Positions 1 to 64,000 of a stretch of DNA of 64,000 bases are shown here, in pieces. Position 1 is the first letter of the stretch, and every line of letters starts with the position of its first letter. The notes below the pieces were generated by a model. It made no database searches, was not told the origin of the DNA, and worked only from the letters and a program-made list of their open reading frames with translations. Both the position numbers and the translations under genes were made by a program. Source of the stretch: an uncultured Planctomycetia bacterium (GTDB lineage Bacteria > Omnitrophota > Gorgyraeia > Taenaricolales > CAZCCH01). Location of the stretch: positions 4,503 to 68,502 of the forward strand of contig CAZCCH010000007.1 of NCBI GenBank assembly GCA_964497315.1. The letters are read 5' to 3'.

Positions 1-3000
1 ACCCAATTTCTTGAATGCTAGAAAATACAATGTCTTTTCTCTAAGAATAAAATCTGAGCAGGTCAATCCAGATATCGTTTTAAAATTGGAAGACAATGAT
101 GAGGTGCCAGCGCGAAGAATGAGCGTTAACCTGACAGATTATTCTACTGTGGATGGTACTTGGAGGACTATTGACATACCCCTGTCAGATTTTACATATA
201 AAGACTACAGTATTAATGATTTATATTCTGTTGCGTTAATATTTATGAACGCATCAGGGACTATCTATATTGATGACATCATGTTTAAATACGATCCTTC
301 ACTTGAGCCTGTGGACAGCGCGCATCTTCCAACCGTAAAACCGCCAAGTGAGGGAATGGTGCAAATAATAGGTAATAAACTTTGTATTAATGGCCAGCCA
401 TTTTTTGCTAAATCCGTCGGCTATCAGCCGACACCAGTAGGCCAACATGGGGGCAGTTGGGATAAGACGCAATCGGCAATATTCCAAAGGGATTTTCCTC
501 TTATTAAAGCAATGGGTGTGAATACTATAAAAACTTGGTCAGAGGTAAGTTCTGAAATGATGTATGAGGCAACACAGCATGGTCTTATGGTTGTGGCAGG
601 ATTTTACATAGATGGCTCGGAAGATTTTACAGACTCTGGCGTTAAGGATAGAATAAAGACAGCCTTCAGGGAATATGTAAACGATTTTAAAGATAGCCCA
701 AATCTTCTAATATGGTCTGTAGGAAATGAACAGAATAGGGTATATGCTGGAGATGACCTCAGTGACTGGTATTCTTTTGCAAATGAACTTGCCCAAATAG
801 CATATGAAGAAGAAGGAGGGAGCTATCATCCTGTCTTAATAGACAATGCAGGTATTGGATATGTTGGATATGCTCAAAAGGCAGCAGATGATGATTCTTT
901 GACATATGTAGATGTCTGGGGACTTAGTTTTTATAGGCCTCGGGGTGAGAATATTAACTTTGCCTTTGCTGATGTGTTTGAGAAAACCCATAAGCCGGTA
1001 TTCATAACAGAGTTTGGCGTGGATGCTTATGATGATGATACTGGTACTGAGGACCAGAGTGCTCAGGCAGCGTGGGATGGGGACCTATGGAACGATTTAT
1101 CTGTTGCAGAGAATTGCATAGGATGTAGTGTTTTTGAGTATTCAGATGAGTGGTGGAAGTTTTCCAGTGGTTCAGTATCGGAGCATGATGCAGGTGGTTG
1201 GGCGGTTTCCGTTGATGGTGTGGCACCGGATAATTACTCTAATGAAGAATTCTACGGCCTGGTGTTTATTGAAGATAATGGAGATAGTGTGGATAATGTG
1301 CATACGCGACTTGCCTATAATACATTACAGGAAAGATATTACCGTACTGGCCGCTTATTTCTTGAAATTACACGGCCTGCTACGCCAACAAATATCAGTG
1401 CCTCCATCCTATCTGGCAATGACGTTACTTTGACATGGGATGTGGTGAGCGGAGATATCGCCGGTTATAATATTTACCGCAGTCAAGAATCAGGCGGTGG
1501 ATTTATCAGATTAAACAGCTCATCAATAGCTTCCACAAGTTACATTGATACAGGAGTACAAGAAGGTAATACATACTATTATTTGGTGACTGCTGTTAAT
1601 TCAGATCATATTCCTGTTGAGGGAGCGGCTTCTGAAGAAATAGAAATAGATGCAAACCCGAACGAAGCTCCGACAATAATAGGGTTGCCTGATAGGGATT
1701 TAGACGAAGATACAACCGCTAATGATATAACAGACCTGTGGACATATGCACAAGATGACAATGACACTGATGCGCAGATGGTATTTAGCATTACCGCAAA
1801 CACAGAGCCAGACTGTGGCGTGACCATTGATTCAAACCGCTATATAGACATAGCGCCTACGGGAAATTGGTTTGGCACAAGCGAGGTTACTATCCGCGTT
1901 ACTGACAGAGGTGGCCTTTATGATGAGGATATATTTACCATAACCGTGGATTCCGTTAATGACGCACCCACCATTTCATCAGTCTCAATAACTCCAGATC
2001 CGGCCTATACTAACTCTACGCTGACTACCGTAGTTTCCGGCTGGAATGACGCAGAGGGAGCATCTGAAGATTATATATATCAGTGGTGGGAATATGATGG
2101 TGATGAATGGGAAGAGATAGATGACCAAACTTCCAACACCCTGACTGGTTCCTTCTTCCAAAAAGATGACCAGATAAAGATAATCTGCACACCAACAGAC
2201 GGAGAAGATGAGGGAACTTCTCAAGAAGATATAATTACCATATCAAATGCAGTACCAACACCACCAACAGTAGATATAACACCAAGTTCACCTACAACAG
2301 ATGATAACCTAATCTGTGCTATAACAGGTCACAGCACAGACTCAGACAGCGACCCAATCTCATACTCCTATGCCTGGTACAAAGATGGTGAATTACAGGC
2401 AGGCCTTACTACTAATACAGTCTTAGCAACTTTTACATCAAGAAATGAAATCTGGAGATGTGAAGTAAGAGGTGATGATGGGACAGCTTATAGTACAGCT
2501 GGTACAGTTCAGGTCCAGATAGATAACTTTATACCAACGGCATCTAATTTATCCATTACACCATCAAATCCAAAGACAACCGATACCATAAGAGCTGACT
2601 ACACCTACTCTGACCCAGATAGTGACCCAGAAAGCGGTAGCCGAATAAGATGGTATAGAGATGAAGAAGTTCAAGCAGGCTGCAATGACCAGACGACAGT
2701 TCCATCAACTGCTACACAAAAAGGCGAATCTTGGTATTTCACAGTCGAACCCAGTGATGGCGCAAGCTTTGGAACCATGGTTACTTCTAGTACTGTTACA
2801 ATACTTAACTCGACTCCCAATATCACCTCAGTTTCCATCATACCAGTTTTAGCCTTCACAGAAACAGACTTAATTGCTATACCAGCTGGTTGGTATGATG
2901 CAGATGGTGATGATGAAGCTTATTTATACCAATGGCAGGAGAACCAAGGCGGCAGCTGGTATGATATAGAAAGTGCTACATCGAGTACCCTAGACCACGC

Positions 3001-6000
3001 AAACTTCCAAAAAGATAACCAGATAAAGATAATCTGCACACCAACAGATGGAGAAGATGAGGGTACACCAAAAGAAAGTACAATCACAATCTCTAATTCA
3101 CCGCCATCGGTAACATCCGTTTCCATAACTCCAGACCCATCCTATATAGACGATATCTTAACAGCCACCCCCGCAGGCTGGAATGATGTAGATGGAGATG
3201 ATGAAGGTTATTTATATCAGTGGCATAATCAAGATGGAGCTATGGCAGGAGAGACTAATTCAACCTTAACCAATGCAAATTTTGATACCGCAGACCTGAT
3301 ACATTGCATAGTAACTCCTACCGATGGAATTGATACAGGTGAGCCTGAGAGCAGTGATGAGGTATTGATATATGATGTATATATCAGCCAGGGTGCGCAG
3401 TTGCACGACACCGCAGAATGGGAATTGGCTTTGGCCTGGTCGCTTGATAGTACAGAAATTGCATTCATACAACAATTTGCAGAAGGAAGCGAAGCTTTTA
3501 ATGTCTTCATAAAGACCGCTGATGGTTCTGGCCAGCCCGTTCAGGTTACGACTGACTCGGATAATGTAGTTTGGTCTTCTCAATTAAGCTGGGCGTATGA
3601 CGCAAGCAAGGTTGCATTTGTATCCAGGCCTGCAGATAAAGAAAAAATAATGCTGGCAAATGTTGACGGCTCAGGCGTCGAAACACTTTTGAGTGATGAT
3701 GCAATAGATTACAACAATCCATTTTTTGCCTGGATGCAACCTGATGAACAACGCAGGTTATTCTATGCAAAGGATTATGATATATACTGCGTTGCCGTCG
3801 ATACCAACGGCAGTATTGTTGGTGAAGAACTCCGGATAAGTGATTTAAGAGGTACGCATGATCGTTGTGTGGGTATTTCAGTTTCTCCTGATGGAGCAAA
3901 GCTCGCCTTCATAAATGATAGATCAGGCCAGCCAGGGGGGCATCGCGGCGTATATGCAATAGACAATCTCGAAAGTATTATTGATGGTTCAAGAGGAACA
4001 GTTGAACAATGGTCGGATTCTGATTTGATTAAGCTAGCAGACTTTTCTAATGGAAAGCTGGAGACCTCCTGGTCCCGCAGTGGCTCAATGGTCTATTTCA
4101 GCGTAGATTCTAACGATGTCTATGATCCATCTGGATATCCTAATTTGAATACAGTGTATACAGGATGCGATTTTGATGTATATAAGGTAAGCTCAGAAGG
4201 CGGCACAGCTTCTAAGGTTGACGATCAAGATTACAGTCAATGCCATATGCAATATTCGCCTGATGGCAATAGGATTTCCTATTGGAGTGATTTAGACGGA
4301 GACGGTGACATATATATAGTAACGCTTGCTGCGGGCAGTCCGAGTATTGTCCTTAAAGATGTGGTTACCGGTTCAGTTGAATACACCAATTCTCAGACGG
4401 TGAATGTCGAGCTGAGTGTTTTCAATGGAAGTTACTACATGAAAAGCGAAGACTCCAATTTCACAGATGCGGAATGGGTTGCCTCAACATTTCCCACAAC
4501 CGTTACACATACCTTCCTTACAGACACTGATGAAACCAAGACTGTCTATGCTAAGTTTAAAAACGACCTTGATGTTGAAAGTGCCGTAGTCAGTGATACT
4601 ATAGAACTGATTACAGAAATGCCAATTTTAGTTAGTATATCGTTATCTGATCAAAACACAGACTCGACTACAAAGACAAATGACCCTGTAGTAGATGTAG
4701 CTGTAAATGTAAGCGGTTCAGTGGCAGATATGATTTTGTCAGAAAATCCTGATTTTGCCGGCTCAGATTGGCAATTCTTCTTGGAAACAACTACCTTTAC
4801 CTTATCCAGCGGCGATAGAGAAAAGACAGTTTATTGCAAGGTAAGAAATATCGTTCAGAATGAAAGCAATACGGCAAGCGATGCAATCGCTTTAGATAGG
4901 CTAGGGCCCTCAGCAGTGTCTAACCTAATAGCTAACTGTCCTGTTGACAGCCGTGTTGTTAGCCTGGCATGGGAAAACCCGTCAGAGTCAGATTTCGAAA
5001 TGACAATGATAAGAAGGAAAACAGACAGTTATCCATCTGATAGAAATGATGGTACGCAAGTGTATTACGGTTCTGGTACCTCAGTTACAGATACTGTACC
5101 TGAAGAGAAAACCCAGTATTACTATAGGGCCTGGTCTCATGATGATATACAGAATTGGTCAGATGATTATGCCCAAAAAGAGGTAACCAGTGGCGACACA
5201 CAAGACCCGGACCAAATTGTAAACTTTACTGCCACTGCCAGCGATACGGAACTTAGCATAACCCTCAGTTGGGAAAGACCTGTATCTGATGATTATGCAG
5301 GTGTGGTGATTAGAAGAAGCACTGATTCTGCGCCTACGAACATTACTGATGGGGAACTCGTGGTTGATTCATCCCTTACATCTTATGAGGATGAGAGCCT
5401 AAAAGAATATACCCATTACTATTATTCAGCCTTTTCCTATGATGACATCGGCAGATATAGCCCTTCTGTGTCGGCAAATACCAGAACAGGCGATTTTTCT
5501 CTGCCATTTGTTGAAGACTTAAAGCCACAGAACGGGACAGCACAAATACCCTGCGATACAAATATCTTACTGCATATAAAAGATACCCTTAGCGGCGTAG
5601 ATAGAGATTCCATTGTTTTAGAGGTAAACGGTGAGGATATCAACCTGATAAATCCTGAAGTTGTTTTAGAGGAACAACGGGAAGATTTTCAGCCCTATGC
5701 CTTTATAGCAGGAACGCCGCAGGATTATCTGATAGCTTATGACTCACAAGAAGATTTTAATTCTGAGCAAGAAGTAAATGTATCCATTCAGGCAAATGAC
5801 CTTTACTCAATAACCAACCGACTAAGCTATGAATATTCTTTCATAACGCAAATGATGGATATCGGGGGAAATGTTAGGGTTAATGATCCTGCGATTGCAA
5901 CCCCTGATTTAACTACTCAACCTCAGTCCTCAATTGCGATTGGAGGAGGCAATGCCAAAAACATCTATGTTGCATGGGAGGTCAAAGGCGGGACAGGGAA

Positions 6001-7699
6001 TGACTGGGATATCTATTTTGCTAAGTCTATAGATTCAGGTAGCAGTTTTAGTGAGAGTAAAAAGGTATACGAAGACTTGGGAGGGTTTAATCAGAGAAGG
6101 CCTCAGATTGCAATCGACAGTAGAGGCAATATTTTTATAGCGTATCAAGGTCAGGATGAAGGAGGCAATACCAATATTTACCTTACAGCCTCAAGTGATG
6201 GCGGAGAGACATTTGACTCCCCCAGGCTGATAAATGAAAATCTGCTTTTGGCAGAGTCGCCTTCTATAGCCATATCAAACAACAATCGTATACATCTGGC
6301 CTGGACGGAGCACACAGAAGCAGGTAATTGGGTAGTATACTATACTCTGTTAAGAAATTTTTCAGCCAATGCCGGTGAGATAATCAGGGTCGACGATGGA
6401 ACATTTACTAGTTTTAGAGGTACGCCTTTACTTAAACTTACTCAAAGCGGAGATCCGCATGTTGTTTTCTGTGGCAATAAAGGCGCAGGCTTTCATATAT
6501 ACCTTTCAAAACAAGAAGGAAGTGATTTTACTAGCCCTGTGCAAATAGATGCAAGCACAGCAGTCGCTGACTCACCAACCTTTGACATTTCTGCGAATGG
6601 AAGAAATATCTATGTAGCATGGGTGGACACAAGAAGTAGCAAGAAAGATATATGTTTTGCAAAATCCACAGATTCCGGAGCAAACTTTACAGAGACAACC
6701 CAAATTACTGATGATTCACTGCAGTTGGATAAAATATCGCCGCGTCTTTGTATAGACTCTCAACAGAAGGTGTACCTGGCTTGGTCTGACATGAGAAACG
6801 ATGACGGTGATATTTACTTTGCGCAGTCTTTGGACGGCGGTACATCTTTTGGCACCAACATATTAATAAACGATGATGCAGGCAGTGCCTGGCAGGGAAA
6901 TCCAGTTCTGGCAATAGATAATTCAGCAAAACATGTATATTTTATCTGGTCAGATGCCAGAAACGAAAAAATCGAGGTATGCTTTAGCAAGAATTCAACA
7001 GCCGAAGTCCATTCTTCTAACTTAATAGAGCCTGAAGAAGGTGGTTCAGTTACAGTTGAAGAAGGTTCGGATATTGAAGGGACCACTGTAACCATACCGC
7101 AGGGTGCCCTGGAGGTAGATACGAATATTTCTATTGGCCAAGTGGATAGTCCGCCGGAATTCACGACATTGGCCAACATTGCATTCGTCGGTAAAGCAAT
7201 AAGCCTGGGGCCAGGAGGTACAACATTTGGAGCTCCAATAACGATAAGGATTCCATATACGCAGGCAGATTTGGATACAGTTGGTGTACCTGCGGCAAAT
7301 TTAGCGATATATTACTATAACGAGACGACGACAATTTGGGAAAGGTTGCCGAGTGTTGTGTACCCTACGTACGTGGAGGCCCAGATAGAGCATTTCTCAT
7401 TGTTTATCTTAGGCGGTGAGGCTGTATTAGGCGGCCTTTTGTATAACATGGGCCTTGGGAGTTGTTTCATAGCCACCGCTGCCTATGGTACGCCTTTAGC
7501 AGATGAAGTTGGCATCCTTTGCGAATTCAGGGATAGGCATTTATTGAAAAATGAATTAGGCAGAAGATTTGTCAGGTTTTACTACAAGACGAGCCCGCCA
7601 ATCGCAAAGACTATATCGAAAAGCTGGCTGCTGAAGAAAATCGTCCGGTTTTTACTCCGGCCCATAGTGGAGGTTGTAAGCAGATGTATTACAATGTAG
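1..7699 (+). CDS. Giant multidomain secreted/surface glycosidase-like protein (5'-partial, >=2562 aa). Domain order: CBM-like N-terminus; clan GH-A (GH2-type) TIM barrel; FN3; cadherin/Ig-like; ~90-aa tandem repeats; PD40/TolB-like beta-propeller; FN3 x2; BNR/Asp-box beta-propeller; Cys-containing C-terminal tail.
   Basis: ORF 11..7699 opens with TTG and the frame stays open to the window edge, so the 5' end is probably outside. Acid/base-like WSVGNEQN and nucleophile-like ITEFGVDAY match the GH2 pattern (E. coli beta-glucuronidase TEYGVD). FN3 signatures TLTWD..GYNIYR..TYYYLVTAVN and LAWENP..YYYRAWSHDD. PD40-like SPDGAKLAF and YSPDGNRISY. Asp-boxes SIDSGSSF, SSDGGETF, STDSGANF, SLDGGTSF. Tail GSCFIATAAYGTPLADEVGILCEFRDRHLL. 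Confidence 0.8.
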   Translation, partial: PNFLNARKYNVFSLRIKSEQVNPDIVLKLEDNDEVPARRMSVNLTDYSTVDGTWRTIDIPLSDFTYKDYSINDLYSVALIFMNASGTIYIDDIMFKYDPSLEPVDSAHLPTVKPPSEGMVQIIGNKLCINGQPFFAKSVGYQPTPVGQHGGSWDKTQSAIFQRDFPLIKAMGVNTIKTWSEVSSEMMYEATQHGLMVVAGFYIDGSEDFTDSGVKDRIKTAFREYVNDFKDSPNLLIWSVGNEQNRVYAGDDLSDWYSFANELAQIAYEEEGGSYHPVLIDNAGIGYVGYAQKAADDDSLTYVDVWGLSFYRPRGENINFAFADVFEKTHKPVFITEFGVDAYDDDTGTEDQSAQAAWDGDLWNDLSVAENCIGCSVFEYSDEWWKFSSGSVSEHDAGGWAVSVDGVAPDNYSNEEFYGLVFIEDNGDSVDNVHTRLAYNTLQERYYRTGRLFLEITRPATPTNISASILSGNDVTLTWDVVSGDIAGYNIYRSQESGGGFIRLNSSSIASTSYIDTGVQEGNTYYYLVTAVNSDHIPVEGAASEEIEIDANPNEAPTIIGLPDRDLDEDTTANDITDLWTYAQDDNDTDAQMVFSITANTEPDCGVTIDSNRYIDIAPTGNWFGTSEVTIRVTDRGGLYDEDIFTITVDSVNDAPTISSVSITPDPAYTNSTLTTVVSGWNDAEGASEDYIYQWWEYDGDEWEEIDDQTSNTLTGSFFQKDDQIKIICTPTDGEDEGTSQEDIITISNAVPTPPTVDITPSSPTTDDNLICAITGHSTDSDSDPISYSYAWYKDGELQAGLTTNTVLATFTSRNEIWRCEVRGDDGTAYSTAGTVQVQIDNFIPTASNLSITPSNPKTTDTIRADYTYSDPDSDPESGSRIRWYRDEEVQAGCNDQTTVPSTATQKGESWYFTVEPSDGASFGTMVTSSTVTILNSTPNITSVSIIPVLAFTETDLIAIPAGWYDADGDDEAYLYQWQENQGGSWYDIESATSSTLDHANFQKDNQIKIICTPTDGEDEGTPKESTITISNSPPSVTSVSITPDPSYIDDILTATPAGWNDVDGDDEGYLYQWHNQDGAMAGETNSTLTNANFDTADLIHCIVTPTDGIDTGEPESSDEVLIYDVYISQGAQLHDTAEWELALAWSLDSTEIAFIQQFAEGSEAFNVFIKTADGSGQPVQVTTDSDNVVWSSQLSWAYDASKVAFVSRPADKEKIMLANVDGSGVETLLSDDAIDYNNPFFAWMQPDEQRRLFYAKDYDIYCVAVDTNGSIVGEELRISDLRGTHDRCVGISVSPDGAKLAFINDRSGQPGGHRGVYAIDNLESIIDGSRGTVEQWSDSDLIKLADFSNGKLETSWSRSGSMVYFSVDSNDVYDPSGYPNLNTVYTGCDFDVYKVSSEGGTASKVDDQDYSQCHMQYSPDGNRISYWSDLDGDGDIYIVTLAAGSPSIVLKDVVTGSVEYTNSQTVNVELSVFNGSYYMKSEDSNFTDAEWVASTFPTTVTHTFLTDTDETKTVYAKFKNDLDVESAVVSDTIELITEMPILVSISLSDQNTDSTTKTNDPVVDVAVNVSGSVADMILSENPDFAGSDWQFFLETTTFTLSSGDREKTVYCKVRNIVQNESNTASDAIALDRLGPSAVSNLIANCPVDSRVVSLAWENPSESDFEMTMIRRKTDSYPSDRNDGTQVYYGSGTSVTDTVPEEKTQYYYRAWSHDDIQNWSDDYAQKEVTSGDTQDPDQIVNFTATASDTELSITLSWERPVSDDYAGVVIRRSTDSAPTNITDGELVVDSSLTSYEDESLKEYTHYYYSAFSYDDIGRYSPSVSANTRTGDFSLPFVEDLKPQNGTAQIPCDTNILLHIKDTLSGVDRDSIVLEVNGEDINLINPEVVLEEQREDFQPYAFIAGTPQDYLIAYDSQEDFNSEQEVNVSIQANDLYSITNRLSYEYSFITQMMDIGGNVRVNDPAIATPDLTTQPQSSIAIGGGNAKNIYVAWEVKGGTGNDWDIYFAKSIDSGSSFSESKKVYEDLGGFNQRRPQIAIDSRGNIFIAYQGQDEGGNTNIYLTASSDGGETFDSPRLINENLLLAESPSIAISNNNRIHLAWTEHTEAGNWVVYYTLLRNFSANAGEIIRVDDGTFTSFRGTPLLKLTQSGDPHVVFCGNKGAGFHIYLSKQEGSDFTSPVQIDASTAVADSPTFDISANGRNIYVAWVDTRSSKKDICFAKSTDSGANFTETTQITDDSLQLDKISPRLCIDSQQKVYLAWSDMRNDDGDIYFAQSLDGGTSFGTNILINDDAGSAWQGNPVLAIDNSAKHVYFIWSDARNEKIEVCFSKNSTAEVHSSNLIEPEEGGSVTVEEGSDIEGTTVTIPQGALEVDTNISIGQVDSPPEFTTLANIAFVGKAISLGPGGTTFGAPITIRIPYTQADLDTVGVPAANLAIYYYNETTTIWERLPSVVYPTYVEAQIEHFSLFILGGEAVLGGLLYNMGLGSCFIATAAYGTPLADEVGILCEFRDRHLLKNELGRRFVRFYYKTSPPIAKTISKSWLLKKIVRFLLRPIVEVVSRCITM
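2156..2218 (+). repeat. ~62-nt near-identical intragenic direct repeat, partner at 3005..3067, marking ~90-aa tandem protein modules
   Basis: ttccaaaaagat(g/a)accagataaagataatctgcacaccaacaga(c/t)ggagaagatgaggg(a/t)ac at both sites; encodes FQKD(D/N)QIKIICTPTDGEDEGT. Confidence 0.85.
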
Positions 7700-8307
7700 G
7701 CAAACTATGCAAATCGGATATCATATGTAGGTTTATTTTGATTTTGTGCATTGTGCTGATATCTTTTTGTGAATCTGAAGCTAGTGATTCCCATGAGGAA
7801 TGTAGGGATGCATTCTCCAATTTTAAACTCGTCGGCACTGTGATTTGCGAAGAACCGGTAGCGTGTTTTGAAGATGTTAAATCAGATAAGTTAGTTATTT
7901 GTAGGATAGGTGATAGAATAGGCCAGGCATATAAGGTTGCCGAGATAAATAGAGGAGAGGTTATTTTAGAAAGCGAATCAGATAAGGGTGTGTTAACATT
8001 ATGGACAGGCGCGGTTGACATGTATGAACCGAGTTGTTTGTCCTCTTTGGTAAGCATTAAGCCGGAAGTAGACACTGAAACCGGGGATTTCCTCGGGCTT
8101 AAGCTGGAGAAGATTAAACAGAAGCGCATAATTGAAATGGCAGGCATAAAAGAAGGAGACCTGATAAATAATATAAACGGCCAGGAGCTTTCCAGTCTGC
8201 AGAAGACTGTTCAGGTTATAAGGAAGGCCAAGAAGCTAAGCAATCTAAAGATAAGGCTTTTGCGAGACAATGAATCGATAATATTAAAATATGGAGGCGA
8301 AAAATGA
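7684..8307 (+). CDS. Membrane-anchored PDZ-domain protein (GspC-like architecture possible)
   Basis: N-terminal hydrophobic segment ICRFILILCIVLISFC. C-terminal PDZ-like block MAGIKEGDLINNINGQEL. Start overlaps the last 16 nt of the giant ORF. Confidence 0.45.
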   Translation: MYYNVGKLCKSDIICRFILILCIVLISFCESEASDSHEECRDAFSNFKLVGTVICEEPVACFEDVKSDKLVICRIGDRIGQAYKVAEINRGEVILESESDKGVLTLWTGAVDMYEPSCLSSLVSIKPEVDTETGDFLGLKLEKIKQKRIIEMAGIKEGDLINNINGQELSSLQKTVQVIRKAKKLSNLKIRLLRDNESIILKYGGEK

Positions 8308-9101
8308 TAAAATTCCAAACAAAATCTTTTAAGATTTTTATTTTGGTCATTGTATATTTGCTATCGAATATTGTTTGTGATTTATGTTACGCCGCAGAGC
8401 TCGGCAGCTCATTACAAACACTTGAAAATAAAAAATACGATATCGGTATCGGATATAAGTATCTTTTTGAAAAAGACCTCGTTGATAGCAATAAGATAGA
8501 GTCCTATAATGCCGAATATCTAAAACTGGCCTATGGCGTAGAAAATTATGCAAACCTGCACTTTAGGTTAGGAACTGCGAATATGAACACGCAAATAATG
8601 AACGCTGGGGCACTCTATGATGAGGGGTATTCCCATGGTTTTCTGTGGGGTCTTGGAGTTAGTCAATCCTATGATTTCCTGTGGGGTGAGGATATCTGGT
8701 TTGTAGGATATGATCTTGGCTACAATGCCTGGAAAGGTGATTTTGACTCTGTCGCACGGGAAGGCGTAGGCGGCAGCAATCTTCAAGGTGATATTAGCGT
8801 AGATGAACTGGCACTAACAACTTTCTTAGGTAGAGACTTCTATTTTTGGTGGGATTTAGATGAGGTTAAAGTAACCCCGTATGTTGGTCTTGAGGCCTCT
8901 TATCTTGAAATAAATAGAAACGATTTGAGATTTGAGATTTCAGGGACTGATTATCTCAGCAAAGGTTCGACACATTCAGATGACTATTTTGGTATTCTGG
9001 TGGGGTCAAATTTTGAATTTAACGATAAATGGTCAACAAATATCGAAGCGAGATTTCTTTCTGAGACTTCCGTCGGCATTTCTGGCAGGATAAAGTTTTA
9101 A
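8304..9101 (+). CDS. Outer-membrane beta-barrel protein (OmpA-like beta-barrel fold)
   Basis: Signal/anchor at N-terminus. Alternating Tyr/Gly-rich amphipathic strands. C-terminal GISGRIKF ends in aromatic F, as is typical of Omp85-dependent OMPs. 4-nt start/stop overlap with the upstream gene. Confidence 0.55.
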   Translation: MIKFQTKSFKIFILVIVYLLSNIVCDLCYAAELGSSLQTLENKKYDIGIGYKYLFEKDLVDSNKIESYNAEYLKLAYGVENYANLHFRLGTANMNTQIMNAGALYDEGYSHGFLWGLGVSQSYDFLWGEDIWFVGYDLGYNAWKGDFDSVAREGVGGSNLQGDISVDELALTTFLGRDFYFWWDLDEVKVTPYVGLEASYLEINRNDLRFEISGTDYLSKGSTHSDDYFGILVGSNFEFNDKWSTNIEARFLSETSVGISGRIKF

Positions 9102-9120
9102 ATAGTTGCCCTGTTCCCAT

Positions 9121-11184
9121 TTAATATAAGAGGGCGCGGTAGGTAAGGAGAAGGCGGTATTCGTCGGTTTTTGACTCGCCATTCTGATCATCATCTTGGT
9201 CTTGTCTATATAAAACTTCCATACTGATTTTTTGATCTTCCGTAGGAGAGTAACTGCTGTCTAAATTTGCAGTCCATACTGAGCGATCTCTTGTAGAATT
9301 ATCATCTGTAGCTAAGTGATACGATATAAATGGATTAAGAGTAAGCTTCCTATCCCAGCGGTAGGTTCTACTAAAAGGCCATCCAAAGGTAGTAAATAAG
9401 GAATTTCTCTTTGCCTCGGTTTGCGCATCAACAAAATCCTTATCTCGTTCAAAGGCATAACCTAAAGTAAGGTTTGATGTATCCCACAGCCTCATAGAGG
9501 TATTTATGTTGAAATCTTCCTCAATGGCACTTGTAGAATATCTACCATCTTGCTTTTCATCTGAATGATCGTATAAATATGCAAGGTTTAATAAAACCCT
9601 CTCCGAAAGTTCTTTTGCAGCACTCACAGAATATACATCTGAGTAGGTAGCGTATGTTTTTATATTTTCTATCCTTTTTCTGTTTGTATAAGAGGTAGTC
9701 AGGTCAATGCCATAAAGCCTCTTACATAGCTCAAATATAATATCCCTGTCTGAGACATCATCAGAGGTTGATACACTCCCTGGATTAGAACGGGCATTCT
9801 CAAAGTGCGTCCTTATAGAAAATCTCGGCCATCTTGCCTCAGGTGGCGGTATAAGCCGAAGCTCATGTCCGTAGAACATCCTTTCATTTGTCTCCACATC
9901 ACTATCGCTATCAAGATTATTACGCGTCCTTGAGAAAAATAGACTCGTATATATTGAATCAAGGGGATAGTATTCTAAGAAGTTATATATATGTTCTCTG
10001 TCTCCAGTAAGATCTGCATACCAGGTAGTACTGCTTGATATGTCAGCATATGAGCGAAAGTCAGGTTCTATGCGTTCGTATAAATTTACGAGATTAAATT
10101 TAGGCATTCGTATTTGTGATCTGAAATAATGGGCGTAGTCAGAGAGAGTTTCTTCTTTTATAATAATATCTTCATCGGTCCTGTCTTCATCGCTATAGCT
10201 ATAGGCAGTTTCTGTTTTTATCCTCCACATATCAGGTATAACCTCAATTGCCTCATCAAAAGAAATTACATAGTTATTTTTTGGATTATATGCACTGTTT
10301 ATAGTACGTACCCTATTTGAATCTATAAGATGCATCATCGATATTCCCGCAGAGTACCTATCGGAAAATCTACGCTCTCCCCTAAGGCCATAAATACTTC
10401 TTGGATGAATCCACTCTTCAGTATCTGTAAGATATGTTGGTACTGCACCACCGACGAACCTTAAGGCATCTTTATCAGATTTTGTATATAGACTTAAACC
10501 CCTGTAGTAAATTCCCCTCATAACATAACGACTAAAACGAGTAGCCGTGTCCCCCACAATAAAACGCATATCTTGGTTGCTTAAGGCATATGTCCCTCGC
10601 CTCATGCGGCCATCTTCATGATCATTGTCATGATAGCGGATATCTCCAATAAAAGTACTTTGATATCCTGGTACGGTATCATCATCATAGCGGAAGTGTT
10701 CTTCTATAAAATAACCTGAAGGATCAAAGTCTGTATCAGAGCTTGCCTCTGCTTGTTGTCTGCGATAGCCCGTAGAGAAGGTATTGATAAATCTTTCATA
10801 TATTTCATTTCCAGGGATGTAGATATATGGTTTTTCTACGCCTATGTCTATTCTGCTTTGAGCTATTTCAGAACTTATTTTTCCTAGCCTTTCAGGTTTT
10901 TGAGAATTTCTACATTCCTGGGTTTCATAAATTCTTGAGAATATCTTTGATAGATATTCTCTTGCTAAGGGGTTTTGTGGATCCCTGATAAGTACTGTTT
11001 CAATTTGGGTGAGCGCATCATCAAGCTTGCCCATGCTGTAGAAGTGTAGGGCCTTAGCTAGTATGAGCTTTGTCTCTATAGGTTTTGTTTGCCTAGCAAA
11101 ACAGACAGAAGAGGAAAGTATTAATTGGAATACCAAAATGAAAGAAAAAATTCTATAGAGTGTTTTTTTAGTATACGTCATCAT
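9121..11184 (-). CDS. Large secreted outer-membrane-type protein with N-terminal TPR-like segment and beta-barrel-like body
   Basis: Signal peptide MMTYTKKTLYRIFSFILVFQLILSSSVCFA. TPR-like LAKALHFYSMGKLDDALTQIETVLIRDPQNPLAREYL. Long Tyr/Asp/Ser-rich beta-like body ending ..YRALLY. Confidence 0.4.
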   Translation of the reverse strand: MMTYTKKTLYRIFSFILVFQLILSSSVCFARQTKPIETKLILAKALHFYSMGKLDDALTQIETVLIRDPQNPLAREYLSKIFSRIYETQECRNSQKPERLGKISSEIAQSRIDIGVEKPYIYIPGNEIYERFINTFSTGYRRQQAEASSDTDFDPSGYFIEEHFRYDDDTVPGYQSTFIGDIRYHDNDHEDGRMRRGTYALSNQDMRFIVGDTATRFSRYVMRGIYYRGLSLYTKSDKDALRFVGGAVPTYLTDTEEWIHPRSIYGLRGERRFSDRYSAGISMMHLIDSNRVRTINSAYNPKNNYVISFDEAIEVIPDMWRIKTETAYSYSDEDRTDEDIIIKEETLSDYAHYFRSQIRMPKFNLVNLYERIEPDFRSYADISSSTTWYADLTGDREHIYNFLEYYPLDSIYTSLFFSRTRNNLDSDSDVETNERMFYGHELRLIPPPEARWPRFSIRTHFENARSNPGSVSTSDDVSDRDIIFELCKRLYGIDLTTSYTNRKRIENIKTYATYSDVYSVSAAKELSERVLLNLAYLYDHSDEKQDGRYSTSAIEEDFNINTSMRLWDTSNLTLGYAFERDKDFVDAQTEAKRNSLFTTFGWPFSRTYRWDRKLTLNPFISYHLATDDNSTRDRSVWTANLDSSYSPTEDQKISMEVLYRQDQDDDQNGESKTDEYRLLLTYRALLY

Positions 11185-11186
11185 TT

Positions 11187-12194
11187 TTAAGGTGAATATA
11201 TCTCAATAATAAGTTTACACGAGTAATTTCCTTTTACACTTGTAGGGTTTGTTTCTAGTGCTAAATAGGCGCTAAAAGGACTCGCTAAGGTAAAGTCCCC
11301 AGGTGCATTGACATCAGTAGCATATTGACCATCATATATGCTTTCTCCAATTAAGGTCCTCCAGGTGTGCCTATCTGAATTCATTTCACTGAGATCAGGA
11401 ATCCGCTCCCAAGCTATTTTATCATCATAGCGCCTGCCTTCATCTAACATGGGGCCTCTCCAATAGGTGTCATCATCAACAGGGGGTGGACCAGACATAC
11501 CTGAATCCCAACCCATTTCCTGATCATCTGGCGGATAATTTAAGCACCACACCTTTAAGGGAATGGCATATCTTCCATCAGATGAAACAAGACCTGCAGG
11601 GCTTGTTGAGTATATAGATTGCGGTATTGCCTTGTACCTGGAAGAATTATCAGTGTATATACGCATATACCATGGTCTTTGATGGCGAAGGCGGTTGTAT
11701 ATAAAATAATCCCAGGTGATTTCTATTGGCACAGGATGCATATGTCTACCATATGGTAAAACTCCAAAGTCAATTATCGTTGGGAAGACTGAAAGGGTTT
11801 CTGTATTACTTCCCACACGGACCGGCCAGGCACCGTATTCTGTATCTTGTAATCCTCCAATAGAATCTTCATAGACCCTTATAGTAACACTGTATTTTCC
11901 TGATGATACACCTGTGGTATCCCAGGTAGCAGTTAAGGTTCCAGTAGCACCGGCTGCGATATTGACGGCGCTTCCATAGTTTTCTGTGGTAGCTCCTGAT
12001 TTCGTTACAGCAAAAAGTAGATACGGGTCTTTGGCAACGCTTTCTGTGTTCCTGACAGTAGCGGTACAACTAACAGTCTGACCTGTTGTGTAGGCTTGCT
12101 GATAGCTATAGCTTATAATTTCTATTCCAGCAAAGGCCTCGTTTGCTATAGTGATAAATATTATAAAAGCTATAAAGAGAATAGTTTTTTTCAT
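11187..12194 (-). CDS. Secreted protein, paralog A of a pair (possible fimbrial/adhesin-like subunit)
   Basis: Signal peptide MKKTILFIAFIIFITIANEAFA. Conserved block RPWYMRIYTDNSSRYKAIPQSIYSTSPAGLVSSDGRYAIPLKVWCLNY shared with 13053..13709. C-terminus ..KLIIEIYSP. Confidence 0.5.
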   Translation of the reverse strand: MKKTILFIAFIIFITIANEAFAGIEIISYSYQQAYTTGQTVSCTATVRNTESVAKDPYLLFAVTKSGATTENYGSAVNIAAGATGTLTATWDTTGVSSGKYSVTIRVYEDSIGGLQDTEYGAWPVRVGSNTETLSVFPTIIDFGVLPYGRHMHPVPIEITWDYFIYNRLRHQRPWYMRIYTDNSSRYKAIPQSIYSTSPAGLVSSDGRYAIPLKVWCLNYPPDDQEMGWDSGMSGPPPVDDDTYWRGPMLDEGRRYDDKIAWERIPDLSEMNSDRHTWRTLIGESIYDGQYATDVNAPGDFTLASPFSAYLALETNPTSVKGNYSCKLIIEIYSP

Positions 12195-13030
12195 TCTACA
12201 TTAAATTGAATTGTTTTTTGTAAAAGTTCACCCGTACCAATATCTAGGGTAGCTACAGCAGTGTACTTACCCTTTACTGTGGATGCCCATCTTACCGGGA
12301 TTTTTAATCCCCATTCTGAAAATATAGGTAAACACCTGCCAGTTGAAAGCCTTGCTGCAAGATTATTTTTTTGATCTGTGATCACAATTGTTCCTACAGG
12401 GCGTATATGCGCTGTACCTGTATTTTTTATAGTTACTTCAAAATTCACAACCCCACTTTCAGCATCGTATATAGGTTCAAATTCAGTTATTTCAGCAGAG
12501 TATTCAAGAGAGTCTTTTATTGCTACATAAACAGGTATGCTAAAACGCGGAGTAATCTTCACCCTTACTTGGCCTTTAGTAGCAGGGTCCAAGGCTTCAG
12601 TGAGCCTATTTTCATCAACAACAATTGCTGCTACATATTCACCGAATGAATCACTAGGGATATCAATGGTATATTGTATTTCTTCAGTTGAACCAGGTTG
12701 TATTTTAATAAGGTCTGGAGTTAATTTAATCCATTGCTGACAGGAGTCAATGATGGTTGTCTTTTTTATCTCAGGATAAATAATATTTGGTGACATAACA
12801 AACCTATACATCCCCGTTGCAAGAGAGGCCTCAATAGGTTCACTTGAATGATTAGTAAGTTTTAAACTGCCTTCATGAGTTTGAGTGGCGTTTAATTCTA
12901 ACTCCAGCCGCATGGGTTCTATCTCAATAGCATAAGCATATTGACTTATTCCTACCCACAGCCAAAGAATTACCAACCGGATGCAGAATAAGGATATTAT
13001 CTTTTTAATTCTGAAAAGTTCCCATTTCAT
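12191..13030 (-). CDS. Periplasmic two-Ig-fold protein, pilus-chaperone-like (tentative)
   Basis: N-terminal anchor/signal. Beta-rich sequence of about 250 aa sandwiched between the two paralogous secreted proteins. No diagnostic motif recognised; call is by size, context and composition only. Confidence 0.3.
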   Translation of the reverse strand: MKWELFRIKKIISLFCIRLVILWLWVGISQYAYAIEIEPMRLELELNATQTHEGSLKLTNHSSEPIEASLATGMYRFVMSPNIIYPEIKKTTIIDSCQQWIKLTPDLIKIQPGSTEEIQYTIDIPSDSFGEYVAAIVVDENRLTEALDPATKGQVRVKITPRFSIPVYVAIKDSLEYSAEITEFEPIYDAESGVVNFEVTIKNTGTAHIRPVGTIVITDQKNNLAARLSTGRCLPIFSEWGLKIPVRWASTVKGKYTAVATLDIGTGELLQKTIQFNVE

Positions 13031-13052
13031 AATTTAGTCCTCATAAATAAAA

Positions 13053-13709
13053 CTAGGGTGCTGGCACAATTTCAATATAGAGATTGGCCGTATAGTTTGC
13101 CTTAACACTGCTTGCGTCAAAATTTGCTTTAAATTTTATATCAAAGGGTGTTGCCAGAGCAGTATACCCGAGAATATTATCATCATTGTCAAACAGAATC
13201 CTATTCCCGCCTGAGACCCAATCTGTATTTCTGGGGTCAATTCCCATTATGATGCAATCCGTATATATACTTTGGATTTCTGGTGTAGAAGGCAGGTAGT
13301 TTCTGTAATTGGGTTGGTTTATATCGGGTATAGTGCGCCATTCGCTCTTTGCAAAATTTGGACAATGCACCTTAAGCGGTATGACAAAGCGCCCGTCTGT
13401 TGAAATAAGACCTGCGGGGTTTTGAGATCTAATACTTCCAGCAATACCTGTGTAATTTACATTGTCTGTATAAACTCGCATTATCCATGGGTATTCTCCG
13501 TTATATGCACCTTCGACTGTTATTGTTCCGATAACCTGCTCGCCAGCATAAGGTATTTCATTATTAATTGAACCCTCATAAGAATAGCTGCCAAATGTTT
13601 CTACCTTTGCTGAAGTATAAATGCTGACACGCTTAGCCAGACATATATTAGTACATAATACAACGCTTACTGTAATGATGCATACTACTAAAATGATTTT
13701 TGTTTTCAT
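13053..13709 (-). CDS. Secreted protein, paralog B of the pair
   Basis: Block YPWIMRVYTDNVNYTGIAGSIRSQNPAGLISTDGRFVIPLKVHCPNF and C-terminus ..NLYIEIVPAP parallel 11187..12194. Start moved to the internal Met (MKTKIIL, with GGTGGTGA RBS) to avoid overlap with the downstream HAD gene; the ORF track extends to 13784. Confidence 0.5.
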   Translation of the reverse strand: MKTKIILVVCIITVSVVLCTNICLAKRVSIYTSAKVETFGSYSYEGSINNEIPYAGEQVIGTITVEGAYNGEYPWIMRVYTDNVNYTGIAGSIRSQNPAGLISTDGRFVIPLKVHCPNFAKSEWRTIPDINQPNYRNYLPSTPEIQSIYTDCIIMGIDPRNTDWVSGGNRILFDNDDNILGYTALATPFDIKFKANFDASSVKANYTANLYIEIVPAP

Positions 13710-13726
13710 AATTATCACCACCAAAT

Positions 13727-14404
13727 TTAAATGTGTAGTTGAGTGTAGTCTTCCACATCCAGCGTAACTTGTTGCGCTAGACATTCGCGTATATCAAAGA
13801 AATTGTGAAATGGTATATGCGCTATTTTTTCTTTTCTGCAGTATTGCTCAAGTTCGCCTTTAGCAAACAACAAGTCTGCAAATTTAGCCGGACATCTATC
13901 TGTAGTGCTGTCTCCAATATAAATTATAACATTGCCTTGCGATCTAAATTTTCTAAGGTGCATAGTTTTGCAATTGCCGCACTCTTTACATTCTTCTGCT
14001 GAATATGGGTATTCAATCTCAAGGCCTGTGCTTTTGAAATTTAAAGTATTTGCAAAATAGGGAATATCCTTTATGCCATATTTTTTTAAAACTGTATCTA
14101 TACATAAAGAAAACCCCCCGCTTAGAATATTAAATTGATACCCGTCTCTATTACAAAATTCCAAGAAAGATTTAAAACCTGGGTCTATTTCAATCTCATC
14201 TGTAAGAACTTTGACAATCTCTTCCTTTGAGGGGTTACATAGAGAAAATTCTTTTTTTAACCCGATTCTGTTTCCAAATTCTTCTCGTTTTATACTTTCT
14301 TCAATCCTATGCCAGGAGGGGCCAGCAAATGTATTTAGAATTTTAACAAGTGTATCTTCAACAGTTATAGTACCATCAAAGTCAGATAGAATCATTTTAG
14401 ACAT
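13727..14404 (-). CDS. HAD-superfamily phosphatase, MtnX-like (2-hydroxy-3-keto-5-methylthiopentenyl-1-phosphate phosphatase family)
   Basis: HAD motif I DFDGTIT at the N-terminus. Cys cluster CKECGNCK. Motif IGDSTTD near the C-terminus. About 225 aa. Confidence 0.6.
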   Translation of the reverse strand: MSKMILSDFDGTITVEDTLVKILNTFAGPSWHRIEESIKREEFGNRIGLKKEFSLCNPSKEEIVKVLTDEIEIDPGFKSFLEFCNRDGYQFNILSGGFSLCIDTVLKKYGIKDIPYFANTLNFKSTGLEIEYPYSAEECKECGNCKTMHLRKFRSQGNVIIYIGDSTTDRCPAKFADLLFAKGELEQYCRKEKIAHIPFHNFFDIRECLAQQVTLDVEDYTQLHI

Positions 14405-14749
14405 CTAAATTGCTCCTTCTTAAAAAAAATTAACCCAGCACTAATTTCTAAAAAGTCTTAGATTGATAAAAGCTAGTGCTGGGTCGGGGCCATCTTTATC
14501 AATATAACCATAGGTGTATGCTTATTTTAAGTGTTAATATTATATATTGCCCAATGTATAAAGTCAAGAAAAAACACGCTTATTTTTACATAACTATTTT
14601 GTATTATTGGAGTTATGATAAAGGAGTGTTAGGACCTAGAACATTGGCTCCCCAGGTTTTCCCAGGCATGGCTGCATTCTAGACTTATCCTAAATCATCC
14701 TACCCGGCTTAAGTTTACCCATGCCGCTGTAATAAAATCAAACAAACAC

Positions 14750-14778
14750 TTGACATATTATCATACATGTGGTATACT
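14750..14778 (+). promoter_or_regulatory. Sigma70-type promoter TTGACA-17 nt-TATACT upstream of the antitoxin gene
   Basis: TTGACA at 14750-14755, 17-nt spacer, TATACT at 14773-14778. AGGAGG RBS at 14794-14799 and ATG at 14808. Confidence 0.5.
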
Positions 14779-14807
14779 TTAAGTAACCTTAAAAGGAGGT
14801 GCTGAAG

Positions 14808-15602
14808 ATGGATGTCTTCTATAAAGAACTATCAAAGAAGATAAAGGTAATTAGAGAGAAATTAGGTCTTTCGCAGGAAGCCCTTGCTAAGCAATTGGGC
14901 ATCAGCAGGGTCGCAATCTCTCAAATAGAAAATGGCGATAGAAAGATAAGCGCTGAGGAGATTGCAAAATTATCCAATATTTTTAACATGCCTACGGATG
15001 TGCTTCTCAGCTTAGATAAGGATATTGAAGTGGTGCTGGAAAAAGGCCTCAGATCGAAGCCAAAGGAAAAAACCGGCATTAGGATAAATGTTCCACAGAA
15101 AAATCTTGAGAAGTTTAAAGAGGTTTTGCTTTATATTTTAGGGAAAGTTGGCTCTAAGCCTAATGTAGGGCAGACCGTTTTATATAAGCTCCTTTATTAC
15201 ATCGATTTTGACTTTTATGAAAGATATGAAGAACAACTTATAGGCGCGACATATATGAAAAATCATCACGGGCCTACTCCAAAAGAATTTATAAAGATAG
15301 TGGAAGAAATGGAAGGCGAGGATTTGATCAGGGTTGACGATGAATATTTTAAATATCCTCAAACTAAATATCTGCCAAAGAGAAAACCGGATCTTACAAA
15401 ATTAAAGGCTCATGAAATAAAGATGATAGACGAGGTGATTGAAAGGTTATCCGACCTTAACGCTACTGAGATTAGGGAGTATTCTCATAACGATGTTCCT
15501 TGGCAAACAACGGAAGAAGGCGAAGTCATAGATTATGAATCAGTATTCTATCGCACCCCGCCCTATTCAGTGAGGGATTACAGTGACAAAGATCTTCAAT
15601 GA
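14808..15602 (+). CDS. XRE-family HTH fused to a Panacea (DUF4065/SocA-like) domain; predicted type II antitoxin
   Basis: HTH LGLSQEALAKQLGISRVAISQIENG. C-terminal block NVGQTVLYKLLYYIDFDFYERYEEQLIGATYMKNHHGPTPKEF matches the Panacea consensus (KLqKLLYya...G.pl....y.aw.hGPv). ATG 14808 with AGGAGG RBS is preferred over the GTG at 14799 used by the ORF track. Confidence 0.65.
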   Translation: MDVFYKELSKKIKVIREKLGLSQEALAKQLGISRVAISQIENGDRKISAEEIAKLSNIFNMPTDVLLSLDKDIEVVLEKGLRSKPKEKTGIRINVPQKNLEKFKEVLLYILGKVGSKPNVGQTVLYKLLYYIDFDFYERYEEQLIGATYMKNHHGPTPKEFIKIVEEMEGEDLIRVDDEYFKYPQTKYLPKRKPDLTKLKAHEIKMIDEVIERLSDLNATEIREYSHNDVPWQTTEEGEVIDYESVFYRTPPYSVRDYSDKDLQ

Positions 15603-15975
15603 CATACGTAAACTCGCTGAATTCGAAAAGGATTTTAAGAAACTTGTTAAAAAGTTCAGAACGCTTGACGAAGATCTAAATGCCTTTATCGTTAATCAGC
15701 TAAAGCTTGCCCATAAATTAGACATTGATAATAAAGGCGTTGTCAGAATATCCGATCTCGGCATTGAACACCCAAAGATATATAAAGCCAGAAAATTTGC
15801 TTGCAAGACATTAAAAGGTAGAGGTGCCGTAAGCGGTATCCGTATTATATATGCATATTATGAGCAGGATGATGTTATCGAATTTGTGGAAATTTATTAC
15901 AAGGGAAATAAAGACAATGAAGACAAGGAAAGAATTTTAAAATACTATAAAAAGAGAGGTCAAAATGGCAACTAA
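15583..15975 (+). CDS. RelE/ParE-superfamily-like toxin (tentative)
   Basis: 130 aa. C-terminal pattern GAVSGIRIIYAYYEQDDVIEFVEIYYKGNKDN resembles the RelE/ParE beta-sheet core (RiiY..d...v.i..i..H). Overlaps the antitoxin gene end by 20 nt. Confidence 0.4.
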   Translation: MTKIFNDIRKLAEFEKDFKKLVKKFRTLDEDLNAFIVNQLKLAHKLDIDNKGVVRISDLGIEHPKIYKARKFACKTLKGRGAVSGIRIIYAYYEQDDVIEFVEIYYKGNKDNEDKERILKYYKKRGQNGN

Positions 15976-16240
15976 AAAAGTAAATTTTAATCAAAAGGGC
16001 ATTGAAAAACTTCCAAATGATAAGCCTGTATTATATAAAATACAAACGCTATCTGGTGGAACAAATTATGCTGGTATTGCACAAAAAGGTGGGGTTCGAG
16101 AAAGGCTTCAAAAACATTTGGATAAAATTCCAGGTGCTAAGGTTAAGATTGAGCAGTTTCATAGCATAAGAGAAGCTGCCAAGAAAGAGAAAACTACAAT
16201 AAAAAGAAGCCAGCCGAAATATAATAAAAAGGGTAAATAA
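15965..16240 (+). CDS. Mini GIY-YIG nuclease-domain protein (91 aa)
   Basis: PVLYKIQTLSGGTNYAGIAQKGGVRERLQKH fits GIY-(10-11 aa)-YIG followed by the conserved Arg and His. Confidence 0.5.
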   Translation: MATKKVNFNQKGIEKLPNDKPVLYKIQTLSGGTNYAGIAQKGGVRERLQKHLDKIPGAKVKIEQFHSIREAAKKEKTTIKRSQPKYNKKGK

Positions 16241-16332
16241 GATTTATTAACGAAAAAGACCAAATTTGGCAAAATAAATCTAATTTGCCTTTAACGTATT
16301 TGCACTTATTAACTAAAATAAAAGGTGAATTT

Positions 16333-17085
16333 ATGAATTGGAATCAAATTGTTGAAAAAACTAAACCATATATTGTAAAAATTAGAACGCCAGCAGGAAG
16401 TGGCACAGGCTTTCTTTGCCTTTATGATGAAGCCAAAAAATGGTGCGGTATAGCAACTGCCTTGCATGTCGTAGAGGATGCAGATGAATGGCGACAACCT
16501 ATCAAGATAATACATCAAGAATCGCCTGAACAATTTTTTTTAAACGATCCAGACAGAGTTATATTTTCAGATTGGAAAACAGATTCAGCAATTATTTTCT
16601 TCCCAAAACCCAAAGGATCTCGATTGCCGGATAGCCTCATTCCTTTACGCCCTCTAGATAATTCATTAGATATTGGGTCCGAAGTGGGATGGATGGGTTT
16701 TCCGTACCTTGAACCGCATACGTTATGTTTCTTTTCCGGCTGTATTAGTGCTCGGAGAGAATATAGGAAAGCTTATCTTATTGATGGCGTTTCAATTAAT
16801 GGTGTAAGCGGTGGTCCCGTGGTACATTCAGTAGAAACAGAAAAAATAGAAATCATAGGGATCATTTCTGCCTATGTAGCAAACAAGGCAACTGGAGCAA
16901 CATTACCAGGATTGTCTATTGCACAAGATGTCACCCATCTTCACAGCGTGGTCCAAACTATAAAATCTATAGAGGAAGCAAGGAGAAAGAAGCAACAATT
17001 GAAAGAAAAAGAAAAGAACGGTAAAACAGCTATTCAACACCCAAAGCCTAACCCCGAGACTCCTGAAAACGCAACAGATCGGTGA
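16333..17085 (+). CDS. Trypsin-like (S1 family) serine peptidase
   Basis: His block GTGFLCLYDEAKKWCGIATALHVV. Ser block GVSINGVSGGPVV (GxSGG). Start set at ATG 16333 (MNWNQ...); the ORF track begins at 16285. Confidence 0.6.
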   Translation: MNWNQIVEKTKPYIVKIRTPAGSGTGFLCLYDEAKKWCGIATALHVVEDADEWRQPIKIIHQESPEQFFLNDPDRVIFSDWKTDSAIIFFPKPKGSRLPDSLIPLRPLDNSLDIGSEVGWMGFPYLEPHTLCFFSGCISARREYRKAYLIDGVSINGVSGGPVVHSVETEKIEIIGIISAYVANKATGATLPGLSIAQDVTHLHSVVQTIKSIEEARRKKQQLKEKEKNGKTAIQHPKPNPETPENATDR

Positions 17086-17300
17086 ATTTAAGTATCGCGC
17101 CAAAGCCCCTCGCCAAAAATGCCTCCCACAGCAGATAATTTTCAAAAAGACTGCTTTGTTGCGCCAAGTCGGATCGAGGAGGGTTTATTGAATTGCCTCT
17201 ATTGCTATTTCGGTAAGGCCTTTTCATTTTTGCTGATAAGGAAGTTTAGCCCCCATTCTTTAACCTTATATACAAGCATATTCTATAATCTGTCTTTTTC

Positions 17301-17329
17301 TTGACATTATTGCCCACTTATAGTATGTT
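17301..17329 (+). promoter_or_regulatory. Candidate sigma70 promoter (TTGACA-17-TATGTT) upstream of the sugar ABC transporter genes
   Basis: TTGACA at 17301-17306, TATGTT at 17324-17329. A TATAAT also sits at 17284-17289. Confidence 0.35.
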
Positions 17330-17393
17330 ATTAGAGCATAAAGAGAACGTTAATTACTTATAAAAACCAATTTTTTTAAAAACTTAGGTATTT

Positions 17394-19640
17394 ATGAGAA
17401 GAAAGTTTTCGATAATCTTACTTTTATGTTTGGTCTTTGCGGGGTTTTCAGCGCACAGTACTTTTGCTGAACAATCACAAGAAGCCAAAGAGCCTGTTGT
17501 GTTGAATTTTTGGGAGCTTAGTGTAGGTGAAGAGCTTATGCGCGAGCTTTTGGATAAGTTTGAAAAAGAAAACCCGCACATTAAAGTAAGACTCCAGCAG
17601 CTTTCATGGGATTATGGTTTTGATAAGATAATACTTTCTATTGCAGCTGGTAATGCCCCTGATGTATGCGAGCTAGGTACAGACTGGGTGCCGAAGTTTT
17701 CATCAAGTGGTGTCCTTTTGGATATAACAGACGATGTCCAGGAGATAAAAGACGACTACCTCCTATGGGAACCCACCTACTACAAAGACAGAATTTATGG
17801 AGCCCCCTGGCTTGCTGGCACGAGGGTCATGTTTTACAACAGAGACCTTTTTTTTAAAGCAGGCCTAGACCCAGATAAACCCCCTACGACATGGGATGAG
17901 TTATTAAAGGCCGCAAGAAAAATACACAAACTAGGACCTGATGTCTATGGTTTTGGGATGTTTGCTGCTGAACCTTATGCACCCTGGCAGCAGTTTTTAC
18001 CGTTTGCCTGGGGAAACGGGGGAAGTGTTTTAAGTAAGGATTTATCAAAGGTAACAATAAACTCTCCTGAGGTTACAGAGGCCCTCCAGTTTTACAACAA
18101 GCTAAGGGATTACTCCATAGTTGACCGCCAACCCCAGATAAATACTATGTTTGCTCAAGAAAAGGTAGGTATACAGATATCAGGGTTTTGGAATTTTAAA
18201 CTTATCCCTAGGTTTAACCCTAAACTAAATTTCGGTGTTGCCCTCCTTCCGAAGCCCTCCTTATATAAAGGTTTTAGGGCAGCATTCGCAGGTGGGGAAA
18301 TTTTTGTAGTACTAAAAAATACAAAATACCCTAAAGAAGCACTAAAACTTATAAAGTTTTTAATAAAAGAAGAACATACCTTAGAGATAGTAAAGGTTCA
18401 GCATAATGTAGTGCCTACAAGTAAAACTTCATTAGATCATCCCTATTATAGAGCCCACCCGAATGAAAAGATTTTCTTCAAGCAAATGCTTACTGCCGTA
18501 GCCCCCCCAAATCATCCAGACTGGGTTTCCATACAGGAGGAGGTTACAAAACTCATAGAAGAGGTCATAATAGGTAACAAGCCTGTTAAAGAGGCCCTAG
18601 ATAGCGCTGCTTTTCGTATCGATGGGATATTAAAAAGAGAAAAGGTAACGGGACGCCTTACTGATAAATTGATAGCGCTTATAATTTGTATATTGGCACT
18701 CCTTTTAATAGTTGGTACATATATCACAAGAAAGATAAAAAAGAAAAAGTCCCAGATGCAGTTTTCTTTAAGGAAGCACTATACAACCCTGATATTTTTA
18801 TCGCCCTGGGTTGTGACATTTTTGGTTTTTGGAATTTATCCATTAGTTTACTCTGTAATAATAAGTTTGTGTAAATACAATCTTTTGAGTTCCCAGCTTA
18901 CATTTGCAGGATTAAGTAACTTTATAAGTGTTTTAAAAGACGTAGAATTCAGGCGCGCCGTGTGGCATACAATATATTTTGCTGCTGGCACCATACCATT
19001 TACAATGGCAATGGCGCTTTTTTGCGCGGTGTTGATAAATCAAAAAATACCTTTTAAGCAGCTTTACCAGGCAGGTCTTTTTATACCGGTTGCCACTTCA
19101 GTAATAGTTATAGCAACTATCTTTAGTTTTATCTATTCACCAGGGGGGCTTTTAAATGCAACTTTAGCAAAATTACAACTACCGTTTCCCAAGCCTAGCT
19201 GGCTTATGAATATAAAGTGGGCCTTACCTTCTATTATGTTTATGAATGTATGGGCAAGTTTTGGATACTACATGGTATTATTTTTAGCAGGCCTTCAGAC
19301 AATACCAAGCTCCTTGTATGAAGCAGCTTCTATAGATGGCGCAAATGAATGGCAACAATTCTGGCATATTACCTTGCCGCAGTTACGACCCATAATGCTT
19401 TTTGCAATGGTAATAAATACAATACGTACCTTCCAGGTGTTCCCTGAAATATTTGCTATGACAAGAGGAGGGCCTCTTGGGTCTACTACAACAATAGTTT
19501 ACTATCTATATGAAAAAGGCTTCCATAAATTCCAGATGGGCGAAGCGGCAGCTGTTGCGTATCTATTGTTTTTCATGATATTGGGATTTTCTCTTATACA
19601 GATGAAGTTTTTTAAGATGGGAGAGCAGACGGCAGAATGA
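17394..19640 (+). CDS. Fusion protein: carbohydrate ABC-transporter solute-binding protein (family 1) + ABC permease (MalF/UgpA-like)
   Basis: Signal peptide, then about 430 aa of SBP-like sequence. Linker TM, then a permease with EAA loop EAASIDGANEWQQFWHITLPQLRP. 748 aa in total. Confidence 0.7.
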   Translation: MRRKFSIILLLCLVFAGFSAHSTFAEQSQEAKEPVVLNFWELSVGEELMRELLDKFEKENPHIKVRLQQLSWDYGFDKIILSIAAGNAPDVCELGTDWVPKFSSSGVLLDITDDVQEIKDDYLLWEPTYYKDRIYGAPWLAGTRVMFYNRDLFFKAGLDPDKPPTTWDELLKAARKIHKLGPDVYGFGMFAAEPYAPWQQFLPFAWGNGGSVLSKDLSKVTINSPEVTEALQFYNKLRDYSIVDRQPQINTMFAQEKVGIQISGFWNFKLIPRFNPKLNFGVALLPKPSLYKGFRAAFAGGEIFVVLKNTKYPKEALKLIKFLIKEEHTLEIVKVQHNVVPTSKTSLDHPYYRAHPNEKIFFKQMLTAVAPPNHPDWVSIQEEVTKLIEEVIIGNKPVKEALDSAAFRIDGILKREKVTGRLTDKLIALIICILALLLIVGTYITRKIKKKKSQMQFSLRKHYTTLIFLSPWVVTFLVFGIYPLVYSVIISLCKYNLLSSQLTFAGLSNFISVLKDVEFRRAVWHTIYFAAGTIPFTMAMALFCAVLINQKIPFKQLYQAGLFIPVATSVIVIATIFSFIYSPGGLLNATLAKLQLPFPKPSWLMNIKWALPSIMFMNVWASFGYYMVLFLAGLQTIPSSLYEAASIDGANEWQQFWHITLPQLRPIMLFAMVINTIRTFQVFPEIFAMTRGGPLGSTTTIVYYLYEKGFHKFQMGEAAAVAYLLFFMILGFSLIQMKFFKMGEQTAE

Positions 19641-20932
19641 AACGCTCCTCGATTATAATAACAAGTTGCATAGTTATTCTAACCATTGTCTTAATATTGA
19701 CTATGGTCCCACTTATATTGATGTTTCATACATCCATTAAGACAGGTGGAACCCTTTTTGAGAACGTGGACCAAATTTTAGTTGCAGATTTTGATAGGGG
19801 TACAACTAACTCTATAGGTGGGCCTATTGCTGTAAATGTAGGCGTACCTTCCTGGGTGAATTTTTCATTTTTAGAAGATACAGCAAAGGGTGGTCGATTT
19901 GTTCAGATAGATTTCTTTAAAGAAACACAAGGTGAAGCAATATGGTGGACAAGGCTTGGACAAGATATGCGCAGGTTCTCAAGGCTTGAGGTGTTAGTTA
20001 GGGGTTTAAGTGGAGACGAAAGCTTTAGCTTGGGCTTTAGGGATGTTAAGGGGCGAAAGACACTTTTACCTATTTCAAATTATACAAAGGATGGCTTAAA
20101 GGATGTCTGGCAAAAAATAGTAATCCCAACGAGGGATTTTGATTTTTCTTTAATAAACCCCAAGTTTAGAGAAAAGTCTGCAGAAGATTTTATTATAAGC
20201 TTTAATAAGCCATCAAGTGGCGCTATCCAAATTGACGATGTCAGACTTTATTTTCGTCCTTTTACCTTAGATAATTATGTAGATGTATTAATAAGTGGAC
20301 CATTTGGAAGGTATTTCTTTAATAGTGCCTTTATTGCATTTATAGTTGTCGGGGGAAATCTATTATTTAGTTCAATGGTAGGTTATGCCTTTGCCAGGAG
20401 AGATTTCCCATGGAAGAACCTTTTATTTATTTTGATATTAGGTTCTTTAATGATACCGCCACAGGTTTTCATGGTACCTGTTTTTATTTTAATGAAAAAC
20501 CTAAACTGGTTAAATACATATTGGGCCTTGACTTTGCCTACTTTGGTAACGCCATTCAATGTATTTTTAATGCGCCAATATATAAGTAAACTTCCTACAT
20601 CATTAGAAGACGCAGCCAGAATAGACGGTGCAAATGATTTTCAAATATTTTTTAAAGTGATAATGCCACTGGCCACACCTGCATTAGCAGTTGTTGGCAT
20701 AAATACTTTTATGGGCACCTGGAATACCTTCCTGTATCCGTTTATCTTAACAAATACCCCTCAAATGAGAACATTGCCAGTAGGTTTGGCTTTGTACAAA
20801 AGTCTGCAAGGTGTTGACTGGGTTCACCTAATGGCTGGTTCAGGTATTACCGCCATTCCTGTAATAATAGTCTTTTTGGCCTTTCAAAGGTATATCATAG
20901 CAGGACTTACCGCCGGATCTACTAAAGGATAA
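19637..20932 (+). CDS. Carbohydrate ABC-transporter permease (MalG/UgpE-like) with a ~190-aa CBM-like extracytoplasmic insert after TM1
   Basis: EAA loop EDAARIDGANDFQIFFKVIMPLATPAL. Insert residues about 40-210 end in GAIQIDDVRLYF, resembling the tails in the giant ORF (GTIYIDDIMF) and the Wzy-like fusion (GSMYIDEFEFF). Confidence 0.7.
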   Translation: MKRSSIIITSCIVILTIVLILTMVPLILMFHTSIKTGGTLFENVDQILVADFDRGTTNSIGGPIAVNVGVPSWVNFSFLEDTAKGGRFVQIDFFKETQGEAIWWTRLGQDMRRFSRLEVLVRGLSGDESFSLGFRDVKGRKTLLPISNYTKDGLKDVWQKIVIPTRDFDFSLINPKFREKSAEDFIISFNKPSSGAIQIDDVRLYFRPFTLDNYVDVLISGPFGRYFFNSAFIAFIVVGGNLLFSSMVGYAFARRDFPWKNLLFILILGSLMIPPQVFMVPVFILMKNLNWLNTYWALTLPTLVTPFNVFLMRQYISKLPTSLEDAARIDGANDFQIFFKVIMPLATPALAVVGINTFMGTWNTFLYPFILTNTPQMRTLPVGLALYKSLQGVDWVHLMAGSGITAIPVIIVFLAFQRYIIAGLTAGSTKG

Positions 20933-20936
20933 AAAA

Positions 20937-21935
20937 ATGAAACTAGGTGTTAGCTATTTTGGAAATAGGATGCCGCAGTCTGTAGAAGAGGACATGAAAA
21001 AAATCAAAGACAACGGCTGTAATTTTATTGTGCACACATTTAGTGAAACAGACCTTGAGTATTACCCAGGCACAATGGAGAAAATAGTTAACTCTTCTAA
21101 AAAATGCGGCCTTGAGGTATGGCTTGATCCCTGGGGGGTTGGTAGGGTATGGGGCGGCGAGAGTTATTCTGAACTTATTGCAAAAGATTTAGATGTACGC
21201 CAGATTAATGCAGAGGGCCATTCTTTACCTATAGCCTGTTTAAACAACCCTAGTTTTGTAGAATTTATGAAAAAATGGACAGACGCTGCCTTACAATGCG
21301 GGGCTGATGTGTTGTTTTGGGATGAACCGCATTTTTATATTTATCCTGAGGATGAAGGTTGCAGGGCGTGGGCGTGTAAATGTAAACACTGCCAAAAATT
21401 ATTCAAAAAAAGATTTAGCGAAGCTATGCCATCTCTTTTAAATGACAACCTAAGAGAGTTTAAGGAAGATTCAATAGTAGACTTTTTGACTAAGCTCTGT
21501 GATTATGCCAAAAAGAAAAACGTTATAAATAGTATGTGTTTTTTACCTTTTGAGAATTCCAGTACAGTCAATAATTGGGAGAAGGTGGCCAAGATAAAGA
21601 ATTTGGATATCATAGGTAGTGATCCATATTGGCGAAAAGGCCAGAGCGAAGAAGAGATAATAGAGCGCGTTGGTAGTTTTTCAAAGAGGATTCAAGATTT
21701 ATCTTTGAAGCATAACAAAGAAGGTCAGATTTGGATACTGAACTTCGCTATAGAAAAAGGAAAAGAATCAGATATAGAGTTAGCTGTTGAGACTGCATAC
21801 AAAGAAGGAATAAGAGATATTGCTGCATGGAGCTATTATGGCACCGCACAGATGTCGTCATTAGCCTGTGATGACCCTGAAACTACATGGAAGACATTAG
21901 GAAAGGTTTATAAAAGGTTAAGCAAATTGCCTTGA
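20937..21935 (+). CDS. Hypothetical protein; TIM-barrel hydrolase/epimerase-like guess, with CxCxHC cluster
   Basis: 332 aa, no signal peptide. Motifs GVSYFGN, WLDPWG, FWDEPHF, CKCKHC. Function not recognisable from sequence alone. Confidence 0.25.
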   Translation: MKLGVSYFGNRMPQSVEEDMKKIKDNGCNFIVHTFSETDLEYYPGTMEKIVNSSKKCGLEVWLDPWGVGRVWGGESYSELIAKDLDVRQINAEGHSLPIACLNNPSFVEFMKKWTDAALQCGADVLFWDEPHFYIYPEDEGCRAWACKCKHCQKLFKKRFSEAMPSLLNDNLREFKEDSIVDFLTKLCDYAKKKNVINSMCFLPFENSSTVNNWEKVAKIKNLDIIGSDPYWRKGQSEEEIIERVGSFSKRIQDLSLKHNKEGQIWILNFAIEKGKESDIELAVETAYKEGIRDIAAWSYYGTAQMSSLACDDPETTWKTLGKVYKRLSKLP

Positions 21936-22006
21936 CATGCCCAATAAGGCGTGGTAAAATCATTTAAAATTAAATTGTAAAGTTTAGAATAAAGTCGAGG
22001 GAAAAA

Positions 22007-23212
22007 ATGAAAAACCCTAATGTAGATAATCATAATTTTTCCGATAAAGAACGGAAAAACCTGGCTGTTTTGGAGTCAATAAAAAGAAATGGCCCAATAA
22101 GCAAGGCTGACATCTCCAAGATGACCAAGTTAAACATAGTTACAGTTTCAAATTATGTTAACACCTTTATTGAAAAAGGGTTAGTAATTGAAAAAGGCTT
22201 AGATGTTTCAAGTGGTGGACGCAGGCCAACAATGGTAGAACTAAGTCCTAAGGCCAATTATGTCATTGGCATAGACTTGGGTGTTAATAATATTATAGGT
22301 ATCCTTGGTGATTTGGATGCAAAGGTAATTCGCAAAGAAAAAGCAAAGAGGCCAAAGGACAGCGCAGAAAAGGTAATAAATACTATTGTTGAAATCATAG
22401 GCAAACTAATAAAGACCCCTGATGTAGACTCTAATAAGATAGCAGGTGTCTGTATAGGTGCCTCTGGAGTAATAGATAAAGAAGCAGGTACAGTCCGCTG
22501 TACAGAAGGTGTAGCAAGTATTTATGTGCCTATAAACAATATCCTAGAGCAAAAATTCGGTATTTCTACATTTATAGAGCATGATGCCACAGCAGCTGCT
22601 TATGGCGAGTGGTCATTAGGCTTAGGTGCTGAGGCAAGGGTTATGCTATATATGTATTCAGGTGTTGGCTGTGGGATTATAATAAACGGTGAGATATATC
22701 ATGGTGTCAGTGGAACTGCAGGTGAGGTAAGCCTTAAGGATTTGGTAGATTATTCATCTCACTGGGCCACTGAAACAGAGATATTAAAACCTTGGGCATT
22801 GCATTTAGGTCTACCAGATGCTGCAAAAAAGATCCTAGAAGAAAAGGGTTCTGACTCAAAGATATTCAAAGAAGCAGGTGGAGACCCCACAAAGATAACC
22901 ACAGATATAATATTCAGGGCTGCTAAAGAGAATGATAAACTCGCAGTTGAGCTTTTAAAAAAGGCAGGTGAGAGGCTTGGCGTGAGAATTTCATTTTTAG
23001 TAAATCTTCTAAATCCAGGTGTTGTGATTATCGGTGGTGGCATAGAACAAGCTGGCCCACCGCTTTTAGATACAATAAAGCAGATGATTAAGGCTTGCTG
23101 CTTTGAAGAAATGGCCGAGGCTGTAAAGATTATCCCAGCCCGGCTTGGGGAAGATGCCGTAGCCTTAGGCTCAGCGAGTCTTGTTATAAGAAGTGTTTTT
23201 GCACAGGCATAA
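22007..23212 (+). CDS. ROK-family transcriptional regulator (NagC/Mlc-like)
   Basis: N-terminal winged HTH LAVLESIKRNGPISKADISKMTKLNIVTVSNYVN. ROK sugar-kinase fold motifs GIDLGVNNIIG and HGVSGTAGEV. Confidence 0.7.
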   Translation: MKNPNVDNHNFSDKERKNLAVLESIKRNGPISKADISKMTKLNIVTVSNYVNTFIEKGLVIEKGLDVSSGGRRPTMVELSPKANYVIGIDLGVNNIIGILGDLDAKVIRKEKAKRPKDSAEKVINTIVEIIGKLIKTPDVDSNKIAGVCIGASGVIDKEAGTVRCTEGVASIYVPINNILEQKFGISTFIEHDATAAAYGEWSLGLGAEARVMLYMYSGVGCGIIINGEIYHGVSGTAGEVSLKDLVDYSSHWATETEILKPWALHLGLPDAAKKILEEKGSDSKIFKEAGGDPTKITTDIIFRAAKENDKLAVELLKKAGERLGVRISFLVNLLNPGVVIIGGGIEQAGPPLLDTIKQMIKACCFEEMAEAVKIIPARLGEDAVALGSASLVIRSVFAQA

Positions 23213-23298
23213 AATAGAATAAATAGTCTTAAGCCTACCTGATTAACCCCTAGAAAACATAAAGATAGAAATTGAAATGGTAATAAAGGAGGATACGT

Positions 23299-25662
23299 AT
23301 GCAATACGGTCATTTTTCAGAAGATAGAATGGAGTATATAATTACTAGACCAGATACGCCCAAACCATGGTTTAATTATTTGTTTAATAATTCCTATCAT
23401 GCACTTATCTCACAAACCGGAGGTGGTTTTAGTTATTATAAAGACCCGAAGTTTTATAGATTTTCAAGATACGATCACCTTTCAACCGACAGACCCGGTC
23501 GGTATTGTTTTATAAGAGATACAAAGACAAAAGATGCATGGAGTATTAATTGGCAGCCTGTTAGAAAAAAATTACAGAGCTGGCAATGTAGGCATGGGCT
23601 AGGCTACACAACGATAAATGCAAAAAATAAAGGGATATCTTCTGAATTGAGTTATATCGTTACACTTAAAGACCCCGCAGAATTATGGAAGGTAAAACTT
23701 ACAAACAATTCTAAAACTAAAAGGCGCTTAAAATTATTTCCCATGCTTGAGCTTATATGCGGGGATGTAGCCCTTGAGATACACTACAAAAACATCCTTA
23801 TGCTTTACAACCAGGCTAACTTTAATAAAAAACTTAAGGCAATAGTTGCATTTAAACATACATTTATCGCTGGGAAAGATTTTGGATTTGGGTTTATGGC
23901 GACAGATCAAGAGATAGAGAATTTTGATACAGTCCGTGATGCCTTCTGGGGTCCTTACAATGACTGCGGTATTCCTTTAGCTGTCTCAAATGGCAAATGC
24001 TCCAATAGCGAATGCCGCGGAGAAGAAATGTTATCCGCCTTAGAGATAGACGTAGAGTTAGAGGTTGGCGAAAGCAAGGAAATTGTTTTAGTAACGGGTT
24101 ATGCTGAAAAACAAGCAGATATTGAAAAGTTAATTGATAAATATGGTTCTGTAAAAAAGTTTGATGCAGAACTTGGAAAAATTAAAAAACACTGGAAGGC
24201 TGAAGTTGAAAGGCTTTATGTAAAAACCCCTGATGATGATTTTAACACAATGGTAAATATATGGGGTAAGTACCAGCTTTTTGCAATAACCCACTGGCGT
24301 GGGACTTCACACTATCATGGCGTAGAAGGAGGCTTGGGTTACAGGGATACCGCTCAAGATGCCGAGGGGCTTTTTTCACAAGATGCAAAGCTTGCAAAGG
24401 AAAAGCTAGAGAAGATTTTGTATTATCAGTATAATTGCGGGCATGCAGTCAGCGGGTTTTCAGATATTGAAGGTACCTGGGAGAAGATGGGCCAGGCAGG
24501 CCTTGTAATGAAGGCCGATGTAGCAGTATGGCTTCCCTATGCTGTTGTCTCATATCTTAAAGAAACAGGAGATTTTGATTACCTTGATAAAGTGGTACCT
24601 TTCCATGATGGCGGAGAGGCGACAGTCTATGAACATGTTTTAAGAGCAATAAGGTATCTATTTTCTGCTGTTGGCAAACACGGACTTCCTTTAATAGGAA
24701 AAGCTGATTGGAATGATGCCTATGATGCAGTTGGTATAAAAGGAAAAGGTGAAAGCATCTGGCTTGGTATGGCATTATGCCGGGCATGCAAACAGGTTGC
24801 AGAACTTGCAGATTATATCGGTGACTCGCATATAGCTGATGAGATGATGAAGATGTATGAAAAGATGCGCAAGGCTGTAAATAAAGCAGGTTGGGATGGC
24901 GATTGGTACCTGGCTGCATTTAATGATGAGGGCCTCAAGATCGGTTCAAAGCAAAATAAGGAAGGAAAAGTACCTTTAAATAGTCAGACATGGGCGATAT
25001 TAAGTGATGTGGTTACAAAAGAGAGACTTCCAAAGATATTACGCAAGATAGATAAATATCTTGATACGGATTTCGGACCGGCGCTATTTTTACCATCTTA
25101 CACCTCTTACAACCCAGGCATAGGCCGTGTTACTGCCTTTGCCGAAGGGACAAAAGAAAACGCCGCTGTATTTTCACATGCCTGTGCCTTTAAGATTGTA
25201 TCTGATTGTACACTTAAAAGAGCAAAAGAGGCCTTTGATACATACAAAAAGCTTTGCCCGATGAATAAGGCAAAACACGACCACGAAAAGTACAAGGTAG
25301 AGCCTTATGTCTGGTCAGAGTATGTCGTAGGCCCCGGCTCTAAGCATAGATTTGGAGAGGGTGCTTTTACATGGAACACAGGTACTTCTCCTTGGATGTT
25401 TACTGCTGCAACAGAGTGGATTCTAGGTGTGCGCAGAGAATTTAAAGGGCTTTTGATTGATCCATGCATACCAAGTAAATGGAAGGAATGTTTTATTAGA
25501 AGACCATTCAGAGGGGCAGTATATGAAGTTACAATAAAAAATCCCAAGGGCAGCACTCACGGTGTAAAGATAGTTTTAGTAGATGGTAAGGTGCAGACTT
25601 CAAATTTGATAATTCCTCATAGAGATGGAAAAACGCACAGAGTAGAAGTAGTAATGAAATAG
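23299..25662 (+). CDS. GH94 family glycoside phosphorylase (cellobiose/chitobiose/cellodextrin phosphorylase-like)
   Basis: 787 aa. N-terminus YGHFSEDRMEYIITRPDTPKPWFNYLFN..ALISQTGGGFSY matches the conserved GH94 N-terminal region. RBS AAGGAGG upstream. Confidence 0.7.
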   Translation: MQYGHFSEDRMEYIITRPDTPKPWFNYLFNNSYHALISQTGGGFSYYKDPKFYRFSRYDHLSTDRPGRYCFIRDTKTKDAWSINWQPVRKKLQSWQCRHGLGYTTINAKNKGISSELSYIVTLKDPAELWKVKLTNNSKTKRRLKLFPMLELICGDVALEIHYKNILMLYNQANFNKKLKAIVAFKHTFIAGKDFGFGFMATDQEIENFDTVRDAFWGPYNDCGIPLAVSNGKCSNSECRGEEMLSALEIDVELEVGESKEIVLVTGYAEKQADIEKLIDKYGSVKKFDAELGKIKKHWKAEVERLYVKTPDDDFNTMVNIWGKYQLFAITHWRGTSHYHGVEGGLGYRDTAQDAEGLFSQDAKLAKEKLEKILYYQYNCGHAVSGFSDIEGTWEKMGQAGLVMKADVAVWLPYAVVSYLKETGDFDYLDKVVPFHDGGEATVYEHVLRAIRYLFSAVGKHGLPLIGKADWNDAYDAVGIKGKGESIWLGMALCRACKQVAELADYIGDSHIADEMMKMYEKMRKAVNKAGWDGDWYLAAFNDEGLKIGSKQNKEGKVPLNSQTWAILSDVVTKERLPKILRKIDKYLDTDFGPALFLPSYTSYNPGIGRVTAFAEGTKENAAVFSHACAFKIVSDCTLKRAKEAFDTYKKLCPMNKAKHDHEKYKVEPYVWSEYVVGPGSKHRFGEGAFTWNTGTSPWMFTAATEWILGVRREFKGLLIDPCIPSKWKECFIRRPFRGAVYEVTIKNPKGSTHGVKIVLVDGKVQTSNLIIPHRDGKTHRVEVVMK

Positions 25663-25671
25663 GTTAAAGCT

Positions 25672-26997
25672 ATGTCATTAAAAGTAGGTGTTTCAGGGGT
25701 TAGGGGAATATTTGGAAAATCTTTGACGAAAAATATAGCAGAGGTTTTTGCCTATGCCTTCGGTAAGTTTTGTAAAGGTAGAAAGATTTTAATAGGAAGT
25801 GACACACGTATAAGCGGACCACAAGTAAAAAAAGCCGTTATAAAAGGCCTTTTAAAATCAGGTGCAAAAATAATAGATTTGGGAATTTGCTCAACACCTA
25901 CAGTTTTATTTATGACAAGGAAGCTAAAGGCCGCAGGCAGCATTATAATAACCGCAAGTCATAATCCCAGGGAATGGAATGGTTTGAAGTTTGTAAGATG
26001 TGACGGTACATTTTTAAATGCTTCTGAGGCAAAAAAATTCTATGATATCTATTACAAAACAAAACCAATTCCTAAAAAACCAACCCCTAAAAGAAAAATC
26101 AACTTCCAAAAGAATGCAATAGATTTACATATAAAAGAAGTCTTGAAGCATTTAGATGTAAAATCCATAAGAACTAGAAAATTTAAAGTTGCTATTGATT
26201 ATTGCAATGGCACAGGCGCTGTAAGCACACCTAAGTTTTTAAAAAAACTAGGTTGTAAGGTTTTTCCAATAAATACAAAACCCGACGGTAAATTTGCACA
26301 TAATCCAGAACCTACTCCAAAAAATTTAGCACAGCTTTCTAAATTAGTTAAAAGAACTAAGGCAGATGTAGGTTTTGCACAAGACCCTGATGCAGATAGA
26401 CTTGCTGTTGTATCAGAGGCGGCAAAACCAATAGGTGAAGAAAATACACTCACACTTGCAGTTAAATATGTATTGTCAGGTTCAAAAAAGCAAAGAGTTG
26501 TTGTAAATCTATCTACTTCTCGTATGATAGATGATATCGCAAAAGAGTTTAGTGCGAAAGTTTACAGAACTGCAGTAGGGGAAACAAACGTTGTCAATAA
26601 AATGCGCAAGATTAATGCTATTATAGGTGGCGAGGGAAACGGTGGTGTGATTTATCCTGCTGTAAATTTTGGCAGGGATAGTTTTGTAGCAATGGGTCTA
26701 ATCTTACAATATATGGCTGCATCAAAAGAAAAAATTTCAAAATTAGTTAGTTTAATTCCACAATATAAAATGGTTAAGGTAAAATTTGAATGCAGTGCAG
26801 GAAAGACACCTGCAATTATTTCTAGAGTTAAAAAGAAATTTGGACATCAAAAGATTAATTACTTAGATGGTGTAAGAATTGATTGGCCAGATAGCTGGGT
26901 GCATATAAGGCCATCAAATACAGAGCCGATTATAAGAATTATCGCAGAGGCAAAAAGCATAAACAAGGCAAGACAATTAGCGAAAGAAGTTTTTTAG
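25672..26997 (+). CDS. Phosphoglucomutase/phosphomannomutase (alpha-D-phosphohexomutase superfamily)
   Basis: Active-site Ser loop IITASHNPREWNGLKF. Metal-binding DPDADRLAV. Sugar-binding GGEGNGG. Confidence 0.8.
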   Translation: MSLKVGVSGVRGIFGKSLTKNIAEVFAYAFGKFCKGRKILIGSDTRISGPQVKKAVIKGLLKSGAKIIDLGICSTPTVLFMTRKLKAAGSIIITASHNPREWNGLKFVRCDGTFLNASEAKKFYDIYYKTKPIPKKPTPKRKINFQKNAIDLHIKEVLKHLDVKSIRTRKFKVAIDYCNGTGAVSTPKFLKKLGCKVFPINTKPDGKFAHNPEPTPKNLAQLSKLVKRTKADVGFAQDPDADRLAVVSEAAKPIGEENTLTLAVKYVLSGSKKQRVVVNLSTSRMIDDIAKEFSAKVYRTAVGETNVVNKMRKINAIIGGEGNGGVIYPAVNFGRDSFVAMGLILQYMAASKEKISKLVSLIPQYKMVKVKFECSAGKTPAIISRVKKKFGHQKINYLDGVRIDWPDSWVHIRPSNTEPIIRIIAEAKSINKARQLAKEVF

Positions 26998-27009
26998 TAA
27001 CTTTTTTTC

Positions 27010-27038
27010 TTGACTATATCTTAAAATTGTATTATTAT
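27010..27038 (+). promoter_or_regulatory. Candidate sigma70 promoter (TTGACT-17-TATTAT)
   Basis: TTGACT at 27010-27015 and TATTAT at 27033-27038, about 200 nt upstream of the PilZ gene. Confidence 0.3.
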
Positions 27039-27235
27039 TAACTTGTAATATAGTAAGTTAAAGATGGAGGAAAGAATTAAATTTAACGGTGGTTAGAGGG
27101 GAGTAATTTGTGGGTAAAACAAGGCATGTAAGATTGCCGCTAACTACCCCGACATTTATAGAATGGTCTAAATCAAAGGATCAGGCTAAAAGGATTTATT
27201 TTCTAAAATTCTAATGCTTGATCTTTTTTATTGCC

Positions 27236-27655
27236 ATGATAAAGAGAAAAAGAGTAGTTGAAACAAGGGCTTTTCCCAGAATAGATGTGCATCACCTTGT
27301 AAAATATAGGGTTAAAAGTGATGCAAACTTTAAAGCCGTTATAGCAGGTGTTATAAATATAAGCGGAAATGGTATATTGTTCAAGGCTTCAAAACAGATA
27401 CCAAAAGACACAGAGTTGGAGCTGGAAGTAAACTTTCCAGGCCTTGAGAGACCATTTCAAGTAATTGCCAGGGTAGTAAGGAATCAGGTTAGGGACAAGG
27501 GTGGCTTTAAAGTTGCAGCGCACTTTACTGAAATAAAAGAGACCGAAAGAACCCAACTTGTAAGAAAGATAGATTTTGTCTTAAAAAAACTCAAAGAAAG
27601 AAAATCTTTCTTAATGCAGCTGAAAAAGAAAATAAAGAAGTTATTCGGCAGGTAG
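27236..27655 (+). CDS. PilZ-domain protein (c-di-GMP receptor-like)
   Basis: RKRVVETRAFPRIDV (RxxxR-like) followed by NISGNGILF (D/NxSxxG). About 140 aa. First gene of the codirectional EPS array. Start set at ATG 27236 (the ORF track has TTG 27218). Confidence 0.6.
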   Translation: MIKRKRVVETRAFPRIDVHHLVKYRVKSDANFKAVIAGVINISGNGILFKASKQIPKDTELELEVNFPGLERPFQVIARVVRNQVRDKGGFKVAAHFTEIKETERTQLVRKIDFVLKKLKERKSFLMQLKKKIKKLFGR

Positions 27656-27682
27656 AATTTGCATTAAAGGGGGGCAGGGAAG

Positions 27683-27859
27683 ATGAAAAAGATGGCAGTA
27701 GCGTGTCTTGTTGTAGCAATACTTAGTTTTTTGGTCGCTGTGTTAAAATCAGGTGTGAATGTAAATGAACTTAGACCTAATGACTGGTTAAAAGTTGCCA
27801 ACACAATGGCATTTCTTAGTATAGCCATAGGTATTATAGCAACATTGAAAAAGAAGTAG
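27683..27859 (+). CDS. Small membrane protein (58 aa, two predicted TM helices)
   Basis: Not in the ORF track (under 60 aa). ATG 27683 to TAG 27857-27859. Translation MKKMAVACLVVAILSFLVAVLKSGVNVNELRPNDWLKVANTMAFLSIAIGIIATLKKK. Confidence 0.3.
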   Translation: MKKMAVACLVVAILSFLVAVLKSGVNVNELRPNDWLKVANTMAFLSIAIGIIATLKKK

Positions 27860-27891
27860 AGGTAAAAAACTTTTAAAGGGGTGGAAAGGTT

Positions 27892-29055
27892 TTGAAAAGC
27901 TTTCGAGCTTTATTGCAAAAACAAAGCAAATGCGCCTTTGTAATAATAATATTTTTGTCTATCGAAATGCTTTATTGCCCTCAGGCGAAGGCAGGCATAG
28001 AAATGGGTTCTTGTAAGCTTTATCCAAGCATCGAGGTAAAAGAGACTTATTACGATAATTATTATTTAAGCGCTACAGAGTGCAAAGAGGATTTTGTGAC
28101 AGTTGTTACACCTGAAGTTTATTTTGAAAGTACCGGGGGGGATGATGAATTCGGCTTTAGATATAAATTACCATTGACTTACTATGCATACCAGTTGCAT
28201 GAAGTTATCCACAAGCAGGAGGTTTCCACCTTTTTAAATTTAAAAGGCTCAAAACACTATTTAGAGTTAGAAGAAGACTTTAAAGAGGTTAATTATGTTA
28301 CTAGCTATGGCAGCGAACATTCTGAGTACAATGTAAATACTTTCACATCAATATTTGGCGCAGAATTTAACCACTTGGGCTATGAGTTAACTTGGAAAAA
28401 TACAGATTATGCACATGGAGATAGTCCTAACAGTGATTACACTAAGAATGCGTGGACTCTAACTGGTAGCTATCGCATATTGCCAAAGACAAAAACCTTG
28501 CTTGAATATACCTACGAAAGGCTAAGATACGATAGAAACTTAACAAATGATGGAGATTCCGACGAGTTTAAAATCGGCATTGAAGGTAATTTAACTGCAA
28601 AACTGACAGGAATTATAAAAGTAGGACGTGCAGGAAAAGACTATAAGGAGAAGAAAGACTGGGAAGGCGAGACTTTATATGTAAATTTGACAGAAGAGTT
28701 TTCACCTAGAACTTCACTGACATTGGCAATGCAACGGAGTACGGAAGTTTCTAGCTACACAACTGAGAATTACTATGAGACAAATAAGGTTTCTATTGAC
28801 CTCATACAGAAGATAACAGGTAAAACAGAAGCAGATATAGGTGTAACTTATAAGAAGGATGATTATCCTGAAGTTTCTGATGACACAGATCCAAGAGAAG
28901 ATGATTTTTGGCAGTTTGACATAGGACTTAGCTGGCCGGTGAGAAATTGGCTTGAGTCAGATATAACATATACATTCATGAAACGAAATTCAAGTAACGC
29001 TACTTACGACTATGAGAGTAATGTTACATCAATAGCATTCAAGGCAGATTTTTAA
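27892..29055 (+). CDS. Outer-membrane beta-barrel protein of the EPS locus
   Basis: Signal peptide ending AKA. Tyr/Thr-rich alternating strands. C-terminal SIAFKADF ends in F. Confidence 0.5.
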   Translation: MKSFRALLQKQSKCAFVIIIFLSIEMLYCPQAKAGIEMGSCKLYPSIEVKETYYDNYYLSATECKEDFVTVVTPEVYFESTGGDDEFGFRYKLPLTYYAYQLHEVIHKQEVSTFLNLKGSKHYLELEEDFKEVNYVTSYGSEHSEYNVNTFTSIFGAEFNHLGYELTWKNTDYAHGDSPNSDYTKNAWTLTGSYRILPKTKTLLEYTYERLRYDRNLTNDGDSDEFKIGIEGNLTAKLTGIIKVGRAGKDYKEKKDWEGETLYVNLTEEFSPRTSLTLAMQRSTEVSSYTTENYYETNKVSIDLIQKITGKTEADIGVTYKKDDYPEVSDDTDPREDDFWQFDIGLSWPVRNWLESDITYTFMKRNSSNATYDYESNVTSIAFKADF

Positions 29056-29069
29056 TTTAGAGTGTAGAT

Positions 29070-31688
29070 ATGATTTATAAAAAATTGAACTTAAAAACAG
29101 TAAGTTTTATTGTGACTTTTATGATTTTATGCCTGCAAGTTAATGCAATTGCCCTGGCGGCACAACAGGAAGATAGGATTTTTAAAAAGATAAAGACGTT
29201 AAAAGAAAATGAACAAACCTGCCAATTTGAAATAAATACACTAAAAGGCGATATCAAAAGAATAGAAACCTCCCTTGCTGAAATTGCACAGCAAGGACCA
29301 GATATATCTAAGTCTATTTCAGAAAAAGAAGTGGAACTTGTACAGGCCGAAGGATTATTGAAAGAATTACAGCTTGAACAAAAAGATTTATCCAAGATGC
29401 GCAAAGAGTTTGTTTCCGAGAAAAAAGAAGCTAATTCTCTGCGGCCTCAAGTAGAAAACTACGTTAGGAAGAAGAAAGCCCTACAAGAACTTTTATCAGA
29501 TAAGCAAGAAAGCATTAAAGAGTTACAAGCTTTATTGAAAGAAACCTTTAACAAAATAGATGAACTAGAAAAAGAAAAGGCTAAGCTTACCTTGCAAGAA
29601 GAAATGCAGGAGGAGTTAGACCCAGAGATGTTCAGGCTTCAGAGGGAAATGATGGTACTACAGGGAGAGCTTTCTAAGGTTGAACAGCAGAAGAAACAAG
29701 AAAGGGCAAAGATTTATAAGATAAAATCAGACCTTGCATTTTTTCAGAATGCCCTTGGGCAGATAGATGAAGGTTTTAACCAGCTGCAAAAAGAACAAGC
29801 CAAACTGGTAGGCCTTGAACATACAGCTTCAATTGCCCAAAAGCAAAAACAGATGTCTGAGGAGGCAAATAGGCTGGAGAGCCAAATAAAAATATATACT
29901 AAAAATTGCACTGTTGCCTATGAAGATTTAACCACAGCGCAAAATATACTAAAAGACTTAGAAGGAAAGTCCGAGGGTTTAGTTAAAGGGCTAAAGCAGA
30001 AGGTGGCAGGGTTTATCGAAAAAGAAGACAAAATCAGTGAGGATAAAAAAGAAACTATTGCTAAAAAGTGCAAAGGAATAGATAATAAAATAGCAAATTT
30101 TGAGAATAAAAAATTATCCACAGATAAAAGAATAAATAAACTAAAAGTTGAAATAACAGAACACAAAGAAGAAATTCTGACCTTAGAAAGAGAAATCACA
30201 AGTATTGGCCAAAAAGGTGTTTTTGAAAAACTGGATTCTCAAATTAAAAAGATTAAAAGACAGGAAGAGGCCACAGCCAAGTCCATAAATGATACAATTG
30301 AAAAAAGAGAATTGCTAAAAAAGGATTTATCACAATTAAAGCAGCTTCTTTCGCAAATATCCAAGAATGGGGAAGAAAAAAAGAAGCAGCTATCAAAAAA
30401 TATACCAAAGCTTTCCAAGATGGAGCAAAAGTATAAACAACTATGCTCCAAAATAGAAAGACTCAAAACTGAATTGGCAACTATTGATACAGCAAAATCT
30501 AAGGAGTTCAGCTCCTTGGAAGCTAAGCTCCGGGAGTCAAGTGAGGTTATTTCTATATTAGGAAAGCAGAAAGATCTTTTAGAAACAAAGATAGAAAAGC
30601 TCACTAAAAGAACTGCCTCTGTGAGTGGAGTGTCTATAAAGGCATTATCAGCGCAACCTTCCTCAGAAGTTAAAGAAACAACTACCGGCTATACAATATT
30701 ACCAAATGATGTGTTGGAAATTACTGTTTACGGTGCGCCGGATTTAACTACAACAGTAAGAGTAGCAGACGACGGTAGCATTTCATATCCGCTTTTAGGT
30801 AGGGTTAAAGTTATAAACCTAACACCTGCACAATTAGAAGAAATTTTAGCGCAAAAGCTAAGTGAGGGTTATATTGTAAATCCTCAAGTTAGCGTTTTTG
30901 TACAGAAGTTTGCCAAGATTACCATGTTAGGTGAAATAAATATCGCAGGGACTCTTGAATTAGAAGAACAGATGACAATCCTAGACGCAATTGCAAAGGC
31001 AGGCGGCTTTACCGATGCAGCTGATGTAGATGCGATAAGGATTATCAGAGTTGTAGATGGTAAGCCAGCAGCCATAAATATACGTATTACAGACATAACC
31101 AAGAAGGGTGATAGGAGTAAAAACATCCGCTTACTGCCACAAGATATAGTATATATGCCCAAATTGCCGGAAATCAATGTATTGGGAGAGGTGGGCATAC
31201 CGGGTACCTTCTCGTTAAAAGGTCAAATGACTATATTAGACGCCATAGCTAAAGCAGGAGGTTTTACTGATATGGCAAATATAGATACAACAAAGATTAT
31301 AAGAGTTATTGACGGCAAAGAGACCTCTATCAAAGTGAAAGTTACAGGCATAAGCAAAAATGGTGATGACAAAGCCGAAAATATTTGTTTGTTACCAGGA
31401 GATACAATACATGTATCTAAATTTGACAAAATTACTGTATTAGGAGAAGTGGAAGCCCCAGGTGTTTTTGATTTAAAAGAAAACATGACAGCCTTGGACG
31501 CAATTGCTCTAGCAGGAGGCTTTACTGATGAAGCCGCCCCAAATAGGACCAAGATTATTCGCGGAAGAGGTAAGGGTAAAAAATATATAAGAGCTAAGTT
31601 GCATGATGTACTTACAAAAGGCGACAGAACCAAAGATGCGCTATTGGAACCAGATGACATACTTTCTGTTCCCGAGAGCTTTTTTTAA
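29070..31688 (+). CDS. Polysaccharide export protein (Wza/KpsD/GumB family: Poly_export + three SLBB domains) with a ~500-aa N-terminal coiled-coil extension
   Basis: Poly_export-like YTILPNDVLEITVYGAPDL..DGSISYPLLGRVKV..NPQVSVFV. Three SLBB repeats of the form G.TLELEEQMTILDAIAKAGGFTD. Residues about 30-520 are Lys/Glu/Gln heptad-rich. Confidence 0.75.
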   Translation: MIYKKLNLKTVSFIVTFMILCLQVNAIALAAQQEDRIFKKIKTLKENEQTCQFEINTLKGDIKRIETSLAEIAQQGPDISKSISEKEVELVQAEGLLKELQLEQKDLSKMRKEFVSEKKEANSLRPQVENYVRKKKALQELLSDKQESIKELQALLKETFNKIDELEKEKAKLTLQEEMQEELDPEMFRLQREMMVLQGELSKVEQQKKQERAKIYKIKSDLAFFQNALGQIDEGFNQLQKEQAKLVGLEHTASIAQKQKQMSEEANRLESQIKIYTKNCTVAYEDLTTAQNILKDLEGKSEGLVKGLKQKVAGFIEKEDKISEDKKETIAKKCKGIDNKIANFENKKLSTDKRINKLKVEITEHKEEILTLEREITSIGQKGVFEKLDSQIKKIKRQEEATAKSINDTIEKRELLKKDLSQLKQLLSQISKNGEEKKKQLSKNIPKLSKMEQKYKQLCSKIERLKTELATIDTAKSKEFSSLEAKLRESSEVISILGKQKDLLETKIEKLTKRTASVSGVSIKALSAQPSSEVKETTTGYTILPNDVLEITVYGAPDLTTTVRVADDGSISYPLLGRVKVINLTPAQLEEILAQKLSEGYIVNPQVSVFVQKFAKITMLGEINIAGTLELEEQMTILDAIAKAGGFTDAADVDAIRIIRVVDGKPAAINIRITDITKKGDRSKNIRLLPQDIVYMPKLPEINVLGEVGIPGTFSLKGQMTILDAIAKAGGFTDMANIDTTKIIRVIDGKETSIKVKVTGISKNGDDKAENICLLPGDTIHVSKFDKITVLGEVEAPGVFDLKENMTALDAIALAGGFTDEAAPNRTKIIRGRGKGKKYIRAKLHDVLTKGDRTKDALLEPDDILSVPESFF

Positions 31689-31700
31689 TATAGGAGAAAG

Positions 31701-33539
31701 ATGTTACCTTCAAGCAAAAAGGAAGAATTTAATATAGCAGACTACTGGCAGGTTATCCAGAAAAGAAAATGGGTTATTATAGCTAGTTTTTTAACCTTTT
31801 TTACAATCGTTGCCATTTATACTTTCAGAATGGTTCCTATCTATAGAGCCACAGCTGTGATTTTAATAGAAAGGCAGCGTCCAAAGGTAGCGCCAGTACA
31901 GGGAATGTATAACGTTAGGCTGATAGATAGAGAGTTCTACCAAACCCAATATCGAATATTGAAATCTAGATCTTTGGTAAAATTGCTATTTGAAGAGTTG
32001 AATTTGTATATAGATCCCGAATTTGCTGATTTAGATGATTCTATAGGCAGCTTCCTTAACAGGGTAACAGTAGAACCAGTAAAAAAAAGCAAATTAGTAG
32101 ACTTGAGCTTTGACGGCCCTGATCCTAATAAGGTTACTAAGATAGTCAATACCTTAGCAGGGCAATACATAAAGCAGGATGTGGAAAATGCAGCCAAGGT
32201 TTCCAGAAGCGCGGTAGAATGGCTATTAGGCCAAGTAGATACTCTAAAGGAGAGAGTAAGAGAGTCGGAAGAGGCACTCCAGAAATTCAGGGAAGAACAA
32301 AAAATAGTTATTACGCCAGAGTCTGAAAGAGAAATGACTACATTGATAGAGGTTTTAAAGAAGAAAGAAGCGCAGCTAGTAATAGAACTATCAGAGTTCT
32401 CTGAGAAATATGGCAAGAAACATCCTAAGATGATTATGCTGGAATCGGAATTGACATCTGTGAGAGCGAAGTTGGATCTTGAAACCAAAAAAGCCATTAC
32501 TATAGGCCAGGCAGGTATACAATTTAATGTACTGCAACGTGAAATGGAAAGCAATAAGCGACTATATGAAGCTCTTCTGAAGAAAGCGAAAGAAACAGGA
32601 GTAACAGAAGAATTACAAGTTAGCCAGATTAGGATTGTGGATAAAGCAGAAATACCTAAAAGTCCTATAAAGCCTGATAGAAAAATGAACCTCGGATTAG
32701 GTGCTTTTATGGGACTTGCGTTAGGTATTGCTCTGGTTATGTTCCTGGAATACATGGATAATACACTTAAAAATCCAGAAGACGTAGAGCAATGTTTAGA
32801 ACTTCCATTTCTTGGGTATATTCCTTCTAGCAAAAAAGAGGCAAAGAATGTCAACAAAATAGATTTGCTAGTACATCAACAATCCAAATCTGTAGTTTCA
32901 GAAGCCTATAGAGCCATAAGGACTGCTATGATTTTTGCCTTTGCGGATAAATCTACCAAGAGTATATTGATTACTAGCGCAGGACCACAGGAAGGCAAAA
33001 CTACCGTCAGTATAAATTTGGCTACTATTATGACCCAGGCTGGAGATAAGGTGCTTTTGATTGATGCAGATATGCGGTGTCCAAGAGTGCATAAGAGTTT
33101 TGAACTTGATATCAACAATGGCCTGAGCGAAATTCTGGTAGGAAAGATAAGCTTGGATTCTGCCATAAAGAAGACAGAGATTCCGAACCTTAGCGTTATT
33201 ACCTGTGGTTCCATACCTCCAAACCCTGCTGAACTCTTGGGTACTCAGAAAATGAAGGACTTTCTAAATGAAGTAAGCAGTAAATTTGACAGGGTTATAT
33301 TTGATTCTCCTCCCATCATAACTGTTACAGACTCCTCCATATTGGCCAATATAGTAGATGGTGTTGCCTTTGTAATCCAAGGAGGAAAAACTGCTATCGA
33401 ACTCGCATTACGGGCGAAGCAGAGATTGCAGAATGCCAAAGCCAATGTATTAGGAATAATATTAAATAATGTAGACATGGCTAAAGAGAGCTACTATTAT
33501 TACTATTATTCCTACGGATCCGATACCAAAAAGACCTAA
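31701..33539 (+). CDS. Polysaccharide co-polymerase with C-terminal BY-kinase (Wzc/EpsB-type tyrosine autokinase)
   Basis: Two TMs flank a periplasmic coiled-coil Wzz-like domain. Walker A SAGPQEGKTTVSINLA, Walker A' VLLIDADMR, Walker B VIFDSPPI. C-terminal Tyr cluster YYYYYYSYGS. Confidence 0.85.
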   Translation: MLPSSKKEEFNIADYWQVIQKRKWVIIASFLTFFTIVAIYTFRMVPIYRATAVILIERQRPKVAPVQGMYNVRLIDREFYQTQYRILKSRSLVKLLFEELNLYIDPEFADLDDSIGSFLNRVTVEPVKKSKLVDLSFDGPDPNKVTKIVNTLAGQYIKQDVENAAKVSRSAVEWLLGQVDTLKERVRESEEALQKFREEQKIVITPESEREMTTLIEVLKKKEAQLVIELSEFSEKYGKKHPKMIMLESELTSVRAKLDLETKKAITIGQAGIQFNVLQREMESNKRLYEALLKKAKETGVTEELQVSQIRIVDKAEIPKSPIKPDRKMNLGLGAFMGLALGIALVMFLEYMDNTLKNPEDVEQCLELPFLGYIPSSKKEAKNVNKIDLLVHQQSKSVVSEAYRAIRTAMIFAFADKSTKSILITSAGPQEGKTTVSINLATIMTQAGDKVLLIDADMRCPRVHKSFELDINNGLSEILVGKISLDSAIKKTEIPNLSVITCGSIPPNPAELLGTQKMKDFLNEVSSKFDRVIFDSPPIITVTDSSILANIVDGVAFVIQGGKTAIELALRAKQRLQNAKANVLGIILNNVDMAKESYYYYYYSYGSDTKKT

Positions 33540-36004
33540 TGACCCTATCCATTGAGAATATTTGTAATTTTTTGATCCAATCTTCATTAATTTTCCTTAT
33601 AATTTTTCTACCACTTGCCTTTGGTGCAGTTGAGGTGTGGTCAATAACAATAATGGAGTTGTTTGTTTTGTTTACAGTTTCCCTCTGGTTTTTCAGGATG
33701 GTTAACCAGAGGAACGTACGTTTTTTTAATACCGCCTTAAATCTTCCGATATTCGTATTTATAGCCTTTTGCCTGTTAACCTTCAACTTGTCTGTTTATA
33801 AGTACGCTACCAAAGTGGAATTATCTAAGCTGCTAGCCTTTACAGCCGTTTTTCTCACTATAGTAAATAACATCCAGACAAGGAGAAGGATAAACCTAAT
33901 GGTTGGGTCTATAATTGTCAGTGGGTTTATAGTGGCAGTGCTGGGTTTGGTTGTTGGATATGGAGAAGCAGGGAAGATATATTGGTTGAAGAGTAATAGC
34001 GGAATAATAAGCTCTTTGGGTCTTTACGTAAATAGGAATAATTTTGCAGGACTTATGCTAATGACAATTCCACTGGCCATGGGAGCAATGTTGACTAATA
34101 CAGAGATGGTAAGGAAGTTTCTATATGGGTTTATGGCTATTGTTATGTCAACGGCGCTTTTTTTAAGCCGGTCCAGAAGTGGTATGATAAGTTTTTTGGC
34201 CTGCCTTTGTTTTATAACGTTAATGTCGAAAGCGTCAAAAACCCTCCGTAAGAAAAACATCGTGATTATAACGTGGATATTGCTTGGGATGCTTGCTATA
34301 GGATTGGCAGCAAAAAATGTGGTTGTAGAGCGCTTGACAACTATATTAAACCCAAAACAGGCCATATCTTTACGTTGGGATACTTGGAGTGACACAGCAA
34401 AGATGGTAAAGGATTTTCCTGTTTTTGGTACAGGACTGGGTACGTTCCCACACGTATTCCCGCAATATAAAACTATGAGGCGAGATGTGTTCTTTACACA
34501 TGCCGAAAATGAATACATTCAAATTTTATCAGAAACCGGCATTTTGGGGTTCTCATTATTTTTATGGATAGTTCTGGTATTTTTCAAAAAGGTATTTTAC
34601 GAGCCATTTTGGCCTTTTTCGCATAAAACAAGAAAGGATCCTTATGTGTTAGGTCTGGGCCTGGGATGCTTAACCAGTGTATTTGCATTGAGCATCCATA
34701 ACCTTATGCATTTCGATTTGCACATTCCCTCAAATGCCTTCGTGCTTACTTCCATTATGGGCCTGACGATAGCTATAATCTATAACCGGATATATGAAGG
34801 CAGGGAGAGCAGCTTGTTGACTGAAAAAAGGTGGAATATCCCAAAAGGAATACCTCAAAAAATAGGATATTTTTCAGTGGCAGTGTTTTTGATAAGTGCC
34901 ATTATTCCCATAGGCAGGTTTTACATAGCTGATAGTAATGCCAGAGAGGTTGAATGGCTTTTGGCAGATAGGGAAAGCATTGTAAGCTTAACTGACATTG
35001 AAAAGCTGAAATTGGCGGCATACCTGGAACCAGGTTGCAGCTTTTACCATTATCTTTTGGGCATAGCATACGAAAGGGCATTGCAGATAAATCCTCTTCC
35101 CTACGAAAAGGCCATTATGCAGGAACCAATGAATGCAAAATATCATTTGAGGCTGGCGTTAATTTATGAGAAATTGGCAAACGCCGGAAATGAAGAATAT
35201 TTCAGTAAGGCAGAAAAAGAATATGTGAAGGCTGCAAGCCTTAGAGAAAATGAAGCCATTTATCAATATTATGCGTCCCGCTCTCATTTAGAAAGAGGGC
35301 ACAAAGATAGAATGATAGAGCGAGTTAAGAAAATGATAGAGTTGAGCGAATACGAATATATGGTTCGTTTTATCTTTGACGCAATAAAAATTAATGAAGG
35401 ATACCTTGGTGCGGTAGCGGATATTATAAATAGCATAACGCCAGGCAGGGTAAGAATTACAGATGATGAGGTTACTATTTTGCTTGAGGATTTTGAGAGC
35501 ACAAATGGCACAGGAATGGTTAAGTGGGCTGGTAATGCGGACTATGAAGTTAGAGAGCATAAAAAAATAAATACAGTTTCGTTTAGAGGCGAGCAATCTG
35601 AAATGCTAAAAATCTGCTATAAAGAAAGAGGCCAGCGTGATTACTGGAGGATTTTTACGGTAGACATTCCTTTGCTGTCACAGAGAAGAGCGGGGTTAAG
35701 GTTTCACATTAACTGCGAGGGCAATTTTGAAGGAAGGATAGTAGCAAATGTTTGCTATAAGGATGCAGAAGGAGATGTTGTTCGAACAGCAACTTTTAAT
35801 TCTCAGCAGAGAAGAGAGCTCGCTGGCAATTGGCTGCAATTTGAGATTGACGATATATATGGCAGGGCAAACGAATATGCTATTTCTCAGGGTTTAGGAA
35901 TCAATAAAATGGCGGTCAACTTCGTAGGGATTGACACAAGGGGATATTCAGGATCTATGTATATAGATGAATTTGAATTTTTTATAGAGAGACAAAGTGA
36001 ATAA
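33539..36004 (+). CDS. Wzy/O-antigen-ligase-like polymerase domain fused to TPR region and C-terminal CBM-like beta-sandwich
   Basis: About 430 aa polytopic with the Wzy_C-type loop FLSRSRSGMISFLA. TPR-like YHYLLGIAYERA, LRLALIYEKLAN. C-terminal domain ..WLQFEIDDIYG..GSMYIDEFEFF. Confidence 0.65.
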   Translation: MTLSIENICNFLIQSSLIFLIIFLPLAFGAVEVWSITIMELFVLFTVSLWFFRMVNQRNVRFFNTALNLPIFVFIAFCLLTFNLSVYKYATKVELSKLLAFTAVFLTIVNNIQTRRRINLMVGSIIVSGFIVAVLGLVVGYGEAGKIYWLKSNSGIISSLGLYVNRNNFAGLMLMTIPLAMGAMLTNTEMVRKFLYGFMAIVMSTALFLSRSRSGMISFLACLCFITLMSKASKTLRKKNIVIITWILLGMLAIGLAAKNVVVERLTTILNPKQAISLRWDTWSDTAKMVKDFPVFGTGLGTFPHVFPQYKTMRRDVFFTHAENEYIQILSETGILGFSLFLWIVLVFFKKVFYEPFWPFSHKTRKDPYVLGLGLGCLTSVFALSIHNLMHFDLHIPSNAFVLTSIMGLTIAIIYNRIYEGRESSLLTEKRWNIPKGIPQKIGYFSVAVFLISAIIPIGRFYIADSNAREVEWLLADRESIVSLTDIEKLKLAAYLEPGCSFYHYLLGIAYERALQINPLPYEKAIMQEPMNAKYHLRLALIYEKLANAGNEEYFSKAEKEYVKAASLRENEAIYQYYASRSHLERGHKDRMIERVKKMIELSEYEYMVRFIFDAIKINEGYLGAVADIINSITPGRVRITDDEVTILLEDFESTNGTGMVKWAGNADYEVREHKKINTVSFRGEQSEMLKICYKERGQRDYWRIFTVDIPLLSQRRAGLRFHINCEGNFEGRIVANVCYKDAEGDVVRTATFNSQQRRELAGNWLQFEIDDIYGRANEYAISQGLGINKMAVNFVGIDTRGYSGSMYIDEFEFFIERQSE

Positions 36005-37376
36005 AATAGGTATCCCAATTTTTTTAATTTTAATTTGTATCCTCAGCCTCGGAATGCTGTTTACGGGAACTTCGGCAGAACATGCCCTATCTTTTGTTAT
36101 CACAGCATTAATTTGCATAATTTCCGGGTTGTTCCTTGCAGGCCGTTCCACCGGGGAGGAAAAAAAGTTTCTTGTTGGAATATTTATTTATGCATTTCTA
36201 TTGAGAGTATCTCTGGCCTTAATTTATTTTTTCTATTTAAAAGCACAAACCGGAGGAGGGTTTGTTCCCGGAGGAGACAGTGCGGTATATGATGCGGTTG
36301 GAGGATACATAGCACAGGCTTGGTCAGAGGGACGGCCATATCTTGGGCGCATAGGCAGCCACCCAGGTTATTATTATTTTTTGGGCTGCGCATACTTTCT
36401 CGGGGGACACCAGCCCTTAAATGCGATTATGCTCAATTGCCTTTTGGGGGCGCTCACATGTATCTATGCTTACAAAATCGCGAAGTTAATATACGATGAG
36501 AGAATAGCGAAAATTACAGCCAAACTGATATGCTTTTTCCCAAATCTAATATTTTGGTCTATTGTTATCTTAAAGGATATGCCTATAGTATTCTCCGTAA
36601 CTTTTATTATCTGGCAGGTTTTAAATTTAAATAATAGATTGAACTTGTCCCGAATTTTTTTAGTTTTTATTTTTGGTCTTTTTCTATTTCTATTCAGGAG
36701 AGTTACGGCAGCCTTTTTAATTTTACTTGTAATTAACCACCTAATATTTTCAAAAACGCAAAACTTTAAATTAAAACGGATATTGACTGCGATTATTGTT
36801 TTGGCCTGCCTGGGGATTGTATTTGGCCAATACGGCTATGGTTTTTTGGGAATAGATACCCTGCTTATTGCTCCAGAGAGAACAGAGAGAATCCAGAGCA
36901 GCTTGTATGCAATGGCCTCTTTTACTGAAAGAGAAAGTTCGTTGATTCTTGCCATTATGAACAAGCCTCTATATTTGAAAATACCGGCCAGTTTTGTATA
37001 TACCCTCATAATGCCGTTTCCGCCATGGAAAGTATTTGCAATTCCGGGAATTTTTGGGATAACAAAAGCGACTGCTTTGGGAAATTTAATATGGTATATA
37101 CTAATCCCGTTGACAATTATTGGCGTGCTTTATTCTTCCGGCCAGAAAAATAAAGATCATAGGCTTCTTTTGCACATGATATTTTTTATTATCATTGCTA
37201 TTTCAACGGCGTACCTGGGGGCTGGAGCCAGATATAGAGCTCAGGTCATGCCTTTGTGTTTAATTTTTACTGCAGTGGGATTGACCCAATACAAGAAATA
37301 CCGGTTTATTTCCCTTATTTATTACGCAACTTTTGGGGCTGGCGTCCTTCTCTATGCTTGCTTAAAGTATTTTTAA
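35997..37376 (+). CDS. Polytopic membrane protein, possible GT-C fold glycosyltransferase (GT39/GT83-like)
   Basis: At least 10 predicted TMs. First large loop GGDSAVYDAVGGYIAQAWSEGRPYLGRIGSHPGYYYF. No soluble domain. Confidence 0.35.
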   Translation: MNKIGIPIFLILICILSLGMLFTGTSAEHALSFVITALICIISGLFLAGRSTGEEKKFLVGIFIYAFLLRVSLALIYFFYLKAQTGGGFVPGGDSAVYDAVGGYIAQAWSEGRPYLGRIGSHPGYYYFLGCAYFLGGHQPLNAIMLNCLLGALTCIYAYKIAKLIYDERIAKITAKLICFFPNLIFWSIVILKDMPIVFSVTFIIWQVLNLNNRLNLSRIFLVFIFGLFLFLFRRVTAAFLILLVINHLIFSKTQNFKLKRILTAIIVLACLGIVFGQYGYGFLGIDTLLIAPERTERIQSSLYAMASFTERESSLILAIMNKPLYLKIPASFVYTLIMPFPPWKVFAIPGIFGITKATALGNLIWYILIPLTIIGVLYSSGQKNKDHRLLLHMIFFIIIAISTAYLGAGARYRAQVMPLCLIFTAVGLTQYKKYRFISLIYYATFGAGVLLYACLKYF

Positions 37377-37388
37377 GGAGATATTGGT

Positions 37389-38093
37389 TTGTCAAAGGTT
37401 TTTTATAAACCTAAAGTTATCAGAGCTGAGCAAATTCATTATGACGAAGCAGCAAAGCGGTACAGGGAGTCTGATGAAACCATAGATAATCAAGAGCAAT
37501 TTGATATTTTGCGCAATGAGAGCTTGTTACTTAACCCGGAAAACATTGTCTTGGATTTAGGTTGCGGCACAGGAAGATATTTTCATTGTTTGCCGGGGGT
37601 GCAGAGATTAATAGGAGTGGATTGTTCCGGAAGCATGTTGTTAGAGGCAAAAAATCCCTATATGCAGGAAGAAATAAAAGCCATGAAAATAGATTTAGTC
37701 AGGGCCGATATAAATAAACTTCCTTTCAAGAAAGATATTTTTAACTTCGCATATTCTATTGGTGTATTGGGGGAGCATGCTATTTTTGATAGTCATATAG
37801 CTAATGAAGTATACAGGGTTGCCAGGGTCGGCGCCAAATTTTTATTTACAACAAAACCAGTTCCAAAAAGGACTTTTATTCAAAAAATTAAACATTCTCT
37901 GGGAAATATATTGCGTTTGTTGTTAGCTTATTCGCTAAGTAAGAAGTTAGGTTTGAAGATATTTTTTGGCGCGTTTTATGCCGATGCTTCTAAGATAGAA
38001 AATACGCTAAAAAGAGCCGGATTTAAGACCCAGTATATTAAAGAGATATTGAAGGATATTCATTTGCACAATCTTACTTTAGCAGAGAAGTAA
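37389..38093 (+). CDS. Class I SAM-dependent methyltransferase
   Basis: Motif I VLDLGCGTGRY. Confidence 0.6.
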   Translation: MSKVFYKPKVIRAEQIHYDEAAKRYRESDETIDNQEQFDILRNESLLLNPENIVLDLGCGTGRYFHCLPGVQRLIGVDCSGSMLLEAKNPYMQEEIKAMKIDLVRADINKLPFKKDIFNFAYSIGVLGEHAIFDSHIANEVYRVARVGAKFLFTTKPVPKRTFIQKIKHSLGNILRLLLAYSLSKKLGLKIFFGAFYADASKIENTLKRAGFKTQYIKEILKDIHLHNLTLAEK

Positions 38094-38098
38094 ATAAG

Positions 38099-38911
38099 AT
38101 GAAATTTGCTATTAGAGATGACGATATAAATTATTTTACAAGGCCTGCGGATTTGGAAAAGATTTATAGCACTATTTGGGATAAATGTCCGGTTTGCTTA
38201 GCAACGATTCCCTTTGTTTCTTCTGAAGCAGATGTTCCGATACCGCCTGAATACAGAAATACAAATCAGGTTTTTCCCTTGGGTGATAATGAGCGATTGG
38301 TGCAGTTTTTGAAAAACAAGATTAAGGAGAAAAAAATATCAATTATGCTCCACGGCTATCATCATGAAAAGTATGCCGGAGGCTATGAATTTATAGCTGG
38401 AAAAGATCTTTGCGCAAAGATAGCCAGGGGAAAAAGCCATCTGGAAGAATTGTTTGATATTAAAATAAATACATTCGTTGCCCCGCATACCAGTTTGTCT
38501 AAAGAAGGGCTGGATGCTGTCATCGGGAATGGTTTAAGTTTATTGGGTCCGGGATCCTTATTGCGTCCAAGCAGGCGTTCTTTTCATATCCAAAACATTA
38601 CCCCGTTTGTAAAGTGTAAATGGTATAAATTGCGATATAAAATGAATTACCCTTATGTAATAGATATATCGGGGCATTTGGAATTATATTGCCATGGCCT
38701 TGTGCCGCATGTCAGCATAGATAGCCTTAAAAAAGAATTTGATTTTTGCTATAAGAAAAAGGGTATTTTTTGTTTGAATACCCACTATTGGGAATTTTTT
38801 AAAGATAATAACATGCGGAAGGTCTTTAATGAGCTTTGGCAATATATAGATGGATTCGACAGCTTGAAATTCACGAGTGTAGACAATATTTTTTTATCTT
38901 TTAACAAATAG
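38099..38911 (+). CDS. DUF2334-like polysaccharide deacetylase-family protein (tentative)
   Basis: N-terminus MKFAIRDDDINYFT recalls the xIRDDDxxxFT opening I associate with DUF2334. His-rich block MLHGYHHEKY. Confidence 0.4.
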   Translation: MKFAIRDDDINYFTRPADLEKIYSTIWDKCPVCLATIPFVSSEADVPIPPEYRNTNQVFPLGDNERLVQFLKNKIKEKKISIMLHGYHHEKYAGGYEFIAGKDLCAKIARGKSHLEELFDIKINTFVAPHTSLSKEGLDAVIGNGLSLLGPGSLLRPSRRSFHIQNITPFVKCKWYKLRYKMNYPYVIDISGHLELYCHGLVPHVSIDSLKKEFDFCYKKKGIFCLNTHYWEFFKDNNMRKVFNELWQYIDGFDSLKFTSVDNIFLSFNK

Positions 38912-38938
38912 GATGATTCACATTTATAAGCCAAAGAG

Positions 38939-40063
38939 ATGAGTAAGATGAGAATCAAATTTATAAATCGCAATATGGGGATGATTAGAGGTGGAGGAGA
39001 AACCTTTAATTTAGAAATAGCCAGGGCGTTGCAGGAACTGGGTTGTGAAATAAGTTTCATTATTGGCAGTCCGGTATTTGGAAGGATAAAATATCCCGTT
39101 ACTGAGTTTAGAACCGATTATTGCAGGTCACCTTATTTAAGAAATATTGCCATGAGATTGATTAGAGGCGCTGGAAAGTTAGCCTCTATTGATGCCGCGG
39201 TTTTTGAGAATGCAGCATACAGACTTTTAAGTAAGATGAAAGACTATGATATTATTCAGCTTTGCGGCTGCCCTAACTTGGGCGCAAGAATAGCTAGAGA
39301 TTTAAGAAAGAAAATTGTGCTGTTTATGCCCGGTCCGTCAACTTCTGAGCGTGATGCAGACATAAGGTCATGTAATGTTATCATATCTCACGGAGATGCA
39401 CTGACGCAATTGCGGAATAGGCTGAAAGACAAAAAAGAAATTTTTGAAATCCTTCCTGAAATAAACAGAGAGTTTTTTAAATCAACAGAGACTAATATCA
39501 GAAGAAAATATCAAATTAATGATGACAAATTATTGCTATTCGTTGGCAGGTTTGTGCCTTACAAAAACCTTATATTCTTAATTAGAGTTTTTAAAGAGAC
39601 GCTCAAAGAACATCCGGGAATAAGATTGATGTTGGTTGGAGAAGGTCCTTTTGAAAAAAGGATAAAGAAGGAAGTTAAGAAGCTCAATCTTGCCAAAAAT
39701 GTAGTTTTTACCGGCAATATTCCCCATAATTCCATAGCGCAATATTATTGGTCGGCGGATGCCTTAGTTTTGCCAAGTTCTTATGAATCATTTCCACTTG
39801 TTGTTATTGAGGCTATGGCCTGTGGTTTGCCCGTAGTGGCTGCAAAGGTCGGAGGGATACCTCTCATTGTGGAACATGGCAAAAATGGATTTCTTGCGAA
39901 TAACAATGACGTAGAGGGATTTAAAAATGCAATCATTGCTTTAATAAGCAACAAAAAATTATGCGGGGAAATGGGCAGGAGAAACAGAGAAGAAGTCTTA
40001 GTTAAATACGACTGGATGGAAAGTGCCAGGAAATTAAAAAAAATATACGAGACGCTTATATAA
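38939..40063 (+). CDS. GT4 family glycosyltransferase (copy a)
   Basis: EX7E region LPSSYESFPLVVIEAMACGLPVVAAKVGGIPLIV. The last ~110 nt are nearly identical to the 3' end of 42047..43174. Confidence 0.8.
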   Translation: MSKMRIKFINRNMGMIRGGGETFNLEIARALQELGCEISFIIGSPVFGRIKYPVTEFRTDYCRSPYLRNIAMRLIRGAGKLASIDAAVFENAAYRLLSKMKDYDIIQLCGCPNLGARIARDLRKKIVLFMPGPSTSERDADIRSCNVIISHGDALTQLRNRLKDKKEIFEILPEINREFFKSTETNIRRKYQINDDKLLLFVGRFVPYKNLIFLIRVFKETLKEHPGIRLMLVGEGPFEKRIKKEVKKLNLAKNVVFTGNIPHNSIAQYYWSADALVLPSSYESFPLVVIEAMACGLPVVAAKVGGIPLIVEHGKNGFLANNNDVEGFKNAIIALISNKKLCGEMGRRNREEVLVKYDWMESARKLKKIYETLI

Positions 40064-40069
40064 AATGAA
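39959..40069 (+). repeat. ~110-nt near-identical direct repeat with 43069..43180 (3' ends of the two GT4 paralogs, running through stop to the next ATG)
   Basis: ttatgcggg.aaatgggcaggagaaa.agagaagaagtcttagttaaatacgactggatggaaagtgccaggaaattaaa...atatacgag.cgcttatataaaatgaa, with about 6 mismatches. Confidence 0.85.
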
Positions 40070-40074
40070 TCATA

Positions 40075-40109
40075 TTGAAATTCATGAGTGTAGACAATAT
40101 TTTTTTATC
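40075..40109 (+). repeat. 35-nt copy (1 mismatch) of 38872..38906, fused to a 9-nt copy of the flippase start (ATGAAtCAT): a tandem-duplication junction remnant
   Basis: ttgaaattca(c/t)gagtgtagacaatatttttttatc is present at both sites. Remnant ORF 40065..40121 reads MNHIEIHECRQYFFIMEK. Confidence 0.8.
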
Positions 40110-40121
40110 ATGGAGAAATAA

Positions 40122-40973
40122 GTGACCTGGTTTTCGCACTTAGTATGCCCGTATTGCAGAAAGGGTTTGGATAGGCAGAGTCGGGCTTTGACCTGTACGT
40201 CTTGTGGACGTCTTTATTCGTTGATAGATGGTATACCAATCTTTGCTGATGAGCAGGATTGTAAGCGCTGGGATTTTCGGCAAGTAACTGTAGACACCCC
40301 TCTTTTATTATCCCCTAATAGAGCGAATTATAGAGAGGATGTATTAAAGAATAAGCACACTTATCTGTCCGCTCCGATTAGGGAGCATACTGGCTATATG
40401 CATTATGCAGAATCTTGGAATAGAATTTTGGATTTAGGTTGCGGAGATGGCATTTATTCAGCGCCCTTATCTGAAACGAGCGAAGAAATTTATTGCGTGG
40501 ATGCATCTTTATTAGCTTTAAAAAGACTCAAGAAACGAAATAAAAGAAATATGTTCCCTGTAAATGCCTCCGGATTCAAACTGCCTTTTAAAAATAATTT
40601 TTTTGATGGTGTTTTTTATATTTATGTGATAGAGCATATTGACAGGCCATTGGAAATGTTAGATGAAATTCATCGGGTATTAAAACCTGAAGGTACCCTT
40701 TTGATAGTTACGGATTCAAAGCATTTTTATCAGTGTATCAGGATAATGATAGAATTTTTCAAGTATAGGAGATTTAGGCCAAACGATCCAACCCATATCA
40801 ACTTAATGACGCCTCGTGAGATGAGAGAAATTATCAATAAAAGTAAATTCATTAGCAAGAAGGAAGAATTGCATTATTATCTGCGACAAAGCAGATATAA
40901 ATATGTACCTAAAATCTTGGCCGAACTTTTTTTAACCAGTAGCATGGTTCATACTTGTAAACCAGATAAATAA
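40122..40973 (+). CDS. Trm112-like zinc-ribbon + class I SAM-dependent methyltransferase
   Basis: CPYCRKGL..CTSCGRLYSLIDGIPIF, then ILDLGCGDGIYS. GTG start with GGAG RBS. Confidence 0.6.
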   Translation: MTWFSHLVCPYCRKGLDRQSRALTCTSCGRLYSLIDGIPIFADEQDCKRWDFRQVTVDTPLLLSPNRANYREDVLKNKHTYLSAPIREHTGYMHYAESWNRILDLGCGDGIYSAPLSETSEEIYCVDASLLALKRLKKRNKRNMFPVNASGFKLPFKNNFFDGVFYIYVIEHIDRPLEMLDEIHRVLKPEGTLLIVTDSKHFYQCIRIMIEFFKYRRFRPNDPTHINLMTPREMREIINKSKFISKKEELHYYLRQSRYKYVPKILAELFLTSSMVHTCKPDK

Positions 40974-42062
40974 ATGATGAATAAATTATCGAGTTTCTTT
41001 ATCGTGCTTAAAAAAGGTTTGCTTTTCTGGATGGCCAAAAAGAATAGAGTTTTTTGTAAAGCGCTAAATCCAAAGCCAAACAGTGCAAGTTTCAGGATAA
41101 CGGAACGCTGTAATTTACGGTGCATAATGTGCGGAATTTGGAAGAAACAAACTGGCGATGAGCTGACCACTGAACAGGCAAAGATTATTATAAAACAGAT
41201 TGCGGATATAGGCGTTAGGCAGTTAAGTTTTACTGGCGGAGAGCCGTTTACAAGGCCGGATATATACGATTTAGTCCTGTATTCAAAAAATATGGGGCTT
41301 GAAGTTGGGCTTGGCACTAATGGCCTGTTAATCAACGAGGATAATGCCACAAGGCTTTTGGAATGCGGCTTGAATACAATCGCGATATCGATCGATGGCC
41401 AAAAGATAAACCATGATTATATAAGAGGGGAAGGTTCTTTTGAAAAATCCTTAGCCAGTTTAAAATTATTAAGTACCCTGCGCAACAAATATAGTTTTAA
41501 TTTAAAAGCTTCATTTACAATAATGCAAAGAAATCTAGATGATATCTTGCCTTGCGTGCATTTATTAACCGCTATTAAAAATGTAACCGTGCATTTCAAT
41601 CTCCTGGATTTCACTCCTTATCATTTTAGGCACAGCAAAAATGAGGATTTGATTCTTAATGATTTCAAAAAGTTAGATAACATTTTAGATAACTTGTTGA
41701 TTTTAAAAATGCAAAAACATTTTTTACTTGATATTAATCGCACTTTTATAGACTTCGCAAAAAGATATTTCAGAGATCATAGACAGCAAAAAATTCCATG
41801 TTGCTTGGGATATCTGCGGCTTCATATTGACAGTTCCGGTCAGCTGTTGCCCTGCTGGGCTATGCCGCCAGTGGCTGATTTGAAAACAAAATCATTGAAA
41901 AAAGTATTAAGGGGCAGGTTTTACAAAGATTATTTATTTCAAATGCTTAACAAAAAATGCCCGGGGTGTTCATGCGCAACTGTCAATAATGCAGCACACT
42001 ATTTACCCGGGGTGTTTGAAAGAAATATGAGGCTATTATTCAAAACATGGAAAAGCCGTTAA
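40974..42062 (+). CDS. Radical SAM protein with SPASM/twitch-like C-terminal Cys cluster
   Basis: CNLRCIMCG (CX3CX2C). C-terminal CCLGYLRLHIDSSGQLLPCW...CPGCSC. Confidence 0.7.
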   Translation: MMNKLSSFFIVLKKGLLFWMAKKNRVFCKALNPKPNSASFRITERCNLRCIMCGIWKKQTGDELTTEQAKIIIKQIADIGVRQLSFTGGEPFTRPDIYDLVLYSKNMGLEVGLGTNGLLINEDNATRLLECGLNTIAISIDGQKINHDYIRGEGSFEKSLASLKLLSTLRNKYSFNLKASFTIMQRNLDDILPCVHLLTAIKNVTVHFNLLDFTPYHFRHSKNEDLILNDFKKLDNILDNLLILKMQKHFLLDINRTFIDFAKRYFRDHRQQKIPCCLGYLRLHIDSSGQLLPCWAMPPVADLKTKSLKKVLRGRFYKDYLFQMLNKKCPGCSCATVNNAAHYLPGVFERNMRLLFKTWKSR

Positions 42063-43174
42063 GGATAAAATTTATAAGTCGCAGGATGGGAGCGGCCAGA
42101 GGTGGCGGGGAAACTTTTGATTTAGAGATTGCAAAGAGGCTTAGGCATTTGGGTTGCGAAGTGAATTTTATTACCGCTAGGCACTTTTTTGGAAACATAA
42201 AACATAAAGTTGAAGGTTTTGAAACGACCTATTGCAGAATACCGTATCTTGTAGACCTGGCTATGGCTATTCCTAAAGGTAGCAGTATACTAATGTTTTT
42301 AGATAACTGGCTTTTCGAGTCACAAGTGTTGAGATTATTAAAGAGGAAGAATGAATATGATATAGCTCAGATTTGCTCTTGTCCCAATTTAGGCTATAGA
42401 ACGGTAAGGGAACTAAACAAACCTGCTGTTGTAAGAATGCCGGGGCCAGGATCATTAAAGCTCAATTACAAGCTTAGAGGGTGCAATGCTACTGTAGCCA
42501 GCGGAGATGCGTTTAAAAAGTTAAGAGAAGTTCTTGGGAAAAATGCCCATTATATTTCTAATGGTATAGATGGAGATCTTTTTAAAAGAGTAAAAAGCAA
42601 TAATTTGCGATTAACTTACGGAATTAAAAAAAATGAAAAGATATTGCTATTTGTAGGTAGATTTGTTCCGTATAAGAATCTCCCGTTTCTAATATCTGTC
42701 TTTAGAGAAACGTTAAAAGAAGATTGCAGAATCAAATTGGTACTAATAGGTGAAGGAGCCTTATTTGCTAAGATCAAAAAGTTAACTCGAATTTACAAAA
42801 TTGCCGACAGAGTTATTTTTACAGGTCATATACAACGTGCCGCTCTTGCACAGCATTATTCATTGGCAGATTTGTTTATTTTAGGTTCAAGTTATGAGAG
42901 TTTTCCAAATGCAGTTTTAGAAGCAATGGCCTGTGAATTACCCGTAGTTGCGACGAGAGTTGGAGGAGTCCCCATTATTGTCAAACACGAAAAGAATGGC
43001 CTGCTTGTTAAAAATAATGATGTCGGAGGATTTAAAAACGCTATCTTTACTTTTTTGAACGACAAAGGCTTATGCGGGAAAATGGGCAGGAGAAATAGAG
43101 AAGAAGTCTTAGTTAAATACGACTGGATGGAAAGTGCCAGGAAATTAAAGGAAATATACGAGGCGCTTATATAA
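42047..43174 (+). CDS. GT4 family glycosyltransferase (copy b; paralog of 38939..40063)
   Basis: LGSSYESFPNAVLEAMACELPVVATRVGGVPIIV. C-terminal RRNREEVLVKYDWMESARKLKEIYEALI versus ..KKIYETLI in copy a. The nt block 43069-43180 nearly equals 39959-40069. Confidence 0.8.
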   Translation: MEKPLRIKFISRRMGAARGGGETFDLEIAKRLRHLGCEVNFITARHFFGNIKHKVEGFETTYCRIPYLVDLAMAIPKGSSILMFLDNWLFESQVLRLLKRKNEYDIAQICSCPNLGYRTVRELNKPAVVRMPGPGSLKLNYKLRGCNATVASGDAFKKLREVLGKNAHYISNGIDGDLFKRVKSNNLRLTYGIKKNEKILLFVGRFVPYKNLPFLISVFRETLKEDCRIKLVLIGEGALFAKIKKLTRIYKIADRVIFTGHIQRAALAQHYSLADLFILGSSYESFPNAVLEAMACELPVVATRVGGVPIIVKHEKNGLLVKNNDVGGFKNAIFTFLNDKGLCGKMGRRNREEVLVKYDWMESARKLKEIYEALI

Positions 43175-43175
43175 A

Positions 43176-44696
43176 ATGAACCATGCAAACCAGGTGATAA
43201 GAAGAGGCGGCGGGTTGTTTGGTGCGCGCTTTCTGGTAGCTGTTTTTTCTATTGCATTTGCCGGTATATTCGCCCGCTTATTAACCAAAGAAGAGATGGC
43301 GGCGTTTGTTGTGTTGTTGCTATTGACCAGTTTAACAAGCGCCTTCAAGGAATTAGGCCTATCTACCTCGGCAATAAAATTGGTGCCGGAATTAATAAGC
43401 AGCGATAAAAAAAGTGAAGCGCTAAGCGTTATTAGAACAACGTTCATTGCTCAAGTTTTTGCTGCTGCAGCGCTGGCAACGGCCATTTATATTTTTTCTA
43501 ACCGAATATCAGAATTGTTTTTAAAGACCGGCGAATTTGCGTATTTAATAAAAATTTCCGCCGGTATTGTATTGCTTGATTGTATTTCCGGAAGCCTGGG
43601 AGCGCTATTGCGAGCCGTACAAAAATTCAGAGCCGTTAGCATTATCACGGTTGTTATGGATTTGTCTCAGAGGCTATTGGCGCTGTGCCTGTTTTTGCTT
43701 TTAGGAATAAAAGGTTTCTTTGCCGGTTTTTGCTTCGGTAGCTTTTTACGCCTATTTCTGTCGGTTTATTTTATGCGGAAATATCTATTTGTAAGCTGTT
43801 CCTGGCATCCTTTCTGGAAATTTGCCAGGTTTTCTTTGCCCTATTATGGAGGGAGTATCTGCAGGGTTCTATTGATGCGCCTGGACCAGTTAGCAATAGG
43901 TTTGTTTCTTGCTCCGAGCAGCCTGGCGTTATATTTTGTGTCCAGAAAATTGGTATCTTTTGTTGGAATGGGAATAGAAGCCTTTTTTGAGCCCATTATT
44001 CCGAAAATAGCAGAACTTAAAGCAAGCGGTATTAAAAAAATCGAAGGTGCCTTTAATAAAAACTCAAGATACCTTTCATTTGTGCTCCTGCCGTTAGTTT
44101 TTCTTATAGCCTCTCTGTCTCGCTTTCTTATTCGACTGATAGGCGGGTTAAAATATGCAGATGGAGGTGCGCTGGTGGCTATTTTATGTTTTGCTGTATT
44201 AACGTATGGTTACTTTTCGTTGTACCTTATCTATGTATACGTTATTGGAAAGCCGATTTTCAGGTTAAAGTTGGAACTTTTTGCAACAATTGGTTATTTA
44301 ATACTATGCGGGATTTTGATATATACGTTTAAAGAAATAGGCGTGGCTATAGCGAAATTTGTTACTTTTGGATTAGCTGCTCTATATGCAGGCACCTTGC
44401 TTAAGAAGCAATGCAGGGCGGTGTTTGACAAAGAGGCATTGCGGAATACACTGTTTGCTTCTTTTATTATGTTTTTGGTGTTGGTTGGATTGCAGCTAAT
44501 GTGCTATCGGTTATTTCTTATTCCGATTTATATCTTAATAGGCATTACTGTCTTTATGTTTCCATTCTGTCGAAACTTGAAGAAAAAAGACATTCAATTG
44601 GCAGAACAGCTATTACCAAGAAACTTTTTTTGGATAATTAAAGTTTTTTTCTTTTTTGGAGGCAGTAAACTAAAAGTGGAAATGGCATCGGCATGA
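43176..44696 (+). CDS. Wzx-type oligosaccharide flippase (polysaccharide biosynthesis protein, MOP superfamily)
   Basis: 506 aa with about 12-14 TMs. Position directly after the GT genes. Arg-rich N-terminus MNHANQVIRRGGG. Confidence 0.6.
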   Translation: MNHANQVIRRGGGLFGARFLVAVFSIAFAGIFARLLTKEEMAAFVVLLLLTSLTSAFKELGLSTSAIKLVPELISSDKKSEALSVIRTTFIAQVFAAAALATAIYIFSNRISELFLKTGEFAYLIKISAGIVLLDCISGSLGALLRAVQKFRAVSIITVVMDLSQRLLALCLFLLLGIKGFFAGFCFGSFLRLFLSVYFMRKYLFVSCSWHPFWKFARFSLPYYGGSICRVLLMRLDQLAIGLFLAPSSLALYFVSRKLVSFVGMGIEAFFEPIIPKIAELKASGIKKIEGAFNKNSRYLSFVLLPLVFLIASLSRFLIRLIGGLKYADGGALVAILCFAVLTYGYFSLYLIYVYVIGKPIFRLKLELFATIGYLILCGILIYTFKEIGVAIAKFVTFGLAALYAGTLLKKQCRAVFDKEALRNTLFASFIMFLVLVGLQLMCYRLFLIPIYILIGITVFMFPFCRNLKKKDIQLAEQLLPRNFFWIIKVFFFFGGSKLKVEMASA

Positions 44697-44709
44697 TGGA
44701 GCAAATGCT

Positions 44710-45843
44710 ATGAGGGATTCAGGAGCTACTAAGGTATTGATGGTTGTGGGTACTTTGAACTTAGGTGGATTAGAAATACTTGTAGCCGATTTAGCAAAAA
44801 TTCTTAAAAGAAGATTCAGCTTCCACATCTTATGCATAACCGCGAGAGGAAAATTGTCCAGCCAGTTAGAAGAAGCGGGTATACCGGTTACCTTGATTGA
44901 ATACAAACGGCCTAACATCGCAGCCTTTGCGTTTAAGTTATTCAAATTTTTTAAAAATGAAAATTTCCATGTAGTACATGTCCACTTTCATATTACATCT
45001 CTCTGGGTTATTATCGCCGCTAGATTAGCCGCAGTGCCTGCAGTGGTTACTCACATACACAATACCTATTTTCACAGAGGTTTTCAGGCGTTTAAGGTTC
45101 GAACATATGAAAAGGTTATTTCGTTTTTAGCCGATAAAGAAATAGCTGTTTCAAATGCTGTAAAAGATTTTGTAATAAGGAATTATAAAAAAAAATTCCA
45201 CAAAATACAGGTTATTTACAATGGGATTGATTTGAAAAATTTTTCTGGTAAAGATACATCAGGCATTGAAAGGCAGGAAATTCAGATAGAAGATGGGGCA
45301 CGAATTATCGGTACGGTAGCCAGCCTTACTTTCCAGAAAGGGCACGAATATCTGTTAAGGGCTATGCCTATCATTTTAGAAAGCTGTCCAAAATGCCGGC
45401 TTTTATTAATTGGCAAAGGGTCTTTGGAGCAAACCCTTAAACAGTTAACTAAAGAGCTTGGATTAGAGAAAAAAGTTACTTTTCTTGGCGTAAAAGAAAA
45501 TATTTCTTTGTGGCTAAAAACTATAGATATCTTTGTTTTGCCTTCATTGTGGGAAGGATTGCCTATAGCGTTAATTGAGGCCATGGCTTGTGTTAAGCCG
45601 ATAGTGGCTACTAATGTTGGAGGTATTCCAGAAGTAGTTGAGGATGGCAAAACAGGTATTTTGGTGCCGCCTGGAAATTCGGTCGCTTTAGCCAATGCAA
45701 TACTTTCAATTCTGATTGACAGCAAAAAATCTGATCAGATGGGACAAGCTGGGAAGGCAAGGGCGAATAAACATTTTAGCATAGAAAAAACAGCTTTTCA
45801 AATTGAAAGGCTTTATGCTGAACTGCTTAAAAAGAAATGTTAA
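44710..45843 (+). CDS. GT4 family glycosyltransferase
   Basis: LPSLWEGLPIALIEAMACVKPIVATNVGGIPEVV. Confidence 0.8.
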   Translation: MRDSGATKVLMVVGTLNLGGLEILVADLAKILKRRFSFHILCITARGKLSSQLEEAGIPVTLIEYKRPNIAAFAFKLFKFFKNENFHVVHVHFHITSLWVIIAARLAAVPAVVTHIHNTYFHRGFQAFKVRTYEKVISFLADKEIAVSNAVKDFVIRNYKKKFHKIQVIYNGIDLKNFSGKDTSGIERQEIQIEDGARIIGTVASLTFQKGHEYLLRAMPIILESCPKCRLLLIGKGSLEQTLKQLTKELGLEKKVTFLGVKENISLWLKTIDIFVLPSLWEGLPIALIEAMACVKPIVATNVGGIPEVVEDGKTGILVPPGNSVALANAILSILIDSKKSDQMGQAGKARANKHFSIEKTAFQIERLYAELLKKKC

Positions 45844-47021
45844 AAGACAAAACATTAGCTATATTTTCCCTGCGGACATTTTTAAAGACACGAGATGGAT
45901 ATCTGTCTTCAAGCCCCATGGGGGAGTATTTGGAGAAATATTGTTCTTATTTCAAGGAAGTCCTATTATATGCCCCTGTGGTAAATAAAGATATTTTTGG
46001 AAAATACGATTTTAAATTCAGCAAGCCAAATCTGACTTTTCGTTGCATTCAGCAATGTCCTGTTTCAGGGCCGCACAAGATAGCGAAGTATGCCAAGTTT
46101 ACTTTTTTTATTATCAGGGATATTAGGCGCTGGGATGTAGGATTGATTTTCTTCCCCGGTTTTTTGGGCCTCCTGGCTTTTGTTCTGTCGAAGGTCTTTT
46201 CAAAGAAAACGGTGCTATACATAGCAGGGGATTGGGGAGAAAGCATCAGGGCAGAATCGCTGCAAACAAAAAAGGTGCCGGCATTACTGAAGGAGCTTTT
46301 AGCAAATTTTTATTTTATTATTTCTAAATTTGTGGTGAAATGTTCTCATGTGACCCTGGTTGCCGGGATGGCGCTATATGAGCGATATTGGGCTGAAGGA
46401 AAACTAATCGCTAGGCGTTTTCCAATAATGAAAATAACGCCAGAGAATTTTTATTATCGGCAAGATAGCTGTCTTGAAAAAGAAATAGCGCTGCTTTACG
46501 TGGGCCCTATTATTGCCAGAAAAGGAATAAGGTATTTGTTGGAAGCAGTGAGCGCGTTGCGAAAAGAAAGGATAGCGGTTAACTTAGAGCTTGTCGGCCA
46601 GGGAGTCGACAACGATTATTTTAAAAAATATGTTCAAGATTTGGAAATTTCAAAATATTGCCGGTTTGTCAATTATATTTCAAATGGCGAGAAGCTTTTT
46701 AACGTATATCGAAAGTCCGATGTATTTATCTTGCCTACTTTGACAGAAGGAGAACCAAGAGTTTTATATGAAGCAATGAGCCAGGGGTTGCCGATTATAT
46801 GCACGGCTATTGGAGGGATACCAGGTTTGGTAAAAAATCAGGAGAATGGATTATTATTGCCTCCGCGGTCGGCAATTTCAATATCAACAGCCATCAAGCG
46901 GATTATTAGCGGCAAGGCTCTAAGGATGAAGATAATAGCAAACAACTACAAGGTAGTTAGTGAGGCTTGCGATAAAGATCCGGTTTTACAGGTCGTTGAG
47001 CTCATACAAAAACACCTGTAA
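45837..47021 (+). CDS. GT4 family glycosyltransferase
   Basis: LPTLTEGEPRVLYEAMSQGLPIICTAIGGIPGLV. Confidence 0.75.
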   Translation: MLKDKTLAIFSLRTFLKTRDGYLSSSPMGEYLEKYCSYFKEVLLYAPVVNKDIFGKYDFKFSKPNLTFRCIQQCPVSGPHKIAKYAKFTFFIIRDIRRWDVGLIFFPGFLGLLAFVLSKVFSKKTVLYIAGDWGESIRAESLQTKKVPALLKELLANFYFIISKFVVKCSHVTLVAGMALYERYWAEGKLIARRFPIMKITPENFYYRQDSCLEKEIALLYVGPIIARKGIRYLLEAVSALRKERIAVNLELVGQGVDNDYFKKYVQDLEISKYCRFVNYISNGEKLFNVYRKSDVFILPTLTEGEPRVLYEAMSQGLPIICTAIGGIPGLVKNQENGLLLPPRSAISISTAIKRIISGKALRMKIIANNYKVVSEACDKDPVLQVVELIQKHL

Positions 47022-47055
47022 AAATCCGCGTTAATGAAGAAATAAGGAGGCGCTA

Positions 47056-48147
47056 ATGTTTTTGAATTTGCATGATTTGTTAACTTTAAAAATTGTAAAT
47101 TGCCCTGAAGCATTTAAAAAATTTATTTGTGATAATTTTCAATTTCAGATTTATGAAAACTCGGGACAAAAAGGGCCTTCATTGGAGTTTGTTGACAAAC
47201 TGCCGGTCCAGAAACCTGTTTATTGCCTAACCGCAGACACTGGTTACTACGCAGACAACTTTTTCATTATTGACTATAATAACAATAAGCTTGTAGTCCC
47301 CTTTGATTTGGATATTTGTAACTGGTGTTTGAAGTGCGAGAAGGATTTTGACCCGTTACGGCTTTATAATTTAATTGATGCCCTTGTTTTTCAATTTACT
47401 TTGTTTGAATGCAACTGCGCCTTTGTTCATGCCTCCTCGTGCGTAGTTAAGGGAAAGGGGGTGGCCATAAGCGGATGGAAAAAAACCGGTAAGACAGCTA
47501 TTGTGCTAAAGTACTTGTTTCAGGGCGCACAATTTATTTCGGATGATCATTGCATTGTTTCAAAGCAGGGCGAGATGTTTTCTTATTTGAGGCCGACATA
47601 TATACCATATGCCGCCTTGGACGATTTCCCACAATTAAAAAGAAAGATTCCTTTTCGCCTTCAGGCTAAAATCCCTATCAAGAAAATATGGGATCAGGCC
47701 TATAGATGTATGCCCAGAGGCAAGACGGTGGCAACGAAAATGTCTGATGTATTCAACAATTTGGCGCAGTTGCACTCGAATATCCCTATAAATTTTAAAA
47801 CGCTGTTTCCAAATTCGCTTACAGCGACTAAATTTGATCTACAGCTGTTTTTCTATATCAAAAAGTGGAATGGAGAAGATATATATTGTCAGAAGGTTGA
47901 TAAGCGGGTGCTTTCCGGGCGCCTTGCCCATTCAAGCAGATATGAATACAGGAGTTTTTTTGATTATTATCAAATATATCGTACCGCATTTCCTGACAGG
48001 GATAATGTCATGTTCAGAGAGTATGAATCTCGAATTGCCAATATCAGTTACGAGGCGCTTAAAAAGGCAGATTGTTACGATGTGCATATTCCGGCAGACG
48101 GCAATATTATTGAAGTAGCGGATTATCTTTACGAGAAGTTTCTATAA
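47056..48147 (+). CDS. HprK-related (HPr kinase C-terminal-like) protein with degenerate P-loop, embedded in the GT cluster
   Basis: CAFVHASSCVVKGKGVAISGWKKTGKTAIVLKYLFQGAQFISDDHCIV parallels HprK HA..v...g.GvLi.G.SG.GKS..al.L...G..lvaDD. Confidence 0.5.
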   Translation: MFLNLHDLLTLKIVNCPEAFKKFICDNFQFQIYENSGQKGPSLEFVDKLPVQKPVYCLTADTGYYADNFFIIDYNNNKLVVPFDLDICNWCLKCEKDFDPLRLYNLIDALVFQFTLFECNCAFVHASSCVVKGKGVAISGWKKTGKTAIVLKYLFQGAQFISDDHCIVSKQGEMFSYLRPTYIPYAALDDFPQLKRKIPFRLQAKIPIKKIWDQAYRCMPRGKTVATKMSDVFNNLAQLHSNIPINFKTLFPNSLTATKFDLQLFFYIKKWNGEDIYCQKVDKRVLSGRLAHSSRYEYRSFFDYYQIYRTAFPDRDNVMFREYESRIANISYEALKKADCYDVHIPADGNIIEVADYLYEKFL

Positions 48148-48163
48148 AAGAGGGAGCATCTAG

Positions 48164-49354
48164 GTGAAAATTTGCATTGCGGTTGAGCCGTATAATCTCA
48201 TATCCGGACATTGTAGACTGGCCGTAGAACTGGCCGGCCAACTGGTCAAAATGAACCATGAAGTTGTATTATTAACAACGCGCCCGACGGATGCCGTAGA
48301 GAACCTCAACAAACAACTCGCGGCTGATGTTTCTTTAAGTGGTGTAGAAATCCTGGCGCCTTTTCATTCTTCTTCCGACCCATTGACAGATAAAACGAAA
48401 TCTGTGATACGGGCATCTTTAAAAGGCGTTGATCTTGTTCACGGTTTTAATTTTAGAATTACGAACTTGATTATGTCATTATACGGCGCCGAGAGGGATT
48501 TTTTTGTTGTTTACCATTTATCCGGTCAAGCTAAATGGAGATGGAGAGATTTATTAAAAGCAGGGCCTTCCAGTTTTCTTATTCTGACAAGGCTTATTCA
48601 TATATACAAGCTTTTATCTCCTGCCGGAAAATTTAAAAAGATTTTGATGCGGTATGACAAAATCACAGTGGGATGCAATTTTTTGGCAGAATTAGTAAAA
48701 TGTATGGGGATTGACAGAGAGAGGATAGAAGTGGTTCCATGGGGCCTGGATATGAAGAGATTCACCGATGTTTCCAGCCAGCCATTCCCCGCACGGCAGA
48801 ATTTTCTTTATTTTGGATGGGGTTCATCTATAAGGGGAGTCCCGGATGTGCTTGAGGCATTTAAACTCTTATTAAGAAATGACCCCAGCGTCAGATTGAC
48901 ACTTTGTTTCCCAGGTTTTCACGGACTTGAAGAAGAATTTCTTAAATTTTCTATTAGAAAAATGAAAATCTCCGAATCTGTGTCATTAAAGAGTTTTGTG
49001 CCGGATATTTTGAAGATGATAGCGGATAGCAGCGTTGTTATTTTACCTTTTCGCTCAACAGCGGGTTTTCCTCACCCTCCTTTAGCGATTTTGGAAGCCA
49101 TGGCAGTTGGCAGGGTAGTTATATCGACATTGACAGGCTCAATCCCGGAGATAATTTGCGATAATAAAACAGGTTTTTTGGTGCCACCAAGGGATCCCAG
49201 TTCTTTGTATAAGAAGATGTTATTGACCTATAACACTCAATTGCGGCGGGAGATTGGAGAAAGGTCGAGAGAGTATATTGCTCTTGCGCATAGCTGGGAG
49301 TACGCGTTACCCAAAATTCTTAACGTGTATAAACAAATACAGAAAAAGGGTTAA
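48164..49354 (+). CDS. GT4-like glycosyltransferase (divergent)
   Basis: C-terminal ILPFRSTAGFPHPPLAILEAMAVGRVVISTLTGSIPEII. GTG start with GAGGGAG RBS. Confidence 0.6.
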   Translation: MKICIAVEPYNLISGHCRLAVELAGQLVKMNHEVVLLTTRPTDAVENLNKQLAADVSLSGVEILAPFHSSSDPLTDKTKSVIRASLKGVDLVHGFNFRITNLIMSLYGAERDFFVVYHLSGQAKWRWRDLLKAGPSSFLILTRLIHIYKLLSPAGKFKKILMRYDKITVGCNFLAELVKCMGIDRERIEVVPWGLDMKRFTDVSSQPFPARQNFLYFGWGSSIRGVPDVLEAFKLLLRNDPSVRLTLCFPGFHGLEEEFLKFSIRKMKISESVSLKSFVPDILKMIADSSVVILPFRSTAGFPHPPLAILEAMAVGRVVISTLTGSIPEIICDNKTGFLVPPRDPSSLYKKMLLTYNTQLRREIGERSREYIALAHSWEYALPKILNVYKQIQKKG

Positions 49355-49355
49355 G

Positions 49356-50108
49356 ATGGGAAAATATGATTATGGGCCGAAAAAGGCCTATTCTAATTCA
49401 GGGCTTGTTGCGCGTTACGATCTTGATAGGTTTTCTTCGCCAGCGGGAAAGTTGATCGGTTCTATTGAAGAGGATATTGTCCTGGCAAGCATCCCGATAA
49501 AAGAGCTGGCTGATGGAAATAAAATTATTCTTGATATGTGCACGGGTACAGGCAGATTTGCCGTTGAATGCGCGAAACTAAGATTAAATGTTATCGGTTG
49601 CGATGCATCATTGCCTATGCTGCGCACGGCCCTTCAAAAAGCAGCAACTTTGAATTTATCCCGAAATACGGATTTCGTATCTGGAGATATATACAATTTA
49701 CCTTTTAAAGATGGGAAATTCTCGCATGTTATTTGCATAAGGCTTATTAACCAGTTACAGGGAAAAGATTCCAAGGAAAGGGCCATAAAAGAATTATGCA
49801 GGGTTTGCGGTGAAGGAGGGACATTCCTTTTTGATTTCGTAAATGCCAGCAGCATTTCCCTGGTTAGAGGCCGTTTACATAGGTCACGTTTAGTGTCTTT
49901 CGCTGATATAGAAAAGATAGTATCAGCTATCCCGGGCGTTAGAATAAAAAGTTTTACGGGAAGGTTCATAATTTCACAAACTATCTTAATGCATATCCCC
50001 CGCTATCTTTTGAAAATAATGACGAAATTAGACGCGGCTTTGTCCCGCCTTTTCTATGGGTATGCGATTAAAGGGTATGTTGTTATTGAAAGGTCAAGGA
50101 AATCTTAA
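49356..50108 (+). CDS. Class I SAM-dependent methyltransferase
   Basis: ILDMCTGTGRFAVECAKLRLNVIGCDAS. ATG directly after the upstream stop; the ORF track start 49254 overlaps the upstream gene. Confidence 0.6.
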   Translation: MGKYDYGPKKAYSNSGLVARYDLDRFSSPAGKLIGSIEEDIVLASIPIKELADGNKIILDMCTGTGRFAVECAKLRLNVIGCDASLPMLRTALQKAATLNLSRNTDFVSGDIYNLPFKDGKFSHVICIRLINQLQGKDSKERAIKELCRVCGEGGTFLFDFVNASSISLVRGRLHRSRLVSFADIEKIVSAIPGVRIKSFTGRFIISQTILMHIPRYLLKIMTKLDAALSRLFYGYAIKGYVVIERSRKS

Positions 50109-51278
50109 ATGAAAATTTTGATTAATGGGATTGGCTCTAAATTTGGAGGCAGCGCCGCCGATTTTATAAACATTATCTGGAGCTTTACGGATTTGGCCAA
50201 GGACGATGAGTATTTTATATATGCCTCAAGGGCTCTTGCCAAAGAATTTGATGGACTGCCGGAGAATTTTCACATACTATCTTCCGCGTTTGCTGAAGCT
50301 AATTGGATTTTTAGGTTTTTATTTGACCAGGTTGTTATTCCTTTATTTATCGCGAGCAAAGGGATAAAGGTATTTATTGGATTTTTTAACTTCGCGGTTT
50401 TTATTTCACCGGTTAAGCAGGTTATACGTATAACCAACGACCTTTGTTTTTCTGGGATTGCGTTGCGAAGGGCGAAATTTCTAAATGCGGCGTATTTTGC
50501 CAGGGTTACCATGCTGCGGTATTTAATTGTTCTTTCAATCAAAAAAGCCGATAGGGTTATATTTCTTTCCAATGCCCTTAAGGCGGATGTCGCGCGCTAT
50601 TTTAAAAAAGATATACCGGCGGAAAAATGCCTGGTTTCATATAATGGGATAAATGAGGGGCGTTTTGCAATAGAGGAAAGCTTAAGTGATGAACTCAAAC
50701 AGAAGATGTCGCCTGTCTCTGGAAAAAATCCTTTTTATATTCTCTATCCAGCGTACTATTATTTCCATAAAAACTTTGACACCTTATTTAAGGCATTGCC
50801 CGATTTTAAAAGAAGCATCCATGGGGAATTCAAGTTGGTTCTCACAATTTATATAGATAAAGCGCTTGGAGGATCTTATGGATGGGATAATGCAGTAAAG
50901 CTTATGGAGGATTTATCCATAGCGGAAGACATTATTTTTTTGGGGAATATCCCATATTCAAAAATGCACCTTATCTACAAGGCCTGCCAGATGGTAGTAT
51001 TTCCTTCTTCGACCGAAGCTTGCCCTAATCCTTTATTGGAAGCAATGTTTCACGGGTTGCCCATTGTTGCGTCTGATATTCCTGCGCATAAAGAGCTTTG
51101 TCAGAATGCGGCTTTATATTTTAAGGTATTTGATCCTCAGGATCTTGCGCAGAAATTGGCGTTGGTAGCAAAGGATAAGGAGCTATATAACCGGTTTGCC
51201 AAAGAGGGGAAGAACAGGTGTTCACGATTTTCATGGCGCGTGCATGCAGAAAAACTTTATCATGCTATAGAAAATTGA
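50109..51278 (+). CDS. GT4 family glycosyltransferase
   Basis: VFPSSTEACPNPLLEAMFHGLPIVASDIPAHKEL. Confidence 0.7.
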   Translation: MKILINGIGSKFGGSAADFINIIWSFTDLAKDDEYFIYASRALAKEFDGLPENFHILSSAFAEANWIFRFLFDQVVIPLFIASKGIKVFIGFFNFAVFISPVKQVIRITNDLCFSGIALRRAKFLNAAYFARVTMLRYLIVLSIKKADRVIFLSNALKADVARYFKKDIPAEKCLVSYNGINEGRFAIEESLSDELKQKMSPVSGKNPFYILYPAYYYFHKNFDTLFKALPDFKRSIHGEFKLVLTIYIDKALGGSYGWDNAVKLMEDLSIAEDIIFLGNIPYSKMHLIYKACQMVVFPSSTEACPNPLLEAMFHGLPIVASDIPAHKELCQNAALYFKVFDPQDLAQKLALVAKDKELYNRFAKEGKNRCSRFSWRVHAEKLYHAIEN

Positions 51279-51314
51279 TATAAATCCGATATTTGATAAA
51301 GAAAGGCACTAAAG

Positions 51315-52262
51315 ATGAAATTGCTGATGTTACTTTTAAAACTTTTTCCAAAAAGAGCGCAGGTTGAAATAACTACCCGGTGCAATTTAGATTGCAAGAT
51401 GTGCCCGCGCTCAAGATATGGCATAAAACCGATGGATATGTCATTGGGAGCGTTTAAGAAGATACTGGATAAGCTTTCTTCCGTAAAAGAGATTACGATA
51501 TCCGGATGGGGTGAGCCGTTACTTCATCCCGATCTTGAAAAAGTAATAGATTATTGCTTGGAGGAAGGTAAGAAAATTAAGCTGACTACCAATGGGTTGT
51601 TGATTAATGATGCAAATTTAAAATATTTGATAAAGATAGATGAGATTACATTTTCCATAGACCAACTGGATGATGATAAACATTTAACCTTAGGGCATTG
51701 TCAGAAGATAGCGATTGAGAATATAAGAAAGCTTGCAGGGCAGAGAATTGGCAAAAAACTGCATATCAGGATACAATCGGTATATTACAGGGAGAATAAG
51801 AGAGATATTCTGGAAATAATCAAAATGGCAAAAGAATTGGGAATTGATTCTGTCAAGGTGATGCGAATTAACCCGCGCTACGGCCCGCCCGGGGCTTTTC
51901 CAAATATTTCACGAAATGAGCTTTTAGAATTTTATGGAGAAGCGAATAAATTCGCAAAGGCGTTAAAAATGAGAGTAGACTTCGTAAACTATGCCTTTTT
52001 CAAAGGTGCAGCAAGGATTATACACAAAATAAGCATGTTTTTTATCCTCCCGGCTTTAAAAATTTACTGCACAAGGGTTCTCAATTTTATTTATGTAAGA
52101 GTGGATGGGAAGGTAAGCCCCTGCGGCGGGATACGCGATTACATCATTGGCGATTTGTCAAAAGAAGACCTTGGGGCTATATATAAGAGCGAGAAAGTTC
52201 AGGATTATAGAAAGAATTATTTGGAGATTTGCAAAGGTTGTAGTTTTATGATTGACCACTAA
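51315..52262 (+). CDS. Radical SAM protein with twitch/SPASM-like C-terminus
   Basis: CNLDCKMCPRSRY. C-terminal SPCGGIRDY...CKGCSFM. Confidence 0.65.
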   Translation: MKLLMLLLKLFPKRAQVEITTRCNLDCKMCPRSRYGIKPMDMSLGAFKKILDKLSSVKEITISGWGEPLLHPDLEKVIDYCLEEGKKIKLTTNGLLINDANLKYLIKIDEITFSIDQLDDDKHLTLGHCQKIAIENIRKLAGQRIGKKLHIRIQSVYYRENKRDILEIIKMAKELGIDSVKVMRINPRYGPPGAFPNISRNELLEFYGEANKFAKALKMRVDFVNYAFFKGAARIIHKISMFFILPALKIYCTRVLNFIYVRVDGKVSPCGGIRDYIIGDLSKEDLGAIYKSEKVQDYRKNYLEICKGCSFMIDH

Positions 52263-53019
52263 AATGGCAAAAGATATGAAAATTCCTATAGTATTCTATC
52301 ATTCGCTTTGTGAAGAAAAAAGCGGCAATAAGTATTGCCTTGATAAAGATAAGTTTGAAAGCCAAATTTCCTATTTGGCCAAACACAGTATTGAGGTTCT
52401 ATCGGTATATGATGCGATGAATCTAAATAAGGCGCCTTTGAGCACCAACCCTGCTGTTATGGTTGCGTTTGACGATGGATGCGCAAGCCTGTTTAATTAT
52501 GCCTATGCGATTTTGAACAAATTTAACTTTAAAGCCCATATATTTATCGCGACAGACTTCATAGGCAAAGAAGGATATCTACAATGGGACCAGATTGTAA
52601 AATTGCATAAAGATGGCTTTATAATAGGTTCACATGGCCATTCGCATAGAAATCTCGCGACCTTGGGGAGTGAAGATATTTGCCGCGAATTACAAATTTC
52701 CAAATCGTTGTTGCAAGAAAAGCTGAATGTGAATATAGACATAGTTTCGCTTCCTCACGGAGGTTTCGATAAACATGTACTGGAGGCTATTGAGGAGACC
52801 GGTTTTAAAGCTGCTTTTACTTCAGTTCCTACGTATGGCATTTCTTGCGAAAATCTTTATGTATTTGGAAGATTTGCGATTCTTGCCAATACTAGCCAGG
52901 CTAAATTTGAAGCAATCGTGAATCACCGTCTGCGGGTTTTTGTTGCGGAGAACTGTTTTTATAGGATGAAAAAGCTTATTAAGCCGGTTTTGAAAATACT
53001 TAAAAGAGGACAAATATGA
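52252..53019 (+). CDS. Polysaccharide deacetylase (CE4/NodB homology domain)
   Basis: VMVAFDDGCASL (Asp-Asp metal motif) and IIGSHGHSHRNL (His-His). Confidence 0.8.
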   Translation: MTTKMAKDMKIPIVFYHSLCEEKSGNKYCLDKDKFESQISYLAKHSIEVLSVYDAMNLNKAPLSTNPAVMVAFDDGCASLFNYAYAILNKFNFKAHIFIATDFIGKEGYLQWDQIVKLHKDGFIIGSHGHSHRNLATLGSEDICRELQISKSLLQEKLNVNIDIVSLPHGGFDKHVLEAIEETGFKAAFTSVPTYGISCENLYVFGRFAILANTSQAKFEAIVNHRLRVFVAENCFYRMKKLIKPVLKILKRGQI

Positions 53020-54464
53020 AGATAACATTTTTGGTGCCTCCGATTTTACAGGGTACGAGAATAGCCGAAAGAGTAGCCGGTTGTTCTTATGTCCTTTATG
53101 ATGTCCCAAATATTTTCATGGTTTTGTTCGCTGCGGTTGCCAGAGATGCTGGCCATGAGGTTTCATATGTAGATTTTCCTGTGATGAAGAAAAGAAGAGA
53201 TGATTTTTTAAATTTCTTGAAAAATGATGATAGCCATGTTTATTTCATTTTTACAGTTGAGCTATCTGTGCAGACAGATATTCTGGCGCATCAATTGATA
53301 CGGCAAACAAGAGGAAATATCCCTTTGATATTCGCGGGCCCGGCCCCTTCACATCGTCCGGAGACGTTTTTGAAAGATGCCTATACCTATATTGTAAGAG
53401 GAGAGCCGGAGCGAACCATGATAGAGTTATTGGTTACCCTGGATACAAAGGGCGATTTTAGTCAGGTCAAAGGATTAAGTTTTATTAAAGACAGAGAAGT
53501 TGTTCATAACCTTCCGCGGGAATTAATAAAAAATTTAGACGATTTGCCGTTTCCTGCCAGAGATTTGGTGGATAAAAGTAAAGGCATGTATTTTAACCCA
53601 AAATTAAGAATTAGGCCGGTTACTTTAGTGCTAGGATCGAGGAATTGTTCCTATAGATGCATCTATTGCGTACCGTGCGCGTTAACTTTTGCGATAGAGA
53701 TAGAATATAAACGTTATTTTAAAAAGAAACCACCGGTGAGGCTTAGAAGTGCTCAAAATATTATTTCAGAGTTTAATTTGCTGAAGAAACAAGGGTACAA
53801 GGCAGTTGTTTTTCAGGATGACATTTTTATTTGGGAAAAACAGAGAACCATCGAATTCTGCCGCGGAATTAAAAATGTGGGCATAGTCTGGGGTTGCCAG
53901 GCGAGGGCAGATCATCTTTCCGAAGACTTGCTGAAGGAGATGGCTCAATCTGGGTGTAGGTATATTGATATCGGCATTGAATCATTCAATCAGGAAATAT
54001 TGGATGCTGTGAGAAAAGATTTAAAGGTGGAGGACTCTATCAGAGCCATAAAACTTATCAAGAAATATGGCATAGACGCGAAGATAAATATCATATTCGG
54101 AGCCACGCCACTGGAGACAAAGAAGACGATAAACCATACCAGAAAGATGGTAAAGAAGCTTAAGGTGAGTCAAGTCATGTATTCAGCATGTGCGCCATGG
54201 CCCGGCACTGAACTTTACGATATAGCCAAGAAGCAAGGATGGTTTGTTGATGGCGACTATAGGCCAAGCGATGGAGATAGAGAATCCATCATACAATTTC
54301 CCCATTTATCCAAAAAAGAGCTGGAATCTTTATTGAAAAAGGCAAATTTGGAATTCTTTTTAAATATTCGATTTATAATGAGAAATATTTTCAAAACCGG
54401 CTTGTTCAATGTCGCCAACCTTGTGGATTCTGTTAAGGCCGTATTCAGGAAAATAAGATGGTAA
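53016..54464 (+). CDS. Class B (cobalamin-binding) radical SAM enzyme, likely C- or O-methyltransferase-type
   Basis: N-terminal Rossmann-like B12-binding region. CSYRCIYCVP cluster. 482 aa. Confidence 0.7.
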   Translation: MKITFLVPPILQGTRIAERVAGCSYVLYDVPNIFMVLFAAVARDAGHEVSYVDFPVMKKRRDDFLNFLKNDDSHVYFIFTVELSVQTDILAHQLIRQTRGNIPLIFAGPAPSHRPETFLKDAYTYIVRGEPERTMIELLVTLDTKGDFSQVKGLSFIKDREVVHNLPRELIKNLDDLPFPARDLVDKSKGMYFNPKLRIRPVTLVLGSRNCSYRCIYCVPCALTFAIEIEYKRYFKKKPPVRLRSAQNIISEFNLLKKQGYKAVVFQDDIFIWEKQRTIEFCRGIKNVGIVWGCQARADHLSEDLLKEMAQSGCRYIDIGIESFNQEILDAVRKDLKVEDSIRAIKLIKKYGIDAKINIIFGATPLETKKTINHTRKMVKKLKVSQVMYSACAPWPGTELYDIAKKQGWFVDGDYRPSDGDRESIIQFPHLSKKELESLLKKANLEFFLNIRFIMRNIFKTGLFNVANLVDSVKAVFRKIRW

Positions 54465-55477
54465 AATTAGTCAGGATTTCTGATGAGTTAGCTTGTAGAT
54501 GGGATTCTTTAATAGGGAATTATTCCAGTAAAAGATTATTCCACAACATGGCGTGGCTGAATTACCTGGAGAAGAGCCAAAATGGTAAAAAACTGATTTT
54601 TGAAATAAGAGACAACAGTAGATTGGTCGGTTACTTTTGCGCTTTGAGTATAAAAAAGGGACCCTTTAAGATACTTGGAAGCCCGCTACGCGGGTGGAAT
54701 ACATTTGAGATGGGACCTATAATGAATAGAAATCTCAACCAGATTGATGTTGTTCAGGCAATAAGTGATTATGCGAAAAACAATGAATATTCTGTATTGG
54801 AGTTGAGTAATTCATTATTAGAGCCGAAGGTTATGAGGGCAGCAGGTTTTAGTTTTTACAAAAAGTACACATATGTTGTTAAGCTTATGCCGGGTGAAAA
54901 AGAGAGGATGTTCGAAAATTTAACAAGTGTTTGCCGTAATAGAATACGCAAAGGAGTCAATAATAAGTTATCTGCGAAGGATATCAGTCATCCAATTGTA
55001 GCCGAGCGATATTATACCCTGTTAAAAAAGGTATTTTTCAAAAAATGGTTAGCACCCCCGTATAAAAAAACGAAAGTAAATTTACTTTTTGAAATACTTA
55101 AACCGGTAGGAATGCTGATCTCCATGCAGGTAAGTACTTTAGCAGGTGAAATTATTGCCATAGGGCTGTATCCTCATGATAATCGAACGTTGTTTTTTTA
55201 TGGTGGAGCCAGTAAGGGCACGCGCAACCATCTTTATCCCAATGAACTATTGCATTGGTCTGCTATGTTGGAAGCATCCAATATGGGAATAGAATCTTAT
55301 GATATGGGTGGTGTGACGTCAAAAGAGAAAAGCGGTATAGATAAATTCAAGCGTAAGTTCGAAGGCAGAAAGGAAGAGATTTTGCATTGGCAAAAATTTT
55401 ATTCACCCGTTGCCAAAGCGGCATATTCTTCATATAGGGCGTTAATATTTTTAAGGCAAAAAATATTTTTTATATAA
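54458..55477 (+). CDS. FemAB-like / GNAT-fold acyl- or aminoacyl-transferase (tentative)
   Basis: HNMAWLNYLEKSQNGK. About 340 aa two-lobed architecture of the kind common in EPS loci. Confidence 0.4.
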   Translation: MVKLVRISDELACRWDSLIGNYSSKRLFHNMAWLNYLEKSQNGKKLIFEIRDNSRLVGYFCALSIKKGPFKILGSPLRGWNTFEMGPIMNRNLNQIDVVQAISDYAKNNEYSVLELSNSLLEPKVMRAAGFSFYKKYTYVVKLMPGEKERMFENLTSVCRNRIRKGVNNKLSAKDISHPIVAERYYTLLKKVFFKKWLAPPYKKTKVNLLFEILKPVGMLISMQVSTLAGEIIAIGLYPHDNRTLFFYGGASKGTRNHLYPNELLHWSAMLEASNMGIESYDMGGVTSKEKSGIDKFKRKFEGRKEEILHWQKFYSPVAKAAYSSYRALIFLRQKIFFI

Positions 55478-55478
55478 G

Positions 55479-56432
55479 ATGAAATTTTCTATAATTATCC
55501 CTGTATATAACAATGAAAAATACATCGCTGAATGCACAAAATCCCTTTTGTCGTTAGAATACCCAGACAAGGAAATAATTATTGTAAACGACGGCTCAAC
55601 GGATTGCACAGCACAGATATTAAAAAAATTTGCAGCAAGAAAACTTAAGATAATTAACCTTAAACAGCGCAGTGGAATAATATGCGCATCAAATAGAGGT
55701 CTGTCTGTAGCAAGCGGCGATATCATTATCAGAACAGATGGGGATACTATTGTAAATAAAGATTGGCTCAATCGTTTTAGTAGTTATTTTCGTGATAAGG
55801 ATATTATGGCAGTCGGGGGTTCATATAAGTGCCTGAATGATAGTTCGATAGTTGCATTGTGTACCAGCACAATAGATGCTATCTTCGTTAATCTATTGCG
55901 GAGGAAATTGCTGTTTAATAGGCTGCCTGGTGCCAATAGGGCAATGAGGAAGGATGCCTTTTTGTCTGTAAATGGATTTGGTCAAGGGATTGACTTTAGT
56001 GAAGACATTGGCACGTATTTGAAATTAAAAAGCCTAGGCAAGATAGTATTCGACCCAGAAATTATTGTCGCGACTCACTATCCAGAGAATCTACAGCAAT
56101 TATGGAAGCGTCATTATTTTAATGGATATGGGATAGCCTCATGCCTAAAATCGCCGAAGGCATGGATTAGGCCAATTTTAATGCTTGGGTTTTATCTTAC
56201 GATTATGACCGCGTTTATGAATGTATTTCTATTTACCGAGATAAGGTTGCTGAGCGGTATTTCTATGATGTTTTACTCATCTATATTTATTGCGATCGCT
56301 ATACTTAGCTTGTTTGCGCTCCACAAGAAGAGATTTCTTTTTTTAATTGTACCGTTGATTTTTATAATTCAGAATACAGCCTATCTATGCGGTATAGCGA
56401 GGACTTTATTATCGAAGAGATTAAAGAGGTGA
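55479..56432 (+). CDS. GT2 family glycosyltransferase with C-terminal TM helices
   Basis: FSIIIPVYNNEKYIAECTKSLLSLEYPDKEIIIVNDGSTD. DGDT motif. C-terminal hydrophobic segments. Confidence 0.75.
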   Translation: MKFSIIIPVYNNEKYIAECTKSLLSLEYPDKEIIIVNDGSTDCTAQILKKFAARKLKIINLKQRSGIICASNRGLSVASGDIIIRTDGDTIVNKDWLNRFSSYFRDKDIMAVGGSYKCLNDSSIVALCTSTIDAIFVNLLRRKLLFNRLPGANRAMRKDAFLSVNGFGQGIDFSEDIGTYLKLKSLGKIVFDPEIIVATHYPENLQQLWKRHYFNGYGIASCLKSPKAWIRPILMLGFYLTIMTAFMNVFLFTEIRLLSGISMMFYSSIFIAIAILSLFALHKKRFLFLIVPLIFIIQNTAYLCGIARTLLSKRLKR

Positions 56433-56438
56433 GAGAGC

Positions 56439-57038
56439 TTGATTAGAGTAAATTTGGCATTAAAGAGGTTTTTCGATATTCTGTTTTCTCTATTTGGTTT
56501 AATGGTTTCTTCGATGTTATGGATCATTATTTCAATGGCCATTTATATAGAGGATGGCGGACCCGTGCTTTTTGCAGATATGCGCGTAGGTAAAGATAGG
56601 CGATTGTATAGACATTTTAAATTTCGGACTATGAAGAAGGAAGCAGAGAGGACAACTGGGCCAATTTGGTCGACAAAAGAAGATAGGCGAATAATAAAAG
56701 TAGGGCGGTTTCTAAGAGCTACAGCTATAGATGAACTACCACAGTTGATAAATATCCTAAAAGGGGATATGAGTTTTGTTGGACCAAGGCCTGAGAGGGA
56801 ACATTTTGTAAATAAATTCACAAAAGAAATCCCAGGTTATCAAAGACGATTTTGCATTAGACCGGGACTGACCGGCATGGCCCAAGTTTATGGTAAGCAT
56901 GATAGTTTACCAGAGAAGAAGTTGAAGTATGATTTGGAATACATAGATAGACAGAGCGTTCCCCTGGATCTTAAATTGATATTTTTATCATTTCTAATAA
57001 CGTCCAAAGCAGGGTGGGAAAAATTTGAAAAGACTTAA
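56439..57038 (+). CDS. Priming phosphoglycosyltransferase (small bacterial sugar transferase, WcaJ/EpsB C-terminal-type)
   Basis: RFFDILFSLFGLM..., MRVGKDRRLYRHFKFRTM, DELPQLINILKGDMSFVGPRPE. Confidence 0.85.
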   Translation: MIRVNLALKRFFDILFSLFGLMVSSMLWIIISMAIYIEDGGPVLFADMRVGKDRRLYRHFKFRTMKKEAERTTGPIWSTKEDRRIIKVGRFLRATAIDELPQLINILKGDMSFVGPRPEREHFVNKFTKEIPGYQRRFCIRPGLTGMAQVYGKHDSLPEKKLKYDLEYIDRQSVPLDLKLIFLSFLITSKAGWEKFEKT

Positions 57039-57326
57039 TCAGAAATATTGATTCTGGGTTTAAACTTATAAGAAAAGAAGTAATCGATGATGTTTTGGAT
57101 GATGTAGTGAAAATGAAACACTGTGTAATGTCAGAGTTTATTTTAAAGACGTATCTTATATGAGAGAAACAGAATAAAATCTATAAAAGAATTAAAAACT
57201 TCAAAACCAGCATTTATTGTTATTTCACGAAGCCATTTTGTATCATCTCATGCTGATGAACGAAAGTCTTTTCCAGAATTTTTTGGCTTTGTAGAAGAGC
57301 ATTGCCATTTATCTAAAACCATAGGC

Positions 57327-58475
57327 TTGTTGGATATATACGAGAATAACAAGAGGAAGAGCAGAATAGTGAAAAGGGTTTCTAACATTGTTATCATTGG
57401 AGCTGGTCCGATAGGCTGCTATACTGCACAATTACTAAAGAGAAAAGGTATTAACCCTGTTCTAATTGAAGAGCATAAGCAGATAGGCAGACCTGTTCAT
57501 TGTGCCGGAGTATTAGGTAGTCAGGTATTTAGCAATATGCAATTGCCCATACCTGAGAAATCTATCAAAAATAGAATCGATGGAGCTATAATTGCCCATG
57601 ATAAGAAGAGCTTTGAAATTAAGAGAAAAGGCGTAGCATTTGTAGTTGACAGGGAAGTATTTGATAAAGAGCTTGGAAAAGGATTGGATGTTAATTTTGA
57701 AACCAAATTTATTGGCTTTGAAAAGAATAAAAAAGGTTATTTGATAGAAACAGACAAAGGAGAGTTTAAAGCAGATATATTGATAGGTGCTGACGGTGCA
57801 AGGTCTCACGTCAGAGAGGTAGGAAATTTCAAGGCGAACATTACTTATAAAAGAGGGGTTCAATTTAGAATAAAAACCAAATTGGACCTAGGGAGTTTCG
57901 TTGAAGTTCACTTAAGGAAACCATATTTTTCATGGCTTATACCTGAAGGCAAGGGAATAGTCAAGGCAGGTATTATTTCTGACAACCCCTACCACGACCT
58001 TGTAGAATTTCTAGATAAACGCAAGATTAAAGGTAAGATATTGAATAAATTTGGTGGTCTTGTACCCAGAGGTAACTGTCAGACTACAGATGGGAGCGTT
58101 GCCCTGATTGGTGATGCTGCTTGCCAGGTCAAGCCTTTGAGTCAGGGTGGTATTTATTATGGGATGAAATGCGCAGAGATTTTAGTGCACTGCATAAAGA
58201 ATGGCAGGTTAGGTGATTATGATAAAGAATGGAAAAAGCAGTTTGGCAGAGAGATGCAGATTAGCTCGAAGATTAAAAAGTTTTATGAAGGTTTAAATGA
58301 TGGCGATCTTGAGCAGGTATTTGATTTGATTAGAGAAAATTCAGGTACGATAGAAAAATTAGGGAATTTCGAGAATCATTCTTTTGTTATATTGAAAATA
58401 ATGAAAAATCCAAAAACGCAAAAAAAGATCGGTGTTATATTATGGAATTTAATGAAGAAGAGAATGCTGGGATAA
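57327..58475 (+). CDS. FAD-dependent oxidoreductase (geranylgeranyl-reductase / flavin-dependent dehydrogenase family)
   Basis: Rossmann VIIGAGPIGCYTAQLL. GDAACQVKPLSQGGIYYGM. Separated from the EPS array by a 288-nt gap. Confidence 0.65.
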   Translation: MLDIYENNKRKSRIVKRVSNIVIIGAGPIGCYTAQLLKRKGINPVLIEEHKQIGRPVHCAGVLGSQVFSNMQLPIPEKSIKNRIDGAIIAHDKKSFEIKRKGVAFVVDREVFDKELGKGLDVNFETKFIGFEKNKKGYLIETDKGEFKADILIGADGARSHVREVGNFKANITYKRGVQFRIKTKLDLGSFVEVHLRKPYFSWLIPEGKGIVKAGIISDNPYHDLVEFLDKRKIKGKILNKFGGLVPRGNCQTTDGSVALIGDAACQVKPLSQGGIYYGMKCAEILVHCIKNGRLGDYDKEWKKQFGREMQISSKIKKFYEGLNDGDLEQVFDLIRENSGTIEKLGNFENHSFVILKIMKNPKTQKKIGVILWNLMKKRMLG

Positions 58476-59548
58476 TCGTAGCAGAGAAAAAGAACCCAAG
58501 GCTTTCAATTATATATGTCTACCTTATGAATAGCTGCAACCTTAACTGTATCCATTGTTGGGTTAATCCATCCTTTACAAGAGAAAAAGAGAAAAAAAAT
58601 CACCTAAGTATTACAAAGTTTAAGAAGATATTTGACCAAGCAGTTAAATTAGGCTTAAAGAAGGTAAAATTGACTGGTGGAGAGCCACTCATATACCCGC
58701 ATTTCGTAGAACTTGTTGAGTACTTGAAGGAACAAAAAATCAATATCACTATGGAAACCAATGGTACGCTTATAACTGAGAAGATTGCAGATGCAATTAG
58801 AGATTCCAGTTTTTACCACGTAGCTGTTAGTTTAGATGGGGCAGGGCCTAAGACCCATGAGAGGGTACGTCGTGTAAAGGGTGCGTTTAATAAAACATTA
58901 GAGGGGGTCAAGAGATTGACATCCAGGAAAATTCCTACCCAGATAATCATGTGTGTATATAAAGATAATATGCAAGACATAGAGGCTGTAGCGAAACTAG
59001 CTCAGGATATAGGCGCCAATACTTTGAAGTTAAACTACATAAATATTCTGGGGCGCGGTAGGTTTATGAAAGAAGAGGGCGAGCTTCTTTCTGTTAAAGA
59101 AATAATAGAACTTGACCGTCACATCATGGAAAAGGTTTCTGAAAAATATAAAATTGGCTTTTATTCAAATACTCCTATGGCATTCGAATCCTTAAGGGAT
59201 CTTAGGCGAAGACATGGCACATGCCATATCCAGAACATATTGGGCATATTGGCAGATGGCAAGGTATCAATCTGTGGCATAGGAGAGGAGGTTAAAGAAT
59301 TGGTTCTGGGTGATGCTACAAAAACTCTCTTGACGGAAATATGGAGTCAGAATTCTATTCTGCATTATATAAGAGAAAATATCCCCAATCAGCTGGAAGG
59401 TGTATGTAGCAGATGTATTTTTAAAAGAAAATGCCTAGGTTGTTGTATTGCCGAGACTTATACCAGAACAGGAGATTTCAAAAGCCCTTTCTATTTTTGT
59501 CAAAAGGCCTATGAGGAGGGTGTTTTCCCGCAGTCGAGGTTGGTGTGA
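58442..59548 (+). CDS. Radical SAM/SPASM-domain enzyme (peptide-maturase / anSME-like architecture)
   Basis: CNLNCIHCW. Auxiliary clusters CGIGEE and CSRCIFKRKCLGCCIAETY. 368 aa. Confidence 0.75.
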   Translation: MEFNEEENAGIIVAEKKNPRLSIIYVYLMNSCNLNCIHCWVNPSFTREKEKKNHLSITKFKKIFDQAVKLGLKKVKLTGGEPLIYPHFVELVEYLKEQKINITMETNGTLITEKIADAIRDSSFYHVAVSLDGAGPKTHERVRRVKGAFNKTLEGVKRLTSRKIPTQIIMCVYKDNMQDIEAVAKLAQDIGANTLKLNYINILGRGRFMKEEGELLSVKEIIELDRHIMEKVSEKYKIGFYSNTPMAFESLRDLRRRHGTCHIQNILGILADGKVSICGIGEEVKELVLGDATKTLLTEIWSQNSILHYIRENIPNQLEGVCSRCIFKRKCLGCCIAETYTRTGDFKSPFYFCQKAYEEGVFPQSRLV

Positions 59549-59557
59549 GGCGATAAA

Positions 59558-59851
59558 ATGTTAACTGCAAAAAGATATATCCGGATTAACAAGAATATGC
59601 TTGAAGTTGGATTTTCTAAAGAGAAGATTATTGGAAAGGTTGTCAGGAATAGATTTTGTTCACCGTGCCTTTTGAATTACACATCCAGACTTATATGGGA
59701 TGAGCTAAAGAGACCTTGCGCAATCGAAAGACTGGCAGAGAAACTAAAGAGAAGGTTTTTAATCAGCAGAAAAACAGCTATAGATGATACAAAAAGGACA
59801 ATCAATATATTGGAAAAAAGAGGTTTTGTAAGGGAGTGCAACAGAAAATAG
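59558..59851 (+). CDS. PqqD-family protein (RiPP recognition element-like), copy 1
   Basis: 97 aa. RLIWDELKRPCAIERLAEKLKRRFLISRKTAIDDTKRTINILEKRGFV fits the PqqD pattern (W..l.g..tv.ei...l...y.v......Dv..fl..L...gli). Confidence 0.6.
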   Translation: MLTAKRYIRINKNMLEVGFSKEKIIGKVVRNRFCSPCLLNYTSRLIWDELKRPCAIERLAEKLKRRFLISRKTAIDDTKRTINILEKRGFVRECNRK

Positions 59852-59863
59852 GAGGCAGCTATT

Positions 59864-60136
59864 ATGGATAAAGCCATAAGACCTAGAAGAAAACCGAATA
59901 TAATCTCAAGACAAGATGAAGAAAGGCTTTTATGTAATACTGAAAATGGTGACATTAAAGTTTTGAACAGCACAGGTGCTTTAATGTGGGATTTGTGTGA
60001 TGGAGAACATGCAATGGGTGACATTTTAGACGAAATAACCAAGAAATTCAAGGTTAAAAAAGAAGTTGCCGAGACAGATTTGAAAGAATTTCTTGAAGCA
60101 CTAGAGAAACTGAATTTTATAAATATGGGAGGATAA
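59864..60136 (+). CDS. PqqD-family protein (RiPP recognition element-like), copy 2
   Basis: 90 aa. VLNSTGALMWDLCDGEHAMGDILDEITKKFKVKKEVAETDLKEFLEALEKLNFI. Confidence 0.7.
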   Translation: MDKAIRPRRKPNIISRQDEERLLCNTENGDIKVLNSTGALMWDLCDGEHAMGDILDEITKKFKVKKEVAETDLKEFLEALEKLNFINMGG

Positions 60137-60140
60137 TTAT

Positions 60141-61193
60141 TTGAAACTGCACGCCCCCTTGTCAATTTGCCTATGTATAACTAATAAGTGCAACCTTTCC
60201 TGTAAACACTGCTTTGTCGGGGACAGGCCTGATGCTGAACCTGATCTTACGCGCCAAGAGATGCTGGACTTGATAGATGAGTTTGGCAAATACAAGGTTT
60301 TTGGTACTACCGTCTTTGGCGGAGAACCATTCACCAGTCCTTATATATATGAATATATGGATGCTTTAAAAAAATATAAGATAAAATTGGGACTGAATAC
60401 TAACGCGACGCTTATTAAAAGAAAAGATGCACAAAAGCTGAAGCACGAGTATGGTGTTGAAAACATATGCGTTAGCCTTGATGGTTCCTCGCCTGATATT
60501 ATGGATAAGACGAGAGGGGCAGGTTCTTTCAATAGGGTATTGAGAGGTATAAAGCTTTTAATAAGTGAAGGCCATGAGATATTATTAGGTACGACCATAA
60601 CAAAACTTAACTACATGGATGCAGAAAATATAGTTAAACTCGCCAAAGATATAAATGCCAAAGGAGTACGTTTTAACCATGTATTCTTTACCGGGAATGC
60701 AAGCTGTTTTATGAAAGAAGTATACCTTGACCTAAAAGATGAAGTTCAAATCTTAGATAGAGTTTATAATCTATACAAAAAATATGGAAATTTTATCACA
60801 GGATCTTACCTGTCCCAGAGGAAAAAACTCATGAAGCTGGAAAAGTTTCCACCCAAGCATGATAAAATTAAAGTTTCACCTTGCGGGGCAGGAAAGACAA
60901 GATATGTCATAAGGGCTGACGGTTGGGTTGTACCGTGTGAGATCTTATGGAATGTAAAAGTAGGCAATGTCAGAAAGCAATCCCTGCGCGAAATCTGGTT
61001 TTCTAAAGGCATGGAGGAATTTCGTAAGCCTCTTACTATAGATCTTGAGGATATGCCTGAGTGCAAAGGATGTAAATATCAATATATGTGTTTCCATGGA
61101 CATCGTTGCTGGCCATATTATTATCCTAATGGCATGGAAGATAGAAAGCTACATTGCTGGAAGAGGTTAAATGAAGAAACCGTTCTATGTTAA
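60141..61193 (+). CDS. Radical SAM/SPASM-domain enzyme, second copy
   Basis: TTG start with GGAGGA RBS. CNLSCKHCF. Auxiliary CGAGKTRYVIRADGWVVPCE and CKGCKYQYMCFHGHRC. Confidence 0.75.
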   Translation: MKLHAPLSICLCITNKCNLSCKHCFVGDRPDAEPDLTRQEMLDLIDEFGKYKVFGTTVFGGEPFTSPYIYEYMDALKKYKIKLGLNTNATLIKRKDAQKLKHEYGVENICVSLDGSSPDIMDKTRGAGSFNRVLRGIKLLISEGHEILLGTTITKLNYMDAENIVKLAKDINAKGVRFNHVFFTGNASCFMKEVYLDLKDEVQILDRVYNLYKKYGNFITGSYLSQRKKLMKLEKFPPKHDKIKVSPCGAGKTRYVIRADGWVVPCEILWNVKVGNVRKQSLREIWFSKGMEEFRKPLTIDLEDMPECKGCKYQYMCFHGHRCWPYYYPNGMEDRKLHCWKRLNEETVLC

Positions 61194-62166
61194 TATTGCA
61201 GAGATGACATTAAAGGTGGAGGGTGAGTATCCCCGGTATTTACTCAATGCATATGAGGCCTTTATGGCCACTTCCGCAATTAATAAGCCTTTTATATTAG
61301 AATATGTCGATTGGCAAAGAAAGCCAAAATACCAGGGCCATCAAAATTTAGAAACAATAAATACCACTTTGCATAAAAACCTTGAAGGAATTTCAAGTGC
61401 TCCAATTAAAAATAGACTAAAAAAAACACAATTTCTCCTGCCACTTTTAGCTGAAAACTCCATTATGTGGAACAGATACAGTCGTCTTCCTGCTTCGAAA
61501 AAGAAATCATTGCTGATCAGCAAATTTCTTTTTACATATAATAAGAATAATTTCTCTTTTTATCGATGGGGAGCCGGGAGTTTATTCATAGACCATTATT
61601 TGCGGCAGGCAAAATTTGTTATATTTGAGCATAGTGAATATCGCAAAGCCATGGGTATCCCCATGAAGGTTATAGTGAGGGATATGCTTGGTGGAAAAGG
61701 GTTTTTGCTGCATGCAGCAGGCCTGTTACAAGATAACAATGCGTATATTTTTGCAGGTAATTCAGGTGAAGGTAAATCTACCATAACTAACATACTAGCC
61801 CATAAATGCATCTTGAGCGATGAAACCATCATAGTTAAAAAAAGAGAGGGAGTTTATATTGGCCATTCAACCCCCTGGAACAGTCAAGGTCGCTTTAATC
61901 ACGTAAGTGCCAGCGGGCCAATTAAGGCGTGCTTTTTTATAAAAAAGTCCAGAAGGGTATATTTTAAGAGTATTTCACCGGCCAATACGTTTTTGAGATT
62001 AGCGGATAATATGACACATATTCCAGCGAAAAGTAGGACTCAACTGAAGACCCGATTAAACATGCTTGCAGATTTTAGCAAGAAGACTTGCTTTTACCAA
62101 ATGTATTTTAGAAAAGATGATTATTTCTGGACCAAACTCAAAAAACAGGTCATAGATGCAAGATAA
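61171..62166 (+). CDS. HprK-related kinase-like protein (HPr kinase C-terminal-domain fold, intact P-loop)
   Basis: GFLLHAAGLLQDNNAYIFAGNSGEGKSTITNILAHKCILSDETIIV. Confidence 0.6.
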   Translation: MKKPFYVNIAEMTLKVEGEYPRYLLNAYEAFMATSAINKPFILEYVDWQRKPKYQGHQNLETINTTLHKNLEGISSAPIKNRLKKTQFLLPLLAENSIMWNRYSRLPASKKKSLLISKFLFTYNKNNFSFYRWGAGSLFIDHYLRQAKFVIFEHSEYRKAMGIPMKVIVRDMLGGKGFLLHAAGLLQDNNAYIFAGNSGEGKSTITNILAHKCILSDETIIVKKREGVYIGHSTPWNSQGRFNHVSASGPIKACFFIKKSRRVYFKSISPANTFLRLADNMTHIPAKSRTQLKTRLNMLADFSKKTCFYQMYFRKDDYFWTKLKKQVIDAR

Positions 62167-64000
62167 AGAAAAAGATATTTTAAATAGCTCAAAGTATCTA
62201 CGTTTTTACATAACAACGGCCAGTATGTACCCCGCATTGCAGGTTGGGGATATAGTAATAGTAAGAAAGACATCACTCAGAGAGATTAAAAAAGGAGATA
62301 TAATTACCTTCAATGCAAAGAATAAAACGACTAAATTGACACACAGGGTGATAGGTGTAAAAAAGGGCGAAGGCATATTGAAGTTGCATACCAAAGGAGA
62401 CAGTGCTATTAGTGAAGACTCTTGTCCTGTGACTGAAGATAGTTTAGAGGGTAAGGTTATAGCAGTAATCAGGAAAAATAGCATAATAGAAGTAGGTACT
62501 AGAGGTCAGCGCAGAAAGGCCTGCGTATCTGAAAACCTACAACTGCTAAAAAAGCTTAAGCATCAGCTGTCAGACCAAATTAGAAAGCTTGTATTTATTA
62601 TATTTTTTGGCCTTTTGGTAAGCTTGACAGCTGCCTTCCTGCCTTATCTGTCGAAGCCAATGATTGATATAGGTTATGGCGATAAAAATATCAAGATGGT
62701 TTTAATAATAGCTGCTTTAGCGACAGCAGCCTTTATCTTAAATGCAGTCCTTAAGTCAACTTTTCAGTTTCTTTCCAGCCGCTTGCAGCAAAAGTTGTTA
62801 TTTGAATTTGACCAGGCATATATACAAAAATTATATTTTTTGCCTGTTTCTTATTTTACCACAACCTCTACTGGAGAACAGCTATATAGACTCAATAGTA
62901 ATGCAAGCGCGCTATCAGGTCTTATTGCCTCTAAATTTCCAAAGTTGCTGACCGTGGCTTCAAAGACACTTTTTTATTTAATGCTTGCGTTTGCAATTAA
63001 TTTCAAACTAGCTCTTTTGTTAGTACTATTTTTACCGCTTTTTATCTGGAGGTCCGCGTATTTTCGGAGGAAAGGTTTGGCTGAATATAAGAGATCAGTT
63101 TATTTATCCCAGGGTGTCTCCAAAAAAATGCAGGATGTTTTATCTAAGATCTATCTTATGAAGGCATTGGGTGCCGAAGAGCATGAGAGGAGGAATTATG
63201 CCGACCTATTAAGACGCAAGGTCCAATTAAACCTGAAAATTGCCAGTTTGCGGGTACTAAATACATTAACATCAACTTTTTTAAGTAGAGCAGCCTTAAC
63301 TATTTTGGGCCTAGTGGGTATGTTATTGGTTATAAAAGAGGTTATGACTTTAGGCAGCCTTACTGCTTTTATAGCTTATTGTGGCCTGTTTTTGTCAGCT
63401 ACTATGAGCCTAACTAATAGTATTGAAAATATTTCTAAAGACAGTGTTCATGTAAGCAGATATTTTGAGATTATGGATATGGATGCAGGGGCAAAAGAGA
63501 AAGCAGGAGCTAAGTACATTTACCCGTTCAAAGGCAAGATAGAATTTCAGGATGTGTCTTTTGGCTATGATAAAGACAAGTTGATCCTGGAGAATTTTAA
63601 TATGCAAATTCAACCAGGCAGTTGGGTATTGATAAAAGGAACCTCTGGTTGCGGCAAGACTACCTTACTAAAATTAATTTTAAGGTTTTATGACCCCAAG
63701 AAAGGAAAGGTCCTTATAGATGATATAGACATTCAGGATATAAAGGTTCGTTCGTTGAGGGATAATATTGCTATTGCGATCCAGGATGTAATGCTTCTGA
63801 ATGAAAGCGTGAGAGATAATATAACTTATGGACTATCAAATAAGACGTTGGAGGACATAAGAGACGTTGCACGGGCGGCCTGCATAGACTCGTTTATTCA
63901 AACGCTTCCAGATGGATATGATACAATGGTGGGTGAAAATGGGGCATGCCTTTCAAAGGGACAGAAACAAAGAATTTGTCTGGCGAGAGCACTAATCCGA
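62156..64000 (+). CDS. SipW/Sec11-type (S26B, Ser-His) signal-peptidase domain fused to an ABC exporter (TMD + NBD); 3'-partial
   Basis: Absent from the ORF track because no stop occurs in the window. ATG 62156 overlaps the upstream stop. Peptidase boxes TASMYPALQVGDIVIV, THRVIGV, LHTKGDSAISEDSCPV parallel B. subtilis SipW SGSMEP..GD, THRI, TKGDNN..D..V. Six-TM region follows. Walker A GTSGCGKTTLLKLI and signature LSKGQKQRICLARALI. Confidence 0.75.
   Translation, partial: MQDKEKDILNSSKYLRFYITTASMYPALQVGDIVIVRKTSLREIKKGDIITFNAKNKTTKLTHRVIGVKKGEGILKLHTKGDSAISEDSCPVTEDSLEGKVIAVIRKNSIIEVGTRGQRRKACVSENLQLLKKLKHQLSDQIRKLVFIIFFGLLVSLTAAFLPYLSKPMIDIGYGDKNIKMVLIIAALATAAFILNAVLKSTFQFLSSRLQQKLLFEFDQAYIQKLYFLPVSYFTTTSTGEQLYRLNSNASALSGLIASKFPKLLTVASKTLFYLMLAFAINFKLALLLVLFLPLFIWRSAYFRRKGLAEYKRSVYLSQGVSKKMQDVLSKIYLMKALGAEEHERRNYADLLRRKVQLNLKIASLRVLNTLTSTFLSRAALTILGLVGMLLVIKEVMTLGSLTAFIAYCGLFLSATMSLTNSIENISKDSVHVSRYFEIMDMDAGAKEKAGAKYIYPFKGKIEFQDVSFGYDKDKLILENFNMQIQPGSWVLIKGTSGCGKTTLLKLILRFYDPKKGKVLIDDIDIQDIKVRSLRDNIAIAIQDVMLLNESVRDNITYGLSNKTLEDIRDVARAACIDSFIQTLPDGYDTMVGENGACLSKGQKQRICLARALIR

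Follow-up and report, generated by a model that had tools for sequence, protein, structure and literature searches.

The permease gene at positions 19637–20932 of the window (the whole stretch of DNA analysed, 64,000 nucleotides) raises the question of what a domain resembling a carbohydrate-binding module (CBM) might do in the membrane subunit of a sugar importer, and whether two other proteins encoded nearby carry the same domain. A sequence-only reading of this DNA had proposed that one module was grafted onto three unrelated proteins, here termed A (in a giant surface-type protein), B (in the permease) and C (at the end of a Wzy-type protein). The features are listed in Table 1. Our preferred reading, to which we give a probability of roughly 60%, is that the gene encodes a MalG/SugB-type subunit of an Omnitrophota sugar ABC importer in which the P1 loop is expanded to a CBM30/CBM11-type jelly-roll. 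A, B and C are probably distant relatives or look-alikes that were acquired independently, and not copies of one module.

Table 1. Features of the window that are discussed in the text (aa, amino acid positions or lengths; TM, transmembrane helix; SBP, solute-binding protein).
Feature	Position	Strand	Basis or remarks
Giant multidomain surface-type protein, 3′ part (2565 of 3758 codons)	1..7699	+	
CBM_11-type module A, C-terminal ~100 aa	1..301	+	profile match aa 5–97, E 1.4e-17
Glycosidase-like TIM-barrel region of giant protein	362..1033	+	Glyco_hydro_2_C, E 1e-5, 25.3 bits, aa 121–344
Partner subunit, SBP fused to second permease domain	17394..19640	+	one ORF matches both SBP_bac_1 (179 bits) and BPD_transp_1 (61.8 bits)
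MalG/SugB-type ABC sugar-importer permease with inserted domain	19637..20932	+	ORF, 431 aa
Permease TM1	19670..19726	+	aa 12–30; hydropathy scan, mean Kyte-Doolittle 3.04
CBM30/CBM11-type beta-jelly-roll insert (B), predicted, in periplasmic loop P1	19736..20266	+	aa 34–210, ~177 aa
Permease membrane domain TM2–TM6	20267..20929	+	BPD_transp_1, SugB/MalG alignment
332-aa protein	20937..21935	+	no Pfam or PDB match
ROK-family protein, N-terminal winged-helix domain (NagC/Mlc-type regulator architecture)	22007..23212	+	
GH94 disaccharide phosphorylase	23299..25662	+	Pfam GH94 356 bits
Phosphoglucomutase/phosphomannomutase-family enzyme	25672..26997	+	
Wzy_C (O-antigen ligase/polymerase family) membrane protein, TPR-like region, C-terminal beta-rich tail	33539..36004	+	
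Tail domain C	35459..35980	+	aa 641–814; divergent jelly-roll candidate, CBM11/30-like superfamily

The ATG of the permease gene overlaps the upstream stop codon by 4 nt. The protein begins with a short N-terminus, MKRSS, ahead of TM1, and this is followed by about 200 hydrophilic residues and then by the membrane domain. The latter belongs to the BPD_transp_1 family (PF00528; 66.4 bits at aa 247–421, cut-off 26.4), and an EAA-type motif, EDAARIDGA, can be read in it. SugB (7cad_B) matches the permease at E 3e-29, with query aa 192 onward corresponding to SugB aa 38 onward, and MalG matches at E 3e-21 in an alignment that begins at MalG residue 83. Since the membrane domain aligns from these residues, insert B appears to replace P1. 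P1 lies on the periplasmic side in the solved structures of the homologues SugB and MalG, and P1 of MalG cross-links to the N-lobe of MalE (PMC6906923). By analogy, insert B would face the periplasm at the spot where MalG P1 touches the N-lobe of the binding protein. The sequence-only reading had also predicted a periplasmic insert, and both hydropathy and the SugB/MalG alignment put the insert in P1.

Structural modelling agrees with the earlier description of a CBM-like insert of about 190 aa after TM1, and predicts a jelly-roll of about 177 aa. The AF2 model, which was built on 25 aligned inserts from homologues, has a pLDDT of 89.5 and a pTM of 0.85. In Foldseek comparisons its beta-sandwich superposes on members of CBM11 (1v0a, CtCBM11; TM 0.71–0.73, E 5e-9) and CBM30 (2c24/1wmx; TM 0.57–0.64). 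A profile of the 25 permease inserts detects the solved CBM30 structures 1wmx/2c24 at E 1.5e-7 (positions 85–174), and the blocks G..GGE.F and W..V.IPL and a terminal ..DDI strand are common to insert B and solved CBM30. The window's own insert scores 14.8–17.2 bits against Pfam CBM30 (PF21582), which is under the cut-off of 27; a homologue 59% identical to B (P0122) reaches 29.5 bits against the same cut-off, and most of the homologues listed for B carry a precomputed PF21582 match. Relatives of insert B strongly match Pfam CBM30, CBM_11 and CIA30. It should be mentioned that a word-index protein search with insert B alone gave no match, and that the relatives were found by an exhaustive representative search. 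The model and the sequence comparisons together show B to be a predicted CBM30/CBM11-type beta-jelly-roll lodged between TM1 and TM2.

The insert is present in all of the permease homologues listed (119 of 119), and those among them with a named source are without exception Omnitrophica/Omnitrophota. Mean identity to the homologues is 78% for the membrane domain versus 43% for the insert, and 32 positions of the insert show conservation of at least 95%. Judged from these comparisons, the CBM-permease fusion is old and phylum-wide in Omnitrophota; it is older than the present genome and is not the product of a local shuffle, and the term ‘grafted’ does not describe it. An assembly artefact or a chance gene fusion was considered as well, and is ruled out by the 119 homologues listed together with the five loci described below.

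The partner subunit encoded directly upstream contains the solute-binding protein at aa ~48–356 and, from hydropathy, an extra TM helix at aa 426–444 followed by KKKK. In all five loci examined (the window and L004–L007) an SBP-permease fusion adjoins the CBM-permease; in L004–L007 it is 742–760 aa in length and stands directly before it. A search of the genes at 17394–26997 gave no ABC ATPase. The ATPase gene may lie elsewhere, which is common for sugar systems with a shared ATPase. Candidate counterparts of the 332-aa open reading frame are unannotated genes of 330–343 aa that are situated downstream of the permease in L004, L005 and L007; an amidohydrolase gene precedes them in these three loci, and the window has no such gene. 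GH94 and ROK genes are found downstream in four of the five loci, and the mutase gene was seen in three (the L004 sequence stops earlier). EPS genes are located less than 10 kb from the transporter in the window, L005 and L006, i.e. in three of the five loci.

The GH94 protein scores 511 bits with the cellobiose phosphorylase 3qde versus 440 bits with the chitobiose phosphorylase 1v7v, and by sequence is closest to cellobiose phosphorylase. The importer substrate is nevertheless uncertain because three of four related operons have the extra amidohydrolase, and GH94 is absent from one locus. Chitobiose as the substrate, which is hinted at by the amidohydrolase, is not favoured, as the GH94 score is higher against cellobiose phosphorylases.

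What, then, might insert B contribute to transport? Insert B would most likely bind beta-glucan-type oligosaccharides and keep them beside the tethered binding protein for hand-over, and it may also help to dock that protein. The imported disaccharide would then be phosphorolysed by the GH94 enzyme, and the resulting sugar-1-phosphate presumably isomerised by the mutase. Characterised CBM11 and CBM30 modules bind beta-1,4 and mixed-linkage glucans, as is also indicated by PDB titles. However, a CBM11/30 fold by itself proves no sugar binding, because CIA30/NDUFAF1 and FlaA1 share the fold; both CIA30/NDUFAF1 (7zkq) and FlaA1 (9cyn), a protein of the flagellar sheath, are among the top structural matches of insert B, and they score like CBMs in Foldseek although they are not known for sugar binding.

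This raises the question of whether the CBM fold was kept without sugar binding, as a docking or gating platform for the tethered binding protein, in the manner of the Ig-like P2 of MalF and P1 of MalG, which both serve MalE. The position of B exactly in P1, the loop in contact with the N-lobe of the binding protein in the maltose system, would suit such a platform, as would the pairing of the two subunits in every locus examined. In addition, the most conserved motifs within the permease-insert family, NSIGG and TRxGQDMRKF, include invariant polar residues and are not general features of CBM30; they could form a protein-protein interface. Against this, the nearest solved sequence relatives of B are true CBM30 modules, the rest of the module family occurs in glycosidase-bearing surface proteins, and the substrate class of the operon's beta-glucoside phosphorylase is in keeping with what CBM11 and CBM30 bind. 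Furthermore, sugar binding and docking are mutually compatible. A platform that does not bind sugar is possible, but we consider it the less probable role, and sugar binding by insert B is preferred.

Module A was earlier placed at the N-terminus of the giant protein. The open reading frame runs off the window, however, and in the full protein of 3758 aa module A is internal, at about aa 1127–1293. It begins ~200 nt before the window start, and only its last ~100 aa are inside. The complete module was taken from L001. It scores 77.2 bits with the module profile (HMM 7–173) and 34.1 bits (E 3.7e-8) with Pfam CBM_11 (PF03425), above the cut-off of 27, and the in-window part alone scores 19.2 bits with CBM_11. 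The glycosidase-like barrel sits directly after module A. Large multidomain proteins show an expansion of the module family, a single protein having as many as six copies; the one such protein with a named source is from Omnitrophota.

Modules A and B are members of one superfamily, and to this extent the proposal of a repeated module stands. BLASTP aligns them at E 9e-5 with 25% identity, a profile from database relatives of B finds the in-window part of A, and a profile of the permease inserts only matches completed A at 8.9e-11. In a six-frame translation of the window, each of two strict motifs, G.I[YQ]IDD[IV] and W..I.IP..DF, is found exactly twice, in A and B, where the W block stands 32–37 aa ahead of the end motif and both are in register. 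On the other hand, the Pfam families differ, CBM_11 for A and CBM30 for the family to which B belongs. Among the 259 relatives of A, modules in other large proteins come nearest (59.9 bits), and B takes the 230th place with 7.5 bits. These sequence comparisons indicate that A is a separate CBM_11-type paralogue with a deep divergence from B, and not the same module. A recent intragenomic duplication from A to B was also considered, and is ruled out by the rank of B. A caution follows for motif searches: short motifs common to CBM11/30-like domains point to membership of a superfamily that is very large and old, not to a common ligand.

Tail C is a more difficult case. The protein that carries it belongs to the Wzy_C family (PF04932; 83.8 bits, aa 199–342, cut-off 31.7). 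By hydropathy it has four hydrophobic segments after the Wzy_C loop, and tail C would therefore lie outside the cytoplasm. Of the motif pair claimed for all three segments, C has the end motif in relaxed form only (GSMYIDE) and does not have the W..I.IP..DF block; the sequence WRIFTVDIPL is out of register, ~100 aa ahead of the end motif. BLASTP of C against A and against B gave no significant match, Pfam gave none up to E 10, the permease-only profile scored a non-significant 4.1 bits, and hhalign returned a probability of just 55%. The jelly-roll confidently predicted for B is poorly supported here: a single-sequence AF2 model of C is all-beta with a low-confidence pLDDT of 47.9, and its Foldseek matches to jelly-rolls and CBMs have TM-scores of 0.44 or less. 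Relatives of the C domain were found neither in GTDB genomes nor in JGI metagenomes, and thus there were no homologues for profile building. A search with the whole protein gave no homologue spanning the tail; the Wzy+TPR homologue P0003 aligns up to aa ~596 only, and the closest Wzy homologue is without tail C.

These results would suit a beta-rich domain unrelated to CBM11/30, in which the DFE start and the YIDE end arose by chance or by convergence. We regard this as unlikely. The module profile aligns with C from end to end (14.7–14.8 bits, HMM 8–171), and three landmarks are ordered and in register, i.e. DFE in the first strand, a strand with Trp ~39 aa from the end, and G..YID in the last strand. 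The E-value is 1e-6 when C is compared singly and 0.009 when all 227 window fragments are searched. The score exceeds those of all 5000 shuffles (maximum 11.3) and of the reversed sequence, and C is the third-best match to the profile in the window; the other beta-rich domains of the giant protein (~2400 aa) give no score with it. A fourth, marginal match at 62156–64000 falls within the ATPase domain of an ABC protein and was rejected as a false positive. Moreover, the models of C and B have Foldseek targets in common (9cyn, 2c26, 4xuo/4xup, 8ic1, 1wky and 9h99). Another Wzy_C+TPR protein, P0004, has a terminal CBM_4_9-like domain (E 3e-5). Tail C is probably, though short of established, a very divergent CBM11/30-like jelly-roll, which an extra TM helix would take to the periplasm.

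The proposal that one module on three proteins allows one glycan epitope, perhaps of the cell's own EPS, to be recognised in uptake, degradation and biosynthesis can now be weighed. All three proteins are encoded inside 36 kb, EPS genes are near the transporter in the three loci mentioned, and A and B share the two motifs in register. But A and B fall into different families, the permease fusion predates this genome, and C is barely detectable; the three are too diverged to indicate a common ligand. Recycling of EPS through the GH94/ABC locus was part of the same proposal, yet no result ties the locus to EPS, nor is there any indication that GH94 acts on EPS products. A common epitope is thus very improbable, and the expanded P1 loop of an old permease lineage is the reading adopted here.

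The view that a CBM on a permease is unusual is borne out, in that a literature search found no description of an ABC importer whose permease contains a CBM. To our knowledge, substrate recognition in characterised ABC importers resides in a soluble or tethered binding protein, and the membrane subunits provide docking loops at most. A CBM fold in a permease, phylum-wide and paired with a tethered SBP, would be a second element of recognition, integrated in the membrane. The sparse picture of the physiology of the uncultivated Omnitrophota would also gain a conserved system for nutrient uptake. Perhaps the CBM-permease and the tethered-SBP permease even represent a separate and so far undescribed subclass of sugar importer within the ABC family, in which a membrane subunit captures glycan chains at the surface of the membrane and feeds them to the binding protein, but this suggestion is tentative. 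CBM-rich giant proteins of Omnitrophota are thought to attack other cells. If the subclass is real, it would let ultra-small Omnitrophota scavenge longer beta-glucan oligosaccharides, possibly freed from prey or host envelopes by CBM-studded giant enzymes.

Several known systems offer partial parallels. The fold of insert B is that of CBM30 from Clostridium thermocellum CelJ/Cel9D-Cel44A (1wmx, 1wzx, 2c24) and CBM11 from Lic26A-Cel5E (1v0a, 6r31), with TM-scores of 0.57–0.73. Module A is like these in being attached to a glycosidase-like domain. The C. thermocellum modules are attached to enzymes that are secreted and belong to the cellulosome, whereas B is inserted within a loop of a polytopic membrane transporter and has the NSIGG and TRxGQDMRKF motifs specific to permease inserts. 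The complex I assembly factor CIA30/NDUFAF1 and spirochaete FlaA1 have the same fold in different biological contexts, and are protein-binding members of it.

In the O-antigen exporter WzmWzt, the carbohydrate-binding domain of Wzt is on the nucleotide-binding subunit and is cytoplasmic, and its target is the capped terminus of a lipid-linked polymer. This domain is a beta-sandwich that forms part of an ABC transporter, and the glycan that it recognises is the one being transported (PMC9445017). In the maltose importer, too, a permease includes a folded domain of similar size on the periplasmic side. Insert B occupies P1 of a MalG-type subunit, the loop that contacts the N-lobe of the binding protein in MalFGK2-E (PMC6906923). 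In contrast, MalF-P2 (residues 91–276) is an Ig-like domain of the other subunit, where it is situated between TM3 and TM4, and what it binds is MalE, not sugar. MalG-P1 is a short loop, and the maltose importer has no CBM fold. OpuA and GlnPQ are ABC importers of osmolytes and amino acids, respectively, with binding domains fused to the permease. The partner subunit described here resembles them in that its binding protein is covalently tethered to the membrane domain; unlike them, it is part of a sugar (SBP_bac_1) system, and it is combined with a second permease that bears a CBM.

The ABC importer permease studied here carries its BPD_transp_1 domain in the C-terminal half. A hydropathy scan places its first membrane segment (TM1) at aa 12–30, and the next ~200 residues are hydrophilic up to the second membrane segment. 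In a search against solved structures, SugB, a subunit of a trehalose importer (7cad_B), matches with an E-value of 3e-29, query residue 192 being aligned with SugB residue 38; the MalG alignment begins at query residue 225 and MalG residue 83. The starts of these alignments, together with the hydropathy, indicate that an extra domain, here termed B, enlarges the TM1-TM2 loop, P1. Homology to SugB and MalG and the short, positively charged N-terminus suggest that B faces the periplasm. MalG has three periplasmic loops, P1 among them, and cross-links form between P1 and the N-lobe of the maltose-binding protein (PMC6906923).

The window's own B sequence scores 14.8–17.2 bits against Pfam CBM30, under the cut-off of 27, and on its own gives marginal CBM30 matches in the PDB. 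Among 1.84 billion representative proteins, searched exhaustively, B has 138 relatives. Ten of these were scanned with Pfam (E-values down to 6e-44); all ten match CBM30, and all except the permease homologue also match CBM_11 or CIA30. A profile of 25 permease inserts matches the solved CBM30 of Clostridium thermocellum CelJ (1wmx/2c24) with an E-value of 1.5e-7, the blocks G..GGE.F and W..V.IPL being common to both. The AlphaFold2 model of B made with the 25-insert alignment is all-beta and confident (pLDDT 89.5, pTM 0.85). The PDB structures that match it best include CBM11 1v0a (TM 0.71–0.73, E 5e-9), NDUFAF1 with its CIA30 domain, and CBM30 (TM 0.57–0.64). The CBM-like beta-sandwich that the sequence-only reading had proposed for the permease is borne out.

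A profile search for permease homologues gave 2615 matches at E ≤ 0.001. The best 120 of these comprise 119 proteins of 310–463 aa, mostly ~430 or 375–398 aa in size, and one 294-aa fragment; every source-named homologue among these 119 is from Candidatus Omnitrophica/Omnitrophota. The insert is found in 119 of 119 homologues among the matches listed, either at full length or in a shorter form of ~110–130 aa. Mean identity to the window permease is 43% in the insert and 78% in the membrane domain, and 32 insert positions show at least 95% conservation. The CBM-permease fusion is an old and conserved one. The shorter form characterizes the second size class (375–398 aa; homologues P0349–P0376 and the gene at 8001–9149 of related locus L006) and matches the C-terminal two-thirds of the module only.

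A gene for an SBP-permease fusion of 742–760 aa lies directly before the CBM-permease gene in all five loci compared (the window and related loci L004–L007); the window pair has a 4-nt overlap. To our knowledge, sugar (CUT1-type) importers with a tethered binding protein are unusual. Downstream, four of the five loci encode a ROK protein together with a GH94 phosphorylase, and three encode a phosphoglucomutase; L004 stops before one could appear. The window GH94 scores 511 bits to C. thermocellum cellobiose phosphorylase vs 440 bits to chitobiose phosphorylase. No ABC ATPase was found among the window operon genes. The Omnitrophota locus L006 is the one without GH94. Three stand-alone CBM30 proteins of 199, 398 and 776 aa adjoin the transporter there (11410–15601, minus strand), and the 776-aa protein also has CBM9.

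The 332-aa protein encoded next to the permease has no match in Pfam or the PDB; its resemblance to a cytoplasmic TIM-barrel-type enzyme is only an impression. In L004, L005 and L007 the CBM-permease is followed, further downstream, by unannotated genes for proteins of 330–343 aa, which by size and position may be counterparts of the 332-aa protein. The Amidohydro_1 gene of these three operons is missing from the window; where it occurs, the substrate may in some lineages be an amino sugar. Upstream of the transporter, a minus-strand block similar to that of the window is found in L005, and in L004 the HAD gene only. The gene pair between this conserved block and the transporter is probably a toxin-antitoxin pair.

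Coordinates of the features discussed (window positions unless a locus is named)
Feature	Position	Strand	Remarks
Giant ORF	1–7699 (= 1–10016 of L001, a longer public contig)	+	Runs past 5′ end of window; 3758 aa on L001
HAD phosphatase and four poorly annotated genes (one 687 aa)	9121–14404	-	Five genes
HTH_3 + SocA_Panacea antitoxin-type gene (267 aa) overlapping 130-aa ORF	14799–15975	+	
SBP_bac_1 + extra TM helix + permease domain	17394–19640	+	748-aa ORF; SBP domain aa ~26–425; helix aa 426–444, then KKKK; conserved in 4/4 related loci
ABC importer permease	19637–20932	+	ORF, 431 aa; BPD_transp_1 66.4 bits, aa 247–421
Extra domain B	19736–20266 (aa 34–210)	+	~177 residues, between TM1 and TM2 (loop P1)
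332-aa protein	20937–21935	+	ORF directly downstream of CBM-permease
Amidohydro_1 gene	L004 11286–12530; L005 11306–12487; L007 9307–10542		Between permease and 330-aa gene
Wza-type exporter (Poly_export + SLBB)	29070–31688	+	N-terminal extension ~500 aa, unusually long
Wzy_C protein	33539–36004		Wzy_C 83.8 bits; TPR-like region by homology to database protein P0003
ABC exporter (ABC_membrane + ABC_tran)	62156–64000	+	Runs past 3′ end of window; N-terminal signal-peptidase-like domain

B would be periplasmic and next to the tethered binding protein in its docked state, where it may capture glycan, a role compatible with docking. We put the probability that B acts in glycan capture, with or without a part in docking, at about 0.6. 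Among characterized proteins, the nearest relatives of B bind glucan chains of the beta-1,4 and mixed-linkage types. The operon phosphorylase, being of the cellobiose type, favours capture. So do the other members of the module family, which belong to large multidomain proteins; some of these proteins also have glycosidase-like or pectin-lyase-type domains. That B serves purely to dock or gate the binding protein is plausible but less likely. It would fit P1 as a known contact site of the binding protein, as well as the motifs NSIGG and TRxGQDMRKF, which are the most conserved family-specific ones and are not typical of CBM30 at large. Some members of the fold, such as CIA30 and FlaA1, are not known for sugar binding.

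A second module, A, belongs to the giant protein. The window holds its final ~100 residues (nt 1–301), and it had been taken for an N-terminal domain; on L001 it proves to be internal, at ~aa 1127–1293 of 3758, directly before a glycosidase-like TIM-barrel region. Completed A scores 77–79 bits with a broad module profile built from database relatives of B, and 34.1 bits with Pfam CBM_11, above the cut-off of 27. The giant ORF, with this one CBM_11 module, also has regions of the LTD, fn3, Big_9, BNR-like and Tricorn-like types; in this it is a typical example of the giant proteins described from Omnitrophota (bioRxiv 10.1101/2023.11.21.568195).

BLASTP aligns A and B with an E-value of 9e-5 and 25% identity, and a profile of permease inserts alone finds A at 8.9e-11; the comparison speaks clearly for homology. 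When 259 module copies are ranked as relatives of A, modules from other large proteins come first (59.9 bits) and B comes 230th (7.5 bits). The Pfam assignment differs as well, CBM_11 for A and CBM30 for the family of B. A and B are deep paralogues.

The third candidate module, C, forms the last ~175 residues of the Wzy_C protein. Four hydrophobic segments follow the large Wzy_C loop, and C would therefore be periplasmic. No Pfam model matched C and the PDB gave nothing meaningful; no homologues of C were found in a whole-protein search, GTDB genomes or JGI metagenomes, and in the closest Wzy homologue (49% identity) TPRs continue in its place. BLASTP of C with A and with B is not significant, nor is the permease-only profile (4.1 bits). 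The module profile spans C in full (HMM 8–171) at 14.7–14.8 bits, with an E-value of 1e-6 when C is taken singly and 0.009 when all 227 fragments of the window are counted; this score exceeds those of all 5000 shuffles (maximum 11.3) and of the reversed sequence. Three strands are in register: ..LLEDFE at the start, the Trp-containing NWLQFEID at ~39 residues from the end, and GSMYIDEFEF as the last one; the W..I.IP..DF block, said to occur in all three modules, was not found in register in C. hhalign gives 55% probability. A single-sequence AlphaFold2 model is all-beta with low confidence (pLDDT 47.9), and its Foldseek matches are jelly-roll lectin and CBM domains (TM ≤ 0.44), several of them also among those of B. 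C quite probably belongs to the CBM11/30-like superfamily.

Another Wzy_C+TPR protein from the database, P0004 (1067 aa), has a CBM_4_9-like domain at residues ~880–1067 (E 3.1e-5); BLASTP shows no relationship between this domain and C. Thus jelly-roll tails on Wzy_C+TPR proteins, and with them carbohydrate-binding-type tails on the O-antigen ligase/polymerase family, appear to recur independently.

The sequence-only reading had one glycan epitope recognized by the uptake, degradation and biosynthesis machineries, the GH94 locus serving to recycle EPS. The single point in its favour is a weak one: in three of five loci, EPS genes are found no more than 10 kb from the transporter. A, B and C, acquired at different times, differ too much to suggest that they share a ligand. 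Nothing links GH94 to EPS products, and the proposal is without support.

Two other window genes have unusual N-termini. That of the ABC exporter matches Peptidase_S26 (E 3.6e-8) and S24 (E 5e-4); the usual peptidase of peptidase-containing ABC exporters is C39. The extension of the Wza-type exporter gives a weak coiled-coil-type match.

Taken by themselves, the modules add new members to known families. Many CBM-permease homologues already have a PF21582 match on record in databases; no description of a CBM fold in an ABC importer permease was found in open-access full texts, including two Omnitrophota genomics papers. An importer that combines this fold in its permease with a tethered binding protein represents a new variation on a known type of system. 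The nearest concepts are the carbohydrate-binding domain of Wzt in the O-antigen exporter (PMC9445017) and, in the maltose importer, the loops MalF-P2 and MalG-P1 (PMC6906923).

What the first reader, a model, noticed from the sequence alone, without database searches (positions are those of the whole stretch)
38866..43180. Sequence scars of a tandem GT4 duplication followed by insertion of a methyltransferase + radical-SAM pair
The 3' ~110 nt of the two GT4 genes, including stop and the next ATG, are almost identical (39959-40069 versus 43069-43180), while their 5' parts have diverged. Right after GT4a, a 9-nt copy of the flippase start (ATGAATCAT, compared with ATGAACCAT at 43176) is fused to a 35-nt copy of the 3' end of the DUF2334-like gene (38872-38906). 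This is exactly the junction expected from tandem duplication of [deacetylase-end..GT4..flippase-start]. The junction forms an 18-codon remnant ORF at 40065-40121. The Trm112-methyltransferase and radical-SAM genes (40122-42062) lie between the junction and GT4b, implying a later insertion. This shows ongoing modular remodelling of the glycan pathway, possibly phase- or strain-variable.
Basis: seen in the sequence. Interest (0 to 1): 0.55.

Follow-up and report, generated by a model that had tools for sequence, protein, structure and literature searches.

The report
Two glycan gene cassettes joined in tandem
The repeat scars are real, but they mark one recent head-to-tail join of two long-diverged versions of the same sugar-polymer gene module, not a duplication followed by a later gene insertion; this is ordinary remodelling of a polysaccharide locus, unusually well preserved.

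Summary
39960-40073 matches 43071-43184 (108/114 nt). 38864-38898 matches 40075-40109 (34/35 nt). The two copies meet at a head-to-tail joint: flippase nt 1-9, one extra A, then the DUF2334 gene's 3' end. Neither repeat is expected by chance.

Upstream of the 114-nt repeat, GT4a and GT4b are saturated at synonymous sites (dS ~2.2, 51% aa identity). Inside it dS is 0.12. So the joint is far younger than the GT4 split.

All 69 related loci examined carry a single copy of this GT4. In the closer relatives it sits between DUF2334 and the flippase. The slot between DUF2334 and GT4 is empty in some of them. In others it holds a methyltransferase and/or radical-SAM gene, including the best homologues of the window's own MT and rSAM.

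Best reading: an empty-slot cassette (GT4a) and a filled-slot cassette (MT-rSAM-GT4b) share only their flanks. One illegitimate recombination stacked them in tandem, or a duplication was followed by allelic replacement. I found no evidence of phase variation. This is a new member of a known kind, of modest interest.

The parts
38099..38911 (+). DUF2334-family (predicted deacetylase) gene; conserved left anchor of the module
   Evidence: Pfam PF10096 E=3.2e-12. Homologues at 36-51% identity lie upstream of the single GT4 in relatives.
38864..38898 (+). Repeat B1: last conserved codons of the DUF2334 gene (LKFTSVDNIFLS); source copy of the 35-nt scar
   Evidence: 34/35 identical to 40075-40109. 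It ends where DUF2334 homologues stop being conserved.
38899..38938 (+). Tail 1 (FNK*) plus 27-nt spacer: left edge of the empty-slot cassette
   Evidence: Similarity to the 40110+ region stops abruptly at 38898/38899.
38939..40063 (+). GT4a glycosyltransferase (374 aa; other gene callers start at 38948 or 38975)
   Evidence: Pfam Glycos_transf_1 E=1.9e-49. 51% aa identity to GT4b over residues 1-337, 89% over the last 35. Family-invariant residues are retained.
39960..40073 (+). Repeat A1: GT4 3' end, stop, and the first 9 nt of a flippase gene
   Evidence: 108/114 identical to 43071-43184. dS is 0.12 here against ~2.2 upstream.
40074..40074 (+). Novel joint: one A of unassignable origin between flippase nt +9 and DUF2334 codon -15; no microhomology of more than 2 nt
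   Evidence: Direct reading of the alignments.
40075..40109 (+). Repeat B2: non-coding remnant of a DUF2334 3' end. In the old frame it reads LKFMSVDNIFLSWRNK*, with TGA at 40123-40125 overlapping the MT start
40065..40121 (+). 18-codon scar ORF (MNHIEIHECRQYFFIMEK*). It starts 1 nt after the GT4a stop and ends directly before the MT GTG
   Evidence: Translation and a coupling role are inferred, not shown.
40122..40973 (+). Methyltransferase with an N-terminal Trm112-like zinc ribbon; slot gene of the filled cassette
   Evidence: Pfam Methyltransf_11 E=6.5e-22, Trm112p E=1.1e-5. Homologues at 39-48% identity lie next to the single GT4 in L012/13, L014 and L092.
40974..42062 (+). Radical-SAM (weak SPASM-like) gene; slot gene of the filled cassette
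   Evidence: Pfam Radical_SAM E=2.3e-23. Its best homologue (48%) lies between DUF2334 and a single GT4 in L175/L176/L177.
42047..43174 (+). GT4b glycosyltransferase (375 aa), directly upstream of the flippase as in relatives
   Evidence: Pfam Glycos_transf_1 E=1.6e-42.
43071..43184 (+). Repeat A2: GT4b 3' end, stop, and the start of the intact flippase gene
   Evidence: Four independent contigs end or start at 43097-43100, at the 5' edge of the 53-nt exact stretch.
43176..44696 (+). Wzx-type flippase (Polysacc_synt_3); conserved right anchor of the module
   Evidence: Pfam E=5.3e-21. It follows the single GT4 in L012-L014, L171, L173 and L174.

Best explanation
The locus is a Wzx/Wzy-type polysaccharide operon. 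Its conserved core in relatives is DUF2334 - [variable slot] - one GT4 - flippase. The window holds two versions of that core in tandem: an empty-slot version (tail1 + spacer + GT4a) followed by a filled-slot version (MT - rSAM - GT4b).

The two versions share only their flanks: the last ~12 codons of the DUF2334 gene (B) and the last ~35 codons of GT4 plus the flippase start (A). Their interiors diverged long ago, as alternative alleles or old paralogues of one lineage. A single, much more recent illegitimate joint fused flippase nt +9 of one version to DUF2334 codon -15 of the other.

This could have happened in one step. Unequal or illegitimate recombination between two allelic DNAs would do it, for example homology-facilitated illegitimate recombination of DNA taken up from a related strain, anchored upstream. 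It could also have taken two steps: a tandem duplication of one version, then homologous replacement of one copy's interior using DUF2334 and A as arms.

The result is a strain that expresses both GT4 paralogues plus the MT/rSAM modifiers from one tightly packed operon. The scar leaves an 18-codon ORF that exactly bridges the GT4a stop and the MT start.

Shown: the repeats, the joint, the step in divergence, the single-copy synteny and slot variability in relatives, and the sister relationship of GT4a and GT4b.
Inferred: that two alleles existed, which recombination route was taken, and any role for the scar ORF.
For: - Joint and repeats.
- Step in divergence: third-codon-position identity is 0.3-0.55 along the gene and 0.93 at the end. 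dS is ~2.2 upstream against 0.12 in the last 34 codons. Permutation P<1e-4.
- B2 is non-coding yet 34/35 identical, so the joint is recent.
- GT4a and GT4b are sisters on long branches in 185/200 bootstraps on the unconverted part. The nearest outside homologues are 42-49% identical.
- Both cassette types exist singly in relatives. DUF2334 is directly followed by GT4 in L172, L093, L094 and L173. The slot holds MT, rSAM or AsnB genes in L012/13, L014, L171, L174 and L175, and L092 has MT directly upstream of its GT4.
- None of 69 loci with this GT4 subfamily has two copies.
- In the old DUF2334 frame B2 runs on to a TGA that overlaps the MT GTG. This is typical operon spacing, as if DUF2334 was once followed directly by MT.
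- GC content is flat across the region, so both cassettes are native to this kind of genome.
- Contigs from four samples cross the joint.
- Stacking of an incoming module beside the resident one, leaving duplicated flank fragments, has been proposed for T6SS effector-immunity and Rhs arrays, with HFIR as the putative mechanism (PMC5361080; HFIR defined in PMC3240628).
Against: - No strain carrying either cassette alone at more than 51% protein identity exists in the databases searched, so the two-allele premise is not directly observed.
- No microhomology is visible at the joint, although HFIR joints usually show a few nt.
- Competence or any other DNA-uptake route in this uncultured organism is unknown.
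- 35 nt is short for the homologous-arm role that B would play in some two-step routes.
- A long-standing duplication with continuous gene conversion of A cannot be strictly excluded.
Confidence: 0.62

Rival explanations
1. First reader's model. An ancestral DUF2334-GT4-flippase underwent a tandem duplication of the 1.2-kb unit. The two GT4 copies then diverged in their 5' parts, and an MT+rSAM pair was later inserted between the joint and GT4b.
For: The joint has the right topology. GT4a and GT4b are sisters. DUF2334-GT4 adjacency exists in some relatives (L172, L093, L094).
Against: There is an ~18-fold difference in dS between the 5' 340 codons and the 3' 34 codons, and the dead 35-nt remnant is 97% identical. 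Uniform post-duplication divergence cannot produce that pattern. The model also needs an unexplained replacement of one GT4 5' part.
Confidence: 0.06
2. An ancient in-situ tandem duplication, with or without loss of MT-rSAM from copy 1. The 3' 114 nt, and by luck the 35-nt remnant, have been kept nearly identical by repeated intragenomic gene conversion (concerted evolution) while the rest diverged.
For: The sister relationship and long branches fit an old duplication. The C-terminal 35 aa are the most conserved part of the family (45-66% against 42-49% identity to outsiders), so conversion tracts there would be tolerated. A 53-nt exact run is enough for RecA-dependent exchange.
Against: B2 is non-coding, only 35 nt long, and has no homologous flanks to seed conversion, yet it is 97% identical. 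A1's similarity runs past the stop into the 9-nt flippase stub and ends exactly at the joint. That boundary is what a young joint predicts, not what a conversion tract predicts. None of 69 related loci has an old duplicate.
Confidence: 0.15
3. The near-identity of A and B reflects nucleotide-level function rather than recency. Candidates are a promoter in B, or an RNA or translational-coupling element in A that is needed upstream of the next gene.
For: B contains TTGAAA-17 nt-TATTTT in both copies. A carries the stop/start overlap region used for the flippase.
Against: Promoter-like 9/12 matches are at background frequency in this 38% GC DNA (26 found against 19.6 ± 4.9 expected). Neither junction folds better than shuffles (z = -0.70 and -0.46). 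Rfam finds nothing. Selection on an element does not explain identity at every spacer and third-codon position.
Confidence: 0.07
4. Assembly artefact: two co-occurring strain haplotypes were concatenated by the assembler at shared repeats.
For: Four contigs break at 43097-43100, at the edge of the 53-nt exact repeat. This shows the repeat does tangle short-read graphs.
Against: The joint sequence (ATGAATCAT-A-TTGAAATTCATG) is a novel string that must be present in reads. It is crossed identically by contigs from four different samples and two assembly pipelines. A1/A2 and B1/B2 carry copy-specific differences.
Confidence: 0.02

Closest known systems
Tandem-duplication novel joints in bacterial chromosomes (end of unit fused to start of unit)
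   Same: Head-to-tail topology. The end of the unit (GT4 3' end + 9 nt of the next gene) abuts the start of the unit (DUF2334 3' end). Direct repeats flank each copy, so each copy could in principle be lost again by recombination.
   Different: The two units are not copies of each other. Their interiors are saturated at synonymous sites and differ in gene content (0 against 2 slot genes). Only 114 + 35 nt of flank are alike.
Homology-facilitated illegitimate recombination (HFIR), described for S. pneumoniae, Acinetobacter baylyi, Pseudomonas stutzeri and E. coli conjugation (PMC3240628; references 41, 42, 47 of PMC5361080)
   Same: One illegitimate joint, plus long homology on the other side, would insert foreign or allelic DNA next to resident DNA. 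This explains the structure in a single event.
   Different: The donor, the anchor crossover and the uptake route are not observable here. No microhomology is seen at the joint.
Displacement or stacking of variable modules next to resident ones: orphan immunity arrays in V. cholerae T6SS clusters and C-terminal displacement in Rhs loci (PMC5361080)
   Same: An alternative module sharing a conserved flank is added beside the resident module instead of replacing it. This leaves duplicated fragments of the conserved flank and a mosaic locus.
   Different: Here the modules are glycan-biosynthesis genes, both complete and apparently functional, inside one operon. There is no toxin/immunity logic and only one stacking event.
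Mosaic capsule and O-antigen loci with conserved flanks and a variable centre (for example pneumococcal cps, PMC5850285)
   Same: It is a Wzx/Wzy-type locus. Recombination breakpoints lie inside glycosyltransferase genes, and alternative gene sets occupy the same position in different lineages.
   Different: In serotype switching the alternatives replace each other. Here two alternatives are co-resident in tandem, with the scar preserved to the nucleotide.

Membership tests
Simple recent tandem duplication | Head-to-tail novel joint (end of unit fused to start of unit) | tested here: met
   Flippase nt 1-9 + A + DUF2334 3' 35 nt at 40065-40109.
Simple recent tandem duplication | The two units are homologous along their whole length, with roughly uniform divergence | tested here: not met
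   dS ~2.2 against 0.12. The units are 1211 and 3111 nt long and differ in gene content.
   L012/13, L014, L171, L174 and L175 have MT and/or rSAM in that slot with one GT4. The best homologue of the window's rSAM (48%) is in L175, and MT homologues at 39-48% lie next to the single GT4 in L012/13, L014 and L092.
Homology-facilitated illegitimate recombination / module stacking | One illegitimate joint with resident DNA retained beside incoming DNA | tested here: met
   A single joint at 40073-40075. Both cassettes are intact.
Homology-facilitated illegitimate recombination / module stacking | Short microhomology (about 3-10 nt) at the illegitimate joint | tested here: not met
   At most 2 nt (CA) of possible overlap, plus one unassignable A.
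Homology-facilitated illegitimate recombination / module stacking | An identifiable donor allele in a related strain and a homologous anchor crossover | not testable with these tools
   No relatives between 51% and 100% protein identity are in the collections.
Intragenomic gene conversion tract | Significantly long identical fragment between otherwise diverged paralogues | tested here: met
   53-nt run against a permutation maximum of 31; P<1e-4.
Intragenomic gene conversion tract | Tract bounded on both sides by homologous (paralogous) sequence | tested here: not met
   The tract runs out of the gene into the 9-nt flippase stub and ends at the joint. B2 has no homologous flanks.
Phase-variable glycan locus | Slippage-prone repeat in the coding or promoter region, an invertible element, or alternative arrangements in the population | tested here: not met
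   No inverted repeats flank the region. The only tracts are A8 (40037-40044, 20 nt before the stop) and T7 in B. All sister contigs are colinear. Resolved recombinant proteins are absent. Read-level data were not available.
GT4 (GT-B, Glycos_transf_1) glycosyltransferases, for GT4a and GT4b | Pfam PF00534 above the gathering score, and the subfamily's invariant residues retained | tested here: met
   168 and 145 bits against a cutoff of 26.4. Invariant columns are shared with 26 homologues. dN/dS is ~0.19 over the diverged part.

The most novel reading that the evidence does not exclude
The tandem arrangement could be a functional "allele stack". A1/A2 (114 nt, with a 53-nt exact run) and B1/B2 (35 nt) are direct repeats. 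Recombination at A would delete MT-rSAM-GT4b and regenerate a DUF2334-GT4a-flippase locus. Recombination at B would delete GT4a and regenerate DUF2334-MT-rSAM-GT4b-flippase. The population could then switch among three glycan genotypes from one chromosome, a recombinational glycan-variation device in an uncultured lineage. The scar ORF would keep translation coupled in the stacked state.
Probability: 0.1. Interest if true: 0.55.

Novelty: new member of a known kind. Interest (0 to 1): 0.3.

Why it matters
This is a clean, nucleotide-resolved example of how polysaccharide loci gain complexity. The gain comes from stacking two alternative cassettes that share flanks, not from gene-by-gene insertion. 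It gives one strain two diverged glycosyltransferases plus methylation and radical-SAM tailoring in a single operon. It also defines a conserved module (DUF2334 - variable slot - GT4 - flippase) in poorly known uncultured bacteria, which helps in annotating such loci. It does not change any general understanding.

Tried and rejected
- Close relatives with single-cassette alleles. Protein searches with DUF2334 and GT4 found nothing between ~51% and 100% identity, and the rSAM search nothing between 48% and 100%. The population in the databases is clonal.
- Genome-collection scan with the GT4 profile. It returned only 22-37% homologues, mostly from PVC-group MAGs. These served for copy-number statistics only.
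- Metagenome scan. Only L091-L095 were informative.
- Exact look-up of ten predicted resolved recombinant proteins (DUF2334 with tail 2; GT4a N-part with GT4b-type C-termini). None is in the collection.
- Using the DUF2334 C-terminus to decide which tail (LSFNK or LSWRNK) is ancestral. Homologues end before the tail, so this is uninformative.
- Promoter in B: at background frequency.
- RNA structure at the joints: none. Rfam: nothing.
- Compositional sign of foreign origin: none.
- The first NJ bootstrap run timed out and was redone with a faster distance routine.
- P0160, an apparently different GT4a C-terminus, is a 1-nt frameshift in a G-run on a 1.5-kb contig, not an alternative joint.
- The organism's taxonomy was not determined.
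Full report
OBSERVATION.
- Repeat A: 39960-40073 aligns without gaps to 43071-43184 (offset 3111) with 108/114 identical bases and a 53-nt exact core at 39986-40038. It comprises the last 104 nt of each GT4 gene, the TAA stop, one A, and the first 9 nt of the flippase ORF (ATGAATCAT against ATGAACCAT).
- One base later (A at 40074), repeat B begins: 40075-40109 is 34/35 identical to 38864-38898, the last conserved codons of the DUF2334-family gene.
- ORF 40065-40121 encodes MNHIEIHECRQYFFIMEK*.
- The 35-mer is expected 0.00 times by chance.
- A and B are two of only three direct-repeat families of 30 nt or more in the 64-kb window.

NOT AN ARTEFACT. The window is part of a 69-kb metagenome contig (JGI 3300009374, Ga0118720_1000422). 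Independently assembled contigs from JGI, ENA and Logan samples are colinear with it at 99.95-100% identity. Contigs from four samples cross the joint (L001/L006, L002, L003, L004), and contigs from three cross GT4b-A2-flippase (L001/L006, L009, L010). Four contigs end or start at 43097-43100, at the 5' edge of the 53-nt exact stretch. That is how short-read assemblers behave at a real repeat.

ANATOMY AND CONTEXT. The region lies in a long same-strand polysaccharide operon. Upstream are a beta-barrel protein, a Wza-like exporter, a Wzc-like protein and Wzy_C. Then come a PMT_2-like protein, a methyltransferase, DUF2334, GT4a, [scar], a Trm112-ribbon methyltransferase, a radical-SAM gene, GT4b and a Wzx flippase. 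Downstream are more GT4s, methyltransferases, radical-SAM enzymes, a deacetylase, a FemAB-like protein and a GT2. Genes are packed with 0-27 nt spacers or overlaps.

THE KEY DISCREPANCY. Along the codon alignment of GT4a and GT4b, third-position identity is 0.3-0.55 for codons 1-330 and 0.93 in the last window.
- Nei-Gojobori estimates for 338 upstream codons: pS 0.71 (dS ~2.2, saturated), dN 0.43.
- For the last 34 codons: dS 0.12, dN 0.037.
- Permuting the 421 differences never gave a run longer than 31 (observed 53) or fewer than 17 differences per 104 nt (observed 5) in 10,000 trials.
- B2, which no longer encodes anything, is 97% identical to B1.
The event that made the joint is therefore far younger than the split between the two GT4 genes. 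Duplicate-then-diverge cannot give this pattern.

RELATIVES. No protein between ~51% and 100% identity exists for DUF2334 or the GT4s in 5.8 billion clusters, so close strains are not available. More distant relatives (36-50% for DUF2334, 37-47% for GT4, 29-39% for the flippase) are informative. All have one copy of this GT4, upstream of the flippase where the flippase is visible. DUF2334 lies upstream where the contig reaches that far, with a variable slot between DUF2334 and GT4.
- Slot empty: L172 (GCA_030615855.1, 4-nt overlap between DUF2334 and GT4), L093, L094, and L173, where the GT4 is fused to a methyltransferase domain.
- Slot filled: L012/L013 (AsnB-MT), L014 (B12-rSAM-MT-MT), L171 (MT-B12-rSAM-MT), L174 (B12-rSAM), and L175 (SPASM-type rSAM, small ORF, MT).
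- L092 has MT directly upstream of its single GT4; no DUF2334 hit was seen in its 5' part.
- The window's MT is 39-48% identical to the MTs of L012/13, L014 and L092, the same level as the flanking orthologues.
- The best database homologue of the window's rSAM (48%) is the slot gene of L175/L176/L177.
- Of 69 fetched loci with a strong hit to this GT4 subfamily, none has two copies.
That is what is seen.

RELATIONSHIP OF THE TWO GT4s. On the unconverted part (residues 1-337) GT4a and GT4b are 51% identical, against 42-49% to the nearest outsiders. They are sisters in 185/200 NJ bootstraps, on long branches. Both keep the subfamily's invariant residues. dN/dS is ~0.19, so both look functional. 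They are old paralogues or old alternative alleles of one lineage.

MODEL. The simplest account is that two versions of the module existed and shared only their flanks. One was an empty-slot version (DUF2334...LSFNK*, 27-nt spacer, GT4a). The other was a filled-slot version (DUF2334...LSWRNK*, whose TGA overlaps the MT GTG, then MT, rSAM and GT4b). Both single versions have counterparts among relatives.

One illegitimate joint between flippase nt +9 of the first version and DUF2334 codon -15 of the second gives the present structure. Every boundary is then explained:
- A1 ends at the joint and begins at the edge of the variable cassette.
- B2 begins at the joint and ends at the other cassette edge (38898/38899 = 40109/40110). 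That is also where DUF2334 homologues cease to be conserved.

The route could be a single event: unequal or illegitimate recombination between allelic DNAs, for example HFIR with an upstream homologous anchor (HFIR as defined in PMC3240628). It could also be a tandem duplication followed by homologous replacement of one interior. I cannot separate these two routes. The 3-5% divergence of the A and B copies may pre-date the joint as strain divergence, or may post-date it. GC content is uniform, so neither cassette looks compositionally foreign.

CONSEQUENCES (INFERRED). The scar ORF starts 1 nt after the GT4a stop, using the flippase's own start context. It stops immediately before the MT GTG. 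Ribosome hand-over along the operon could therefore be preserved, but this is untested. The sigma70-like TTGAAA-17-TATTTT in B is no better than background. Neither junction has significant RNA structure, and Rfam is silent.

VARIABILITY. A and B are direct repeats, so recombination at A or at B would regenerate either single-cassette form. I found no sign that this happens. All contigs have the stacked form, and ten predicted recombinant proteins are absent from a 15-billion-protein collection. That is weak negative evidence, since read-level data are needed. The few SNPs among sister contigs are all nonsynonymous. One is a stop in the MT (codon 103) in one sample.

COMPARISON WITH KNOWN CASES. 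The joint is of the tandem-duplication type, but the units are not duplicates. The closest described process is stacking or displacement of variable modules that share a conserved flank. This has been proposed, with HFIR as the putative mechanism, for orphan immunity arrays in V. cholerae T6SS clusters and for Rhs C-terminal displacement (PMC5361080). More generally, it resembles the mosaic evolution of capsule loci with breakpoints inside glycosyltransferase genes (PMC5850285). This is a further, well-preserved instance in an uncultured lineage. It is a new member of a known kind, of modest interest (0.3).

Noticed in passing
window 43097-43100 (also L002 end; L007, L008, L011 starts): Four independently assembled contigs from different samples end or start within 4 nt of each other, at the 5' edge of the 53-nt exact part of repeat A2. 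This repeat systematically fragments short-read assemblies of the locus.
   Followed up: yes
L003 (ERZ23498658), equivalent to window 40429: One sample's contig carries TTG->TAG at codon 103 of the slot methyltransferase, inside the LDLGCG SAM-binding motif, which splits the gene. All 7 SNPs seen among sister contigs are nonsynonymous. This could be real loss-of-function variation or low-coverage error.
   Followed up: partly
window ~39917-39919 (protein P0160, ENA contig of 1496 nt): A 1-nt deletion in a G-run gives a frameshifted GT4a C-terminus (…NNNDVEDLKMQSLL) in one short contig. It is upstream of repeat A and is not an alternative joint.
   Followed up: partly
L173:2375-4312 (GCA_964647565.1, CAZYIM010000055.1): In one relative the orthologous GT4 is fused to a C-terminal class-I methyltransferase domain (645 aa). 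It lies directly between DUF2334 and the flippase, which argues for a functional GT4-methyltransferase partnership.
   Followed up: partly
window 48164-54464: A second set of the same kinds of genes lies further down the operon: GT4, methyltransferase, GT4, SPASM radical-SAM, Polysacc_deac_1 deacetylase and B12-binding radical-SAM. The cluster holds at least 6 GT4-type genes, 3 methyltransferases and 3 radical-SAM enzymes, so the glycan is probably heavily tailored.
   Followed up: no
window 37551-37567 and 40428-40444: An exact 17-nt repeat, TTGGATTTAGGTTGCGG, is shared by the two methyltransferase genes. It encodes the SAM-binding motif LDLGCG and probably reflects motif and codon-usage conservation rather than another scar.
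   Followed up: no
window 11-7699 (repeat 2155-2312 / 3004-3161): A giant 2562-aa ORF at the start of the window has an internal 158-nt direct repeat (73% identity, 849 nt apart). It was not characterised.
   Followed up: no
window 47056-48147: A 363-aa ORF within the glycan operon has no Pfam hit at E<=1e-5.
   Followed up: no

Follow-up and report, generated by a model that had tools for sequence, protein, structure and literature searches.

Two divergent HprK/PEPCK-like P-loop proteins in a co-directional exopolysaccharide and peptide-cassette array

Introduction

What do two proteins with the core of an HPr kinase do in a single co-directional gene array of 36 kb, in which one of them (ORF A) lies amid exopolysaccharide (EPS) genes and the other (ORF B) beside PqqD and radical-SAM genes? 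The first-pass annotation of the window (i.e., the whole 64,000-nt stretch of DNA analysed here) regarded the two as paralogs and took this as an argument that both halves of the array work together. We consider it rather probable that they are anciently diverged members of the HprK/PEPCK superfamily with two different jobs, neither of which is performed on HPr.

The shared core and the relationship of the two proteins

The two genes and their predicted catalytic cores occupy the following positions:

47056..48147, + strand: ORF A, 363 aa, an 'A-type' HprK/PEPCK-like P-loop protein
47428..47547, + strand: catalytic core of A, His125-Ala-Ser127 ... Gly140-WKKT-Gly145-Lys146-Thr147 ... Asp163-Asp164 (motif match and family conservation)
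61171..62166, + strand: ORF B, 331 aa, a putative ScmC-family HprK-like P-loop protein
61711..61824, + strand: catalytic core of B, His181-Ala-Ala ... Gly196-NSGE-Gly201-Lys202-Ser203 ... Asp217-Glu218 (motif match)

Both proteins possess the superfamily core (a His, a Walker A of the form [AG]x4GK[ST], and an acidic pair). In a six-frame translation of the window the extended form of this motif (H-[AGCS]-[AGS]-x(6-14)-[AG]-x4-G-K-[ST]-x(10-22)-[DE][DE]) was found in ORF A and ORF B only, while 200 residue shuffles gave 0.0 matches per set. The HprK-type core that had been claimed for both ORFs was thus seen, as was the intact P-loop claimed for B (GNSGEGKS). The same scan and a B-type profile search together ruled out a third gene of HprK type in the window, and a promoter/terminator scan returned counts not above those of shuffled sequence.

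The likeness to HprK extends beyond a generic P-loop. A matches Pfam Hpr_kinase_C (19.0 bits, E 1.1e-3), NCBIfam HprK_rel_B (33.9 bits, E 1.7e-8) and TIGR00679 (18.3 bits), and its core was aligned to that of HprK/P in a PDB search with the family profile. B matches NCBIfam ScmC (TIGR04249; 36.9 bits, E 2.4e-9), HprK_rel_A (TIGR04352; 29.6 bits, E 3.5e-7) and HprK_rel_B (16.8 bits). All curated cut-offs for HprK/P, HprK_rel_A and HprK_rel_B were nevertheless missed, and the description of both proteins as HprK-related holds at the superfamily level and not below it.

The pairwise comparison proposed along with the first-pass annotation gave a divided answer: A and B barely align directly (BLASTP E 0.26, 20% identity), and 'paralogs' is therefore an overstatement, but profiles do link them. 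Alignment of the A family with B by hhalign gave a probability of 97.2% (E 3.8e-11, 80 columns), and a profile built from B-type sequences retrieved A alone among the 123 ORF segments of the window (E 2.3e-5). The alignable part spans only about 80 columns, at 15-20% identity. A recent duplication was ruled out by the BLASTP result, and the GC content of each gene equals that of its surroundings. Judged from their sequences, A and B belong to different families that separated long ago within the HprK/PEPCK P-loop phosphotransferase superfamily.

Family, fold and active site of ORF A

The family of A (members of ~365 aa) lies outside the Pfam and NCBIfam copies used. A full HMMER scan recovered 858 cluster representatives at E<=1e-3 and 171 at E<=1e-10 (clusters at 50% identity; 858 is a lower bound), from bacteria and probable archaea whose loci range from 32 to 65% GC. 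A word-index homologue search found no relatives with A itself and 3 proteins only with the A1 profile, and tblastn against plasmids yielded one haloarchaeal 'hypothetical protein'. Among 47 aligned members, which are just 18-29% identical overall, NCBIfam matches were obtained for HprK_rel_B (29/47), HprK_rel_A (18/47), hpr-ser (13/47) and FomB (7/47). Hpr_kinase_C was matched by 14/47 (best E 5.9e-6), far more weakly than would be expected of a true member. The NCBIfam scan of A gave no ScmC match, and A is not a ScmC member.

The AF2 model of A (pLDDT 94.6) was compared with the PDB by Foldseek (probability 1.00, E from 4e-6), and 49 of the 50 matches listed were ATP-PEPCK or HprK/P, the exception being rank 43. 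The TM score was 0.50-0.55 against ATP-PEPCK (normalised by query, ~400 columns) and about 0.55 against the HprK C-domain (normalised by target), and the model as a whole fits ATP-PEPCK at least as well as HprK/P. The family profile found its best PDB matches in HprK/P (1ko7, E 1.1e-3), with PEPCK likewise among its matches. The N-terminal domain is predicted to be mainly beta-strand, with one helix.

The P-loop of A (GWKKTGKT), which had been called degenerate, fits the Walker A consensus [AG]x4GK[ST]. Its columns in the 47 members read G/A (23/23), W (45), G (47), K (47) and T/S (45/2). Every element for binding nucleotide and metal is retained in the family (His, the Lys-Thr of Walker A, Asp-Asp/Glu): H125, G145, K146 and D/E164 are found in 47/47 members, W141 and T147 in 45/47, D163 in 43/47 and S127 in 42/47, with Glu95 and Glu297 likewise conserved. 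The near-invariance of nucleotide- and metal-binding residues at such low overall identity indicates purifying selection on catalysis, and the non-catalytic or altered role read from the P-loop finds no footing in these columns. We infer kinase activity of A from this conservation, together with homology and fold.

Genomic context of ORF A

ORF A lies within an EPS block, where it is framed by two glycosyltransferases:

27892..57038, + strand: co-directional exopolysaccharide block that contains A (Pfam, NCBIfam)
45837..47021, + strand: GT4 glycosyltransferase directly upstream of A, of a subfamily co-conserved with A-type genes
48164..49354, + strand: GT4 glycosyltransferase directly downstream of A (GT4 family match)

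The block encodes a porin, a Wza-like exporter, a Wzc-like tyrosine kinase, Wzy_C, a flippase and a priming transferase, as well as several GT4 and GT2 enzymes, methyltransferases, three radical-SAM enzymes (SPASM-type enzymes are present), a deacetylase, a FemAB-like protein and a PMT_2 transferase. It also holds a pepcterm_export match (221.8 bits, over the cut-off of 180). Its intergenic gaps are all 58 nt or less, and the one large gap of the array (288 nt) marks the exact boundary between the EPS half and the peptide-cassette half.

Association with glycan loci is a recurrent feature of A-type genes, as it was observed in the window and in seven further loci (L007/8/9, L010/11, L016, L017/18, L019, L021 and L023/24). 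Orthologues of the upstream GT4 lie 5' of the A-type genes in L010 (39% identity, 273 bits), L007 (37%, 266 bits) and L021 (31%, 118 bits), whereas the other GT4s of the window score 75 bits or less; no specific co-conservation was found for the downstream GT4. FemAB-like genes also recur near A-type genes. PqqD was called in none of these loci outside the window, and no plausible precursor ORF was seen in the A-type contexts inspected there (~10 contexts among the 858 family clusters).

Fusions (of the Rosetta-stone kind) and adjacencies connect A-type proteins with an ATP-grasp ligase and a dTMP-kinase-like protein (partners that do not occur in the window), and one fused member adjoins a bona fide PEP mutase. 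In L010 (36% GC) and L021 (65% GC) the A-type gene is adjacent to, overlaps and is translationally coupled to a gene for a second, ScmC-like/HprK_rel_A-like kinase. These partners are 28% identical to each other (E 7e-39), with HprK_rel_A scores of 46.7 and 39.8 bits, respectively.

The peptide cassette of ORF B

Past the 288-nt gap, B is embedded in a cassette of the following genes:

57327..58475, + strand: geranylgeranyl-reductase-family flavoprotein, first gene past the gap (TIGR02032, 164.4 bits, cut-off 158.8)
58442..59548, + strand: ScmF-like radical SAM/SPASM enzyme (TIGR04251, 363.7 bits, cut-off 400)
59558..59851, + strand: PqqD-type recognition protein (RRE) 1 (Pfam PqqD, 30.1 bits, cut-off 23.4)
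59864..60136, + strand: PqqD-type RRE 2, ScmD-like/lasso-PqqD-like (NF033536, 43.5 bits; TIGR04248, 37.1 bits)
60141..61193, + strand: ScmE-like radical SAM/SPASM enzyme (TIGR04250, 163.9 bits), overlapping the start of B by 23 nt
62156..64000, + strand: fusion of an S26 signal peptidase (SipW-like) with an MsbA-like ABC exporter, 688 aa, overlapping B by 11 nt and running past the window end

The Scm-like genes share one strand and overlap or lie 12 nt or less apart, with the ScmF-, ScmE- and ScmD-like models as the best or near-best matches of B's neighbours. Along with RRE 1 and the S26-ABC fusion gene, they are translationally coupled to B. The full fusion gene (L001, 10986-13052) matches Pfam Peptidase_S26, ABC_membrane and ABC_tran, as well as MsbA (303.5 bits), and its peptidase domain is homologous to the stand-alone peptidases of other ScmC loci.

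The assignment of B itself to ScmC is tentative. A precomputed match to Pfam PF27840 (ScmC, E<=1e-5) speaks for it, the TIGR04249 score lies far below the equivalog cut-off (36.9 against 125 bits), and the local Pfam scan gave no PF27840 match, with the model possibly absent from that copy. The ScmC-like alignment shows no variation at H181, G196, G201 and K202. Modelling of B with AF2 from a 4-sequence alignment reached a pLDDT of 40, and a PDB search with the shallow profile of B produced non-significant matches only. No relative of B was found in the genome contigs searched, nor by tblastn against plasmids. ScmC-type genes with PqqD and SipW-like peptidase genes as neighbours were seen in three unrelated lineages; outside the window, the combination was encountered on one Omnitrophota and one archaeal contig.

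An ORF search of the window, the 288-nt gap included, found no precursor. A candidate lies ~170 nt past the window end, namely a 76-aa ORF with EYIPPKI and 5 Cys (L001, 12999-13229, minus strand; identical in L001, L002 and L003) that was picked by eye and motif only; its counterpart in the archaeal ScmC locus (L012) is a 42-aa ORF with KYVKPSL. In L001 as in L012, the cassette is flanked by a small ORF with a Cys-rich core. The archaeal locus also encodes an NTP-transferase of the NTP_transf_5 type; the window genes that were scanned contain none.

In the clusters for paeninodin-type lasso peptides and for LPPs (linear polyphosphorylated peptides), RiPP precursors are phosphorylated by HprK-like kinases, and the same clusters supply an RRE, a leader peptidase of the signal-peptidase-I kind and an MsbA-like exporter (PMC13381572; PMC8498205). 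RiPP kinases of this type are usually accompanied by an NTP-transferase, and a [Y/W]xxPx[LVIFA] leader motif in the precursor is a further mark of such systems. B is probably a peptide kinase, because its cassette mirrors these experimentally shown RiPP kinases. The suggestion that a PqqD-coupled HprK-like protein implies peptide phosphorylation is therefore supported for B by context and precedent, and the idea as such is already known. Our literature search on SynChlorMet, ScmC and 'HprK-related kinase' returned the LPP paper only, with no experimental work on the Scm cassette, and a search joining HPr kinase, PqqD and exopolysaccharide found nothing relevant.

Proposed roles and rival explanations

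We reason that B would act as ScmC within a RiPP cassette of a divergent SynChlorMet type. An RRE may bind the YxxPx[LI] leader of the Cys-rich precursor, upon which ScmC would transfer phosphate from ATP to a Ser or Thr in the core of that precursor; the cysteines could be cross-linked by the radical-SAM enzymes, and the cytoplasmic S26 domain would cut off the leader while the ABC part exports the product. A, for its part, would be an active ATP-dependent phosphotransferase of the polysaccharide pathway that does not act on protein, its putative acceptor being a sugar or repeat-unit hydroxyl, or a small substituent precursor. All of these substrates, like the kinase activity of both proteins, are proposals.

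It is possible, if unlikely, that A is itself a peptide or protein Ser/Thr kinase, with the EPS genes and the peptide cassette forming one pathway and A and B a kinase pair; the substrate of A would then be the Scm precursor, or a peptide or protein that is afterwards glycosylated by the surrounding glycosyltransferases. A peptide substrate is favoured by analogy, since Ser residues in proteins or peptides are the targets of every HprK-type enzyme characterised so far (PMC8498205; PMC13381572), and the LPP and paeninodin clusters lie within capsule loci, where their authors suspect that neighbouring sugar genes modify the peptides (PMC13381572). The coupling of A-type genes to a ScmC-like kinase in two very different genomes, taken with the recurrent FemAB-like genes, makes a peptide or aminoacyl acceptor conceivable, and the SPASM-type enzymes and PMT_2 transferase of the EPS block, together with the shared direction of the entire array, point the same way. 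The A-type contexts inspected outside the window, however, offered neither a PqqD/RRE gene nor a plausible precursor. The predicted N-terminal domain, mostly beta-strand with its single helix, is unlike the winged-helix fold of an RRE, and the model covers ATP-PEPCK, a small-molecule enzyme, at least as well as HprK/P or better. The partners of A-type proteins (ATP-grasp ligase, dTMP-kinase-like domain, the PEP mutase beside one member) also speak against a peptide kinase, and the largest intergenic gap parts the two halves. The earlier argument from paralogy to cooperation does not carry either, because A and B stem from separate families with orthologues in separate contexts.

The 36-kb array could also be a single pathway that makes a peptide-anchored or peptide-decorated phosphoglycan, an improbable reading in which ScmC would phosphorylate a Cys-rich, radical-SAM-cross-linked peptide. 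The A-type kinase, the co-conserved GT4 and other transferases would then build a phosphate-linked glycan on that peptide or on a FemAB-added aminoacyl group, with the A-type and ScmC-like proteins as a two-kinase unit, as they are arranged in L010 and L021. Less probable still is a non-catalytic or regulatory A that would sense ATP or provide a scaffold for the EPS machinery: its variable P-loop positions do differ from those of HprK (GWKKTGKT against GxSGxGKS) and the E-x-R-G-x-G loop signature of HprK is missing, but the Walker A is canonical, and His125, Lys146, Thr147, Asp163 and Asp/Glu164 are invariant or nearly so in the 47 members. We give next to no credence to the reading that A, B or both serve carbon catabolite control as genuine HPr kinase/phosphorylases and lie near EPS genes only incidentally. 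The weak matches of A to Hpr_kinase_C and TIGR00679 would favour it, yet they stay far below threshold (19 against 33.3 bits and 18.3 against 240 bits), B has no Hpr_kinase_C match, Hpr_kinase_N and the signature loop are lacking, and both genes sit within operons of unrelated functions. A check for HPr (ptsH) found no HPr-like His15 motif (G[IL]H[AT]RP) in the window. We conclude that A and B are not HPr kinases proper, and HPr is probably the substrate of neither.

Significance

To our knowledge, the HprK/PEPCK-type phosphotransferase fold has not been described in glycan loci. With at least 858 clusters, a confidently predicted fold and a position wired into polysaccharide loci, the A family would, if A is indeed a kinase of glycans or of their substituents, add such a fold to these loci and explain a 'hypothetical protein' that is common in them. 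The B cassette joins the SynChlorMet radical-SAM set (described in silico only) with the recently characterised LPP logic of an RRE, an HprK-like kinase and a signal peptidase I, features so far described separately, and its peptidase forms a fusion with the ABC exporter. ScmC would gain a concrete proposed function (peptide phosphorylation), and the LPP logic would extend beyond Bacillota. The recurrence of HprK-like and RRE modules beside EPS and capsule loci hints at a connection between peptides and glycans.

Comparison with known systems

HprK/P shares with A the P-loop fold and with both A and B the order of the core (His, Walker A ~10 residues on, acidic pair ~15 further). It differs in its domain matches, as the gathering score of Hpr_kinase_C (33.3 bits) compares with 19.0 bits for A and no match for B, the equivalog cut-off of TIGR00679 (240 bits) with 18.3 bits for A and no match for B, and neither protein matches Hpr_kinase_N. 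The central loop of HprK/P, downstream of the Asp-Asp pair, carries the signature [ED]-x-R-G-x-G, for which a regular expression found no match in A or B, and the N- and C-terminal extensions and operon contexts of both proteins are likewise different. ATP-PEPCK (PckA) supplied the best whole-chain structural matches of A (E 4e-6), and the H-C-S ... GKT ... DD of E. coli PckA resembles the H-A-S ... GKT ... DD of A. Unlike PckA, A is ~170 residues shorter (at ~10% identity), resides in a glycan locus instead of central metabolism, and has no lysine-pair motif upstream of its His (judged by eye).

HprK-related kinases A (TIGR04352) and B (TIGR04355) are the best NCBIfam matches for the A family, and HprK-related kinase A is the best one for the L010 and L021 partners. 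These matches span the ~70-residue core only and reach 17-47 bits against a cut-off of 200, and we are therefore dealing with different families. TIGR04352 is named together with the PqqD chaperone of the 'HPr-rel-A system' (TIGR04353). According to the TIGRFAMs descriptions, HprK-related kinase A is found in XrtA/PEP-CTERM EPS loci and HprK-related kinase B belongs to an ATP-grasp-containing system, settings that would echo the EPS locus and the ATP-grasp fusions of A-type genes. FomB (NF000361), a phosphonate monophosphate kinase and (going by its name) a small-molecule kinase, is weakly matched by 7/47 A-family members and by the L010 partner protein, and a PEP mutase lies beside one A-type fusion; these matches reach only ~1e-5 to 1e-3 in E value, and the window is without phosphonate genes.

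SynChlorMet (Scm) is the closest named relative of the cassette by profile, with ScmC as the best NCBIfam match of B and with neighbours that match ScmF, ScmE and ScmD. All four remain below the equivalog cut-offs (363.7/400, 163.9/400 and 37.1/100 bits for ScmF, ScmE and ScmD, 36.9/125 for ScmC), two PqqD genes are present, and the flavoprotein and the S26::ABC fusion match none of the four Scm models.

The LPP and paeninodin systems differ from A, next to which no RRE, leader-peptidase or MsbA-like exporter gene is found. From their kinases (PadeK/LppK) and associated genes the B cassette departs by two extra rSAM/SPASM enzymes and a flavoprotein, a Cys-rich core, the lack of an NTP-transferase, the peptidase-exporter fusion, and an origin in a low-GC uncultured organism outside Bacillota. 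The likeness of B to PadeK/LppK is one of cluster logic, not of sequence comparison, and comprises an HprK-like kinase, discrete PqqD-type RRE(s), a SipW-like peptidase, an MsbA-like exporter, a candidate precursor with a YxxPx[LVI] leader motif, and a polysaccharide locus alongside.

Two HprK-like ORFs with a common core

The two HprK-like proteins of the first-pass annotation are both present in the window:

47056-48147, +, ORF A (363 aa)
61171-62166, +, ORF B (331 aa)

Both have the same layout (ORF A, HASSCVVKGKGVAISGWKKTGKTAIVLKYLFQGAQFISDD; ORF B, HAAGLLQDNNAYIFAGNSGEGKSTITNILAHKCILSDE), in which a histidine is followed by a Walker A motif (about 10-15 residues on) and by an acidic pair (about 15 residues further). 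By searching the six-frame translation of the 64-kb window with a regular expression, we recovered this extended motif from A and B only (0.0 matches per set in 200 residue shuffles). As the motif is confined to the two ORFs and is missing at four further Walker A sites of the window (including the Wzc-like kinase and the ABC ATPase), their resemblance exceeds that of a generic P-loop.

On sequence grounds, the tie of both proteins to HprK is weak at the family level and solid at the superfamily level. ORF A matched Pfam Hpr_kinase_C (E 1.1e-3, 19 bits; gathering score 33.3), NCBIfam HprK_rel_B (E 1.7e-8, 33.9 bits; cut-off 200) and TIGR00679 (E 1e-3, 18.3 bits; cut-off 240). ORF B had no match to Hpr_kinase_C; its top NCBIfam match was ScmC, a SynChlorMet cassette component (E 2.4e-9, 36.9 bits; cut-off 125), and it also matched HprK_rel_A (E 3.5e-7, 29.6 bits; cut-off 200). 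The relatedness to HprK proposed in the first pass thus holds for the superfamily and not for the family, since all curated cut-offs were missed. Both proteins lack the HprK N-domain as well as the [ED]-x-R-G-x-G loop signature, and an HPr-like His15 motif was not found anywhere in the window. Neither A nor B is an HPr kinase/phosphorylase.

The claim that A and B align with each other failed in direct BLASTP (E 0.26, 20% identity) and stood at the profile level. When A plus 46 relatives were compared by hhalign with B plus three ScmC-like proteins, the probability was 97.2% (E 3.8e-11), over only 80 columns, which represent the core (residues 103-185 of A and 164-239 of B), and an HMM of the B-type alignment retrieved A alone among 123 window ORF segments (E 2.3e-5). 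A and B are homologs that diverged anciently; the uniform base composition (A 38.3%, B 36.9%, window 38.3% GC) gives no sign of recent duplication or recent import.

Family, active site and fold of ORF A

A word-indexed search with A found no relatives, and a full HMMER scan recovered 858 cluster representatives at E<=1e-3 (171 at E<=1e-10), mostly full-length (about 350-390 aa) among the 150 matches listed. A RefSeq homolog, carried on a Halobaculum plasmid, is annotated as 'hypothetical protein'. In an alignment of 47 sequences (18-29% identity to A), His125, Gly145 and Lys146 were each found in 47/47, Trp141 in 45, Thr147 in 45 (Ser in 2), Asp163 in 43 (Glu in 3), Glu297 in 43 (Asp in 4), Ser127 in 42 and Glu95 in 41, with position 140 held by Gly (23) or Ala (23) and position 164 by Asp (35) or Glu (12). 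These conserved positions identify GWKKTGKT, previously read as a degenerate P-loop, as a canonical Walker A ([AG]x4GK[ST]) in which the Trp is specific to the family; the non-catalytic role suggested for A finds no support, since the loop is not degenerate and the active-site residues are conserved.

The AlphaFold2 model of A (pLDDT 94.6, pTM 0.90) matched ATP-dependent PEPCK or HprK/P structures in the PDB, with one exception (rank 43) among the 50 Foldseek matches listed. For PEPCK, E-values started from 4e-6 (query-normalised TM 0.50-0.55, about 400 columns); for the HprK/P C-domain, the target-normalised TM was about 0.5-0.57. Against PDB sequences, the A-family profile ranked HprK/P first (1ko7, E 1.1e-3), followed by PEPCK. 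Family members matched the NCBIfam models HprK_rel_B (29/47), HprK_rel_A (18/47), hpr-ser (13/47) and FomB (7/47), with E-values no better than 7e-10 (much weaker than the 200-bit cut-offs imply), and Hpr_kinase_C was matched by 14/47 (best E 5.9e-6). The family lies outside both the Pfam and NCBIfam copies used and has a small PEPCK/HprK-like architecture.

Genomic surroundings of ORF A

ORF A is flanked by two GT4 glycosyltransferases within a 29-kb co-directional EPS block that encodes a BBP2 porin, a Wza-like exporter, a Wzc-like kinase, a Wzy_C protein, a flippase, several GT4 and one GT2, methyltransferases, three radical-SAM enzymes, a deacetylase, a FemAB-like protein and a priming transferase. 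The following features lie in and upstream of this block:

11-7699, +, giant ORF (2562 aa), begins at the window edge
17394-26997, +, sugar-utilisation block
27218-27655, +, PilZ-domain protein, immediately upstream of the EPS block
29070-31688, +, Wza-like polysaccharide exporter (872 aa)
40974-42062, 51315-52262 and 53016-54464, +, radical-SAM enzymes
45837-47021, +, GT4 directly upstream of A, with orthologs upstream of A-type genes elsewhere
52252-53019 and 54458-55477, +, polysaccharide deacetylase and/or FemAB-like (Acetyltransf_6) genes

The adjoining PilZ-domain gene suggests c-di-GMP control of the EPS locus. The sugar-utilisation block encodes a solute-binding-protein::permease fusion (748 aa), a second permease, a ROK-family regulator, a GH94 (cellobiose/cellodextrin-type) phosphorylase and a phosphoglucomutase, and the giant ORF ends in CFIATAAYGTP followed by a basic, hydrophobic tail. 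The Wza-like exporter clears the XrtA/PEP-CTERM export model (221.8 bits vs 180), and its first ~500 residues form an unusually long N-terminal extension with weak SMC/coiled-coil matches. The FemAB-like protein has a weak match to the XrtA/PEP-CTERM-associated FemAB family; the window ORFs scanned yielded no exosortase. The radical-SAM enzymes (one AhbD/NirJ-like, one SPASM-type nearest a tungsten-cofactor maturase family, and one B12-binding and HpnJ-like) could act on sugars or on a peptide; three such enzymes are unusual content for a polysaccharide locus.

Among relative loci (L numbers) and their A-type proteins (P numbers), we inspected L007/8/9 (P0009), L010/11 (P0010), L016 (P0011), L017/18 (P0012), L019 (P0014), L021 (P0017) and L023/24 (P0016). 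A-type genes sit among glycan genes in 7/7 of these loci, and gene calls over their 2.6-17 kb of sequence showed neither a PqqD gene nor a peptide-type cassette. The GT4 upstream of A has orthologs in L010 (39% identity over 399 aa, 273 bits), L007 (37%, 266 bits) and L021 (31%, 118 bits), as compared with <=75 bits to the other GT4s of the window; its linkage to the A-type gene is conserved, as judged by these alignments. Deacetylase and/or FemAB-like genes also recur near A-type genes (L007 11107-13130, L023 2313-3164).

Two sets of recurrent partners were found:

L010 3815-5918; L021 6940-9116, overlapping HprK-like tandem between GT4 genes
L023 3384-6216; L022 1842-4945; L020 1542-3944, trio of ATP-grasp-like, A-type and dTMP-kinase-like proteins

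In L010 (36% GC) and L021 (65% GC, GCA_041890195.1) a second HprK-like gene (341 aa or 356 aa) precedes and overlaps the A-type gene; its product is HprK_rel_A-like (46.7 and 39.8 bits) with a weak ScmC match, and the two partners are 28% identical (E 7e-39), the A-type proteins 30%. Elsewhere the A-type domain is fused or adjacent, in every combination, to an ATP-grasp-like protein (about 390 aa) and a dTMP-kinase-like P-loop protein: as ATP-grasp::A-type (P0030, P0035, P0042, P0152, P0115) and A-type::dTMP-kinase-like fusions (P0054, P0149), as a dTMP-kinase-like::ATP-grasp fusion adjoining P0021, and as three separate genes (L023). These partners, 37-46% identical between instances, are both absent from the window; one fusion adjoins a bona fide PEP mutase (385.9 bits vs 319.55) and a 2-hydroxyacid dehydrogenase. 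This Rosetta-stone trio may represent an uncharacterised small-molecule pathway.

ORF B and its cassette

ORF B, which carries a precomputed Pfam PF27840 (ScmC) match, is the last gene but one of the following compact cassette, which opens after a 288-nt gap (57038/57327) in an array whose other intergenic gaps are all <=58 nt:

geranylgeranyl-reductase-family flavoprotein
ScmF-like rSAM/SPASM enzyme (363.7 bits vs 400)
two PqqD-type leader-peptide recognition proteins, RREs (Pfam 30.1 bits vs 23.4; lasso_PqqD 43.5 bits)
ScmE-like rSAM/SPASM enzyme (163.9 bits), overlapping B by 23 nt
62156-64000, +, Peptidase_S26 (SipW-like)::MsbA-like ABC exporter fusion (688 aa), overlapping B by 11 nt and leaving the window (on to L001 position 13052)

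The fusion has a putative catalytic Ser23, His63 and Asp82 and no transmembrane segment ahead of its S26 domain (both assigned by eye), and recalls the C39-peptidase ABC exporters, of which it would be an analogue that uses a signal-peptidase-I domain as leader peptidase. The only detectable relatives of B (26-28% identity) come from an Omnitrophota MAG (P0002) and from a contig with archaeal markers (P0003). Each adjoins a PqqD gene, and both loci have a separate peptidase gene whose product is homologous to the fusion's N-terminal domain (BLASTP 4e-6, 4e-9), with S-M-x-P, H-R-[VI] and G-D-[SN] motifs in common. The archaeal ScmC locus (L012 8315-20361) comprises a PDZ protein, ScmC, rSAM, PqqD, a 42-aa precursor candidate, an S41 peptidase, three more rSAM enzymes, NTP_transf_5 and PMT_2; it resembles a richer version of the same logic, with a nucleotidyltransferase absent from the window.

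Two ORFs are candidate precursors:

L001 12999-13229 (window-equivalent 64169-64399, outside the window), -, 76-aa RiPP precursor candidate, MKEEKQEYIPPKIEGLFPLSKSIAQCMLGEIGDALCDEGEAPDGGPCGGGSVPPTQPTCSPGDIAEACGDGYTVTE
L012 12219-12347, -, 42-aa ORF beside the archaeal PqqD gene, MSGKKKYVKPSLELLIQSRKILSVQTTTCTLCVDGCGTDPYA

The 76-aa ORF lies about 170 nt past the window, is convergent with the ABC gene and overlaps its 3' end; its leader motif is EYIPPKI, and its core, rich in Gly, Pro and Asp, contains 5 Cys. The ORF does not differ between three contigs (L001, L002, L003), and the absence of its exact sequence from the protein collection indicates that gene callers mostly missed it. The 42-aa ORF has KYVKPSL and 3 Cys. 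In both, a Cys-rich core follows the [Y/W]xxPx[LVIFA] motif, which is bound by discrete RREs (PMC13381572).

Proposed roles

ORF A has a PEPCK/HprK fold with conserved nucleotide- and metal-binding residues, resides in a glycan locus, is linked to one GT4 subfamily, and has no RRE. We reason that it is probably an active ATP-dependent phosphotransferase with an acceptor in the polysaccharide pathway, possibly the hydroxyl of a sugar or repeat unit, or else a small substituent precursor. Such a non-protein substrate is favoured by the better fit of the whole chain to PEPCK, by the ATP-grasp, dTMP-kinase-like and PEP-mutase associations, and by the weak FomB similarity. The main rival reading, a peptide or aminoacyl acceptor, draws on the characterised HprK-type enzymes, which all phosphorylate Ser in proteins or peptides (PMC8498205, PMC13381572), on the FemAB-like genes recurring close to A-type genes, and on the second kinase paired with the A-type gene in L010 and L021.

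For ORF B, the context and the analogy with the peptide kinases described below suggest a peptide kinase: guided by an RRE, it would phosphorylate Ser or Thr of the Cys-rich precursor, the two rSAM/SPASM enzymes would put in Cys-derived cross-links, and the cytoplasmic S26 domain would remove the leader during export. Its structure model had a pLDDT of 40, and its shallow profile had no significant match in the PDB.

The first-pass annotation used the paralogy to argue that both halves of the array cooperate, an argument that falls because each protein has its own orthologs and context, and the 288-nt gap, the sole sizeable one, separates the halves. We consider it improbable that the EPS half and the peptide cassette form a single pathway. 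In favour of cooperation, the array is co-directional throughout, SPASM-type rSAM enzymes and a PMT_2 transferase occur among the EPS genes, pairs of A-type and ScmC-like genes exist elsewhere, and the authors of the study on linear polyphosphorylated peptides (LPP) suspect a role of neighbouring sugar genes in modifying their peptides (PMC13381572).

Comparison with known systems

Conserved in LPP clusters are an HprK-like kinase and a discrete RRE, together with a SipW-type signal peptidase I, an MsbA-like pump and an NTP-transferase (PMC13381572, 2026); the NTP-transferase was not found in the window. There, LppK polyphosphorylates core Ser3, the RRE presents the leader to the peptidase, and the clusters are located inside capsular polysaccharide loci (PMC13381572); in paeninodin-type lasso peptides, kinases phosphorylate the C-terminal Ser of the precursor (PMC8498205). 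It is already established that HprK-like proteins with PqqD-type RREs phosphorylate peptides, and ScmC is already covered by Pfam and NCBIfam models. New are the cassette of two rSAM enzymes, two RREs, ScmC and an S26::ABC fusion in a low-GC uncultured organism, and the placement of A in a large uncharacterised glycan-locus family with an intact active site and recurrent partners.
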